This document shows, in pieces, positions 1 to 64,000 of a DNA stretch of 64,000 bases. The notes beneath the pieces are model-generated. The model worked only from the letters and a program-made list of their open reading frames with translations, had not been told where the DNA came from and searched no databases. Within the stretch, counting starts at the first letter, position 1. Each line of letters opens with the position of its first letter. The position numbers were made by a program, and so were the translations under genes. The DNA is taken from assembly GCA_010909165.1 (NCBI GenBank), contig MU008185.1, positions 124,001 through 188,000 on the forward strand. Reading direction: 5' to 3'. Source of the stretch: Anthoceros angustus (Eukaryota; Plantae; Anthocerotophyta).

Positions 1-1450
1 ACCAGAGCAGATACTTTCTTCAGTAGCAACTTCCTCTTTCACTTGTGATCCATCGCATACAGGCTGGGGTTGTGAGCAGCCACTTTCAGGTTTCGTACTT
101 GATATTTTCACCCGCGGACTTCTCTGTGTACGACTCTCCTCATCCTCATCATCCGAAATCAACACAACATCCTCTTTGGCAACAACTTCAGGCTCAGGCA
201 CCAGTCCCATGGGCGTAGAACAACCCTTAAACACTGGCGTGTCTGCGGGAACCCCTGCCACCTCTAATAGTCTTACTTGCAAATGTTCTGGTTCTTCAGC
301 TGGCAACTCTGCTGAAAAATCTGTGTCCACTGTTAGTAACTAGTGTGGGACGGAGAGTATTTGAAGCTAGATACAATGTTCTCAGGTGAAGACTTACCAC
401 GTGGTGGTGTGTTGAAAACCAGAGATCGCCCTTCCATACCACTGGACTTGCTATGTCGTAAGGCTCCTCCAGAGCCTTGAGCACCTTCATCACCCATTGA
501 CACTCTCCAAGTGCTTGGTGTCTTAGCCTCAGGCTCATTAGCTGGAGATACTTTCATCTTCTTCAGCACTGGGCGCTTGCCTTTAGAAGCAGTGTCACTT
601 CCACTCTGGCAATCTGGTGAGCCAGCACAAACGTCATCACAAACCTCATTGATTGTTGAATTGATCTCCTTTTCTGTCATCTGTGCCGCTGGAGTGGTTT
701 GCCATGCATTGTTTTCCTTACCCCCCTGGCCCTCCAGCTGAGCTCCTGATGCAGGTTCATCTGCTTTCGGAGATGCAGCTTTGTCCAAGCGTTTGTCAGC
801 CCTGCGATTATTGACTCTTCTTTTCCCACCAGTGCTCACGCTCCTGCTTTTCGGAGCGGTGCCTCGATTAGCAACTAACTTCAAAAACGCGTCCAGGTGA
901 GGGTGATCTTCTGCATTTCTGTCGGACAGCACGGTAATGGCTGCACAATCCACAACCTCCTCCTCCCCTTTCATGGGGCCCCCAACCCACTTGAGTGTGA
1001 ACTTACATTGACATTCTTCATTTTCAGCGCCTATCCGCAGATGCTCATGCTTGACGATCTGTGCAATATCAGACATGAGTCTGCCAGCAAAGCAGCCAAC
1101 ACCCAAGACAGCAAACTAAAACCAGGGTAACTGATTACCTTCCGAACTTCAGCATCGAAGTACTTCTTCTCATCATCATCAAGCTCCTTCAAAGCACAGA
1201 CACGTAATCCCACACTGAGGTCACCACAACGTGCATCCTGGAGCTGTTCCGAAGTAATGCGCACCTTATTGCACACATCTGCACGACTTGTGAATTTACT
1301 CAAGTCCCACTTCTCATCCTCTTCGGATTCATAGTCTGTAAAATGAACGTGCACTTTGGTCCTCCCAAACTTGAGACTGCAGGGGTACCATGCGTCGTCG
1401 TGAGACTTGGCCTCAATTGTTATCTCCTCCCCAGGCTCTCCATCAGCCAT
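1..1450 (-). CDS. SAWADEE-domain chromatin protein (SHH/ASI1-like family), multi-exon, runs off the left edge of the window
   Basis: ATG at 1450 begins MADGEPGEEITIEAKSHDDAWYPC...VRITSEQLQDARCGDLSVGLRVCA...KKYFDAEVRK. After a GT-AG intron (1138-1059) it continues IVKHEH...CQCKFTLKWVGGP, which is the SAWADEE pattern (EAKS-D-AWY, S-LQ---C, YFDA, H---C-C-F). A second GTAAGT donor lies at 397, and an open acidic frame continues to position 1. Confidence 0.8.
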
Positions 1451-2070
1451 AATTCCTAACGGCAGGGCTGCCCTCTTACAAAACGGTCTCAACACAACGA
1501 AGGTCGCTAGAGACTGACTCTCCCTCTCGTCTTCTAAACCCACACCTCGTGCAGCCCTTTACGGAGGGGAAGGCAGTAAGCGGAATCTGACAAGGTCGCC
1601 TTGCACCCGAAGAGGCTCCACACTAGCAGAATTCGTCAATATGGGCTCACACCGTGACAGGGCACGGACGTAACGCATGCGAGCTGCAACTGCAGCTGGT
1701 CAGCACCGAAAACAGCAAGGACACATACAAGAGCTTGCCTAGGCTTTCCTGAGTCTTCACCCAATTCCATCCCCAATCCTAACCTCCCAACCGCAGTCTG
1801 GACAGCTCCAAGCTGCAGCTCATAGCTGCCTGACATTCAATTCATCCAAACACCGTGCATAGCTTCCCACACAACACCCTACGCACCCCGCGTAATAACA
1901 CCCTCAATGTCAGCCAGTTTACCACATTACGAAACATAGAATCGTGTATGAACGTTTAAGTAACCAAGCCCAACAGTTTGCTACCTTCGAGGACTGTATA
2001 CCACAGAATCTTAAGAGCACGGTGCCAATTCGCGAACGTTCACATAGCACGCCGTTACCGTTCCACATAA

Positions 2071-2950
2071 TTGCTCCAGGTGCGGCAGTGTAAGGAGCCC
2101 GGCGCTTCCTCTTCCGGGATGGGTTTCCAGCGATGTTGTCAGGAGCAGGGGCACTTGTGGCAACAATTGTTTCTGGACCCTACCATGTGGTGGGACGAGG
2201 GACGAGATATGAAGAGCTTCCGTTTGCCTGACTTCCGGCGTAAGGAGCTGCTCATCAACCCAAGCTTGCTTTAAGCTAGCTTGGGTTGATGACCTACTCC
2301 TTTCCTTGGATTTGCAGACGGGTCCGGGTCCCTCTCCTTCCAAGTCGAGCAGGATCGGAAATGGGCGTCCCAAGGGCTGGGACTGTGAGCATGTTATGTC
2401 AGCAGGGGAAGCTCTCTAAGGCCGTTGGAGCTCTGGAATCTCTGGCAAAGACAGACTCTGCTATTTCTCAGTCTCTGTTTTACACTGAGAGTTCATGATC
2501 GCACTGTGAAACTTGGGGATAAGCCGAATGGATAACTGGGGAACCATATCTTGCGCATGTATGCATGTAGAGGTACGCCACAAGAGGCATGGATGTGCGC
2601 ACCAGGGTGGCAAACCGAATACCTTCTATGGTAGCACTTGCTGTGCATGGATAAACGGGCAGGAGGGCCTGATTTTGGTCAACCTTGTTACTTTTGCTTG
2701 CCTTCTGAAGGCCTGTGCGAGCACTGGTGCCTTACAGAAGGGCAGGCAGCCCGACTCACAGGTTGTAGAAAGAGGACTGCTAGATGACATACTGGTGGAT
2801 ACCTGCCTGGTGGACTGTATGCAAAATGTGGTGAACTGAAAGATGCACGCAGCTTTTTGAAAGCTTGGCCAGAAAGGATGTGGTGACATGGGATGCCCTG
2901 ATAGCTGATTATGGTACTTGCGGTGATGGTCACAGAGCACTAGGTTGTCT
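2071..2950 (+). pseudogene. Degenerate PLS-class PPR gene with N-terminal PDF-like motif
   Basis: Fragments in shifting frames: LWQQLFLDPTMWWDEGRDMKSFRLPDFRRKE (PDF-like), VSMLCQQGKLSKAVGALE, and VTFACLLKACASTGALQKGRQ..SQVVERGLLDDILVDTCLVD / YAKCGELK.A...F..LARKDVVTWDALIA (PLS repeats). Stops and frameshifts are present. Confidence 0.7.
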
Positions 2951-3783
2951 TGAGGAGATGTCAGTTGCAACGAGAGCGTGAGCCCACATGTGGTATGAGC
3001 ATCAGTAAGCATCATCATGGTGGAAGCATGAGGGAGAGAAGCATCAGCGCGAGCGCGCAGGAGCATGAGCGTGCTTCTTTGAGTCGCCGAAGATGCCGAT
3101 CAATTTCAAGGCGCAAACATCACAGGCTATGGTGATTAATCTTTTAGTGTGAGAGAATTCTGGCCAGTTCAGTTCAAACAGTCCGGGATTTCGCAGTTCA
3201 CGATAAAATCGGTGAACTCCATCCAAATTTACCTGAACAATAAAACCAATTATGGTGCAGTTCGAAGAACCGGAAGTTCGGTGATGTCCTTTAATAATTA
3301 ATATGTAGTGCAATTCAATTCCCTCGGTACCATAGTTCTAAAAGGTGACGGTCAGCTCCCAGATTTTAAGCCAATGCGCCTTCCTGATTTGATTTAAGCG
3401 GTTGACATTTTTATGGTGTCCTACATTGTAACTTTTTCAGTTTCGTATGTCAACAAACAAATCTGGGTATTGCATGCAGCATACACCACGTTCAAAACCT
3501 TAATGGACCAAAACCTCACTGTATTCTGAGTGTATGTGGTCCTGCGAATGGCGTGTGCCACTTACCATGAGCGCTCCACGGCCTGATCATATCACCAGTT
3601 CTGTGTTGTCTTCCTGGAACATGAAGCGGAGTTCTTTTAGCCAGATTCACTTGAATGTCACACCACCCAACTTCATCTCCCGTGCAGAGTAGAGTAGGGA
3701 GCTAGCAAGCGTGAGAACGAGTGAAAAACGTGGTGTAGAAGAAAGGACTCTCAGATTACAGGTTGACAGGTGAGAGGTGGCTC

Positions 3784-5808
3784 CTACATGTCCTTGGACA
3801 TCTTCAATCCACAGGTGTAGGTGAGCATGTCAGTCACATGAGGCTCTTCCAGCCAATGAAGAACAGCTTTGCCTCGAGCCACAAATCCACTGTTCTCGGT
3901 GTCCATGTTGAAAGGAGAACTCAGAGAAGCCAGCATGTCGGCCACAGCGACTTCTGTGGGTGATAATTCTGGCCTGGTTTGCGAATGCACAGGAAGTCCT
4001 GTGATGACACGAAACCAGTCAGGGATGTCGGCCCGGACACTGCAGTATGACTTCTTGAACATCAACAGTGACTTGGTCAGACTCACCAAGGCTGTCCCTG
4101 GCCGCATCTCCTGCAGATTCAGACTGCAGACTGGGTAACTGAAATCCGCCACTAAATAATCTAAGAACATCTGTCCTACAGCCATGTCCCAAACACAGCT
4201 CGCTTGCTGCCTGTGGCCCATCTTGTACATCAAATTCATCAGCTCATTCGCAAATGTCTGTTTAACACGCCTGCTACCATTTGCCTTGATGAAGAAACTT
4301 GAAAACCAACCACTGATAAATGGCAAGTCATTGTTTCTGTCAAACAACACGGTCAGCAGCTCCGCCACTGAGGTATCCGTGAGTCCTATCAGAATCCTGT
4401 GAACATCTGCCTCATGTTTCTCGCACTCTGACAAGCTATGCAGGATGAGCGAAGAAGTTCGAAGAGATGGTGAGAGACCCCACTGAGGTAAAAGCTCGAG
4501 AAACTGCTTTGCTTTTTGGAATAACTTCTTATTCAAATACATGGCAACCAATGTGTTGGCGACCTCTAAAGTCGGAGGTATACCTGCTGCTGTCATTCTT
4601 TCAAACCACTGAAGGCATTTTTCTACGTTGCCAGCTCTAGCATATGCTTGCATAAGACTGTTGACAGAGGTCCAATCCATCTTCAGTTCCTTGTCCAGGA
4701 GCAGCTTCTCAGCAGCCTCTACGTTGCCACTCTGCACCAGCGCTTGCATCATGATGTTTCGGACGATTTCGTTAGGAAGAAAGCCAGCTTCCTTCATGTG
4801 CGTGTTCAGCTCCAAGCACGCTTCACCATCACCTGCTTTCGCATGAATGTCCATGAGGATGCCATAAGTGAACTTGTCTGGACGAATACCTTTTAATTTC
4901 ATCTCCTCCCACCTCTGAAGTGCACTCTGCCGATCCCCCAATTTTCCCAGAGCGAGGAGCACAGCATTATATGTTACAGTGTCAGGAACAATGCCAGATT
5001 GCACCATTTGGCCAAACATCTTGATGGCCTCCTTAGGGCACCCTTGCTTGGCATACATGGTGAGCATGATCGTGAAGCTGATTCTGTCAGGCTGGCAGCC
5101 ATATTGCTTCATATTGAAGAACAGGTCAGACGCGTCCGTCACCATGCCCGCTCTGGCAAGGCTACCAATGACAGTGGTGATTGAATAGGTGTCCATCTCA
5201 CAGCCTTGTAAACGCATCTCCTGCATCAGCTCCTTCACAGTGTCCAGTTTCATGGCCTCCCCGAGAATCTTCATCATGACAGTATAAGAAAAGCGGTCAT
5301 GCTTGCAGCCTGCCTCTGCTGCGGCCCAGCGAAAAAAGTTGTAGGCCACAACGGGATCCCTGATCTGCCTCAGCACCAATACCACCTGGTAGGAGACAAG
5401 TTGCAGCTGCCATCTTCTCAGTTCTGCCAACGTCTCATGAGACCAACCCAATTGCCCCAACAAGTCAGCAATGCCGTAAACCAGTCTCGCTTTCCTGATC
5501 TCTCCACCGGCCTTTCTCTGCCCAATCTGGCTCAGCCCACTCCGTCCTTCAGCAACACTACCTGCCACCGAGTAATTCCTCGCTGGTCCTCGCCCAATTG
5601 CCTCCTCACAGGATCTCCCCGCTGAACTCAGCCACCATGTCGTGTGGATTAAGCCAGCATTCAAACTCCCGCCTGCTCCCGGAGCACCATCCCACTTGTC
5701 TGCAGTTGCCCAGCAGCAGCTGCTCCTGCGCAGGGCTCCTGCCGGCCTCAGCCATTCCCCCACTTCCTGCACATGCCACCGCCCGCCCCTGACCAGCCTC
5801 CCTATCAT
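3784..5808 (-). CDS. P-class pentatricopeptide repeat protein with C-terminal SMR domain (At1g18900/At1g74750-like), intronless, 674 aa
   Basis: Tandem 35-aa repeats (PDRISFTIMLTMYAKQG, PDTVTYNAVLLALGKLG, PDKFTYGILMDIHAKAG). C-terminus SLNLQEMRPGTALVSL...VITGLPVHS...MLASLSSPF...SGFVARGKAVLHWL matches the SMR domain of this subfamily. Confidence 0.9.
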   Translation of the reverse strand: MIGRLVRGGRWHVQEVGEWLRPAGALRRSSCCWATADKWDGAPGAGGSLNAGLIHTTWWLSSAGRSCEEAIGRGPARNYSVAGSVAEGRSGLSQIGQRKAGGEIRKARLVYGIADLLGQLGWSHETLAELRRWQLQLVSYQVVLVLRQIRDPVVAYNFFRWAAAEAGCKHDRFSYTVMMKILGEAMKLDTVKELMQEMRLQGCEMDTYSITTVIGSLARAGMVTDASDLFFNMKQYGCQPDRISFTIMLTMYAKQGCPKEAIKMFGQMVQSGIVPDTVTYNAVLLALGKLGDRQSALQRWEEMKLKGIRPDKFTYGILMDIHAKAGDGEACLELNTHMKEAGFLPNEIVRNIMMQALVQSGNVEAAEKLLLDKELKMDWTSVNSLMQAYARAGNVEKCLQWFERMTAAGIPPTLEVANTLVAMYLNKKLFQKAKQFLELLPQWGLSPSLRTSSLILHSLSECEKHEADVHRILIGLTDTSVAELLTVLFDRNNDLPFISGWFSSFFIKANGSRRVKQTFANELMNLMYKMGHRQQASCVWDMAVGQMFLDYLVADFSYPVCSLNLQEMRPGTALVSLTKSLLMFKKSYCSVRADIPDWFRVITGLPVHSQTRPELSPTEVAVADMLASLSSPFNMDTENSGFVARGKAVLHWLEEPHVTDMLTYTCGLKMSKDM

Positions 5809-6262
5809 CTCACCATACGTCGTCCACCAGAGTCAAGTCCTCGAAAGTCGGATGCCGGAGCTATGCAAGAGATGCAGACATTCCAGAAGCATACATTCCG
5901 AGCGACCCATCACAGGCCCCGCAACCGTTACGCGAGGTAGCCCTTTGGAGCTTTGCCAGATGAAGCAGACTTCTGCGGTCTCCCTGACCGCTAATGCGCA
6001 TGCACCTAGGCTTTGCGAAGGTAAGCTGAAGTCATTGTGGGTGCCGCGATAAGAGTGTGTGTCCAAACTACAGTGCGCCCTGATGTCCTTCTCCTTGCGA
6101 TGCTGCGAGGACAAGAGAGACAAAGGCGTCACCGGTGGGAACCCTGGCAACTGTATTCAGCAGACAAAAATCCAGAGACTGCACAGCCAGAACAAATTGA
6201 GACGAGCTCGTTCAACATGCAAAACACTGATCCTCTATCCTGCGCAAAAACATGAAAGTCCT

Positions 6263-6662
6263 TGTGTTTGTGGAATCAGCGGCGTCGTCCAGCCTCTGGT
6301 GGAGGCTGGCAGCACAGCACGAAACAGAGCCTTAGGATGCACTGGTTTTGTTGTCGGACGCTAGGCCAGAGAAATCCTGATTGTTCACAGCGTCTCCATG
6401 GAAATCCCTGTGAATTACCGAACAATTGCCTCTTAGATTTAGCTCATTTGCCACAGGAAGAAAAAAAACTCGTTCATTACAGGACAGTCCTCCTCTTTGT
6501 GGAATCGGAGACGTCTTCCGGTCTCTGATGGAGGCTGGCAGCATAGCACGAAAAAAAAGCATCCAGAATGCACAAGTCAAGGCAAGAATGCACTCATTTT
6601 CTTCACGACGCTAGGGCCGCTGATCGTTCACAACGTAATCAGGTGACAAGGAAATCCTTGTG
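6263..6662. repeat. Degenerate ~230-bp direct duplication
   Basis: tttgtggaatc...ctg(g/a)tggaggctggcagca(c/t)agcacgaaa...gacgctagg...ggaaatcc(c/t)tgtg occurs at ~6263-6420 and again at ~6495-6662. Confidence 0.7.
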
Positions 6663-7201
6663 CATGACAGAACGGCTACCTGTTAGCTTCAGCTGATCTC
6701 CACACCGAGGAAGAAAAACTCCTCCATTGCAGATGCTTTGTTACTTTTAGGGTCACTGATACCACTGACAAGAGGTAGGTGGTCATGTTGATCGTCACCT
6801 TGTTTTCGTAGCTGGAGGGACTGAAGAGAATTCTTTTGTTCAGCTCGGTGATTGCTCTCGTCAGAGAACCTGAATTAGCATGTAGCTGTTTCTGTTGTGA
6901 GGAACATGTTTTTGATGGCAAGATTGATCAACACTGTTTTCACATCAGAGTCTTTGCATCAGGTGCAGCCTGATCATTGCAGATAGAAGCTCATGTACGA
7001 GCCTGCATATTAGAAGTGCAGGCTATGCGGAGGATGTATCTGTAGTTGGTGTCTGCCAGTGATGCTCCTATCACTGCAGAGCTAGAGGTTCCTGCAGGAG
7101 CGTTTGAGTCTCCTTTCCCAAGATCTATCAGGTCAGTAGCGTAGTCATCAACCTGATCTTGGTGTATCTGCCTTATGGCACGCTTTGTAATGTTTGAGAC
7201 A

Positions 7202-7293
7202 CTGTTTGTTGTGCATATCTACGCCTGTTGGCTGTTTGTTGTGCATATCTACGCTTTTTGGCTGTTTGTTGTGCATATCTACGCTTTTTGGCT
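7202..7293. repeat. 30-bp tandem repeat x3
   Basis: (g/a)ctgtttgttgtgcatatctacgc(ct/tt)(g/t)ttg repeated three times. Confidence 0.9.
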
Positions 7294-7718
7294 GCAGTTC
7301 TGGCACTGGTTTGGTTTTTTTGAACGGGTGTATTTGCAGCAAGTGATCATATTTCTCGTCACTTAAACAGAGAGACGAATCGCATTCAAACATGTACACT
7401 ACGTGCAAGAGCAATTCCGTAGAGTGAACTCGATACGAAGATGCCGATCGAAGCCAAATATGGAGGAAGTAGAAGAGAGGCTTTTCTACAAATATCTATG
7501 GGTAGATAGGACACACATCCACATGTGTATCAGCAGCGGCTTGGCAACCTGTTTTTACTTCAATTTCGAGGATGCCCTATAACAGAAGATTCCCTGGCAG
7601 TCTTCACGCGCTCGATGCGATTATGTAGTCAAACTTTCAGCCCTGCCTTCCTCGTGTGATTTGCGATCTGGGTGGGTGAGGCTGGAAGCTAGCTGCGATT
7701 CGGCTCCAATTTTGGGCC

Positions 7719-9039
7719 ATGATGGCCAGCCTCGTGGTCAAAATCAGGAGTCAAGGGGCGGAAATGTGGAATTCAGTCCGCAATATCAACTGGAGGCACA
7801 CGACATTGCAGCTCATCAGCTTAGGTGAGGTGGAGCCTGGCCGGATGCTGTGGATTGCTGAAGCTAAGACATATTGACGGGAAATTTGGACTTCTGGAGT
7901 TCGTCTCACACAACAGAGCTGGACGTTCCCGTTGTCGTTGGGTTACTGTTCATATTTGTGGCTTACGGGGTATGATTTTTGGATGCAGCCATGATTGTAA
8001 CATCCGCTTTGATCATCTGGAAAGGGTTGATGTGCGTAACGGGTAGTGAGTCACCTGTAGTGGTAGTGCTCTCCGGTAGTATGGAGCCAGGCTTCAGAAG
8101 GGTAGGTTCTCGTTGCTATACAGGATAGTTGTTGCCTGTCTCCGTTATCTGGGTAGGGTTGCTTGTAGTGCTTTACAGTTGTGCTCTAAGCTTCTTTTTC
8201 AGCTGCGGGTATCTCAATCTCAAGGTGTATGATGCCAGGGCGATATTCTGTTTCTGCGAATGAGTGATGCCCCAATTCGGGCGGGGGAGATCGTGGTTTT
8301 CAACGTTGATGTATGTCCTGACCAGAAGCCTTCTGGCTTGTTTGGCAGTCCTGTTGATTTTTTGGGGGTTGTGGTGTTGACGGCAAGTCCATGGTGCTCA
8401 TTGTCTGCACCCTGTTTTCCAGGGACGGGAGATACCGATAGTTCATCGAGTAATAAAGGTAAGAGAAAGTCACATCGTGATCAGTTCGGCTTCATGCGGT
8501 TGTAAAGACTACTCCACTGTAATCCTTTGCTCTTTCCATTTCGGTTTGCAGGTCCACGAAGACGAGAACCTGGAGGTGGATGTCCTTACCAAAGGTATGG
8601 GGAATTACATGGAGTCTCCTCGGTAGAAGTGAATTGATAAAGAGGGTTGTAGCATACTGGTGCTTCTATGTTTGTATGCAGGAGACAACAATTTTGGAGA
8701 TGATAGGCTCCTGTACGCTCAAGGCCAGATGTGGCTGCAACGGCATCATATCATGGGTCGTGCTGTCGGGTAATTTCACAACTCGGAAGTCAGGGTTTTG
8801 ATTTGCACATCAGTGCCTTGTTCCTTACTTGTTACCACAAATGTTCTTGACAGATTCCTACCTTATGTTGGTTGGGTGACAATCATCATGACTGAAAAGC
8901 CCTACATCAAGGTCTGCCATCTACTACGCCTAGCTTATCTTTCAGTCTTGCTATAGATCTCTGATAACGTTTCGTGTTGAATTTGCAGTATCTCCTGATT
9001 GTCGCCCTTGGACTGCTGGTTCTCACGTCCAAAGAGTGA
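7719..9039 (+). CDS. SEC11: Signal peptidase complex catalytic subunit SEC11 (SPC18/21), 8 exons
   Basis: Spliced exons give MMASLVVK...LQLISL / [38 protein letters not shown] / [24 protein letters not shown] / [12 protein letters not shown] / [14 protein letters not shown] / [30 protein letters not shown] / [19 protein letters not shown] / [16 protein letters not shown]-stop. Catalytic SGSMEP and IVHRV motifs present; all introns GT-AG. Confidence 0.96.
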
Positions 9040-10358
9040 ATGGATGCCATTTGCACGTCAGTTCCAGAACGATTTTGATAGACCTAGCAGAAGGCCTCGG
9101 GAATGACTGGTATTGCGTTGTTATCCATGGTTGGGTCTGGGTCCGCAAACCGTCCGATCGAACCACGGGAAAACGGCAGTATAATTGGAAATTTAAAACA
9201 ACGTTGTCCTTTGTGTGTGTACCAGTAAAAAGCTTGACGTGATAATGTAGACGGTACTGTTTCTCCGCATCCGGCGGGCTCCACGTAAAGCCGGATCCTG
9301 CCCTCTCCGTCATTTCAGTCCTCTCTGGTCACTTTGTCTGGCAGTCCTGTGGGATAATTTCTGGCTTCTGTGTTCTGGGAAGTTTCGAAAAGTTCTTATT
9401 TTCTACAATAGGGCCCCGGAAATAGGTTCAAGGCGAAGGGCCTCGGAAATAGGTTCAAGGTGAAGGGCCTCGGAAAAGACTTGGATTCTGTAGTACGTTG
9501 AACCGGAACACACGACGTAACCGCACAACAAACTACAAGCTCCTTTGTTTACTGATAGGTACACCATCGAATAGCAAAAACAGCGCAACCCAGCAAAACC
9601 CCCCACCTTGCAACTCAGCAATCACGTAGCAGACCACGATGTCACCCATCTCTTGCTTCACAAGAGAAGATGCCTGGAACAGTGGGGGCAATCTGATACT
9701 CTGATATAAAGACTAACCCTAGACCACGCAAGCAGGAAGCCACACACAATTCAGAACACAAAAGTGAGTCCGTAATCTCCACACCCGCTTACACCATACA
9801 ACCCAACCCACAATTCTACACATACATACCTACAAAAAAATCTGCCCTACAGGACGGCACTAATCCAGGCGGCTGCCAGCTTCTTCATCACAGAACTTGA
9901 GAAACGCTTGTAAATGATTCTCAACAGCGCCGGTGTAGTGCAAGCTGTGATTAGCAAAAACAACCGGCACAAACCTAGCAAGGCCCTGCCATATCATGCG
10001 AACTGCGCTACCCCTGCAGACAGTAAGGGGCTTGCACCACACTCAAACATGTATTAGCTGCTAGTAACCCACCAGGCTCCTCCCGGCATCAGGGTACCCA
10101 AAGCAATAGAACACGCACCACACCAGAACGAAATCTCAAATATAAACCTCAAAGATAAGACTCCCAATACCATGGGACCAAACAGGTATGGTTCCTGCCA
10201 GTTGCACTGAAAATACTTCCACTTGATCCTATGTCTACGTGCACGGTAATCAGTTCAAACATGGTATTCTACTTTGTGAGAGATACATGGCCCTTGGCGT
10301 GGAAGTAAGAACCTCTAAGATAAGACATCCATCATGCAGCGAAATCCCATAATATGCA

Positions 10359-11787
10359 CAAGCAGCGAAAATGGCAATAACAAAAGACCAATATACACCC
10401 GTCATAACCAGCCCAGCCTTATGAAACACATGTCGACATTGCGCATCTACCGACTTACATGCCAGACCAGGCACTGTTGTTGAGCGTTGCAAAAGCATGT
10501 CTTGAAGTGGGTGATCCAACAACTGTCCTAAACCAAGTCGAATGAAGGGCAAACAATCCATGAACAGAAGGCACACTCTCCCGCCAAAATGTTGTGAAGC
10601 ATCCCAAGGACTGTGCTCATTCTAGAACTAGCCAGCACACCCATCCTGAGTGTCTCTCCATGGGCACCAGCACAAACGCTAAGCTGGAGGGCTGAGTGTC
10701 TGACGCTTAAGGCGACAAGAACCAAGTAACCGCGCCCTTGACAGTAACGCCAATCCATGCGACCAGTAGCTAATTCCCAGGGCAGGGCCCTGCTGCAACT
10801 TGACCGGGAGACGACAGCAAGGTACAACGAAGACGGCCGCAACATGACACCTCAACTGACTCCAGACCCACACCAGGGCACATTGGGCACGTCGACAACT
10901 CTGACCTCCAACATCAAAGTGCGACAAAGCACTCACTGGAACAGTGGCAGAAGGACAAAAATCAATCAAATGCTCTTAGCATGCAGGTAGCAAGAAGGAA
11001 ATAAGCAACGCATAACAGCTACAATGCAGCTTATGTGAATTATGATTTAACTGATCACGTGCACCTGATAACGCAAGCAGCGAAAATGGCAATAACAAAG
11101 ACCAATATATAACCAGCCCAGCCTTATGAAACACATGTCGACATTGCGCATCTACCGACTTACATGCCAGACCAGGCACTGTTGTTGAGCGTTGCAAAAG
11201 CATGTCTTGAAGTGGGTGATCCAACAACTGTCCTAAACCAAGTCGAATGAAGGGCAAACAATCCATGAACAGAAGGCACACTCTCCCGCCAAAATGTTGT
11301 GAAGCATCCCAAGGACTGTGCTCATTCTAGAACTAGCCAGCACACCCATCCTGAGTGTCTCTCCATGGGCACCAGCACAAACGCTAAGCTGGAGGGCTGA
11401 GTGTCTGACGCTTAAGGCGACAAGAACCAAGTAACCGCGCCCTTGACAGTAACGCCAATCCATGCGACCAGTAGCTAATTCCCAGGGCAGGGCCCTGCTG
11501 CAACTTGACCGGGAGACGACAGCAAGGTACAACGAAGACGGCCGCAACATGACACCTCAACTGACTCCAGACCCACACCAGGGCACATTGGGCACGTCGA
11601 CAACTCTGACCTCCAACATCAAAGTGCGACAAAGCACTCACTGGAACAGTGGCAGAAGGACAAAAATCAATCAAATGCTCTTAGCATGCAGGTAGCAAGA
11701 AGGAAATAAGCAACGCATAACAGCTACAATGCAGCTTATGTGAATTATGATTTAACTGATCACGTGCACCTGATAACTTGCAAGCAG
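10359..11787. repeat. Near-perfect ~710-bp tandem duplication 3' of the RanBP2-ZnF gene
   Basis: Unit 1 is 10359-11073 and unit 2 is 11074-11780. The ORF track shows identical peptides 705 bp apart. caagcag is present at 10359, 11074 and 11781. Confidence 0.95.
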
Positions 11788-11869
11788 ACTGACCAGCACT
11801 TATGGAACTTCCAACATCTACCAACCAGATAAGTAGAAAGGTTACAAGAATTACCTTGATGGCGCACAA

Positions 11870-13884
11870 TCAACAGACCTGCTCAGATGGAGGAGGTGAG
11901 ATTGTGGAAGGCTTGAAATCTAATGGCTTCTCTGCTCCACAATTTCTCCGGTTGCACTTTGTACGAAAGGGATAGTTCACATTTCCACAGGCATCACAAG
12001 TCCAGCTTCCATCCGGTGGAGGCCCTTCTGCGCACAGACGAGAATCTTCATCACCTTCCAAGAAGTTGAGGCATGCAGTGACCGCAAGTCACACAAGCTA
12101 ACTGTAAGACTTCCACATTATTGCACAACGTGAAACACTCACGAGAAGTAGGAGGTCTTGTCGCTGGACCATTACCATAGCGCGAAGACTGCACATAAAA
12201 ACTCTCACTTAGCATCAATGTGAATGACCTATATCAGACTTCACTCAGGTGAACAAGAACCTAAGTTGAAGGGAAAAACCTCACCGACTCTGTAGGCTTT
12301 GGAGCTCCACATTTCCTCATATTGCAGGTTGTTCTGAAAGCAAAATTTGTGTTTCCACATTTTGGACAGACCCAATCTCCTTCCGAATATCCATCCGGGG
12401 TAGAATGGTCTGGTGTGTGAGAGGTGGTCATTCAGGTCAGTAGTCACAAACAGGTAGCTAGGTGAACTGAAAAACAGCAGAACCAGTTTGATGCAACACT
12501 GCCTATTAGTACCTCCTCTCCGTTTTCGGTTACCATTTTCCTCTGGATACATGCTAGGACCTCTTGGGCCTGGCATCTGTGAAAAGACACTTCCATGGAT
12601 TAGTATGCACATCAGTCCACTAAAAGAGAACTTAGAAAGCCCAGGTGACAAAAACATACTGGTGGACCACGACCCATGCCTATGCCCATGGCATATCCAT
12701 CCATCATTGGGCCAGCACCATAACCAGGACCTGCAGCACCATCCAAGATACTCACAGACGCAGCTCAACACAACCACGTGCATAAGGAAGGAGAAAATAC
12801 CTCCATACATCAAAGGAAGAAAGAAGTACCTCCACCCATGACAGACCCAGGAGGAGGATATGTTGATGCCATCGGCATAGGATTGTAAGAGGCAGCATTG
12901 TTTACAGCTCCACCATAGTCATAGGGCACCGCTGATGCTGGAGGGGGTGGAATTGGCATAGGTGCGCCATAGTTTGAAGGCAATTGCAAAGGGAGGGGAG
13001 GAGGTGCTCCAGGTCCACCCATGTACATAGGTGCAGGTGCTTGTTCATAGACAGGTCCCAAGGGAACGAGACCCCTCTGTACACGAAAAACACGTCAGCT
13101 ACGCACTCAGGCAGAGAGGAGCAGATAAGCATAAGACTGCTTTGCAGCGGTGCGTAGGGTTATAATATGTACATATACCGGGGTAGCCTCTGCAGGCTTG
13201 GTTGCTCCGCACTTCCTCATATTGCATGTCGTACGGAAAGCAAAATTGACATTGCCACACTGAGGACAAGTCCAATCACCTTCACCTCTTGCAGCTGAGC
13301 ACCACGAAAGAGGACATAAGTTAAAAAAATATAAACCGTAACCGTATTGGTCCAAATCCAACCAGCCAAACCCATCATTCTTACCGCCATCGGTCCGAGC
13401 CCTCTTTGGTCCAGCAGGGCCCCGAAAATCCGTCTGCAAATGACCAGACAGTATGGTCAGGCACATAGGCAACGATACTTTCCAAGCTACAGATTCCAGT
13501 GGGTGGGCTCAATAAGACGGGCACACCACAAACATCGACACTGAAACCGCAAGGTAAAGATCGATATTAACAATTCTGGATCATAAAAAGAATATTTCCG
13601 CAATGAAAAACCTAACACCAGACGAAGGACAGGAGAAGACAGTCAGAACATGCTACTTAACCGCAGCACAGAACTGAACATCTCCTCTGCAAGCCAACAG
13701 ACACCAGAACACGTCCCACAAATATTCAACCAACCTATCCTGAGAACCCTGATACTGGGCTCATCACCCGCCATAGCCGAGATTGTACAGGAAAGGCATA
13801 CAAGATGATAAAAAAAACATGAACCCAACCAAAGAACCCAGAAACAGCAGGCAAAAGCAAGAAGCCGGTGACAACCTGCAACAT
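11870..13884 (-). CDS. RanBP2-type zinc finger protein (At1g67325-like), three fingers, multi-exon
   Basis: Exons give MLQ / TDFRGPAGPKRARTDG / ARGEGDWTCPQCGNVNFAFRTTCNMRKCGATKP, a Pro-rich linker, GDWVCPKCGNTNFAFRTTCNMRKCGAPKP and GSWTCDACGNVNYPFRTKCNRRNCGAEKP. The start exon (13884-13876) and the stop position are inferred. Confidence 0.88.
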
Positions 13885-15529
13885 GTCCACGGAGTGCCAC
13901 CTCGATGAAAAATTCAAAAAATTGCTTCACTTGACAAGTTGCACCAGGAACCCTTCTCTGTCAGAGGACCCTGGGCACGCAAGTTGCTAAGCCGGTAAGG
14001 AGGCAAGGCGATAAAGACATGAGGCAATTGGAGGTTGACGTCTGCTAATCCCAGCGGCCTCAGAACTAACTGCTCACAAAACCGTGTCACTAGGTATTAA
14101 CCATGATTACGTAAACATGGCAAAGTACTTTGCAAATACGTACCATTTTAGCACACGTCTTGTTATAAGTATTTTAATAAAAAAATGAGATAAAAAGAAA
14201 ACAGTTAGTGCTATTTCTACCAAATCCTTCAAAGAGAAATGGATATAGAATATTAAAGTAGTAATAATATATTAGAATAAAATCTTAAACTAATATTTTA
14301 TTTGCTCCACCAACCCCTAAATATATATATGCTTAAATACCTAATTTTATGTCAGCTTAACTAAAATAAAATATTCCATAAATTTCCTCTATGACACATG
14401 TAGTTATTCAATGTAGGTGAGTTAAATAAAATATTAATTTTAAATTTTAAATACATATAATAGAACTATATTAAATATTTCTTATTTTATAAGCTTATCC
14501 TCTAATTTTTCTATGGGTTGTTTCATTGAAACCTCTTTAACTCTTTTCATTATATACCCATCAACATATATATATTTTACAAAAGAGTCTGGATGCAATA
14601 TTATTATATTAAAAATATAATAGAAAATTAAAAGTAATATAAATAATATTCTATGGTATTTTGACCCAAACTCAGACAACCAACTTGCTTATTTTATGCC
14701 ACTAGGGTTATCAGCTAAAGTGAAAAAAATATATTATTAGTATTATTATTATTTTATGTAGATAAAAATATAGAAAATGAATGAAAAAGAAAAAAATATT
14801 TGTTATTGTGTCGTGGTTTAAAGCTCAACCTACATAAAAGTGTTTTAAGGCTCAACCCACATAAAATTCTCTGGATGAATATTATGATCAATTATGTGTT
14901 ATATGCCAATAGGACTTTGCACTGGAACATACATCTTTGTGTATTCCAGAGTGCAAAGTTAGATTTCTTATTGGATGCTTAACTCCATGGTTTCGACAAA
15001 ATTTATCATGTCCTATATGGAGAAATACAAAATAGATTCAAGAAGGACTAACTCGCATGGCTTTGATATTTAGTGTGCTATTGAAACCCATAATAATGTT
15101 TGCGCAGTATTTTTTTTTATCAATTCGCCTGGCATTTTTTGGTTGTGGGTTTGCCCGGCATTTTTTGTAATAAGTTGGCCTGGCATTTTTTTTCTTTTCT
15201 TTCTCCCGGCAAACCACGTTGATGTCATTACCCAAATCAAAAATTCAAGGCCCGACATGCTCCAGTCCGTAGTCTTTATCATGAACTTCTTCAAGGCCCG
15301 GCATGTTCTGGTTCTCATTCTTATCATTAACTTCTATGGAAGGGAATGTGGAGACTTTATAAAAGGAACGAGATGGGAAATCCCATCTACCCCGAGGCAA
15401 AAGGGGACAACCCACGATGGGGCACCAGGCCAGGGGGGGCGTGCCCCCGCACTAATCTACCCTATAACCCCCCACTGCCCCCAAGATGTCGCCGTCTGAG
15501 ATAGGTAAGGGCCTACTTACCACTAGTAC

Positions 15530-16260
15530 TACCAATGCCGCGTCTCCAGCACTCGTGATCGTCCTAAAGATGGCGCTGGCCAACGCCCTTTGCAGGGTGA
15601 TGGAAACTCATTGCCTGAAATATGCCACGACACTGGAAAGGAGGAGGCCAACCCGCCCCTGTCATTGTGGTAGGCCCTTGTGCACTCCTTGATAAAACGA
15701 GAAAAAACCTTACCCAAGGCCCCATGGGTTTCAATGGTAAGGGGGATGAAAATGTGACCTTGCTGCATGGGCCTATACTTGTAAATTTTCTCAGTTGCGC
15801 TCCCTTCCGCCGCCTAACCTGGAGGGTTGATGATGACATGGTCGCTAACAGAATCTCTGATTGGGTCAGTGACAACCACGTCCGCAACCGAGACCTCGTC
15901 CCCCACGTCAAGAAAAGGTCAGCTCTCATAGAGATGCCATTGAGCAGAGTATACTACCACTTCTTGAAAGGGAAGAAACCGCTCTGCTTGGCCATCGAGA
16001 ACATGACGTCTTGAACGGCGTCCTGTGTAGCAATACGTTGTCCACCCATTAGACAATGCGCTAAGTGGGCCCCAGGGTCGTCGATAGAGGCCCCACAGCA
16101 GCAGGTTGGAAGTGAACAGACTAGTGGTTAGACCAGACCCAGGCAGAACCTCATCGCAGTAGAAAAAGAAGCTGATACGATTCGGAACGCCTGGATGCAA
16201 GGGCGGGCCAGGAGCTAGGAATCTGCACCCTTTTCTGAGCAAGAGCAAAGGCGAGCTCTA
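15530..16260 (-). mobile_element. CRE-clade non-LTR retrotransposon 3' part (CCHC knuckle plus restriction-like endonuclease), decayed
   Basis: ARLCSCSEKGADS*LLARP...FSTAMRFCLGL...CCCGASIDDPGAHLAHCLMGGQRIATQDAVQD...RADL...VADVVVTDP...AEKIYKY...IPLTIETHGALG. Confidence 0.85.
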
Positions 16261-16307
16261 ACGGGACGAGGAATAGAAGAATCCAAAAGAAGACCAGCCC
16301 ACCCACG

Positions 16308-16510
16308 GGTGCGCCCTATTGCTGTTGGGGAGGCATTCCTGTGGCTTATTGGCTTACGTCATGCGACAAGTCTCTCTTTCCGTTCGTGGCAGACAACACT
16401 CATATCTTAGGACCCAGGGGCAAGGTCAATGAAGCTTTCGCACTCTTCTCTTCAGGGCTCTCCCGCCTGGGTTTGAGGGTCAAGATTCTGAAGTGCAAGG
16501 TTTGGCAATC
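16308..16510 (+). mobile_element. CRE-type reverse transcriptase fragment, inverted relative to the adjacent RLE part
   Basis: VRPIAVGEAFLWLIG followed by VADNTHILGP...SRLGLRVKILKCKVW (RT motifs RPIAVGE, xADD, GL-V---KC). Confidence 0.75.
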
Positions 16511-16539
16511 CTAGGTCCTGCAATGGATGTTGTGTGTTA

Positions 16540-17015
16540 AATGCTTGCAACATGTACCACGTACCCATCAAGTTCAAGGTACAGCTAGAAGGCATGGCAG
16601 CTACTGCTCTCTTGGACTTAGGGGCCAGCCATCACTACATCTCAGAGGTGGCTGCACGCAAGGCAGATTTGCGCATACAAGATTCACGTCAGCTGTCTAT
16701 TGTGGTCACCACTTTGGGAAGGAAGGACACTAGTGTGGAGAAGTGGGTTGAAGCTCATATCACCTTCCCTGGAGGTTATGTAGAAGAACTGAAGCTGATC
16801 GTAATGCCTAGCTTAGCCCATGACCTGATAGTGGGGAAACCGTGGCTTGCTGCCCATTCCCAGCATCTCCAAATATAGATTGGCTCAAGAATGTTGTAGA
16901 CCTGAGTGTAGGCAGCCAAAAGTATGTGTTAGAAGGGGAGACATACCTCCCAGACAAACATCTCTTTGCAGTCTCTGCACTACATAAAGCAACTGCCAAG
17001 GGCAGCTTCCAGTAC
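16540..17015 (+). mobile_element. Ty3/gypsy retropepsin fragment
   Basis: ATALLDLGASHHYIS (degenerate DSG) ... HDLIVGKPWLAAH/SPNIDW, with a frameshift. Confidence 0.8.
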
Positions 17016-17018
17016 ATA

Positions 17019-18380
17019 GTGTCATGCCGTGTGATACTAATCTTTGCACTTGGGTTTAGTGTTTGATTAGCATTAATTAATCTAATTACTTATCTTTAAG
17101 TAAGTAATTAGTGTTAATTAATCTAAGGTGCTTATGTTAATTAAGCATTGATTAGTATTAATTAAACATGGTTAGCAATAGCTAAGTGGATAAGCTCAAG
17201 TAATATGCTTTGGCATATTCCTTGCATATTATAGTGTATTCTTAGGATACAATAGCTAAGTGGATAAGCTCAAGTAATATGCTTTGGCATATTGCATATT
17301 ATAGTGTATTCTTAGGATATTTCATGTATGCCAATAGGATATCTTAGGAATATCGATGCCAGGTCTAGTATATATAGACCCTTCCATTGAGGACAAGCTC
17401 GGATCATAGCTTGTCCTCTAGATATCTGATGCAAGGCGTTGTGAGGAGGCCAAAGCTATGACTCAGGAGGCGATGTGTGAGGAATTTGCGTGTTGTTCGT
17501 GGGGAGGTGTGTTTGTGCCACGACGTGCGAGCTACTCCCTCCTGTTGTTACAAGCTATGATCTCGTGTGTGTACACTAGATAGGCGTGCTAGGCTTGGTG
17601 TGATGCTAGGCGATGCTAGGCGATGCTAGGCGATGCTAGGCGATGCTAGGTGGCGATGCTGGGTGGCGCTGGGCGATGCTGGGCGTGCTAGGCGTGCTAG
17701 GCGAGGCTACGCGCTCTTTAAGCAAGTAGGCAAGGGACTCTCAAGTGTGCCCAAGGCTTGAGGCCTAGAGAGGGACCAAGCCCAAGGCGAAGGAGGAGGA
17801 GAAGCCCAAGCCCAAGGCCAAGGAGAGGCAAGAGCCCAAGTCCAAGGCCAAGGAGAGAGGAGAAGAAGCCCAAGGCCAAGGAGAGGAGGCAAAGCCCAAG
17901 TCCAAGGCCAAGGAGAGAGGAGAAGAAGCCCAAGCCCAAGCCCAAGGCCAAGGAGGAGGCGAAGCCCAAGCCCAAGGCCAAGGAGGAGGCGAAGAAGGCG
18001 AAGAAGCCCACCAAGGAGGAATGAGGCCTCCACAGTGGCCTTTTAAGGCCAACCAACCAAGGGAGAAACAAGAGTATTTTACTCTTGGGCCCGGATTCAA
18101 GGGATAAGGGGAAGCGGATAGACATGGGTATGTCATTTGATTTCACTTTCTGTCCAAAACTCCTAGTTGTGCACCCCATCCAGGTCTGATCCACCCCACG
18201 GTGCTTAACTCTGGAGTTCTACCTTTGCTATCCAACTCACCCAGCTCACATTTTTGACTGTATAGCCTGCAGAGTATTATGCGATTTTAACATGCATAGA
18301 TACTTAGAGGTTTCACTAATCACGATCTAAGATAGCGGGTGTGTTAACCTTGATTAAGGGTTTGATCTAGCCACTAACCG
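17019..18380 (+). repeat. Putative LTR/5' UTR of the methyltransferase-carrying retrotransposon, with internal tandem repeats
   Basis: Starts tgtca where the protease fragment breaks off. Contains a ~72-bp duplication (17176-17320), a TATA-like tatatatag at ~17368, gcgatgctag repeats (17600-17700) and aagcccaagg-rich repeats (17770-18015). It directly precedes the gag ORF. No partner LTR or clear PBS was seen. Confidence 0.4.
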
Positions 18381-18390
18381 CCTGGAGTGC

Positions 18391-20520
18391 ATGCCGACAC
18401 ACTCGATCCGGACGGAGCTACCAACCAAGTCCATCGAGCGAATTCAAGTCCCGACCAAGAGGAGAAGTGCGACACTCGATTTTGGTACCACCGAAGGGCG
18501 GAGGAACCCGACACAATCAACAATCTTTGAAGGATCCGTGAGTGGCAACACACAAGACACGTTAGTCTTTGCCGGGACAACTCGGAAGGCCGAGGAGGAC
18601 TTGTCTCTTGGAGTCGTCAAGATGGGAGGAGACAAGGATCGAATGGAGTTGTTCAGGGGCGGCGGGCACCTTGCCTGGAGGACTTCATCGAGAAATGCAG
18701 TGCGGTGTGTGCGGAGATGGAATTGAAGACCGGATACACGAAGCGATACGGCTTCATCCAAATGCCGAAGTACTTGGGGGATGAAGCATTGGCGTGCTAT
18801 CGCGAGCACAAGGCGAGGCTTGAGCAAGGAGGACCCGGTGAGTAGCGGTTCAAGCTCGAAGGAACCGGTGCGAGCAGGCGGTGGCCGAGTGGGCACGATC
18901 CCATCGAAGAGATGTTTGACATCTTCGGTGGAGTTTCCGCAAGCACGGATGAGAAGATCTCCGGTGACACACTTCAAGATGAAGTCGAGGCTGCGAAGAT
19001 GGCTTACCGAAGAATCGACCAGTTGGTACGTGACACCAAGATCATGAGTGACCGACTGGCTGCAGAGAAGTACTTGCAGGCATTGCCATATGCACTGCGC
19101 ATGAAGGTGCAACAAGCGGTGCACAGCACGAAGGGGCAACACTACACCCTCAAGGAAGTGTACGAGATGGCTGACAAGATAGGGCCCGCTGACACTTTCT
19201 CTCGTGCTGTTGCAAGTGATTACTCCAGCACAAGTAGGAGTGGTGGGCGACATGGCCAAGCGGAGGTCGAGTGGAGGAGCTCGGCGAGACAAGCCGCCCA
19301 CACCCAAGTGGAGCCCTGCGTGAGGTGCCGAGGGACGGACCATTCCCCTCATGAGTGCGAGCATGCATTCGGAGGAGTCAAGGGTGAGGAGCCATGCCCT
19401 AGCTGTGGGAGGTACGGGCACAATGAAGCGGCATGTTGGGAGAAGCATCCGGAATTGCGGCCTACGGGTTATCGAGCAGCAACCCCGGCCAATGCATCTG
19501 CGTCAACCTCATCCACAAAATCAGCGAAGAGCAAAGGCGCCGTGGAGGAGGCGAAGTCCCGTGGACAAAAGAAACGGGAAGCATCAAAGAAGGCGATGGG
19601 CGCTCGTGGCACGCCTTGCAAAGCTGGAGTTGGTGCGGAAGGCGAAGATCAAGGAGGCGGCGGTTCATCATCGAGGACGAAGAAGATGAGCACAAGCTTG
19701 GATACATGGCGGCGTGACCGGATCCAAGGGCAGGAAGAAACCTCCGGCACTACGAGAGAAGATAGCTCGGAGGAAGAGGATGTCTTGACACCAGCGGTCA
19801 CGGAAGACACGGAAGGAAGCTTGGGGATCCTCTTCCGAACCTATGCCAAGATGCCAAAGTCGTTTGAGCCATTGCCAGCAGAGCAGTGGGAGCAACATCA
19901 AAGTCCAGTGGGCGATGTGGAGAAACCCATGCATGATTCGGCGGACGATGGCACAAAAGCTTGGAGATGCCATGTTTGACCTACAAGACATGGGGTTGAG
20001 CGTGAAGGAAGTCGGGTTTGACTCGGCGGATGTTGACAACCCTTGAAGGCGAAGCAAGTGTCGACAATGTGCCTGGTGGCAATGATGTCATTGTTGACCT
20101 CGAGCCAAGCATCTCGTGGAGAAGCGGAATCTTTGCAGTGGGAGTGGCTTTGGTCAACAATCGGAGAGGCACATTGAAATCAATGGATTCGCACCAAGGA
20201 GGTGTTGATTGACAAGCACGGTGATGATCGTTGGAAGAAGAGTGAAGGAAGCGTTGGGTCTCCACCAAGAAAGGTTGAAGGAAACCAAGTGGAAGATCCG
20301 AGCTGGGACCACGGAGCATGTGTTGGGGTGACAAGGTACAAGCTGAAGGTTTCATTCAAACCAAGAAGCAGACTTCACCTTTGTCGAGGTACACCGCTTG
20401 GTCAATGCAGACACTTTTGATGTCTTCTTTGGGAGCGCTTTGTACAAACACAGGTCATGGTGGATTTGTGGAGACAGTCTACTATCGACCAGTGGAGAAG
20501 CTGGAGCAAAACCGATGAAC
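18391..20520 (+). mobile_element. Retrotransposon gag (CCHC knuckles) and degenerate aspartic protease, frameshifted
   Basis: EKYLQALPYALRMKV..., CVRCRGTDHSPHEC and CPSCGRYGHNEAAC zinc knuckles. Downstream are RVLID (~20200) and VNADTFDVFFGSAL (retropepsin N- and C-halves). Confidence 0.75.
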
Positions 20521-20879
20521 GGATTGCCCGCATCCCTCTACAGCATGGCAAGGATCATGAGAACCTCATTGCCAGCGTCTACCCAGTGTTTTGGCGCCGT
20601 AGTGAAGGACACGCCATACGTGCTTGAACCTCTTGGCGTGTGTCTAACAACCGTGACGATGGAGGATTTCGACGAGGAGGAGGAAAACAAGCTAGGGTTG
20701 CAACCACCCTCGGAGGAGGTTCTTCAAGTCACTCGGACGGAGTGGATCAGCAATGAGCCGTGCAAAAGGCTGTGGAGGATGGTGCAAGAGGACCGTGCCC
20801 TATGAGCCGAGAACTGTAAGTTCTTGCCTAGGGTTGAGCCTGTTTGTGACCTAAACACCCGGTCATCACATGGCGACCT

Positions 20880-21560
20880 CGGGGAAGCATAGTGCTCGTG
20901 GAACTCTTTGGAGGCATCGATGCGGCTTGGGCGGTGCTAAAGTGTGGCATCAAAGTGCGAAGATCGTGCATTGTGACCCGGATCCAAAAGCAAGGATTGT
21001 GTCAGTGCGCGTAAGAGACTTGATGGGGAGTACCTAACCTCGGCGTGGGAGTCGGTGAAGGGTTACCGTGCCGATGGATGTTCGCATGATAGGGTTGTCC
21101 CATTTGAGTTGTCTTGGGCAACCGGTGGACCTTGTCATCGCAGGTTGGGAGTATCAAAGACTCTCCTCTGCAGGTGAGGGTCAAGGTCTGAAGGATCCAC
21201 GAACGCATTGTTCTATGACGATGAGGATCTTGCGCTTGATCCGAAAGGGCAAGAAAGGCCTTGTGGATACATGTTGGAGAATGTGCCGGCATGCATGAGC
21301 GTGAAGAAGCAAGTTCGGAGGACTTTGCCACGATCCGAGGAGTGTTGGGTCGGGAGCTTCTATTGGATGCGACTCAATTTGGTTCGAGGGCTCATAGGTT
21401 GAGGTCCATGTGGACTAACCTTGCTCCCTTGGAACATTTGAAGTGTGCGAGGTCGTTCACCAAGCGACCTAATCATGTTGTCAAGGATGTGCTAGCATCG
21501 GAAGGCATGCCCAACAAGTCATCAAGGCCCGACAAGGCGCACTTCCGTGAACACGCCGAC
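20880..21560 (+). pseudogene. Retrotransposon-borne DNMT3-like C5-cytosine DNA methyltransferase, copy 1 (frameshifted, 3'-truncated)
   Basis: Motif I IVLVELFGGIDA (20889). Motif IV region PVDLVIAGWEYQRLSSAG..GLKDPR (~21125-21200; catalytic TGT is TAT here). Motif VI GYMLENVP (21265). Motif VIII DATQFGSRAHRLRSMWTNL (~21365-21420). Confidence 0.85.
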
Positions 21561-22324
21561 ACCCCATTTTTAATAGTTTATTTGAATCGGTTTGTGTAGT
21601 CCTAATGAAATTTGTGTTTTGGTAATGTAGAAATATCACTAGCCATTGAAAATAAGGAGTTGAAAACCACAGACTTGTTGACTACGATGGAAGATCCGGA
21701 AGCGCAAAAACATCAAAAGGTTGGATTGTAACAATTTACGCATGTAAACAAGGAAAATATTAATATAGGTATTCACCTAATATTCAAATTCTAAGGTTGA
21801 TATTTCTTTGCGAGCGTTCAATCACATTTCCGTAGTGTGGGAAATCTTCACGACCATTGCCTCACATTAGTGAGAAAGGTATTTACCGAGCAAGATCTTC
21901 TTCGACTTGAAATGGAGGTAAAATATTAAGTTTTTGTTTGTAGTTATCGAAGAATCAAAAGGAGTTGTTTGCCCTATTTGAGGTTAGTATATCATATTTC
22001 TGATTGGTGAAATCTAATATGTACGATATGCAGTATTTATCATTGCTGCGAAATATTCCGTTGGGAAATTTTGAAATGATTAACTTTCTTTTACGGACCG
22101 TACAATGAACAAAGAAAGAAGTATTATTACGAAACGAAGCGGATCCGAAATCGCGGTGTACACCCCTTCAACACCAGGAAGAAAGTTAGAAAGGATAAAT
22201 CCCAAAAGCTGTGGAGGATGGTGCAAGAGGACCAAGTCCCTATGAGCCGAGAATCACTGTAAGTTCTTGCCTAGGGTTGAGCCTGCTTAGGACCTAAACA
22301 CCTGTGTCATCACATGGCGACCTC

Positions 22325-23000
22325 GGAAGACGGCATAGTGCTCGTGGAACTCTTTGGAGGCATCGACGCTTGAAGCAAGCAAAGTGTGGCATCAAAGTGC
22401 GAAGATACGTGCATTGTGACCCGGATCCAAAAGCAAGGATTGTGTCACGAGCGCGTAAGAGACTTGATGGGGAGTACCTAACCTCCCGACGGGAGCCGTG
22501 AAGGGTTACCGTGGCCGATGGATGTTCGCATGATAGGGTTGTCCCATTTGAGTTGTCTTGGGCAACCGTGGACCTTGTCATCGCAGTTGGGAGTGTCAAG
22601 GACTATCCTCCGCAGTAAGGGTCAAGGTCTGAAGGATCCACGAAAGATTGTTCTATGACCGATGAGGATCTTGCGCTTGATCCGTAAAGGGCAAGAAAGG
22701 CCTTGTGGATACATGTTGGAGAATGTGCCATGCATGAGCGTGAAGAAGCAAGTTCAGGAGGACTTTGCCACGATCCGAGGAGTGTTGGGTCGAGCTTCTA
22801 TTGGATGCAATTTGGTTCGAGGGCTCATAGGTTGAGGTCCATGTGGACTAACCTTGCTCCTTGGAACATTTGAAGTGTGCGAGGTCGCTCACCAAGCGAC
22901 CTAATCATGTTGTCAAGGATGTGCTAGCATCAGGAAGGCATGCCCAACAAGTCATCAAGACTGACAAGCTGCCGCACTTCCCTGTGAACACGCCTGGACA
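22325..23000 (+). pseudogene. Retrotransposon-borne DNMT3-like C5-cytosine DNA methyltransferase, copy 2
   Basis: EDGIVLVELFGGIDA, KCGIKVRRYVHCDPDPKARIV, WECQGLSSA (catalytic Cys TGT at 22594), YMLENVP, RAHRLRSMWTNL, DKLPHFPVNTPG. Many 1-2 bp indels. Confidence 0.85.
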
Positions 23001-24164
23001 CCCCATTTTTAATAGTTTATTTGAATCAGTTTGTGTAGTCCTAATGAAATTTGTGTTTTGGTAATGTAGAAATATCACTAGCCATTGAAAATAAGGAGTT
23101 GAAAACCACAGACTTGTTGACTCTGATGGAAGATCCGGAAACTACAAAAAACATCCAAAAGGTTAGTTCTGTAACAATTTCTGCATGTAAACAAGGAAAA
23201 TATTAATATAGGTATTCACCTAATATTCAAATTCTAAGGTTGATATTTCTTTGCAGAACGTTCAATCACATTTCCGTAGTGTGGGAAATCTTCACAGCCA
23301 TTGCCTCACATTAGTGAGAAAGGTATTTACCGAGCAAGATCTTCTTCGACTTGAAATGGAGGTAAAATATTAACACCGTTTTTTGTTTGTAGTTATCGAA
23401 GAATCAAAAGGAGTTGTTTGCCCTATTTGAGGTTAGTATATCATATTTACAGTGGTGAAATCTAATATGTACGATGTCTGATATTTATCATCAGTAAATA
23501 TTCCTGCTTGGACGAAATAAATGATTAACTTTCTTCCGGACCGTATAATGAACAAAGAAAGAAGTATTATTCAAGATGAGCAGATCCAAATCGGTGTACA
23601 CCCCTTCAACACCAGAAGAAAGTTAGAAAGGATAAATCCCAAACCGTGAATGCAAACGAAAAGGCGTGAAAGTGAAAACTACGAAGTGCGAAAGTGGTGA
23701 AATCTAATATGTACGATGTCCGATATTTATCATTGCCTCGCAGAAATATTCCGCTGACGAAATTAAATGATTAACTTTCTTCCGGACCGCATAATGAACA
23801 AAGAAAGAAGTATTATTCAAGACAGAAAGCGGATCCGAAATCGCGGTGTACACCCCTTCAACACCAGAAGAAAGTTAGAAAGGATAAATCCCAAAACGTG
23901 AATGTGCAAACGAAAAAGGCGTGAAAACTCAAGTGCGAAAGTGAAAACTGGAAAGAGAGAGAAAAAGACTTTTAAAGTGGTTGCACAAGGCAACGATTCT
24001 AAGATGCGCCTAGACCTCGACTCATTTCGATGCGAAGTCGGTGGTAAGCGCGTCGGCCCCGACGGGTGGCGCGCGGAGGGAGGCGAGCGCTCGTCGGGCG
24101 CACGGTCTAGAACGGTCTCGGCCCTAACCCGGCCTCGGCCGTTCTCGACGCCAGCCCGCCTCCG

Positions 24165-24977
24165 GCAATACCGTTCAATACATTCAGCCGCCAATGTTGT
24201 CGTGGCTCCTGCCTGACAAGCATCCACAACCCAATCTCCTTCCACAGAATGTTTTGACAAGTTTTGTCATAAGGCCTAGCGGGCGTTGGTAAGGGCATAC
24301 CACCGCTTGTGCGTGCGATAGGTGGGACTTCTTGACGACAGTGGGGTGCCCAATAATTGTCCTTCCATTGTTGAAAGTCCCATGCATGGCGTTAGGCATC
24401 ATAGGAACCCAGTCTCTCGCACAACCGCTTTTTGACACCATCCCAGCATCACGTACTCGGCGGTCTCAAATCGCCTACGTGGCATTCATGTTGTCTTGTC
24501 CCGGATGAAGGACACCATGCCTCCTTCCCACACAATTTCCGCATAGACTTCGACGTGTGGGCTTCTTCAACTCCATGCAAGACGATGGCACCTCCTCGCC
24601 GGTGGTCTTCTCTTCAAAACTCAAAATCGTACTCCATCATGGCCAAATCCATGCACTTGTCCATAGGACCGATGTCAAAGCCACGGGGACGCCCATGACA
24701 AGCAAAGTGTATCTCCTTCCCGCAGATAACCACGCATGTCAAGAACATTACGCCCTTCGACCGCATCGACCTGCTCCGATGGAACGTTGAAAACGTGGAG
24801 TCCCTCTTGCAAGTCCTTGTCTGCTAAAGCCCGCTGCTCATTCTCCAAGCCCTTCCAATTATTGATCTCAAATATGAAATGGCGAAACTCCTCGGGAAGT
24901 TTCGACAAGACCTCCACATCCTTCAATTGCTGCATGCAATCCGAATGGTCAGTGAAGAATATCCTATACTTTTCCAC
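24165..24977 (-). pseudogene. Beta-class N4-cytosine/N6-adenine DNA methyltransferase remnant inside a DNA-transposon-like element
   Basis: Degenerate catalytic motif IV YTLLVMGVPxGFD (DPPY-like, ~24675-24710) lies upstream of VVCPYQRPLGLMTKLVKTF..EGDWVVDAC.AGATTTLAA (motif X and SAM-binding motif I). This order is the beta class. Frameshifted. Confidence 0.75.
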
Positions 24978-24989
24978 GAAAGGAACAGC

Positions 24990-25510
24990 TATTGCAACAA
25001 CGCGTCGGCGCCATCCCTCAGCGCACCATTCTCAGCACCCACAAACGGGTGGCCCGCAGAAGAAGGGCGCCGGCCGGCGCCCTCCCTCCGTGCACCACCC
25101 TCAGGAGGCCCTACGGGTGGCGCGCGGAGGGAGGGCACCGCCGGCGCCCCCACGCAGCCTGCCGGCGCCACCCGCCGGGCCCCGACGGGTGGCGACGGAG
25201 GAGGGCGCCGAGCGGCCGGCGCTTGCCCTCCAGCGAGCACCTATTGAGTCCGACGGGTGGTGCGCAGAGGCATACACCGGCCGGCGCCCACCCTAGGGGT
25301 GGCGGGTGGAGGGCGCCCGGCGCCCCCACGCAGCAGCCGCAGAGCCGACGGGTGGTGCAGAGGGCGGCCTCCACGCCGCCACCGGCCGGGCCTCCTCGGT
25401 GGTGCGGGAGGGCACCGCCGGCCGGCGCCCGCCTCCACGCCCCACCCGTCGGGCCTCCGGGTGGCTGCGTGAGGCGGTGGCTTCCTCCCTCGCCTCCCTC
25501 CTTCCACGCA
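24990..25510. repeat. GC-rich dispersed subterminal-type repeats
   Basis: Motif c(c/t)(g/a)acgggtgg(c/t)gc is repeated at ~24060, 25045, 25112, 25182, 25250 and 25345, and inverted at ~25442. Confidence 0.7.
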
Positions 25511-26169
25511 CTGTGACGGCATTTCTATCGATAATTCAAGCAGCTATACATAAAGCAACCTTGGAATGAAGGCTAACCTTAGAAGCAAATGTCACGAAAT
25601 CGAGCCAAGATCCGGTCACGAGTGTAGAGGTACTCCTCCCGCACCTCCGCACCAAAAACATGGAGGTATTTGTAGATGAAAGTCATCACATTATGGGTTT
25701 GTGTTGAGCGCCGCGGAAACATCTATATGCGGTGGACAAAAAGCGATAAGGGATAAGCTCACAGTTGCGTGGCTTCATACAACTGCGAGTCAAAGTGCAC
25801 CGAAGATAGTGATGACAATGCAGAGAAGTGGACCCTGATGAATGTATTGATTAACTCGGGATGAGTGAAAATGAAATCTCGTTTTTCCGGGGTCCCAAAA
25901 GTTAATTTTGTAAGTCTCAGTTCTTGATGTTAATGTGTTAGGAAATCCGTCTGCGTGGCTTTTTTGTGTCCTTCCTAAACCACATTTTCCTCCCAAAGCG
26001 GGTTTACATCGTCCCTTCCCAGGCAGTAGTCCTCACCGTTCCTACTTTGCATTATTCCCTAGGTTCGAGTTTACGACCACCATTCCCCCACAAACATTCT
26101 TTGGATGGAAAGTACAACTTTATCGCGTGACACTTTTTTGAGCCGTTCAATGCCTTCAAAAGCTTTTAG

Positions 26170-26241
26170 GGCCCATCAAAACCCCTTCGTAGATTATTTA
26201 AAACCCCTTTGAGATTATTCACCCCTTCAAAAATTATCGTG
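26170..26241. mobile_element. DNA transposon terminus ending ...tatcgtg
   Basis: gcccatcaaaacccctt...attattcaccccttcaaaaattatcgtg resembles the termini at 54372-54452, 57745-57782 and (inverted) 57886-57965. Confidence 0.6.
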
Positions 26242-26829
26242 TTCATATTATTGTCGACACCTCGGATGCGATTCCGGCTCCCCGCCGCGTTCTTCCCGAC
26301 CATACGGCGTGGCGGACGTCTCGCCATGTCACAGCTTCCGCCTTTGTTGCAGCGTGGCGTCATGCGGTACTCCACCGCAAAGAGCTTAATGCCGCCATGG
26401 CACGTGATCCTCTTGCTTCCACGGCCCAGGGAGGTGCTTCAGCACCTGCGCGTGGTGCCTCTTCGACGGCGGTAGCAGCGGGCGTCGGAAGGCACTCGGT
26501 GAGCACGACCCCATGTTGCTCTTGGTGCGGACTTAGCGAAGATGATCGGCCCGGGTGAAGGCGAGTGGGAATGAATTCGGGTGTCAGTTACCTTGTTTGT
26601 ACACAACCAAGCTGTGCACCGAGGTCAAGTGGCCACCAGTCATATGGCTCGGCTCTATTCTGAGGCGAAAAGGCGGTAGGCCGCCAGCATCACGTGTCCA
26701 CGATGCGAGGAACTTGGAGGAATTAAGAATCATTATTGAATGCACCCAGTGTACTGTTTGGCGGATGTATTATGAATGAAGCATAATTGTGATTACAGCT
26801 CATGAGTACAATTGTTTTTTGGCATTTGC

Positions 26830-27671
26830 CTATGTCTCCATCAGATGTCCGCTTAATTCATTTTCTGCTAACAGGGTAGTCACCCGATGGAGTGCGTCAC
26901 CCTCTAAAGCAAAGTACACACCCCCTACTGCACCTCGTCTTATGGTCATCTCAAATTTGCACATCTGCACGCATTCCGCACTGAGGATGCAATCAGCATG
27001 GTCCGAATAAAAGGCATACAGCTGCGCTTCTGCATCTTGAATAGTGTAATACATTCCAACGACGACAGCCTCTCCGGCATGAAACGTCTTCATACTCCAA
27101 GGACACGATCTTGGGTGCAGAAGAGTATGCTTTGCCTCCGTGCATCTGAGGACATAAAAATGTTGTCCCTCATCCGTGGGGTCTGCAAAAACGAGGAAGT
27201 TGTCTCCTACTTCCAGAAGGTCAGCCATGTCGGAGATATCTTCACTCTCATTGTCCAGGATAACATCAGGACCATTGGTCCCTGCACATCGAGGCTAGAG
27301 GAGCACCATCAGGCTGTTAGGGAGGCACACTTGCCCGGCAGGTTATTATACAGGATTTGGCCATGTGGCCTCAAAGTGAAGGCTTTCCAATACCCTGAAT
27401 GAGGCACCGTTTCGCATTCAGAATGTGCACTTCCCAGGCACTTCACGCAAAAACAAGCAAGGCTACGCATTTTCAGCTTAGTCGGATCTGTCAAGCTAAA
27501 CCCATAGATGCTGTGCATTTTTTTGGACTCAGGTATAGAGCGGACAGACTTGGTGGCCGCCGCCAACATCTTCCGGGCGTATTCCCGGACCAACGGCACG
27601 CTGTCAAAGGTCCATACTGCCTGAAAAATGTCTAGGTGCCACTCCTGAACCAGCTCCTCCGCCTCGGCCAA
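26830..27671 (-). mobile_element. C-terminal part of a DDE DNA transposase (CMC/Sola-like), with in-frame stop
   Basis: VRSIPESKKMHSIYG...KMRSLACFCVKCL...C, then LEVGDNFLVFAD...FYVLRC...VVVGMYY. This resembles the Cys-rich tail of plant/algal DDE transposases; family assignment is from recall. Confidence 0.55.
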
Positions 27672-28149
27672 TCAGGGGCTGAAATCTGGGTAGCGCCTCA
27701 TGACGATGTTTTTCTCCACCAGGCGCCAAGGCTCCCAGACCTCCGCCGCCTTCTTGGGTCCCATGCTTGCTCTCCATTTGATCCGCTGCTTAGGTATGGT
27801 GGACGAGTGTACGCCTGCCGAGTTTCAAAGTGATGAGCGCGCTGTTCAAAGGCAAAGACCGCTCGATGCTACACTTGGACGTCGGAAGAGAAGGCGCCAA
27901 AGAGCAGGATGTCTGAGCGCGAGCGACTGTGAGAACTGTTGAGGAGACGGCCGAGAGAATGGTCTTCTCTCAGCGTTGGAGTGTGGGCTACGGACTTCCC
28001 TTGGGGGTTAAGAAATAAGTGGGGTTTTTTTTTTTTCGTAGGTACGAAGAATAAAATAAGGCGGAAAAGGAGGAATAAGTACGGATAGCGCTCCGGACTG
28101 GACTCGGGAGTATACTCCGGACTCCGGAGTGGGCAACGTACCCCGAAAC

Positions 28150-28460
28150 CACCATGGCGAGCACCGGACTACGTTGGGGTAACGGGACCTCCTGGCCTGT
28201 GGTGAGCCCTGCCACCACGACCTCTCGGCCAGCGGTGAGCCTTGCCGCCATGACTTCCCGGCCCAGCGGTGAGCCCTATGATCACGACCTCCCGGCCGTG
28301 GCGAGCCCCGCCGCCACGACCATCCGCCCATGGTGAGCCTGCCGCCACGACCTCCCGGCCGTGGCGAGCCCTGTCGCCACGACCACCCGGCCCGCGGTGA
28401 GCCCTGCCACCACGACCACCCGACCCGCAGTGAGCCCTGCCGCCACGACCTCCCGACCCT
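28150..28460. repeat. ~31-bp GC-rich tandem repeat array
   Basis: About 8 units of cacgacc(t/a)cccggcc(g/a)(t/g)(gg/cg)(c/t)gagccctgccgc. Confidence 0.85.
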
Positions 28461-28799
28461 GCTATCGCACCACCCCCAACAACGCCACATCACGGTGGGC
28501 TGGACCCGGTGGACGGATGAGGTAGGAGTCTTGAAGAGTGTGCAACATGTGAATAAAGTACAAAGAGATTGATGTAGGAGAATGCCGGATGGAGGTCGCA
28601 CAGCAAGTACAGCTGGATAGCATAAGCAAAAAGAAAGGATGATATGCTGAGCACAAATTACAGACGGGGCCTTAATAGAGCATGCGGGTTTAACAAACTT
28701 GAACTGCCCGGGTGTCTTCAATTGTGAAGGAGAACCCTAAAGCTTGCTGGCTTGCCGCCAGGAGGCCAAACATAGAACATACGGCGAGAGACATGAAAA

Positions 28800-30000
28800 C
28801 AAAGTTGTGGTTTTTTAAAGGAACCGAACACTGTGGGAGTCACACCAGTCCCAGATGACAGTTAGCACAGTAACGAACAGCCACAGGCGCAGCCTGCAAT
28901 AAGTGTATTCCAGGTGACAATGGTCCTGTCAGAAAATTCGTCAAGAACATGCCGTGCATCAACCAAGCTCCCACACTTTCCACACATGTCCATCGCTTAA
29001 ATCCCTTCTTCTCCGATCTGTGTATTTACCTGCCTTCCAGGATAAAGACCTGCCTTCCAGGATAAAGACCTGCCTCACTTGCCCAAGCATGCAACAGGCA
29101 CACCAGGGTCCTAGAATTAGCTACAATCATGCTGTGGTCTTGCAAATACTGTAGAGACGGAGGGACCCTGCCCTATGCCTTGCTGGGACTATCCTGCTAT
29201 CATGGCAGTGCAGGGGAGCAAATCGTTTTGTCACCAAGTCCATAAAACGCATTTTGAGTGTCCTCGGAGCAGCCACACTTCGCATACATATTCACCAAAC
29301 TTCTGGCTGCAAGCATATCACCTTGATGGGTATCCTCATTCTCTAATTTGGAAATCAAGCTGCTTTTCCATCTCCAATGCCAGAGTGCTCACACTTGTAC
29401 AGGCCTGCACGAGGCACACAAACGTCACTGAAATGGTACAGCGATGCCTGCTTCCTCCACACACTAAAGCGAGGAAGGGCTTTCTGCCCCATGCCCGCTG
29501 GGAATACCCTGCCATCATGGCAGTCCATGTCAATCCTTTACAAAGTCCGTCAAACAATCTCAGAGCATACACGTTCAACAAACTGCTCGCTACCAACACC
29601 TCAGCTTCATGTTCCTCTTCTCTGATCTAGACTGCACAGGACGCTACTTCCCCTTCCTCAAAGCACACACTTCCGCAAGCACGCAGGAGGCACACCAGTC
29701 TCAAGGTATTGGGTATAGCCCAGCGACAAAGCAATGGCTGGCCCGAGCCCCGGGGTTCATGAGAACACTCTTTGCCAATCTTACAAGGTGCCACACTTTG
29801 TCTTCATTTTCAGCAAATGCTTGGAACAAACACTTCAACTTCACATCCGTGTTGTCTGTGAAGAGGTTTCTTTCGTCAATTCCGGATTGCCCACTATAGG
29901 CATGCCCGCAAGGGGCACATGGATGTCACAGCATCACGGACAGCCGTCCCTGCCCCTTGCATAGCACTCTTCATACGAAGGGGTTCGTACTCCGAGCTGC
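28800..30000 (-). pseudogene. Degenerate PLS-class PPR gene
   Basis: Fragments WTAMMAGYSQ, VTFVCLVQACTSV and MDMCGKCGSLVDARHVLDEFSDRTIVTWNTLIAG, with stops and frameshifts. Confidence 0.7.
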
Positions 30001-30368
30001 CACACTTCGCAGCGATGACACTTTGCTCAATTTCCAGTGTTTTGACATGCCATAAAAGGAATACATTCCCATGATGTGGCTGCACAGGAACGTGTCTGAC
30101 TGCACCTATTCCTCTTCGAAGACCCGCGGCAAAATGCTTCATGGCTCGCTACAGTGGGCAATTTCAGCCTGCGAAGTGGCCGAAGCACAGGGCCTGGCCC
30201 GGAAAACACAGTTCGACGTACGAAATAATCAATTACCGTGATAAAGCCAGGGCACCCGACATTTGGATAATCCCCTCAGCCGATCCACAATGCACTGTAA
30301 ATGTAAGCATTTCGCGGTTGGATCTGCTCACAGTGAGGTGAGCAGGGGAGAGCAGCAAGGACCAAGGA

Positions 30369-32536
<2,168 letters not shown>

Positions 32537-32711
32537 ATTTGATAAGGGTATTTCAGGAGGAAAGTATGTACTTGTAACACATTCTGAAGATTGAAAAAGA
32601 CAGTTGCTTCGGCACAAGAGATCCAAAGCAGCAGCCTGTATCCGGCTGAACAAGCGCACTTGTCTTCAGCGTAAATGTGAGCTATGTGACACCGGCATGC
32701 TCTCCATCATC

Positions 32712-33851
32712 TTAAAGCGGTCTAATATGGCACCTGCACGGAAAATTACAACCCACTCTTAGGACCCGGAGTAATAACGAAACAGAGTAATCACGAAAAT
32801 TGCAGTACATGTCAAGATGGAACCGCTATCTTCGCTGGAACGTCGTACCCAAGGAGGCCATTGCCTGACCATATTCTCGGAGTCACAGAAAGGTGGACCA
32901 GGTCCCCACGCCTTAAGACCACCACCGCCACCGCTCGACCTTCGTTGATTTGACCTTCTCGCCCCAGTCTCGGCAAGAGGTTGTCACCTCCCTGTACGCT
33001 TCCGAAGCGAACAAGCTGATCTCCCACCTTCAGACCGTCTACCGCTGCAGGGGAACCGTCGGTTACCTCGTCAAAGAACGCAAACGGTTGTCTGTTGCTA
33101 CTATCCTCATCCATGGGAGCTGGGCCAGCATTGTGGAACCCGGCTTCTAGCTGTGTAGGTTGAGCAGGTCGAGCAGCTATAGACCTGTATGGTGTGGCAT
33201 CTGCCCGCTCAACTGGAAACCCAAACCATGAGCAAAGAGTCAAGGTAAGGCACTATTTTCATCACCCCCATTCTCAAGCACTGAATTTGCTGAGCCTCCC
33301 GAATATTTCACCTAATCTCTTCAAGGGCGTCGTCGACTTGTCCTTGCTGACGCCGGCTAAATGCAGCTCCTGCAGCTTTTCCTCGATCCTTGCTGTGAGC
33401 TCTTGGTGATCAGTCCGCAGCACTACACCAACGGCCACCAAGTCATGAGTAGAGAGCGTCACCCACCTACCCAACCCTACCACCCTGCCCCCACCAAAAC
33501 CAGCCAGTATGTACCCTCCGGTCCCTGGCGGAAGCGAGGAGACAGAAGCATCAGCAACCTGCTAGACGATGCCGCTCTGCCCTAACTTTGGGAATGTCGA
33601 TGTCAGCTCTCGGAAAGCCCTAGCAAGCATTGCAATCCTGGCGTCATCAGGACACGCTAATTTCCTCAATGAAGTCGGCGAAAGGCACTGACTGGCAAGC
33701 AAATCATCACCTCGCTATCAACAAGGTTGCCAGAGAGGCCAGCGCCGTTAGGGCCAGTCAGGCGGTCTATGATGCCCTGCATCTCGGCTTCCACAGCAGC
33801 GCGCTTGTCCATCAGCGCCAGAGTCTCCATCTTGGAAGTTGTGACCACCAT
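32712..33851 (-). CDS. PSMD9: 26S proteasome non-ATPase regulatory subunit 9 (Nas2/p27 assembly chaperone), multi-exon
   Basis: MVVTTSK...LMDKRAAVEAEM...GLSGNLVDSE / GFPRADIDIPKVRAERHRLA / LRTDHQEL..., a PDZ-like PFAFFDEVTDGSPAAVDGLKVGDQLVRFG...VTPRIWSGNGLLG, and a last exon CHIRPL-stop (32712-32714). Confidence 0.93.
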
Positions 33852-34160
33852 CCTCGTCCCCCCGTCGTCCCGTCTGGCAAAGGGGAAAAAAGAAAGGCGC
33901 TTCACGTTCGATCACCTCCTTGTGCCGATGGCGTCGGTCAGGAGCTTGGAAGAAGACAGCGTGGTGGTGGAGAGATGGAATCTACTGAAAATCCAATTAC
34001 CCCCAAATCAGAGGCTGTATGACAAGCCATCACAGCACACTACGTCAAGGACGTGCTGCTCCAATCCGTCCCGAAGGCTCTAGAAAAAGCCCCGTCAAGT
34101 GTGGTGGAACCCTAAGCCATACGAGAGGGAAGGCAAGGGAAGGGAGGGAAGGCATCATCA

Positions 34161-35312
34161 TCATCCCATGGCCGCCTTCAAGGCATCTCCCGCTCCTTGG
34201 AAGAAGAGCCAGGAGAAGACGAAATCGGCGATGAAGATGCAGACCAAGGAGATGACAACGGCCGAGGTGGTGGACTCTCCCACGCCCTTGGCGCCCCCGG
34301 ACGTGGTGACCCCCCAGGCGCAGCTGACGACGGAGATGATGGCACCGAAGGCAGAGGACTTGATCATGGTGCTGATGAGGTCCCAGGGCTGCAGGGCCCG
34401 GGCGGCGGAGTCGAGGATGATGTTGGAGCTGACGTGGTAGACGCCGTCGGCGAGCAGGACGCTGGCCGCCATGGCCACGCTGAAGCAGATGATGGTGAGG
34501 ATGGGCAGGGCGATGCTGCAGGCGATGACGCGGGGCGTGATGAGGTAGTCGACGGGGTCCGTTCTGAGCACCCGCAGCGTGTCCGTCTGCTCCGAGACCT
34601 GCATGGTGCCCAGCTCGGCTGCGAACGCGCTCCCGACCCTGCCGCACAGGATGATGGCCGTTACCACGGGGGAGAGCTCCCGGGACAGGGCCAGGGCCAG
34701 GACCCCGCCCACGGATCTGGTGAGCCCCAGCCGGGCGAATTCGCGCACGAATTGGATGGTGAACACCATGCCCACGAAGGAGGCTGTGAGCAGGCTGACG
34801 CCCAGGGAGCCCGGGCCGACCAGGGCCAGCTGCTGCAGCGTGTTGCGCGCATGGACTCGGCCTCGCAGGATCCGGAGCAGCACCTGGCCGGCGATGACGA
34901 AGGCCGCCATGGAGCGCCACAGGTAGCGGGGGAGCTGCCACACTCTTGTCGCGCCTCCTCCTTGGGGCTCTGGGTCCTGGTCGTGGGCCGCCGCTGATGC
35001 CAGGCCGGGCGTGGGAGCTCCATCGTCGCTCGCGTTCACTGCGGCTGTACTGGCCAAGGCGAGACAGGGCCACCCGCTGCTGCTTCTCCGCTGCTTGCTG
35101 TTGCCGTTGCCTTTGCCTTTGCGGCCGCCTCCATCTCCGATACTCAAATTGCACAAGCGGATGGTGGGAGCAGGAAGGAGAAGACGGCGCGTGCAACGCC
35201 TCGTGTTGAGCAGGACAAACGCAATTTGAGCGTCGCCGCCTGAGCGCAGCTTGCCTGCATGATGCCCGCTAAGCGCTCGCAAGGAGGACGCAGCAGCCAT
35301 GCCCGCTTGCAC
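34161..35312 (-). CDS. TGD1: TRIGALACTOSYLDIACYLGLYCEROL 1 (MlaE-family lipid ABC permease), chloroplastic, intronless
   Basis: VGPGSLGVSLLTASFVGMVFTIQFVREFARLGL, RELSPVVTAIILCGRVGSAFAAELGTMQVSEQTDTLRVL, GAKGVGESTTSAVV. Confidence 0.95.
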   Translation of the reverse strand: MQAGMAAASSLRALSGHHAGKLRSGGDAQIAFVLLNTRRCTRRLLLPAPTIRLCNLSIGDGGGRKGKGNGNSKQRRSSSGWPCLALASTAAVNASDDGAPTPGLASAAAHDQDPEPQGGGATRVWQLPRYLWRSMAAFVIAGQVLLRILRGRVHARNTLQQLALVGPGSLGVSLLTASFVGMVFTIQFVREFARLGLTRSVGGVLALALSRELSPVVTAIILCGRVGSAFAAELGTMQVSEQTDTLRVLRTDPVDYLITPRVIACSIALPILTIICFSVAMAASVLLADGVYHVSSNIILDSAARALQPWDLISTMIKSSAFGAIISVVSCAWGVTTSGGAKGVGESTTSAVVISLVCIFIADFVFSWLFFQGAGDALKAAMG

Positions 35313-35676
35313 CGCTTTTCATATGTTGCGCTTCCCATTTCAATTCTGAACCCATCGTTTCAACCCCGTTAAACTTGCAGCATTTGCTGTAGGCTACGTA
35401 TGTGTCTAAAATGGTGGCTTCACTTAACCCCAGAATGACGGCCCTTCGATGGAGGCAGAATTCGCATTTCTTGTTGCAACGAGGCCAGTGGGAGCTTGTT
35501 GGACAGCTTGGCGTCAACATTGTGCAGCGATTGTTTTCCGTGATCTCAAATAGTTGAATTCTGCTTTAGAAGGAAAATGACGAACTCCCGAACTGTACAA
35601 TCCCGTCGTGCTGGGGTTAGGGTCCTGCCAATGAAGATGACAGTGTTATCCCGCGTTGCCTCTCTGCATATGTATT

Positions 35677-35802
35677 TCAAACCAGCAGGAGTCGAACCTG
35701 CCACATATGGATGTGATCCCGGATTGATTTGTACAAACAAGCGGGGCACTTTCGTCTGCTTTCAACTTTCTTCGCCCGTGCAGTCTGCTTAAAGTTAGTT
35801 TG
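35677..35802 (-). pseudogene. tRNA-like element (degenerate intron-containing tRNA or tRNA-derived SINE head)
   Basis: Perfect T-arm gcagg-ttcgact-cctgc and acceptor stem caaacta/tggtttg with discriminator A. The D-arm is degraded, and a ~65-nt insert follows gactgca. Confidence 0.4.
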
Positions 35803-36336
35803 GAACAGCAGACATAGAGAAAGTAACTTCTCCTCCGCCGAAAGGATTCGTCCACGGTTGCACTTGTGGAATCATTTGCTCGAGGATGACTTTCTTTTCT
35901 TACAAATTGGAATGAACTAGCTTTTCCATGTTCCCTCGCAACTTCAAACACAGGTTCGTTCACAACCTCACAGCAAGATCCCCACTTTACAGACGCTCCA
36001 CGACCCGCCATCAAGAACTGATCTAAACCCCTTAGCCACAACCACGTTCAGACCTTACTGACCATACCGATATTCATAGCAGGTGGTGTTGATCCAAGTG
36101 GCATGGCAAAGCCACAAATCCACTGCCTCTCACCTTGGCAAAGGGCCTCTCACCTTGGCAAAAGCCCGCCTCCTCACAGCCAGAGCATTTTCCATGAACG
36201 CTGCAGATATGCCATTTTTCACACATCAACGTCCATGATCATGAGGATTGGGATTCCATGGATACCAGCACATATCCATGGAAGTTGTGCAGAAATCATT
36301 TCAGGAGTCAACATAGACACGAGAAAGCGCATATAA

Positions 36337-36480
36337 TCCTTGCAGCACCATCTCGAAATACAAAGGGTCACAGTAGCGTATCGCCCGCGCCTGTCACACT
36401 CCTTGCAGCACCAATTCGAGAGACACAGGGTCACAGTAGCCCAACGTCCGCGCCTGTCATACTCCTTGCAGCAGGGTCAC
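36337..36480. repeat. 63-bp tandem repeat (~2.3 units)
   Basis: tccttgcagca...agggtcacagtagc...cgcgcctgtca repeated. Confidence 0.8.
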
Positions 36481-38629
36481 GCAGACCAGGGTGATACAAC
36501 CATCATCCGCGCTATACAGTTCACAATCTGTGACAGCAACGTGAGAAATGTGCTAGTCTGCGCTACGCTGGAATACCACACTTGCAACTGCGGATACACG
36601 CTCCCTTGAGAAGAACTAGCTCCGAAACACCGTAATTGCAGTTTCCATATTCCAGCGGGTCGAGGCAGACAATATAGTCAACATACCCATACAAAACAGA
36701 CATAACCATGAACTTCGTAACGGGGAGTAACGAAATCCCACACAGGATTACAGCACGAAAGAACAATGTCGGCATATACAGCCGATTAGTCCCTGATCCA
36801 GTCGTCACTCATCCACGCCGCTTAGAATAAACATGCACTTGACGCAGCTAAACATTTTCCCATCTTCCAGCTCCAACGTGTACCACCTTCGAACACTCCG
36901 CGAAGTTCACAAACCTCAGCACCCTGCCCAACAGCACGTCAGAATCATCAAACTTCGGGAACAAACACATCCAAGCAACAAAACTCAAGCAAGCACGTCT
37001 TACCTTGACTTCTTCAATCCCGTCCAAACCTCCAACCACCAGGCCTGAACACCTCGAACCTATCTATCCTAGACCACTGCTCTGGAAGCTATACAGAGAA
37101 TACCTAGAGTCCGCACCACCTTTAGGTGGTATATAAATGAAATGAATAAAATAAATAAATATAGGCACAGAGGCAGACGAGAATGCAGGGGCGTGAACTA
37201 ATGAGTTCAGAAGCGAGAGAGGAGGCAAGATCTGCATGCGAGGTTACACCAGAATCCTGAGGAGGGAGGCGCAGGAGTGAGAGAGGACCTCATCGTATGA
37301 TCTCGACCTAGGACGACTGGGGAGTAATCACGAGAACAGCTGTGCAGTCGATTCGTCCAGACCTTCGTGTCGCAAACCGGTACCAAGCTTCGGTTAGGGC
37401 ATGAGAACGTTCCAGCTGCTCTGTATGCTACAACAATTGCGCCATCCACTCCACTCCGGAACATAGCACCACCTGACACAGACGACACCCAGACACCCGC
37501 ACCAAGAGGGGGAGAAAATCCCCCTCCACACACACAAACCCCCTTTTTTATTCACGATAGGATCCGCCCCGTAAGCGCACCCATAAGGGCAGGATCCACA
37601 GCAATAAACAAGCCAGGCATTATTCCCTTTCACCGTGGCTTGCTGGTTTGAACATCAAGACAAGATTACATCTAGACAGCAAATAAGCACAGAAACCTAA
37701 ACTACCAGACAAGCAAGCACAGGGTTAAGAAATCTGACGCTGCTGGAAATCTAAAACCTACTGCAACTTGAAAAATCATGAAACTCAAAGCAATCCTAGA
37801 CATGCAATAGGCACACAAATACTCTTCTGAGACGGGAAGAATCCAGAGGGCTGGGTCTGAAAGCCGTCGCGCCATCCTCGCCGCCGAAGAGAGCCAGGTC
37901 ACACCACCACTCGATGATACTCAGGACGAAGCGCTCATCATAGGCCGTGGTCACCAGAAGCACATCCTCGTTGCCGCCGCCATAGAGCAGTTTGGATCGG
38001 ATCTGCCTCCGTAGTTGCAGCACAAGCGGCATGCACCGACAAGCACTCCTCCGATGGCCGGCCCCTCCAACTCCAAGAAAGCCTGGCCGTAACCGCCGCT
38101 TCCGCACCCTGACAAAAAGGCAGCGGCCGGCTATGCCGTGAGACGAGTTTCAACGGGAGCGCCGGCGCCATGGGTCCGCTAGGGCGCTCGTCCAAGGGCC
38201 TCGCCGGAAGAGCAACCCGTGGCGAGGGAGGAACCCTGACCGCCAGCGCCATAGCTCCCGCTGCCAGCTTTCCCGTCTGCTAACCCTCACGGCAACTTAA
38301 AAAGGCCCGTGTGAGCGGCTTCCAGCTGGGAGAAGCGTGTAAGGGAGCATCTCGGAAAGCACGTCACGCCACCGCCACCCACGCGTCCCGAGCTGTGCTA
38401 CGCGCAAATTGTTTTAAACCACAGCTTGGGGCAGGACGCACATATATAGGAGTGTACAGTGGCGCACTAGGTTAGAAACTGTACCGAGGTAGGTAGAATT
38501 CGACCATCTATAACTGCCGAGAAAGTAACAGCTACTTACGAAAGTGATTAAACCCCTGGATAGAAATTTTATTTTCAGCAAGCTAACGTAGAGAGAGAGG
38601 CAATTCGACCCGCGGATGACGGCGAAAAT

Positions 38630-38987
38630 TGAGTTCTCCATAATGGGCGTTTAAAATTATGGACTATGTAAATGAACTTCTTAAATCAAGACACCCCCAT
38701 GGACCTCCTTCGACTCATATGGGTTCATTGGAACTTCACACTCAAAGAATAACCCTAAACCCTAAGCTTTCCCTTGGACCGCCTCGCGCTGGACCCGAGG
38801 GACAAGGCTGAGTTCTCCATAATGGGCGTTTAAAATTATGGACTATGTAAATGAACTTCTTAAATCAAGACACCCCATGGACCTCCTTCGACTCATATGG
38901 GTTCATTGGAACTTCACACTCAAGGAATAACCCTAAACCCTAAGCTTTCCCTTGGACCGCCTCGCGCTGGACCCGAGGGACGAGGCT
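38630..38987. repeat. ~179-bp near-perfect tandem duplication spanning the 5' junction of a CRE element
   Basis: tgagttctccataatgggcg...ggacccgagggac at 38630 and at 38809. Confidence 0.92.
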
Positions 38988-39592
38988 GCCTGGGCCTTGT
39001 TCCTATTTCTCCCTCGGTGGTATCTTCGTCGCTTCCGTGGCGGTTTTTCCAGGCATCAGGAGGTCGCCTTCCACCTTTGTCGTTATCGGTCGGCAGATTG
39101 GGAGCTTTGCAGGAGGAGGCCGATCACGCCGCGAGATCTAGGTTGGATTCTGTGAAGGTGGATCAGTGCAGCGCCTAGACCCTGCAAAGGCGCGTCTCAA
39201 ACGATGCCTCCTACTGCATCGCGGTGGGGAGTATGCTAGGCCAGCTCAGGCTCTTTGCCCAGAGCTGGTGGCAGCAGCCTCCGAGGAGACAATTGCTGCT
39301 CTTCGTGCCCTTCATCTGGGCCCAAGGAGCTCCACTTCGCAAGATATTCGGGACTTCGTCCGGAGAACTCTCATCTTGTGAGGACCATCTTGACCAGCCT
39401 TACCCTTTGTCCGTATCTCTCTTGAATTGGTTTCTCTAGAATGGCCTATGACCACCTTCGGGACCATTTTACTCCTGAGGATCCTTCTAGCGGTTTTTCC
39501 AAGCTGTTTCTTCTGGCTACCGTTGTGGCGAGAGGGGAGACCCCTCCTCGGATCTCTCAAGTGTTGGGTGCAAGTAGGTTGCTGGCGATGGA
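38950..39592 (+). mobile_element. CRE-clade non-LTR retrotransposon fragment (region N-terminal to RT)
   Basis: AAWALFLFLPRWYLRRFRGG...RSADWEL, RLKRCLLLHRGGEYARPAQAL...EETIAALRALH, and LGASRLLAM. Confidence 0.75.
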
Positions 39593-39607
39593 ACTTATGG
39601 GTCATTC

Positions 39608-40170
39608 CAGGTTGAATAACTCCCACTCAACCCTCCATATTACAATCTGCAGCTGTGAGTGCCCTAGGGGTACTCCATGCTAAAAACTCCAGTGCGGGAC
39701 TCCAAGCTAAAAAGGTTGAATAACTTCCACTCATCCCTCCATATTACAATCTGCAATTGTTAGTGCCCTAGGGTTACTCCAAGCTAAAAACTCCCAATGC
39801 GGGACTCCAAGCTAAAAACTCCCAATGCGAGACTGCAGGCTAAAAACTCCCAGTGCTCAATGATATCTATATAAAGTCTTCGAATTGTCTAAAAAAATTA
39901 TGGATCTTCTATAATCTATTAAATAGAAAATTTAAGCAAATCTAATTTACTTCAAGTTTTACGTAGAAGATAAATTATTATAATTAAAAATCAATGAAGC
40001 CATCTTAAAGCGTAGAAATCTATTACCTATCAATTTTCAGATAAATTATTTTTTAAGGGACTTCAACTACAATCCATTAAAAATCAATGAAACCATCTTA
40101 AAGCGTGGAAATCCATTACCTATCAATTTTCAGATAAATTATTTTTTAAGGGACTTTAACTACAATCCAT
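39608..40170. repeat. Cluster of short tandem duplications (~105 bp, 30 bp, 93 bp)
   Basis: aggttgaataact... x2, gactccaagctaaaaactcccaatgc x3, ttaaaaatcaatgaa...actacaatccat x2. Confidence 0.8.
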
Positions 40171-41199
40171 CAACTTTTAAAAATAGTTTCCAAGTATTGT
40201 CGAGCTCTTCTACTTAAATGGTATATGTTGGTGCTTGTGGAAGCTTAAGGCAGGGGATAATTAGACTTGCTCCTCAAAGCATGTACTACTAGCAAGGGCT
40301 TACATCGTCTAAGAAACAAATGGTTGAGAACTGTGGATTTGTTGTAGCTATGCATCCACCAGTATGTCAACTAGATGTATGCATCCGTTCCCTATGTGTG
40401 AGATCTGCGTCAAGAGGAACATGAGATCTAGGAATTGTCCAAATAAGTAAGTAATGAGCTTACTTGTCCTTGTGACATGTAAAGTAGATTGTGCTGCTCA
40501 ATCACTTGGTGATTTCTTAGTTAAGAATCTTTTTCTTTCTTTTTTCGTTAAGACTCTTTAGTATAAATAAAATATAGTAGATTGGTCAAGACATATTTCT
40601 TAGAACTAGGAAGTTTAGGGTTTGATCTCGGTTTACTCTAATAGTGAATCTAACGTTCGGCATTGATGGCACGATTGATAAAGTAATTTATACCTTAATA
40701 TAAAATAACATCATTAATATATATATATACATATTCCCTATATTTATTTACATATAATTATACACATATCCTATATTTTATCGTGGATATAAGTGCACAA
40801 TGTAAGGGCGCACATTTATTATCCTTGTAGGACTGGTTGAAATTAAAAAAAAAAATTCTTCAACCCATGAATAGCTATGGTCAAGTAAAAACATTGATAA
40901 AGCAACGGTGAAGTTATGAGGTGGGAAGAAAATGTGAGAGTTGCTGGTCCAGGTTACAGTGATGTTTGGTGTGGGCGACATACACAAATAGTTGTCAAGA
41001 GAGGGTGTAATGAAGAGGGCAAGGTGAAACATAAACAAATAGTTCACCAAAGGGGGTGTAATAAAGAGGGGAGGATGATAGGGGGGAGAGGGGGCTCCTT
41101 GTTACATCATGTTGCAATTGCGTGTGGGAAATCATAAACAATGCTTGTGAGAGAGGTGCAATTTGGAACTGTAACATAAAATTGCAACAATGACTATAA

Positions 41200-41930
41200 C
41201 ATAGGCTGCCCTTTCTAGTAGGGCCTTCACCTGATTTATTCTCAGGTCTTCCACCTTCTTCATTACCTTTTCCAAGTCCTCTCTCAGGCTTGCCACTTCC
41301 TTAGAGGGGGTCGTGTCCAGTGGAACCTCCCGGACCGGTGCCGACGCCACTACCTCCTTCTTGCCACCCTCCCATTTTACCGCTGCCTTCTTTTTCTTCT
41401 TCTTCCTTCGGTGGTCCTCCTCCTCACCGGAGGCCTCAGATTCTTCCTCAGACGAGTCCTCCTCTTCAGCCGACGAAGCCTCCGACTCCTCTTCCTCATC
41501 CTCACACGATTCTTCCTCCTTGGAATCCGACGCCCGTCATTTCTTCTTCTTCTTACCCCCCCGGGTGGACTTCTTCTTTCTCCGATGCAAGGATTCCTCA
41601 TAATTCTCGGCCGCCTTGACCGCCTTACCCACGTCATTTTCTGCTAAAAGCAATACGTGCTTTGCCATTGGTTTGGCTAGCTAGGCCGCAAACCACCGCA
41701 CCGCCTGCATAGTGGTGTGGGTGGGATGCCTATCTCTGAGGGCATAGAAGCGCTCGATATACGAATCCAACTTTTCCTTCTTACCCCGTTTCAGGTTTTC
41801 CAACTTGGATAGCACGTACCCCTCTTGATCGATTCCTCGGAACCGCTCCAGAAAGGCATTCTTTAGGGCCTTGAAGAGACAGGCGGCGCGTTCTCCGGAG
41901 GGTGGTACTTCCTTTGGTACCACTGTGCAG
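41200..41930 (-). mobile_element. Ty3/gypsy gag fragment with premature stops
   Basis: FKALKNAFLERFRG...KLENLKRGKKEKLDSYIERFYAL...VRWFAA*L, then an acidic/basic low-complexity tract and a coiled coil. Confidence 0.75.
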
Positions 41931-42024
41931 CCGTACCCCGGAGGACCCTCTGGAAAAGTTGGATGAGCTGTGCATCGGAGCCTTCCCAGTTGAAGTTAGC
42001 CCTGGACACAAAATCTGTTGAACA

Positions 42025-42212
42025 TGTAACATGCTAGGGTTAAATAATACTTAGTTATTTAGGGTTACTTATCCAAATTGTATATATATGTTTTTGTTCA
42101 TTCCTTGTAGTTAGTTGCCTTTTTTTCATTGCCTGACTACCTCAACCCTCTTGCATGCTTAGCGTACCTGGCTATCGATGCACGAGGGATTGCGTCATGG
42201 TATCAAAGCTTG
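42025..42212 (+). mobile_element. Short LTR (TG...CA) followed by tRNA-iMet primer binding site
   Basis: tgtaac...gattgcgtca ends at 42197 and is immediately followed by tggtatcaaagc (42198-42209). Confidence 0.7.
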
Positions 42213-42887
42213 ATGCCAGATATTGATCTTTGTGGGCTTTTTTGCCATGCCTTGTAAGAAGGAGTTTGCTGCATCATCATCTAGCGAGCTCGATTCATCC
42301 ACGAGTTTGTCGTGGAGTGCAGTGGATCTCTCCAATTCGTGACGGTCCTTGGAGCCAAGCATATCTTGACGAGTATGGGATCCAGCACCGTGCATATTGA
42401 CATAGGCAAGCCCAAGAACGAAGAAAATATCGTAATCAGCTAAGAGAGAGCAATTTAGAGCGTGTTTTTCAGACAACTCCAAAATCTCAAAATCGGCAAA
42501 TTCTTTATAAGAATTTATGGAATTCCAAATTACATGAGAAATCACATAATTTGGATTCAACAATTTTTTATGATGATGAGGATTTTTCTGACAAATCAAC
42601 TCGAGCTATTGTGGAATTGACTTCTGAGCGGATCGAAGTTCGCATTTCACAATTGCGTCTCGACAGGACCTCTTTTCTAGTGGCTCTACAAGATATGGAG
42701 AAACTGCTGCAACATAATATCAATCAGTTTAGTTTTGACATCGACCGAGGCATTCACTGTATTACTGAATTGCTGCATTCGATGGAGATTGCTCCAGTAT
42801 CCAAGCCTATAGTTTGCCCAAGGCATGCTGGCCCTGCTGATTCTGTGTCCTGACCAATTTTCCGCTACATGGTGGAGGGGCAGCGGT

Positions 42888-44852
42888 TAGGGTCCCTGCG
42901 TGCGCTCATCCGTAATTTCTGGTGTAATTCCTGGAGAGTTCAGCTATGAAGAGATGCCTTGTAGCAATTGATGAGCAGTTATGGTAGTTACCCAGCTTTC
43001 CCTATCACCAGATACACGAAACCCTAGTCAGTATTTCTATTAGTTAGGTTTCCACTCCTTAGATATCGTATTTTTCATTTTTAAGCACACTTGCTTACCT
43101 TTCCTTGGATCCCTATCTACACAATTCACAATGGCGCTAGTTCCTAGACCCCCACCTCCTCCTGGTTCCCCACAGCCATCATTCACAGCAGATATGAAGG
43201 AGCGTGATAGATTCAATGGCACCAAATTCGAAATATGGAAGGTGCGCATGAAGTCTACACTGGTTGCCCGGAGAGTCTGGCAAGTGGTGGACGGAACCAC
43301 TCCAGATCCTGGCCATGGTACTCCAGCCAATCCTGCAGTCTTCCTAAGATGTCAGAATGGACTAAGTCGAGAACTGTTGTTGTTCTGTGCCGAGGAACTT
43401 GTGGAAAGGGAGTCTCACGCTGCTTTGCAAGAGCACATACCTCACATATGGACAGCTCCTTAAAACATTTGGGTAAAGGCTCCCTATAGCAATCCTGCTT
43501 AGAAGATTCAATGAGTTTAGTTCTATTAGCATGGCCAAGGCGTGCGTGTCACGAGGCTACGATTGCGTAGGCATCAAGCTATCGAGTCGTTGAGAAAGCA
43601 CATCTCGTCATGTGCAGGATATCCAGACGATACAACTCAAAATCAAGGAAAGCCTTAAAACAACGTCTCTCAGCATAGGGGTTATTCTTCATTAAAGGGG
43701 TTTGGGTCTCTAAAGACCAAAAAATGACCCAGCAGGCCAAAATGCATCATCTTTAGCAAAACCACTCTTTAGACATGTCTTGAAACACATTGACCATGTT
43801 ATTTTCGTGAATACTTACGCTAAGGGGTTTAAGCCGAAGAAGGTTGGCAGTTTCACCTTCACAAGGAAGGATTTCAAGGATTTTTAACGGTGCTAGGGTC
43901 CTATGCGCTCATCCGTAATTTACGGTGTAATTCCTGGAGAGTTCAGCTTTGAAGAGATGCCTTGTAGCAATTGATGAGCAGTTATGGTAGTTACCCAGCT
44001 TTCCCTATCACCGGATACGAAACCCTAGTCGATTTCTATTAGTTAGGTTTCCACTCCTTAGATATCGTATTTTTCATTTTTAAGCACACTTGCTTACCTT
44101 TCCTTGGATCCCTATCTACACAATTCACAATGGCGCTGGTTCCTAGACCCCCACCTCCTCCACAGTTCCCCACCATCATTCACAGTGAGATATGAAGGGC
44201 GTGATAGATTCAATGGCACCAAATTCGAAATATGGAAGGTGCGCATGAAGTCTACTGGTTGCGAGAGTCGGCAAGTGGTGGACGGAACCACTCAGATCAC
44301 AGCCATGGTACTCCAATCTGCGTCTTCCTAAGATGTCGAATGGACTAAGTCGAGAATTGTTGTTACATGTAGAGGAACTTGTGGAAAGGGAGTCTCACGC
44401 TTTGCAAGAGCACATACCTCACATATGGACAGCTCCTTTGGGTAAAGGCTCCTATAGCAATCTGCTTAGAAGATTCAATGAGTTTAGTTCTATTAGCATG
44501 GCCAAGGCGTGCGTGTCACGGCCGATTGCGTAATTTATCAAGCTATCAAGAGTCGTTGAGAAAGCCTGCTCTCGTCATGTGCAGGATATCCAGACGATAC
44601 AACTCAAAATCAAGGAAAGCCTTAAAACAACGTCTCGGGGGTTATTCTTCATTAAAGGGTTTGGGTCTCTAAGACCAAAAAATGACCCAGCAGGCCAAAA
44701 TGCATCATCTTTAGCAAAACCACTCTTTAGACATGTCTTGAAAGACATTGACCATGTTATTTTCGTGAATACTTACGCTAGGGGTTTAAGCGAAGAAGGT
44801 TCATGATTTCACCTTCACAAGGAAGGATTTCAAGGATTTTTAACGGTGCTAG
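42888..44852 (+). mobile_element. ~1-kb tandem duplication containing a copia gag N-terminal fragment
   Basis: DRFNGTKFEIWKVRMKSTLVARRVWQVVDG at ~43205 and again at ~44205. The second unit differs mostly by small deletions. Confidence 0.8.
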
Positions 44853-46319
44853 GAATCCTAAACACCTCTTCGCAGCGATAGTACTTCCTAGCGGGGTGAG
44901 CAGTAGGCAAACCAAACAAAATTAGTCCAAGCCAGCTACTGGCAGAGCAACCAACATAAAAGTAGCAATTTCAAGCGAAAAACAGCTCGGACGTCCGGCG
45001 CAATTGTGAAGAACGATGGCAAATGGCTGATCACTGGCCATCTCGAGAGGACCAAACTACGACTCTAGAAAGTGGCGTTGGATACGGTGCCTTGCTTAAT
45101 TACAATACAGGATCTCCATCGTTAGAGTGAAAAACATAGGAAGGAATTGGAGTAATCATGGGACGTTCGGCACATTGGCGCGAGTCTACTAAAACTGCGG
45201 ACGTCCGGCGCATTTCTGAGACCCCAATCTGCGGGCGTCGGTGGATGGAAATGGTGGAGGGATGATGGACGTCCCGAATGTATATATATTGTTTGTATTC
45301 CTCTTGACATCCACTTGGGTAAGGTGGAATAGATACTGGCATAAGAACTCAAGGTTAAGCACGGGTCGGATCGATTACAGGATGGGGTGCTTGACTTTGG
45401 TGCGTGGAACTCTGTTTAACATTCTACAGGGTCGGATTAGTATTAGGATGGGTTGCTTGTTTTGGCGCTTTGAAAACTTTGTAACAACTCCTTTAAGCAA
45501 CCTAGAGGCGTATCAATACTAGGATGGAGTGTTGATTTTAGTGGTTTGAAAAATTTGTAAATCATCCGGTATCTAGGCGTAAAGTCATGAATATTATTTT
45601 TGAAAATCATTTGTTGGTTGATGTTATATTCCACATTCGCTTTGTATACAACATGTAAAACCTTTTGGCCTTACTCTATGTGCCCTTCCGATGACTTGCT
45701 TTGGATCTCTTTGATTGGTGCGCCAAATGTCCGCTCATTCGAGTTTGATGCACGATAGATGCATAGGCCTTGGTTTCTAGATGAGCTACATTTTCCAAAA
45801 TTCGACATCTATGATGGTGGTTTCTAATGGCCAACCTTTTGAAGACGACAATGTTTCACAATGTTTTGCAGAGAAGCAAGAAAATAAATAGAATAGATGA
45901 TTTGTTCTTCAGTAATGAAAGCATGTCGGATGCAGTCGAACACAAGTATAAGAGAGCATCTGCACAGCTGCGAGCCCTAGTGAGAGCCGGCAGTGTCTGA
46001 AGAAGAGGGTTGATCGGGGGTGGGGTTTTGACCAAATGGTGAGTATTTCAGGAGGCTCAAGGAGGACTGTCTATACCCACCGTGACGCCCACTACGGTGG
46101 CGTGACTAGGTGTTCGAGACGAACTATAGCCAAGCTTCGCCAGGAGACTTTGAATTTAAGATTTGACTTGCTCCATGTGCCACCCATGGATAGATTAAGG
46201 TTGAAAGCGGTATGGACTTGATAAGAAGAAATGTAAGCTCTGAAGAGTTTGATCAAGAACGGTTGAGGAGGCCTCACCATCCTTTACCTTGTCCAATTCT
46301 CGCCCGCGGGGCCTAATGC

Positions 46320-46545
46320 TGCAGCTTGGCACATCATGATATTCTGCAAGCAACTTCCTTCTCAACTCTTGAGAATCAGGAATCACAATCCTATTTTGCT
46401 TAAACATCAACAAGCCATCCATAAGCTTAAACTTAGATCCCGGTTGCTCTACTTCATTGATCCAGTCCTATATTAATGGATCTCGCAGATAAGCTTCCTT
46501 GATCTGCGTGTGAGTGTCCCTTGGCTCAATCACCATTTGTGTTGC
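46320..46545 (-). mobile_element. Ty3/gypsy pol fragment (start of integrase zinc-binding region)
   Basis: FKLMDGLLMFKQNRIVIPDSQELRRKLLAEYHDVPS. Confidence 0.75.
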
Positions 46546-46755
46546 AGCTTAGGTCTCTTCAACGTAAAACCAGTTAATAAATGTATACTTTGCTTGCGAC
46601 TCTCAGAGAGGGCAAAAGCACCTCTCATTTCATCTCAACATAATTGCAACATCCTTGCAACATGATTGCAACAAAAGCACTGGTCTGGTTTCCAAGTCAA
46701 AGTGTAACAAGGGGCCCAAAAAGTGTTACATAGCCCCAAAATTGCAACATGAGTG

Positions 46756-48225
46756 TTACATCCAGGGTCTGAATCTTAACATAAAGTGTAACATAAGCAA
46801 TGGCAGCATATCTGCATCTCTGTCTTCCTCATGCCCCCCAGACATTTCTTCCTCCGAATGCCCGAACACGTCTGGAATAGGGCCATCTTCCTCATCTGAG
46901 GGCCCAAGTTCACTTTCTGGGATCTGGGGCTCCGGACTCTCTGCCTCTTCTGCAATTCTTTGATGGGCTGCTCTCACCCTTCTCATTGAAAGCTCTCTCC
47001 TGTGATCCACAACTGTCTCTATAATCTTCCCGCAAATAGCCCTGATGAGGGCCATTCCGACTAACGGTGGCTGGAAAATAGAAAAAGCAAAAGTCACATC
47101 AGTCATCCAAGTCTCATGGTTTTGAAAAAGACAGTTTTTGTTCCAACTTACAGTGTGTTGGCGCATGCACTCGCGGAACTCTTTGACTAGTGAGCGAGGT
47201 GCACATTTCTTGGCATTGAACCCTCCGAGGCTGAGAACATAAGACCTGTAAATATCAGGGTCCTGGATCACTGCGTCAAACTCATATGGCCTGGTGGTGC
47301 AAAACAACGTAAACTCGGGCTCCCCCTCATTCATATCCATTGTTGCCCAGATTACCCATCCAGCTCTTGCTCTTTGATTGGGCAAAGCCCCCCTGTACCC
47401 CATTATCCAGAGTTTCAGCAAAGGCGTCCATGCTGCTGTTTCCTCTTCTGGATGCGGATCCTGGACGAGCATCCAATCCTTCTGCAAAATCAGAACAGGG
47501 TCAATCTGGCCACCCAGTCTGCGGATGTGCACGGTTTCCTCGTAGCTGAAAGGTGATGGAATTGGAGGTGGCCCCACATGCTTTGAACTTTTCGGTGCCT
47601 CCTTCCCCAGCCCTTGCAGGGCAGCAGCCTTTGTTCGGCTTGTCTTCCCTGAAGACATGCTCCCAGATTTTGTCTCCCCAGCCGATGCTTTATGCCCTCC
47701 CACACCTCCGGGATGTGCAGTCGCTCCCAGTTGCATGCACTCGGCCTTGTTGGTGGTGCCTCGAACTTCTTGCCCGGTTCTCCGCCTTGTTCCCGCTTTT
47801 TCTTGGCGGCGCCTGGGGTGCCACCGCCTCGCCAAGTCCTTCTTGCTCCGCCTCCGCTCGCCATCTTCAAACCAAGCATCAAAGACAAGGCGGGCGAAAG
47901 CCAACCGTCTGCAAGAGAAATGCGAGGAAGGTGTTACTCGATCACACTGAAGAGGCCGAACTTTTCGCAAAACCGCCGATGGATTGATGGCTTCACGCCT
48001 CGCAAAGCTCGCGACCGCCGCATCGCTGAATTTTCTCTCGCGTGGCGCGAAGGGAGCGTGGAATTCAAGCGCAATTGTGCTCCAACTCGCCGAGCAACAC
48101 ACTGTATGCTCTCGCCACTTTCTCGACTGGAAATCGCCCACAACGCCACACGCAAAATCGTGCAAGAGAGGGTTGTAATTAGGGTTCCTTGCCCCTGTGC
48201 ATTTATAGACCAAAACGCATTTCAA
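46756..48225 (-). CDS. Long uninterrupted ORF of unknown function (489 codons; true start probably internal), likely a TE accessory gene
   Basis: Open frame within otherwise decayed TE sequence. It has a globular-looking core (KLWIMGYRG...HETWMTDVTFAFSIFQPP) and an acidic tail. No family recognised. Confidence 0.5.
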   Translation of the reverse strand: MKCVLVYKCTGARNPNYNPLLHDFACGVVGDFQSRKWREHTVCCSASWSTIALEFHAPFAPRERKFSDAAVASFARREAINPSAVLRKVRPLQCDRVTPSSHFSCRRLAFARLVFDAWFEDGERRRSKKDLARRWHPRRRQEKAGTRRRTGQEVRGTTNKAECMQLGATAHPGGVGGHKASAGETKSGSMSSGKTSRTKAAALQGLGKEAPKSSKHVGPPPIPSPFSYEETVHIRRLGGQIDPVLILQKDWMLVQDPHPEEETAAWTPLLKLWIMGYRGALPNQRARAGWVIWATMDMNEGEPEFTLFCTTRPYEFDAVIQDPDIYRSYVLSLGGFNAKKCAPRSLVKEFRECMRQHTVSWNKNCLFQNHETWMTDVTFAFSIFQPPLVGMALIRAICGKIIETVVDHRRELSMRRVRAAHQRIAEEAESPEPQIPESELGPSDEEDGPIPDVFGHSEEEMSGGHEEDRDADMLPLLMLHFMLRFRPWM

Positions 48226-48899
48226 ATACCTCGTTACACCATATTTCGCTATGCCCTAATATAAACTCTGTCTATCCATAATCACGACTTGATTTGAGGC
48301 CGGGCACCATAATTGTCGACCATAAAAAGGCATGACGGCGCGATCCACCGTTGGATACCTCTCACTGATAGTCCATCATGATGTCGTAACGACAGAGAAA
48401 AATAATGTCCTTCCTATCTTTGCGATATGCCTTCTAAGGCAGACAACCGCCATTCGCATGCACCTTCCTTGACCATTCTCCTCGCTCCTGAAGGTCTCTT
48501 TCGGTGCGCCTTTCCGCCTGTCTGCCTCTCCCATGCCCACGGCGGGGGCGCTCTCAATCAAGGTTCTTCTGAACGACGAGGGCATACAATGTTGCGCCTC
48601 ACCCCGGAAGGAGAAGAGGTTTGAGTTCTTTCGTTCTGCACTGCAGTTTTCCTTTCCTTCGGCGGGTTTGTTTTAGGATTCTAAGTTTAGTTGTTTTTCG
48701 ATTCTGGGTTCATCGGCTATCAGGATCATCTTTGGGATCAACACATGCCTTCCCAATGTCCGCGTGCTTCACAGAAAACAAGAGAAGGGAAGAGGCTAGC
48801 TGTACAGGCCGCCACATCACCGACATCTGTCGCAACCCGTCGTGTGCATTTTGCCATTGCAGAAGACTGTAGAGATGATGAAGGTTAGATTTCTTCCCT

Positions 48900-51800
48900 T
48901 CGGATTATAATGGATGATGTGCGGTTTGAAAATCCATATGGTGTGATCCCGTTGACTATTCGGACATTGCTCTGAGCAGACGAAACGCGTCGACATTTGT
49001 CGCCGCCAAATGTCCCGCGAGGTGTTTCTCGAACACCTAGGAATTTGCATCGCTATGCTGCTTTGGAGGGAAGCCCATCCAAACGCCGTTCTCACTCTGT
49101 TCCCAATGTCTGTGACCTTCCCCTGGGAGACAGACCGATGGTTCCATGCCGTGGTTTGTTTCACGAGGATATTGTTGCTCGCCTCCACTCACCGGATGAT
49201 GAAGGGCCCAGTTGGGAGGACGAGGATTCCCTCCACTTCCAGACACATGATGCCTGTCAATCCTTCCATCCGAAGCCTCTAAGTGAGACTTTGAAGGCCC
49301 CCACAACCGCAAGTACTCTATCATGCCGGAGACGCGCAGCTGGAGTGTCGTTGACAAAAAGTGAAGGGGAGACAATGCTTGATTTCAAAGCCTTGTTGCA
49401 ACAACATGTGTTTGCTACCAAAAAGAGCGATTTCGAGCGATACCGCTTTCGGATGGGGAGGTGAACAGAGACATTTCTTCACCTCCAATGGATGCATGGA
49501 TAGAAGGAAAGCACACATCTCATGGGAGCGACTCTTATGCCGCTGAAGGCTTTCAAAGAGTGTATTGCCTTGGGCACAAGAGGTATGAGGAGCTAAAGGC
49601 GAGTCTTTGGAATCACCTTGGGATGGATTGAAACCAAGGCACAATCTACTTATGCGCTTGATGCCATTTCTTGGATGGACAATGCTTTTATGTTTATGGC
49701 CGAGCGCCTAATTTGGAAGTATTTAATCTACACACGATGCGTCAATCCTTCCATCAAGCCTCTAAGTGAGACTTTGAAGGCCCGACAACCGCAAGTACTC
49801 TATCATGCCGAGGCAGCGGTGTCGTTGACAAAAAGTGAAGGGAGACAATGCTTGATTTCAAAGCCTTGTTGCAACAACATGTGTTTCTGAAGGTGACCAA
49901 AAAGCGATTTCGAGCGATACTTTCTTCGGATGGGAGGCGAGGAGACATTTCTTGATCTCTTGTTGATCGGATGCTGCAGTGATAGAAGGAAGCGGTCACA
50001 TATCATGGGCGACTCTTATGCCTGCTTGAAGGCTTTCAAAGAGTGTATTGCCTTGGGCACAAGAGGTATGAGGAGCTAAAGGCGAGTCTTTCAGGAATCA
50101 CCTTGGGATGGATTCGGACCAAACGAAGGCACAATCTACTTATCGCTTGATGCCATTTCTTGGATGGACAATGCTTTTATGTTTATGGCTTCCTAATTTG
50201 GAAGTATTCAATCTACCCGACACGTATACAAAGTTGGAAATATGGGCGTTGTACAAGCGTCAGTGCGAAAGCTCTAGCATACGCTATGTGAAGTATCCAT
50301 GGTTCTTAAAACTGTGGAGAAGCAACTTCCCCAGAGTAAAAATCCCGAAGTCCAACAGATTTTCAACATGCTCGCTTTGCGCAGGCCTGAAGAGCACTAT
50401 AAGAAATACAAAGCACAAGCAAGATCAAGGTAAATTGCAATGTGTGTCTTCATGTGCTTGTTCCTCCGCTTGTTGAATGCCCGCCTATCATCATGCACGG
50501 ATGTACCCTCTTGTGTCTTCTTCATCATAATCGATGCATGTGCTTGCAATGCCAATACTTACCATGGATTGGGTCCACAAGAGCTACGCCGGCCGGGCGC
50601 CCTCTTCCGCTCGATAAATCTCCCATCTCTAGAGAAGGCGCCGCCGGCCGGCCGCCTCCGCTGATGATGATTCGAGACCCTCCCAAATCATCCGCGGGGA
50701 AGAAGGCGCCGACCCACGCCCCCCTCTCTGCCACGCAAGGATGATTGGTAAGAGCGTCAAAAAGCTTTTGTATAGGTTGGATGGTTCTCGCAAAGTCGGG
50801 CGATGGTGAGGGGTCTTTATTCTTGATTATGATGTTCGTTTGGCAGAAATTCGGAGTTGCCTTGGAAGCACATCGTGCGGCTCCACCAGAACGGCAGAAA
50901 TGGCTAAACAGGAGCAAGAGCTATGTGGAGCCACATAAGTATATCTTGCTCTCCATTGATGGAATGGACCAAAAAGAGAGATACCTCATCTTCTCCGGTA
51001 AAAAACCTCGAGAGGAGTGTCGATTTCACCACGTGGTTGGGTGCATGATTCACAACTATACGCTTAAAGCTAGAGCCTATTTGCATTATGCGAATTGCGA
51101 ACGACGCGAATCTTACGATCACCATTATTCGTGACGTTATACATAATTACGAGGGTGTCCCCGCCAAGAGTTTTGTATTTGCGTAGACAACACATGCAGG
51201 GAGAATAAGAACCACCGCTTTTGCTATCCGAACATGCTTGTTGATATGGGTACTTTTGAAAAGTGAAAGTGGGATTCCTTTTGGTCGGGCATACTCATGA
51301 TCAAATCGACCGATGTTTTCTGCTTCTCCAAAAGCTTGAAACATAAAAGAAGCTCACACGCTTCGCATTGTCGAGATCTTGCAAGCGTACACTCCTACAC
51401 AGGTCAAGGTATTGATAAAGTGGCGACTTCCATCATATGTGTGGCCCATTACACAAGGCCGAGAGGACTCTTATGGGGCGGCAGAAGAAACCGAACAACC
51501 TATCGCTCCAAAGACCAGCTAAAATAACACGTGAAGAGAAAGCGACGTGGGTTTGTGCGTTATCGTGAGCAAGCAGACTGACCGCCTCGAAAGAAGGGGT
51601 TTGAGTTTTGAAATTTGTGCCTTGGACACTATAATACCGCGCCTTGAGACCGCTCGAGGATAAAAAGGAAGCCATGCTATTCTCCCAACGCAGCCGTTGC
51701 TCATCTAAAGGCCGGTCTTGGAACTTAGGCCGTATGTGACATCAAGGAGTTTTATGGTGGGAAGCTTTACGGGTGGACCAGAGGAGATTGTCATATTGTG

Positions 51801-54452
51801 GAAAACAACATTGGCCTTGTGCTACACAAAACCTTGGAGGTGGTACGCCAGATCAAGTGGAAGGCACAACAACCTCGCATGTTCGGATGAAGCACTGCTT
51901 TGGAGGAGGCATTCTTGAGGAGCTCCCACAACGAGATATGTATTTGGGAGCATACCAAAACTGGGAGGCAACAACAAGAAATGTCACGGTTGAATGGTGA
52001 TATCGCAGAAATAAAGCAGAATGTTAGTTGCGCCTCATGCACACGCAAAATAGACCCTTTTGGATTGGGAAGGTGACTTGTGTTGAACTACATGCACCAG
52101 CCTCACTTCCTTGTTCATTGGTACAGAACAACACAGATGCGTATGAAGGAGGTACGTGGAAGAATATTAATCGAGGGATGGCACTGGAGCAACTCGGGAG
52201 AGGAAGGCTATCCATCAAAGAATATCCAACAAGTTTTTGTTCACCAAGCAGTCATCCTCTATTATGGGTTCACTTGACTACTGGAAAACATTTGTACTGT
52301 GGATAAGAAGGCCATAAAAGATAAGTTAATTGAATTGCGAGGCTTTATTCAACCAGAGTCAAAGTGCAACCGAGGATGCAAGAGGATGGTCATGATCTTG
52401 GGCCCAGTGAAGATGATGGCGTGGAGTCGGCGAAGAGTAGGAAACACTCAATGATTGTCACTTCGCGGCAATTGCAGTACATTTCAATAGTATCTACGCC
52501 CATGATAGGATTGTGGTTGTGGCTATCCTCTGTGAGAAGTTGTAGACTTGACATAGATAATATCTTCCAATTTTCAAGAGTTTGTCCATACCATTGAGAA
52601 GGACATGTGTATGTCCGGCATGCATAATGAAAGGCAACATACGATGAGCGAGCATGCATGTTCCTCTGCGTCGGCGGAACTAGTTTCACACTTTTTAAGT
52701 TCATCGATTGCGATGCAGGGGACTAAAGCATGTGAATATATTTGCGACCACAATTGAGACTGTGGAAGCCATCCCCACCCAATCAAGTCTTTTGTAACCA
52801 ACCGAAGGCTCCGCACTCGCCGCCATTCGCAAGGGATCATCCGATGGAAGGACGCCGGCCGGCGGCCCTTCCTCTCAAACTGCTTTGATACCGCCACGGT
52901 CACTGCCTCAAAGTTCATCACCCTTCTTTTGTAGATTTCATTTTCCGAGGAAAGACCGGCATGCAAAGAATGGCCTTGTCATGGGTCTTAAATGCGCCAA
53001 TGAGGTTAACTCTACACCATAACCCTTCAGGCGTTGAATGGATCTTCTATCAATGGTTCATACAATTGTCACCCTTCTTTCTCGCCTTTAATTGACCCAT
53101 ACCCCAAAAGTACGAGTTCAATGCCCATGTGAAACCCCTTGAGGAGCTCCCTAGAGATATGTATTTGGGAGCATACCAAAATCTGGGAGGCAACAAGAAA
53201 TGTCACGGTTGAATGGTGATATCGAAATAAATGCGGGAATGTTGCAGTTCCATGACACGCAAAATAGACCCTTTTGGATTGGGAAGGTGACTTGTGTTAA
53301 ACTACATGCACCAGCCTCACTTCCTTGTTCATTGGTACAGGGAACACGTATGAAGGAGTGCGTGGAAGAATATTTGTCGGAGGGATGGCAAGCGGCACAG
53401 GAGCAACTCGGGAGGCAGGCGAAGGCTATCCATCAAAAGAATATCCAACAAGTTTTTGTTCACCAAGCGGTCATCCTCTATTATGGGTTCAGCTTGACTA
53501 CGGAAACATTTTATGTGTGGATAAGAAGGCCATAAAAGATAAGTTAATTGAATTGCGAGGCTTTATTCAACCAGCGAGTCAAAGTGCAACCGAGGGCGGC
53601 AAGAGGATGGTCATGATGCCCAGAAGATGATGGCGTGGAGTCGGCGAAGAGTAGGAAACACTCACGATTAAAAGCCGCGGGCAATTGGTGAGCAGTGCAC
53701 ATTTCTGAATAGTATCTACGCCCATGATAGGATTGTGGTTGTGGCTATCCTCTGTGAGAAGTTGTAGACTTGACATAGATAATATCTTCCAATTTTCAAG
53801 AGTTTGTCCATACCATTGAGAAGGACATGTGGGGAGTGTGGCCATAGGGCCGCGCTCGGCATTGCGGCATAATGAAAGGCAACACACGATGAGCCGTGCG
53901 GGCATGTTCCTCTGTGCGTCATGACGGCGGGAACTAGTTTCCGCACACTTTTTTAAGTTCATCGATTGCAGTCTGGGGGACTAAAGCATGTGAATATATT
54001 TGCGACCACAATTGAGACTATGCGGAAGCCATCCCCACCCAATCACAGTCTTTTGTAACCAAAATCCGACTAAAGGCTGCTACCGCAGGATGGTCGGCAT
54101 GCGGAAAAGGACGGCCGGCGGCGGCGTCCATCCTCTCAAACACCGCTACCTGCGGTAGTTAGTCCTCAAAGTTCATCACCGTTCTTTTGTAGATTTCATT
54201 TTCTTTGCGAGAAAAGGCGGCGATTCTGACAATGGCCTTGTCATGGGTCTTAAATGCGGCCCACATGAGGTTAACTCTTCCACCATAACCCTTGGCGTTG
54301 AATGGATCTTCTATCAATGGTTCATGAATTGTCACCCTTCTTTTACGCCTTTGCCCCAAAAATGAGTTCAATGCCCATGTGAAACCCCCTTCAGAGGATA
54401 TATGTCACAAAACCCTCTTCGTGAATATTCACCCCCTTCGAAAGATATCGTG
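48900..54452 (+). mobile_element. DDE DNA transposon (DUF7869-like transposase), frameshift-ridden, with internal tandem duplications; left end uncertain
   Basis: WRSNFPRVKIPKSNRFSTCSLC, SIDGMDQK, DNTCRENKN, VGHTHDQIDR and a C-terminal RPFWIGKV. Internal duplications ~49245-49720/49735-50200 and ~51915-53140/53140-54380. Terminus ...gatatcgtg at 54452. Confidence 0.8.
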
Positions 54453-54800
54453 TTACGTTCAACAATGGGAGGTCGGTTATAGGATACGCCACTATGGTGA
54501 AGAAACAGGTCTACCTGTCGAATGACAAACTGGTGGTATGCCCTTATCAACGCCCACTTGGTCTTCTTATGAAACTTATAAGGACCTTCTCAAAAGAAGG
54601 GGACTGGGTTCTTGATGCATGCGTGCGCCAGGACCACCACACTTGTCAGTCCTCATATTTAATCGCATTGCGCTTGAGGCAGATTGAGATGTGCAGTACA
54701 TTCCTCAACGAATACATGGCTATGAGGTCCTTCCATGCGTAGGAAGAGCTTACATTTCAACCGCATCGTAAGACCTTCAGCTTCCGCAAAGGAGGTATGT
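54453..54800 (+). pseudogene. Beta-class N4-cytosine/N6-adenine DNA methyltransferase C-terminal remnant (paralogue of the 24 kb copy)
   Basis: TFNNGRSVIGYATMVKKQVYLSNDKLVVCPYQRPLGLLMKLIRTFSKEGDWVLDAC...TTTLV. The 5' part is cut off exactly at the transposon terminus. Confidence 0.8.
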
Positions 54801-55429
54801 ATCAGAAAAGATAGTCCTCAAGGCACAAGTTGTTTCATTGAGTGCCGTGGAGGTTGCATTTACAACAGTGAACTTTTGGAAGATGGGCGCAAACGTTGAT
54901 GATGTATGGCACTGCCTCCCGGTGACCACCCCAAGTGTGATGTGCCGAAGACGAAGGCCTTGGAAGAAAATGACGAATTTGAAGACGAAGTAGAGCGATT
55001 AGAAACCTAGCGGTTGTCTTAGACTCCATGTGAGACTGGCGAGCGAGTGGCAATGTGATTGAGTCCTCCCAATGATCCATTGTAGACGCCTTTATATTTT
55101 CTGACGGTACTAAACGATAAGTTTTGTGGTCGGATAAGTGCTCTGATTCAAGAATGGCCACCGTGATAGTTAGGTGAAAAAAACGTTGAAGTGGCGGAAA
55201 TTTAATTTCCTTCCTACATTATGGACCATTGCTGACGAGGTGTGGAGTGATTTTCTAAACCAAGTGTCACAAAGAGGCCACATTTACCCTCTTTATCGTT
55301 GTAGACTTGAGATCTGCACTCAAGGGAGTGATTTCGTGTCAAGACAACCAAAACATAGCCAATCCAACCAAAACACGAGACACCAAACATCTAGCGATTC
55401 TGAGACAGGCTACTATCCTAACAACACTG

Positions 55430-57480
55430 CACTGTGGCTATCTTAGCCACGCTGATTTGCTACCTTAGCAACGCATCTTGCTATCTTAGCAACCACCCTC
55501 TTTTTAGCAGTGGGGTCCACCTTGGGATCAGTCGGCTATTAATAGAAGGGTGGGACCCACTTGGGGATCCAAGTGGATAAGGTTGGACACCCTCTCTCTT
55601 ATCTATCCACAAAGTTAGATCCACCAATCGAGTTAGCCACGTGTCACCTTTTCCACACACTATTTATGGACAACCTAAGCAGGCCCTAACCCTAATCTCT
55701 AAACCTAAACCTAGGACAACTCACAGATAAAGGGTTGCACTCACACAACTACCCCTTTCTCTTGCGGCACTTCTTGAGACTTCCTTGTCTCTCCTCCTTT
55801 TTCAGCTCACCTTCCAAGCTCCATACCTCTCCAGGCTCTCAGCCCCTTGAGGTGCCTCTCCCTCCCCACACTCCAAGTCTCCCAAAGAACTCTCTTCAAC
55901 TCTCCTTGTTCTCACACCTCACGCCCCATTCAATCTCCACTTTCAGACCACAGACCTCTCAGGCTCTCACAGCCCCTTGAGGTGCCTCTCAGTCCTCCCC
56001 ACACTCTCCAAGTCTCCCCGGCAACTCTCTTCAACTCTCCTTGTTCTCACACCTCCCCATTCAATCTCCACTTTTCCGACTCACGGCACCTCTCCGGTCC
56101 TTACAAGGTTCTCATCCAGGCCCTTACAGCACTTCACCAACTCTCAAAATACTTGTTCAGCTACCTCCGCAATCATTCCGTCTCATCCACTCACGGATCT
56201 TCAACCTCCACTCACTCTTCTTCAGAACACAAACATCACTTACAGACTTCTCCAGTCCTTCTTACTCCTCTCAAACAGCCAATCAGCAACTCTCCATGTC
56301 CAGATTCTCCACTTCTCTCACAGTTCACTTTTCCTCTCATTTTCCAAACACACAAGCCCACGGCCTCAACTCACTTGACTTCCTTGACTTCTCCTCCACA
56401 CACAGGCTCCCGCCTTGTCTTCTCTCACACACGGGCTCCCGCCTCTTCTCCCAAACACCCGACCTCCAACACACGAAACTCAAAACACAAGGTGAGTACT
56501 AGACTAGTGAAGGGAATGAGGAAGAGTGGACAGCCTCCCGGCTTCACAACCCCTTCCTCTTGACCTTGAACTCCCTCCAAGGAGACCTCAAGGCTCCCTC
56601 CCTTGCTTTCCACCACCCTTGCGGATCGGCCACAGATCTAGGCAACTTGGTGGTCTTCTTGGCTTCTCTGTGACAAAGAAACAGTCTAGACTTACAAAGA
56701 CCGTGGATCCGGTACCCCCAAACCCCGTGCTCACCCCAAACCCCGTGCTCAGCCCCAAACACCGAGACCTTAAGCCAACATTGCTTACATTTCATCAAGA
56801 GGGACTGCCTCTTATACCCAAGATCAGCCCCCAAACGTAGCTTGGCTACTTGCCAAAAATACCAATCAGTCTAAGCCTACTAGTCCTAGAGGCCTATCTC
56901 TTAATTTTGTCCACTAAGAGAGAAGATAAAATCTTCAGTCTATAGCACATGGGCCTACAGCTATTTCAGGGTCACTTACCCCTATTATCTCTCCTAGGCC
57001 TCCTAGCCACATGCTCTCCTCTTGCTCCCCTCCCTCTTGGCTGGTTGGGCAACCTCTCCCACAAAATCTCCACCTCCTCGAGGACTCCTCCCTCTCTTGT
57101 GCTCGCAACATAGCCTCAGTACTCCTCCTCGGTGAGCTCTTGAATCGGATGGGTCGGTGAAAGTCTCCTCCATAAGAGTCCAACCCATAGGTAGGATCCG
57201 GTGCGTCAAGGCATGGATCAAGTACCTCCATGTTCCTCTACTTCCCGGTATTTCGTGATTTCGCCCAAATAGGTTTCCGAATTTATCGGAAAATAACTCC
57301 GACTTGGTTGCTACCATAGCAACAGCTCCTGTTGTTGTCATAGCAACAGTCCTGCTATCAACGGCCCTAGCAACAGCTAGCAACGGTCGAGCCCAACCCT
57401 CCAAGGTTCCGTCGGATCGGGACTAGACTCTCTTCCTCCTACTAGGCTCTAGTAGACTTTTCTTATTTCCTAACCTACTT
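55430..57480. repeat. Non-coding C/T-rich LTR-like segment with internal ~130-bp tandem repeat
   Basis: agccccttgaggtgcctctc...caactctccttgttctcacacctc x2 (55840-56070), gctac(c/a)tagcaac repeats near both ends, strong strand skew and no credible ORF. Confidence 0.45.
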
Positions 57481-57885
57481 CACATTCCAACTCCACACGA
57501 TTCTCACAACTTAAACACAAAACAAAAAACACTTTCGAGGGGTCTCGAGTACCCATGTGGTCACCACACGAGGGTCCAACTAACGCCGGCCAACCAGTCA
57601 TTATTACATGCACACATGGAGCAGGCGTAAACCGTTTCCAACATGGGATCCATCGGACAAGGGTGGACATACGTCACAAACGTTGGAAAAACATAGTTTC
57701 CAGAAAGGTGTGATCTTTGTCAAGAGGGTCCACCAACAACCGAAGAGGGTTTGTATATTCCCCCCCTTGAAGGTTTATCGTGTTATTTTTGAAAATCATT
57801 TGTTGGTTGATGTTATGTTCCCACATTCGCTTTGTATACAACATGTAAAACCTTTTTGGCCTTACTCTATGTGCCCCTACCGAAA

Positions 57886-60800
57886 CATGATATCTTTCGA
57901 AGGGGGTGAATATTCACGAAGAGGGTTTTGTGACATATATCCTCTGAAGGGGGTTTCACATGGGCATTGAACTCCCACTTTTTGGGGTATGGGTCAATTA
58001 CAGTAAAAGAAGGGTGACAAATCGCATGAACCAAAGTTGATAGAAGATCCATTCAACGCGTGAAGGGTTATGGTGTTAGAGTTACCTCAATTGGTCCGCA
58101 TTTAAGACCCATGACAAAGGCCATTGCCGCCAGTTTCTCTTTTCCGTGGAGGAAAAATGAAATCTACAAAAGAAGGGTGATGAAACTTTGAGGACAGACT
58201 ACCGGGCGTGGTATGAAAGGTGTTTGAGGAAGGACGCCGGCCGGCGCCCTTCCCCGCCATGCCGATGATCCTTGCGAATGGCGGAGTTGAGCCTCTTCAG
58301 TTTGATTTGAAAAGACTTGGATTGGGGTGGGGATGGCTTCCGCATGCCTCAATTGTGGTCGCAAATATATTGACTGCCCAGCCCCCGACCGCAAATGAAC
58401 TTAAAAGCGATCGGCGGAAACTAGTTCCCGCCATGACGCATGAGGAACATGCCCGCCCGCTCAACGATGATGCCTTACATTATGCCGCAATGCCGATGTC
58501 GGCCCCGGGCCACATCCCACGTGTCCTTCTCTATGGTAAGCACAAACTCTTGAAAATGGAAGATAATATCTATGACAGTCTACAACTTCTCATAGAGGAT
58601 AGCCACAACCAAAAGCCTATGCATGGGCGCATATACTATTCGAAATGTGCACGCATACATTGTGCACGCAAACTACATGTGAATAGAGCATGACGACAAC
58701 CTCATCAATTGCGAAAATGATGATCATTCGAGTGTTTCCTACTCTTCGCCCGACTCCACGCCTTCATCTTCTGGCCCAGATCCCGACCATCCTCTTCACG
58801 GCCCCTCGTTGCACTTTGACTCGCTGGTTGAATAAACCTCGCAATTCAATTAACTTATCTTTTATGGCCTTCTTATCCACAAATACAAATGTTTCAAGAC
58901 AGTGAACCCATAATAGAGGATGACTGCTTGGTGAACAAAAACTTGTTGGATATTCTTGACGGATAGCCTTAGCCCCCCGTCTCCCGTTGCTTCGCTGCCA
59001 TCCCTCGATTATATATTCTTCCTCGGGCCTCAGCCGCCTCCCGCCTTCCCTACCGCCATCCGATAATGAACTCGTGCATAGTTCAACACAAGTCACCTTG
59101 CCAATCCAAAAGGGCCTATTTTGCGGTCGGTGCCGGAACCGCAGAACTAACATTCCCGCTTTATTTCGATATCACCATTCAACCGTGACATTTCTTGTTG
59201 TTGCCTCCCCAGATTTTGGTATGCTCCCAAATACATATCTCGCTGTGGAGCCTCAAGAATGCCCTCCAAAGAAGTGCTTCATCCGAACATGCAGAGGTTG
59301 GGTCAGGCCTTGCACTTCAGATCGTACCACCTCCAAGGTTTGTGTAGCACAAGGCCAATGTTGTTTTCCACAATAAGAATCTCCTCCTCGTCCACCCGTA
59401 AAGCTTCCCACCATAAAACTCCTGATGTCACATACGGCCTAAGTTCGCAAGACCCAGCCTTTAGATGAGCAACTACCGCAGCTTGGAGATAATATCATGT
59501 GGCTTTTTATCCCTCGACCGCAGTGCCAAGGGCGCAAATTATAGTGTCCAAGGCACGAATTTCAAAACTCCAAACCCCTTCGCCTCTAATCGAGGCGAGG
59601 TCGAACCTGCTCGATCATCGCCACAAACCCACGGCCGCTTTTTCACGTGTTATTTTGAACTGCCGAACGATAGGTTGTTCTCTTAACCGCCGCCCATAAT
59701 CGAGTCCTCTCCGGCCTTGTGTAATGGGCCACATATGACGGAAGTCGGCCACTACCAATACCTTGACCTCGTCTAGGCGTGTACGCTGCACCGTGATCTC
59801 TCGACAATGCGGAAGCGGTGAGCTTTATGTTTCAAGCTTTTGGAGAAGCAAGAAAACATCCGTCGATTTGATCATGAGTATGTCCGACCAAAAGGAATCC
59901 CACTTTCACTTTTCAAAAGTACCCATATCAACAAGCATGTTCGGAGCAAAAGCAGCCGGTTCTTATTCTCCCCGCATGTGTTGTCCAACCGCAAGTACAA
60001 AACTCTTGGCGTGACACCCTCGTAGTTATGTATAACGTCCTCGAATAATGGTGATCGAAGATTCGCTGCTCCAGATTCGCATAATGCAAATAGGCTCTAG
60101 CTTTAAGCGATAGTTGTGAATCATGCACCCAACCACGTGGATCGAATAACCCTCTACGAGGTTTTTCGCCACCGGAGAAGATGAGGTATCTCTGCCTTTT
60201 TGGTCCATTCCATCAATTGATAGCAGATATACTTATGTGGCTCCACATAGCTCTTGCTCCCGTGTTTAGCCATTTTCCGCTGCTCGGTGGAGCCGCACAC
60301 GATGTGCTTCAAGGCAACCCGGTATTTCGTGCCAAAACGAACATCATCAAGAAAAAGACCCCCATCATCACCATCCCGCTCGACTTTGCAGAGAACCATC
60401 CAACCTATACAAAAGCTGCAAGACGCCTACAAACATTCATGCAATGCAAATGGGGGAAGGGGCCGGCCTTCGCCACGACGATGATTTGGGAGGCCCTCCG
60501 AATCATCATAACAGAGTGCTGCAGGCGCCAGCCGCCGGCGCCCAACCGGGAGGCTGCCCCGGCGGCCACGGCCACCAACCCGCCCAGAGGGTTGGAAGCA
60601 TCATTGTGCTACACATGAATCGATCATGATGTAAGAAGACAAGAAGGGTACATCCAAGCGATGATAGGCAAGGCATTCAACAACGAGGAACAAGCACATG
60701 AAAGAAAACATCGGTGCAATTTACCTTGATCTTGCTTGTGCTTTGTATTTAGCGATAGTGCTCTTCAGCTCAAGAAAGCATGTTGAAAACTGTTGACTGG

Positions 60801-61125
60801 ATTTTACCGGGGAAGTTGCTTCCACGCTTTTAAGAACCATGGATACTTCACATAGCGTATGAGCAGCTGTGACCGACGCTTGTACAACGCCATATTTCCA
60901 ACTTTGTATACGCCGGGTAGATTAAATACTTCCAAATTAGGAAGCCGCCGCCATAAACATAAAAGCATTGTCCATCCAAGAAATGGCATCAAGCGATAAG
61001 TAGATTGTGCTCTCGGGTTTGGTCCGAAACCATCCCAAGGGGATTCCAAAAGACTACGCCTTTAGGCTCCTCATACCTCTTGTGCCCAAAGCGATACACT
61101 CTTTGAAAGCCTTCAGCAGACAAGA
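57886..61125 (-). mobile_element. Second, inverted copy of the DUF7869-like transposon (3' two-thirds)
   Basis: Reverse complement of ~50000-54452 (SKSYVEPHKYI, HVVGCMIHNY, RPFWIGKVTCV). Terminus catgatatctttcgaagggggtg starts at 57886. Confidence 0.85.
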
Positions 61126-61139
61126 GTCGCCTCCCATGA

Positions 61140-64000
61140 GATGTGGCGTACCGATGATGACCGGGCGCGCGCATAATCCCGTGTCGTTGTAGGAAGGAGT
61201 CCGTCTCAAGGAATGTCCAGTGCTTATTCTCGCTCGAGTTTATATCGCCCGAACGGACTTCATCGTTATCCCGGCTCACGAACCCCAAGTGTGCCTCCTC
61301 AACTCCTTTGGACCAGCGCCACCAACGGACCTTCCCACAAACCCCGCCTCCTGATTTCTCCAAGACTACCGGAATAAAGTTTAACGACGCTCCTTCGCCA
61401 CCACGTGACTCTAGCTACGCCCTCAACTCGTCCGCCACAACTCCACCTCAACACACACACGCCGTAACTCGACCCTTCTCCTTATCCATTCCCTAGTAGT
61501 CACAACACCAACACGCTGGTGTATTCACAAGCCGCCTTTGCCCTTCCTACCGCTTTCACTGCTCATGGAGAAGTAGCCGCATCAGATCCCCACACCTCCT
61601 GCTCCAGCCTCCTCCAAGGATGGCTTCCGCCCACAGAAGTCACCCCTAAGCGCCTCAATCCTCCGGCCGCTTACTGCTCATGGAGAAGTGGTCAGCACCG
61701 TGCATCCCCACAAATGCCTCCTGCTCCAAAGAGCCTCCAAGGATGGCTTCCGCCCAAGAAAGTCACCCCAAGCGCCTCTAATCCTCCCGGCCGCCACGCT
61801 CTGCATGAGGCGGGTGCACTCGCATCCCCACGCCTCCGCTCCACAGCCTCCAAGGTTAGTCTCGACCCGAAATCACCGAGCACCTCCCCGAGCTCAGTCC
61901 CGACCCCGTCCGCACCCATCAAGCGTGTTGGCGGAGCTCGTCACCGTGAGCTCTAAACACATCCTCTACCACCAATTAATCCTCGTGGTGGACGCAGAAC
62001 TCACTCCGCCTCCCGAGCACGGGGCAAGAGCACACACGGAGCCAAGATGGTACCCGGATAGTCTGCCGTCTTGGACGCCAGCCTTCCTATATACTCCCAT
62101 ACCCTAACCTAACCCGCCTATGTATGTATCCTATAACCCGCTATGTATGTACCCCAACCTGGTCGGGTAATCACGGACGTAGCTCATCACCGCTACGGAC
62201 TTCTTGCACCAAAACCGCTTCCCGCCAAACAAGAGATCCATGCGATGCCCACCAACCAAAACCACTGGACCACTCATGGGCCTCGGCCTCCTGACCACCC
62301 GCTGACCTCCCGGACCTGACCCAATCTGGCCGACCGCCCGGACGACAATCACTCTGGACCGCCTTGACCACACCGGACCTCCCCGGACGGACCACCGCCT
62401 GACCGCCTCGCCGGACGGACCACCACGGACCTGCCCGGACGTGACCACTCCGCCTGACCTCCGCCTCGACGGACCATCTGGCCTGGACCGGACGACGGAC
62501 CACTGCCTGACCGCCTCGACCACCACGGACCGACTCCCGACCCGACTGACCCCGCCTGACCGCCTCGACGGACCAATCGCCGGACCGCCCGGACGACCAC
62601 CCGGACCGCCCGACGGACCACTCGACCCCGCCCCACGACCACTCCGGATCTCCCGGACGACCACTCTGACCTGGACCCCGCCTGACTGACCACCCGCCTC
62701 GGACCGACCACCCGGACGGACTAATCCTGGCCTGACGCCTCCCCGGACTTAGGGTCTAGGGATTGCACATGCAATCCGCCAAAATGGCCTTTTATTGCTA
62801 ACCCTCCCTATCCCTCTTAACAAAGAACGACCCAAAAACAAAACAAGCAAGACAAGTCGCCAGAGTACTGACATCTGATTTGGCACCCACATACTCCCTC
62901 TTCTCATCCGCTGGCGGCCTCAACACCCTGCAATACTCCGCTCCGTCCTCCCTTCTCACTTTTACTACTCCTCGTGTCGGTGGTCAACATTGGCATCCTT
63001 TTTACCAAGAGTCCTCCTCCGCTGAGGATGAGTCGCCTCCTCCTCCGAGGTTGATGTGCCGCCCTCCTCAGCCGCCTGCGCCCATCTTCTTTCTCCTTGA
63101 GCATGCCCTCCCGCCAGATTCGCACCTGTCCGTCCCCGTGGCATCCTCCCGACTTATATATACTCCAAACCGCCCACCATTACACCCATCCACAACCGCA
63201 ACTGGCAACCCCTACTCCTACCTACTAACTGTGCCCACAACAATACCATTTAACGGCGCTTAAAATGTGGCGCGACTTTGGCCGACACCGGCGCATAATC
63301 CCGGTCGCTGTAGGAAGGAGTCCGTCTCCCAAGGAATGGTCTCGTGCTTATTCTCCAGCCCATCGCCCAACGGACTTCATCAGTGTGGGTCCCTGGCTCC
63401 ACAACCCTAAGTGTGCCTCCACAACTCGTGGACTGTGCACCCACCGGACCTTCCCACAAACCCCGCCTGATTTCTCCAAGATTACGAATGTTTAACGACA
63501 CGCTCCTTCACCACACTCTAGCGCCCAGCCTCAACTCGTCCGCCACAACTCCACCTCAACACACACGCCTGTAATACCCTCCTTCTCCTTATCCATTCCC
63601 CTAGTAGTCACAACACCAACACGCCGATGTATTCACACCAAAGCCGCTTTTGCCCCTTCCTACCGCCCACGCTCATGGAGAAGTGGCACAACCCCAGAAC
63701 CCCACCTGCTCCAGCCCTCCAAGGATGGCTTCCGCCCAAACAGTCACCCCAAGCGCCCTAATCCCCTCCTACCGCTCACGCTCATGGAGAAGTGGCTCAC
63801 CGCATCCCCATGCCTCCGCTCCAGCAGCCTCCAAGGATGGCTTCCGCCCAGCAGTCACCCCAAGCGCCTCCTAATCCCCTCCTACCACGCTCATGGAGAG
63901 TGGCTTCACTGCATCCCCACAGCCTCCGCTCCAGCCTCCAAGGTTAGTCTCGCACCCGAGAAATCACCCGCGAGCACCTCCTCGAGCTCAGTCCGACCCC
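61140..64000. repeat. ~2.14-kb-period direct repeat (61140-61960 / 63280-64000) with internal ~120-bp subrepeats and a gacc-rich microarray (62300-62740)
   Basis: gcgcataatccc...ggaccttcccacaaaccccgcc...ccaaggatggcttccgccca...gagctcagtcc shared between the two units. Confidence 0.8.

Follow-up and report, generated by a model that had tools for sequence, protein, structure and literature searches.

A truncated Ty3/Gypsy retrotransposon carrying a DNMT3-like cytosine methyltransferase in the hornwort Anthoceros angustus

Results

A broken retrotransposon encodes gag, protease and a methyltransferase

We analyzed a 64-kb stretch of Anthoceros angustus DNA (the window), which contains the following features:

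16492..17020, forward strand: protease belonging to another Ty3 element, interrupted at the apparent start of the methyltransferase element (Pfam RVP_2, E 6.9e-8)
17021..17575, forward strand: candidate left terminal repeat (A module), starting TGTCATG; end point approximate
17602..17994, forward strand: short tandem repeats in the putative 5' leader, periods 10 and 30
18391..19976, forward strand: gag, comprising an N-part, a capsid-like region and two CCHC knuckles; ATG at 18391
20202..20510, forward strand: retropepsin remnant, catalytic Asp codon at 20211, then a frameshift
20874..21545, forward strand: DNMT3-like C5-methyltransferase, copy 1 of motifs I-VIII, with 5 frameshifts and a Tyr at the position of the catalytic Cys
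21560..22203, no strand assigned: AT-rich sequence (35% GC) that is unrelated to the element and begins at its break point; repetitive in run X1
22204..23643, forward strand: second copy, in tandem, of 20765-22203 (90.7% identity, 72 gap columns)
22317-23004, forward strand: methyltransferase motifs I-VIII, copy 2; catalytic Cys kept, 8 frameshifts

We are highly confident that this element, broken and truncated at its 3' end, is one copy of a multi-copy Ty3/Gypsy retrotransposon family in which the Gag-protease polyprotein includes a DNMT3-like cytosine methyltransferase (DNMT). Elements of this kind, KnitGypsy-Dnmt3 (Gypsy-Dnmt3), were described earlier from the green alga Klebsormidium and are seen here in a land plant; our literature search found no description of DNMT3-carrying retrotransposons in land plants. 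According to the original prediction, one strand carries, in this order, a gag that has two CCHC knuckles, a protease, and motifs of a C5-methyltransferase; all of these can be read directly and score above shuffled sequences. The gag frame is open from 18846 to 19976, with one frameshift and one stop upstream of 18846, and contains two exact C-X2-C-X4-H-X4-C knuckles at 19317-19358 and 19395-19436. It matches the gag of Marchantia Mp4g09160 (tblastn E 3e-7, 26% identity over 189 aa). Single fragments of the element matched no protease or zf-CCHC family in Pfam. Family profiles scored 56.9 for the capsid region, 28.1 for the gag N-part and 44.2 for the knuckle, against maxima of 17.4, 13.5 and 25.1 among eight shuffles each; the retropepsin, predicted to be degenerate, was likewise recovered (52.7, shuffles at most 17.2).

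The candidate left repeat begins at 17021, where the protease frame of the upstream Ty3 element breaks off, and that element is the likely insertion target. The TGTCATG start is common to the A repeats of moss-like relatives (below), and past these first 7 bases we found no DNA similarity between the two repeats. Many contigs of runs X1-X3 lie on 17021..17575, and the cover of X2 and X3 almost stops after 17752. The right end of the element is missing, leaving the candidate left repeat as its only repeat evidence. As predicted, reverse transcriptase (RT), integrase (INT) and methyltransferase motifs IX-X are missing: RT, RNase H (RH) and integrase had no match anywhere in the window, and motifs IX-X none at or near the element. 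From 21560 the sequence is AT-rich and unrelated, lacks cover in runs X2, X3 and X6, and has short frames without a Pfam match. Because it lacks the SAM-binding motif X, RT and integrase, the window copy as assembled is unable to work.

The methyltransferase is DNMT3-like and appears twice in the assembly

In copy 1, motif I (ELFGGID) lies at 20901, motif IV at 21140-21157, ENV at 21277-21285 and RAHRLRSMWTN at 21387-21419. Motifs I, VI and VIII are as originally read; the AGWECQ given for motif IV is a blend of AGWEYQ in copy 1, where Tyr replaces the catalytic Cys, and WECQ, which follows a frameshift in copy 2. In a frameshift-aware alignment to a profile of 42 relatives (breaks written as X), the two copies scored 183.6 and 167.8, compared with 14.7-19.1 for four shuffles. 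Between the copies we counted 43 gap openings and 65 mismatches; diverged relatives show one gap opening per 130-176 mismatches in all three pairs compared. Since the differences between the copies are gap-rich and those between relatives mismatch-rich, the duplication and many of the frameshifts resemble long-read error, and the second copy is likely to stem from an unpolished long-read assembly. None of the contigs listed bridges the 22203/22204 junction or the break near 21555, which is no proof of an artefact because run X1 has no cover at 22020-22179.

Searched against the PDB, the family profile matched DNMT3A best (E 2.6e-19, 72.7 bits), ahead of the best DRM-type structure (40.7 bits) and M.HhaI (30.7 bits). 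The predicted fold of an intact ECQ-type relative (pLDDT 86.8) agreed, with DNMT3A/B/C making up all 33 of the matches listed, and the ESM Atlas agrees with PF00145. The suggested PF00145 scan itself gave one sub-threshold match (E 0.15) among ten methyltransferase-region fragments. The assignment to DNMT3 comes from the family profile and the DNMT3A-like fold: by these predictions the family's methyltransferase is DNMT3-like. Plant DRM methyltransferases have a rearranged motif order, with VI-X ahead of I-V. A DRM gene is ruled out by the linear order in the window and by the lower scores of DRM structures. Glu in place of Pro before the catalytic Cys (ECQ) is the commonest form of motif IV, found in 38 of 60 motif matches; we therefore reject ECQ as a mark of decay and, from these sequences, regard it as a family trait.

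The family is repetitive and has polyprotein relatives in a liverwort, Sphagnum and moss-like loci

Contigs mapping to 17000-24500 numbered 2917 in run X1, 2776 in X2 and 6790 in X3, and cover was present in 13 of 13 bins from 18255 to 21517 in all three, with gag, protease and methyltransferase represented alike. At least three organisms near the host thus carry the family in many copies. Run X24, which we guess to be RNA, has six contigs on the region; this count has no bearing on expression either way. Five window fragments used as queries matched none of 398 candidates (31-209 aa). Intact copies from the host lineage did not turn up in this analysis.

Relatives of the same layout occur in Marchantia, Sphagnum and 80 moss-like loci, so that the predicted embryophyte DNMT3 element is upheld and is not a lone case among embryophytes. 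The Marchantia and Sphagnum gene models Mp4g09160, MpVg00370, MpVg00540, Mp5g06330, Mp5g06860 and BDL97_09G086500 have the order gag-CCHC-protease-DNMT; they are annotated as hypothetical or CCHC-domain proteins. Among the moss-like loci, the methyltransferase comes next in all 57 with a protease match and directly precedes RT in all 51 with an RT match; RH-DNMT order was found in none of the 80. The full gag-PR-DNMT-RT-RH-INT-PHD chain is present in 13 of the 80, two of these probably being one insertion. The P0262 protein reads gag-PR-DNMT-RT-RH-INT. In Klebsormidium GAQ92009, Pfam detects DNMT-RT-RH-INT and the profile adds an upstream protease; Marchantia MARPO_0091s0058 reads DNMT-RT-RH. 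The integrase region of relatives comprises Integrase_H2C2 and rve, followed in many by a PHD finger.

Protease Asp and motif I are 230 codons apart in the window and in Klebsormidium and 235-247 in Marchantia, within a range of 159-423 among 12 relatives measured. This agreement indicates that neither an intron nor a deleted RT lies between protease and methyltransferase; it excludes an RT deletion there and bears out the prediction of an intronless methyltransferase within the polyprotein. A spliced, low-copy host DNMT3 gene devoid of retroelement domains, the alternative named at the outset, is likewise largely ruled out: the locus is intronless, multi-copy and linked to gag and protease, and its relatives are retrotransposon polyproteins or gag-PR-DNMT ORFs without introns.

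The gag-PR-DNMT-RT-RH-INT layout was predicted to lie between paired LTRs. The layout exists in relatives. In place of a plain LTR pair, the complete moss-like ones carry repeats split as A...B-A-B, which can be followed in full in L028, L056/L078 and L066 and as the B-A-B end in L006 and L040. Their termini are TG...CA, and of six insertions with 4-bp target duplications, four have exact ones and two are off by one transition. DIRS elements have a tyrosine recombinase in place of a DDE integrase and usually make no target duplication. A DIRS or tyrosine-recombinase element is therefore ruled out by the Integrase_H2C2, rve, termini and target duplications of the relatives.

In 43 of 56 moss-like loci an in-frame stop followed by CAA separates methyltransferase and RT; in Marchantia, five ORFs of 1278-1281 aa, with 95-98% identity, terminate at this point too. 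Being encoded before this conserved stop, the methyltransferase of the Marchantia/moss branch would be made at the level of Gag. The window methyltransferase shares 36-39% identity with the Marchantia/Sphagnum branch and is sister to a group with another layout, RT-RH-DNMT-INT-PHD (SH-aLRT 98, in a fast-search, midpoint-rooted tree with host DNMT3 left out as outgroup). What holds for the moss branch, its stop codon and its split repeats, therefore need not hold for the window element.

Relatives keep the catalytic Cys codon in 62 of 65 loci and ENV in 58 of 65. Median dN/dS, from decayed and non-independent copies, is 0.60 for the methyltransferase, 0.80 for the adjacent linker, 0.35 for RT and 0.37 for RNase H; a value below 0.2, stronger constraint than 0.60, has been reported for the Klebsormidium element domain. 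The element has a CpG observed/expected ratio of 0.83, compared with 0.51 in the upstream Ty3 element. It is not CpG-depleted relative to its neighbors, so heavy self-applied CG methylation is not favored.

Discussion

We lean toward a reading in which the window holds a broken Ty3/Gypsy DNMT3-carrier whose intact copies methylate their own cDNA inside the particle. The self-methylation step we put at about an even chance. In it, the protease would release the methyltransferase from the Gag-protease polyprotein, the enzyme would be packaged with Gag, and cDNA would already bear the mark when it integrates, making new copies methylated from the start. For the Marchantia/moss branch, the enzyme would be made with Gag before the stop, and RT-RH-INT would follow by readthrough or re-initiation. 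SymbioDIRS-Dnmt3 domains carry out de novo CG methylation in yeast, and cDNA methylation was proposed for them by de Mendoza et al. 2018 (PMC5890265). The KnitGypsy domain of Klebsormidium did not methylate yeast DNA, a result its authors called inconclusive, human DNMT3B having failed there too (PMC5890265).

The domain might instead be a DNA- or nucleosome-binding module with little or no catalysis, which together with the integrase PHD finger would steer integration or shield the cDNA. We judge this unlikely. The catalytic Cys, ENV, the RxR motif and motifs I, IX and X are conserved across the alga, liverwort and moss-like branches, and the modeled DNMT3A fold match spans the whole domain. 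Inactive DNMT homologues such as DNMT3L lose residues at these positions. The Glu before the catalytic Cys and the PHD finger of many relatives do fit a binding role, as does the inactivity of the Klebsormidium domain in yeast (PMC5890265).

Quite improbable, too, is a main role in trans, in which the enzyme would target the host genome or rival elements and alter host methylation whenever the family is expressed. Synthesis at Gag level in the Marchantia/moss branch would supply ample enzyme for such an effect, about which de Mendoza et al. 2018 (PMC5890265) speculated in Symbiodinium. However, the Klebsormidium methylome is ordinary and plant-like, the hornwort A. agrestis has almost no CHH methylation (PMC10952607), and the benefit would not be confined to the element paying for the gene.

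We consider it very unlikely that the host family is a non-autonomous gag-PR-DNMT without RT and integrase, or an RT-RH-DNMT-INT derivative that lost RT-RH. The window's protease-to-motif-I spacing fits a native PR-DNMT layout, the loop ahead of motif IV is short and a W-containing stretch precedes motif I, both as in the PR-DNMT group, and a 567-base contig of run X6 continues beyond the break point into other sequence, judged from 30 of those letters. These points outweigh the absence of RT and integrase from the window, its sister position to the RT-RH-DNMT group, and the ORFs of several relatives that stop after the methyltransferase, which they do because the conserved stop precedes RT. 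That a host DNMT3 gene or processed pseudogene adjoins a gag-protease remnant by chance is scarcely credible: host DNMT3 genes are present in bryophytes (PMC6453930), and single-fragment Pfam support is weak, but every long match is a retrotransposon polyprotein or gag-PR-DNMT ORF, introns are absent, the spacing is fixed, and thousands of repeat contigs from three organisms cover gag, protease and methyltransferase equally.

Building on self-methylation, we tentatively offer a broader scenario, which is possible rather than probable. DNMT3-carrying Ty3 elements would occur in all three bryophyte lineages and form two or more separate branches, the methyltransferase having moved between two polyprotein slots, one before RT and one between RNase H and integrase. 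The liverwort/moss enzyme would be encoded with Gag, ahead of a leaky stop, and load every particle, insertions would arrive methylated, and such self-marking elements would have been recently active in Marchantia.

How a retrotransposon benefits from carrying a cytosine methyltransferase has been a question since 2018, and the known hosts, Symbiodinium and Klebsormidium, are hard to study. Marchantia polymorpha has several intact gag-PR-DNMT ORFs, 95-98% identical, filed as hypothetical proteins; with mutants and methylomes in this model, self-methylation becomes testable. The window copy, truncated and noisy, is a pointer only. Counts of DNA methyltransferases in bryophyte genomes, we caution, include transposon genes.

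Comparison with known systems

In Klebsormidium nitens, KnitGypsy-Dnmt3 (de Mendoza et al. 2018, PMC5890265), to which gene model KFL_009030040 / GAQ92009 probably belongs, shares with the window element an intronless, non-rearranged DNMT3-like domain in the polyprotein and the 230-codon protease-DNMT spacing. Its full Ty3/Gypsy domain set is seen in relatives of the window element, and its A-coding-B-A-B repeats (Fig. 4 legend of that paper) also occur in the moss-like ones. The window element differs in its land-plant host, a domain identity of about 40%, ECQ rather than PCQ, a separate tree branch and truncation after motif VIII. The Marchantia and Sphagnum gene models share the gag-CCHC-PR-DNMT order and a homologous gag and linker, but their methyltransferases are 36-39% identical to that of the window and carry PCQ; identity between Marchantia and Sphagnum is 72-75%, and within Marchantia the intact ORF1 copies are nearly identical.

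The original prediction correctly cited Klebsormidium DNMT3 elements as precedent; the dinoflagellate elements it described as DNMT5 carriers in fact have a DNMT3 in the DIRS case and an orphan DNMT in the LINE case (PMC5890265). SymbioDIRS-Dnmt3 of Symbiodinium likewise places a DNMT3-type domain within a retrotransposon polyprotein, but is of the DIRS class with a tyrosine recombinase and represents an independent acquisition (PMC5890265). The EpiLTRs of Cymbomonas and Euglena are also LTR elements with a C5 methyltransferase and a chromatin reader, their DNMT being sister to DNMT4 and paired with a DAM domain and chromodomain (bioRxiv 10.64898/2026.05.21.726589). Host DNMT3 proteins (human DNMT3A/B; Physcomitrium PpDNMT3b) share the fold, the linear motif order and the RxRxxW-N motif VIII, but are spliced single genes with other accessory domains and about 20-24% identity in structural alignments.

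A damaged gag-protease-DNMT element in the Anthoceros window

Direct reading of the + strand recovers, in the order originally predicted, gag with two exact CCHC knuckles in frame, then the remains of a protease, then motifs I, IV, VI and VIII of a C5-methyltransferase. The gag, knuckle and protease regions each outscore 8 shuffles. Against a profile built from 42 relatives, the two methyltransferase regions, with an X written at each break, reach 183.6 (copy 1, 20874-21545) and 167.8 (copy 2, 22317-23004), versus 14.7-19.1 in 4 shuffles. The gag-protease-DNMT feature is real, and the window copy is a damaged pointer to a DNMT element family. Motif IV reads AGWEYQ in copy 1 and WECQ in copy 2, so the AGWECQ first quoted as a single motif is a blend of the two. 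Reverse transcriptase (RT), RNase H (RH) and integrase (INT) have no match anywhere in the 64-kb window. Motifs IX-X likewise give no match in the element or close to it.

Features of the window
336-1558, - strand, SAWADEE-domain gene
3787-5832, - strand, PPR gene
13110-13508, - strand, RanBP-type zinc finger gene
17021, candidate left repeat beginning TGTCATG, at the break-off point of the upstream Ty3 protease
18391, + strand, ATG (direct reading)
From ~21560, AT-rich stretch after motif VIII of copy 1
After the AT-rich stretch, + strand, second copy of 20765-22203
32815-33252, - strand, PDZ-domain gene
34164-35318, - strand, TGD1/MlaE
43044-43460, + strand, copia-type gag
42901-44853; 49243-50216; 23451-23943; 49997-53138 vs 57950-61145 (inverted), large indel-rich duplicates

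Positions 15490-17020 belong to another Ty3 element, represented by a gag-like remnant and an RVP_2 protease. It is cut off at 17020, and the window shows no RT half for it. Among named proteins, the best moss and liverwort matches to TGD1 share 87-89% identity with it; Riccia shares 83%, Selaginella 86%, streptophyte algae 80-85% and seed plants 76-83%. In a tree of 38 rows, TGD1 and one further protein make up a branch that sits in a polytomy and falls within none of the mosses, liverworts, lycophytes, ferns, seed plants or sampled algae. On this evidence the host is very likely a non-seed land plant and, by elimination, probably a hornwort.

Aligned to each other, copies 1 and 2 show 43 gap openings and 65 mismatches; diverged relatives show one gap opening per 130-176 mismatches in all three pairs compared. 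The other large duplicates are likewise rich in indels, which suggests that repeats throughout the window were assembled without polishing. X1 and X3 (sequencing-run) contigs reaching 22203 continue into sequence resembling the upstream flank of copy 1, and none of the contigs listed bridges the duplication junction at 22203, where a coverage hole is no proof. We read the second copy and many of the frameshifts as long-read assembly noise. Because both copies stop at an identical point, the 3'-truncation may be real. The AT-rich repeat at 21560-22203 and 23000-23900 holds short exon-like frames and is repetitive in X1 only.

Three runs of three organisms placed 2917, 2776 and 6790 contigs on 17000-24500, covering all 13 bins across 18255-21517, beyond which X2 and X3 cover collapses; the family is multi-copy. 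In X6 (organism D), a single 567-base contig of depth 7171 matches the motif-VIII region at 21380-21526, hinting at a homogeneous high-copy form there, with depth not equal to copy number.

Two polyprotein layouts and a separate branch

Searching 1.84 billion representative sequences with a motif-VIII fragment gave 121 matches. The expected Pfam domain PF00145 is present in 19 of the 30 scanned; in the window it matched one of 10 short fragments from both methyltransferase regions, at a sub-threshold E of 0.15. Among the 46 matches of at least 400 aa, 22 carry RNase H before DNMT, 3 carry protease (PR) immediately ahead of it, and the remaining 21 give no information on layout. The common second layout is RT-RH-DNMT-INT-PHD (P0121, P0127, P0130, P0148, P0190 and others), in which the methyltransferase follows RNase H and precedes integrase; it looks as if the domain has moved from one polyprotein slot to another.

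Of the 41 long proteins that a PR-DNMT group profile picked up, 14 are Marchantia polymorpha clusters (from two overlapping annotations), one is from Klebsormidium nitens, one from Sphagnum fallax, and 25 are others. Klebsormidium GAQ92009 reads PR-DNMT-RT-RH-INT, and P0262 is a complete gag-PR-DNMT-RT-RH-INT polyprotein, the layout originally proposed. Among the best 80 of 211 DNA loci from a scan with Marchantia Mp4g09160, PR-DNMT occurs in 57, DNMT-RT in 51, RH-DNMT in none, and the entire chain, ending in a PHD finger, in 13; the three loci placed in a tree all cluster with the Sphagnum protein. The V sex chromosome carries MpVg00370, MpVg00540, MpVg00690 and MpVg00480, 4 of the 15 listed Mp4g09160 cluster members.

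From protease Asp to motif I is 230 codons in the window, 230 in Klebsormidium and 235-247 in Marchantia (159-423 across all 12 measured), and the window gag resembles that of Mp4g09160 (E 3e-7). Judged by this spacing and gag similarity, the window element belongs to the PR-DNMT layout. The window methyltransferase, by contrast, shares just 36-39% identity with the Marchantia/Sphagnum branch, and is sister to the RT-RH-DNMT group (SH-aLRT 98) in a fast-search tree with midpoint root, noisy rows and no host DNMT3. From this identity and position we infer a separate branch, and so at least two in land plants. DNMT identity between Marchantia P0250 and both Sphagnum P0287 and L003 is 72-75%, and in RT only short branches separate liverwort elements from moss ones; such identity is high for lineages of that age and may reflect horizontal transfer.

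A DNMT3-like domain and its possible role

A 16-sequence family profile scores 72.7 bits against DNMT3A, compared with 40.7 for the best DRM-type entry and 30.7 for M.HhaI. The predicted fold of P0221, an intact ECQ-type protein of the RT-RH-DNMT group, has pLDDT 86.8, and all 33 matches listed for it are DNMT3A/B/C. ECQ appears in 38 of 60 motif-IV matches (127 proteins), making it a family trait.

Most likely the enzyme would be cut out of the Gag-protease polyprotein and packaged; that it then methylates new cDNA before integration we consider about an even call. PMC5890265 proposes this step for DNMT-carrying elements. CpG o/e of 0.83 in the element, versus 0.51 in the upstream Ty3, gives no support to heavy CG self-methylation. 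Less likely, the enzyme may act in trans on the host. The domain could instead be a non-catalytic binding module. Of 65 moss-like loci (from the best 80 of 211), 62 retain the catalytic Cys codon. SymbioDIRS domains are active in yeast, where the Klebsormidium domain was inactive and DNMT3B failed in the same assay (PMC5890265). A third alternative is a non-autonomous family. Median dN/dS in the moss-like loci, from non-independent pairs of decayed copies, is lowest for RT (0.35) and RNase H (0.37), followed by integrase (0.42), gag (0.43), protease (0.59), DNMT (0.60) and finally the linker (0.80).

Our full-text literature search turned up no account of land-plant elements that carry a DNMT, and searches for six Marchantia gene ids gave no match; earlier mention is possible in the Marchantia genome paper or transposon databases. 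A 2025 paper and bioRxiv 2026.05.21.726589, citing previous studies, speak of 'streptophytes', a term that could either include land plants or leave them out. The value of the element lies in extending this retrotransposon kind to bryophytes, and intact Marchantia ORFs make function testable.

A conserved stop codon and split repeats in the relatives

The window copy lacks the 3' half, and the following features come from relatives. An in-frame TAG/TAA followed by CAA-CCC-ATG lies 80 codons past the DNMT domain, before RT, in 43 of 56 moss-like loci; most remaining loci are frameshifted. Five Marchantia ORFs (1278-1281 aa, 95-98% identical) stop at the equivalent point. This stop between DNMT and RT is missing from P0262 and from the Klebsormidium model. 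UAG-CAA resembles the context in which tobacco mosaic virus allows readthrough, and the ATG three codons on would allow re-initiation; the stop is a candidate site for either.

Relatives with the conserved stop or split repeats
L003:13847-13849, conserved stop after DNMT (also L006, L056 and others)
L028:8370-17689; L056:8509-17714; L017:8523-17162; L030:2507-11240, DDE-integrase elements with DIRS-like split repeats

Moss-like elements run from TG to CA and are flanked by 4-bp target duplications, exact in four of six two-ended insertions and one transition off in two. Four of these six have a shortened A-coding-B form, which B-B recombination would produce. Dinoflagellate elements, originally said to carry DNMT5, instead carry DNMT3 or an orphan DNMT according to PMC5890265. 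The complete moss-like elements have an A-coding-B-A-B form, matching the structure given for KnitGypsy-Dnmt3, the Klebsormidium Ty3/Gypsy kind, in the Fig. 4 legend of that source.
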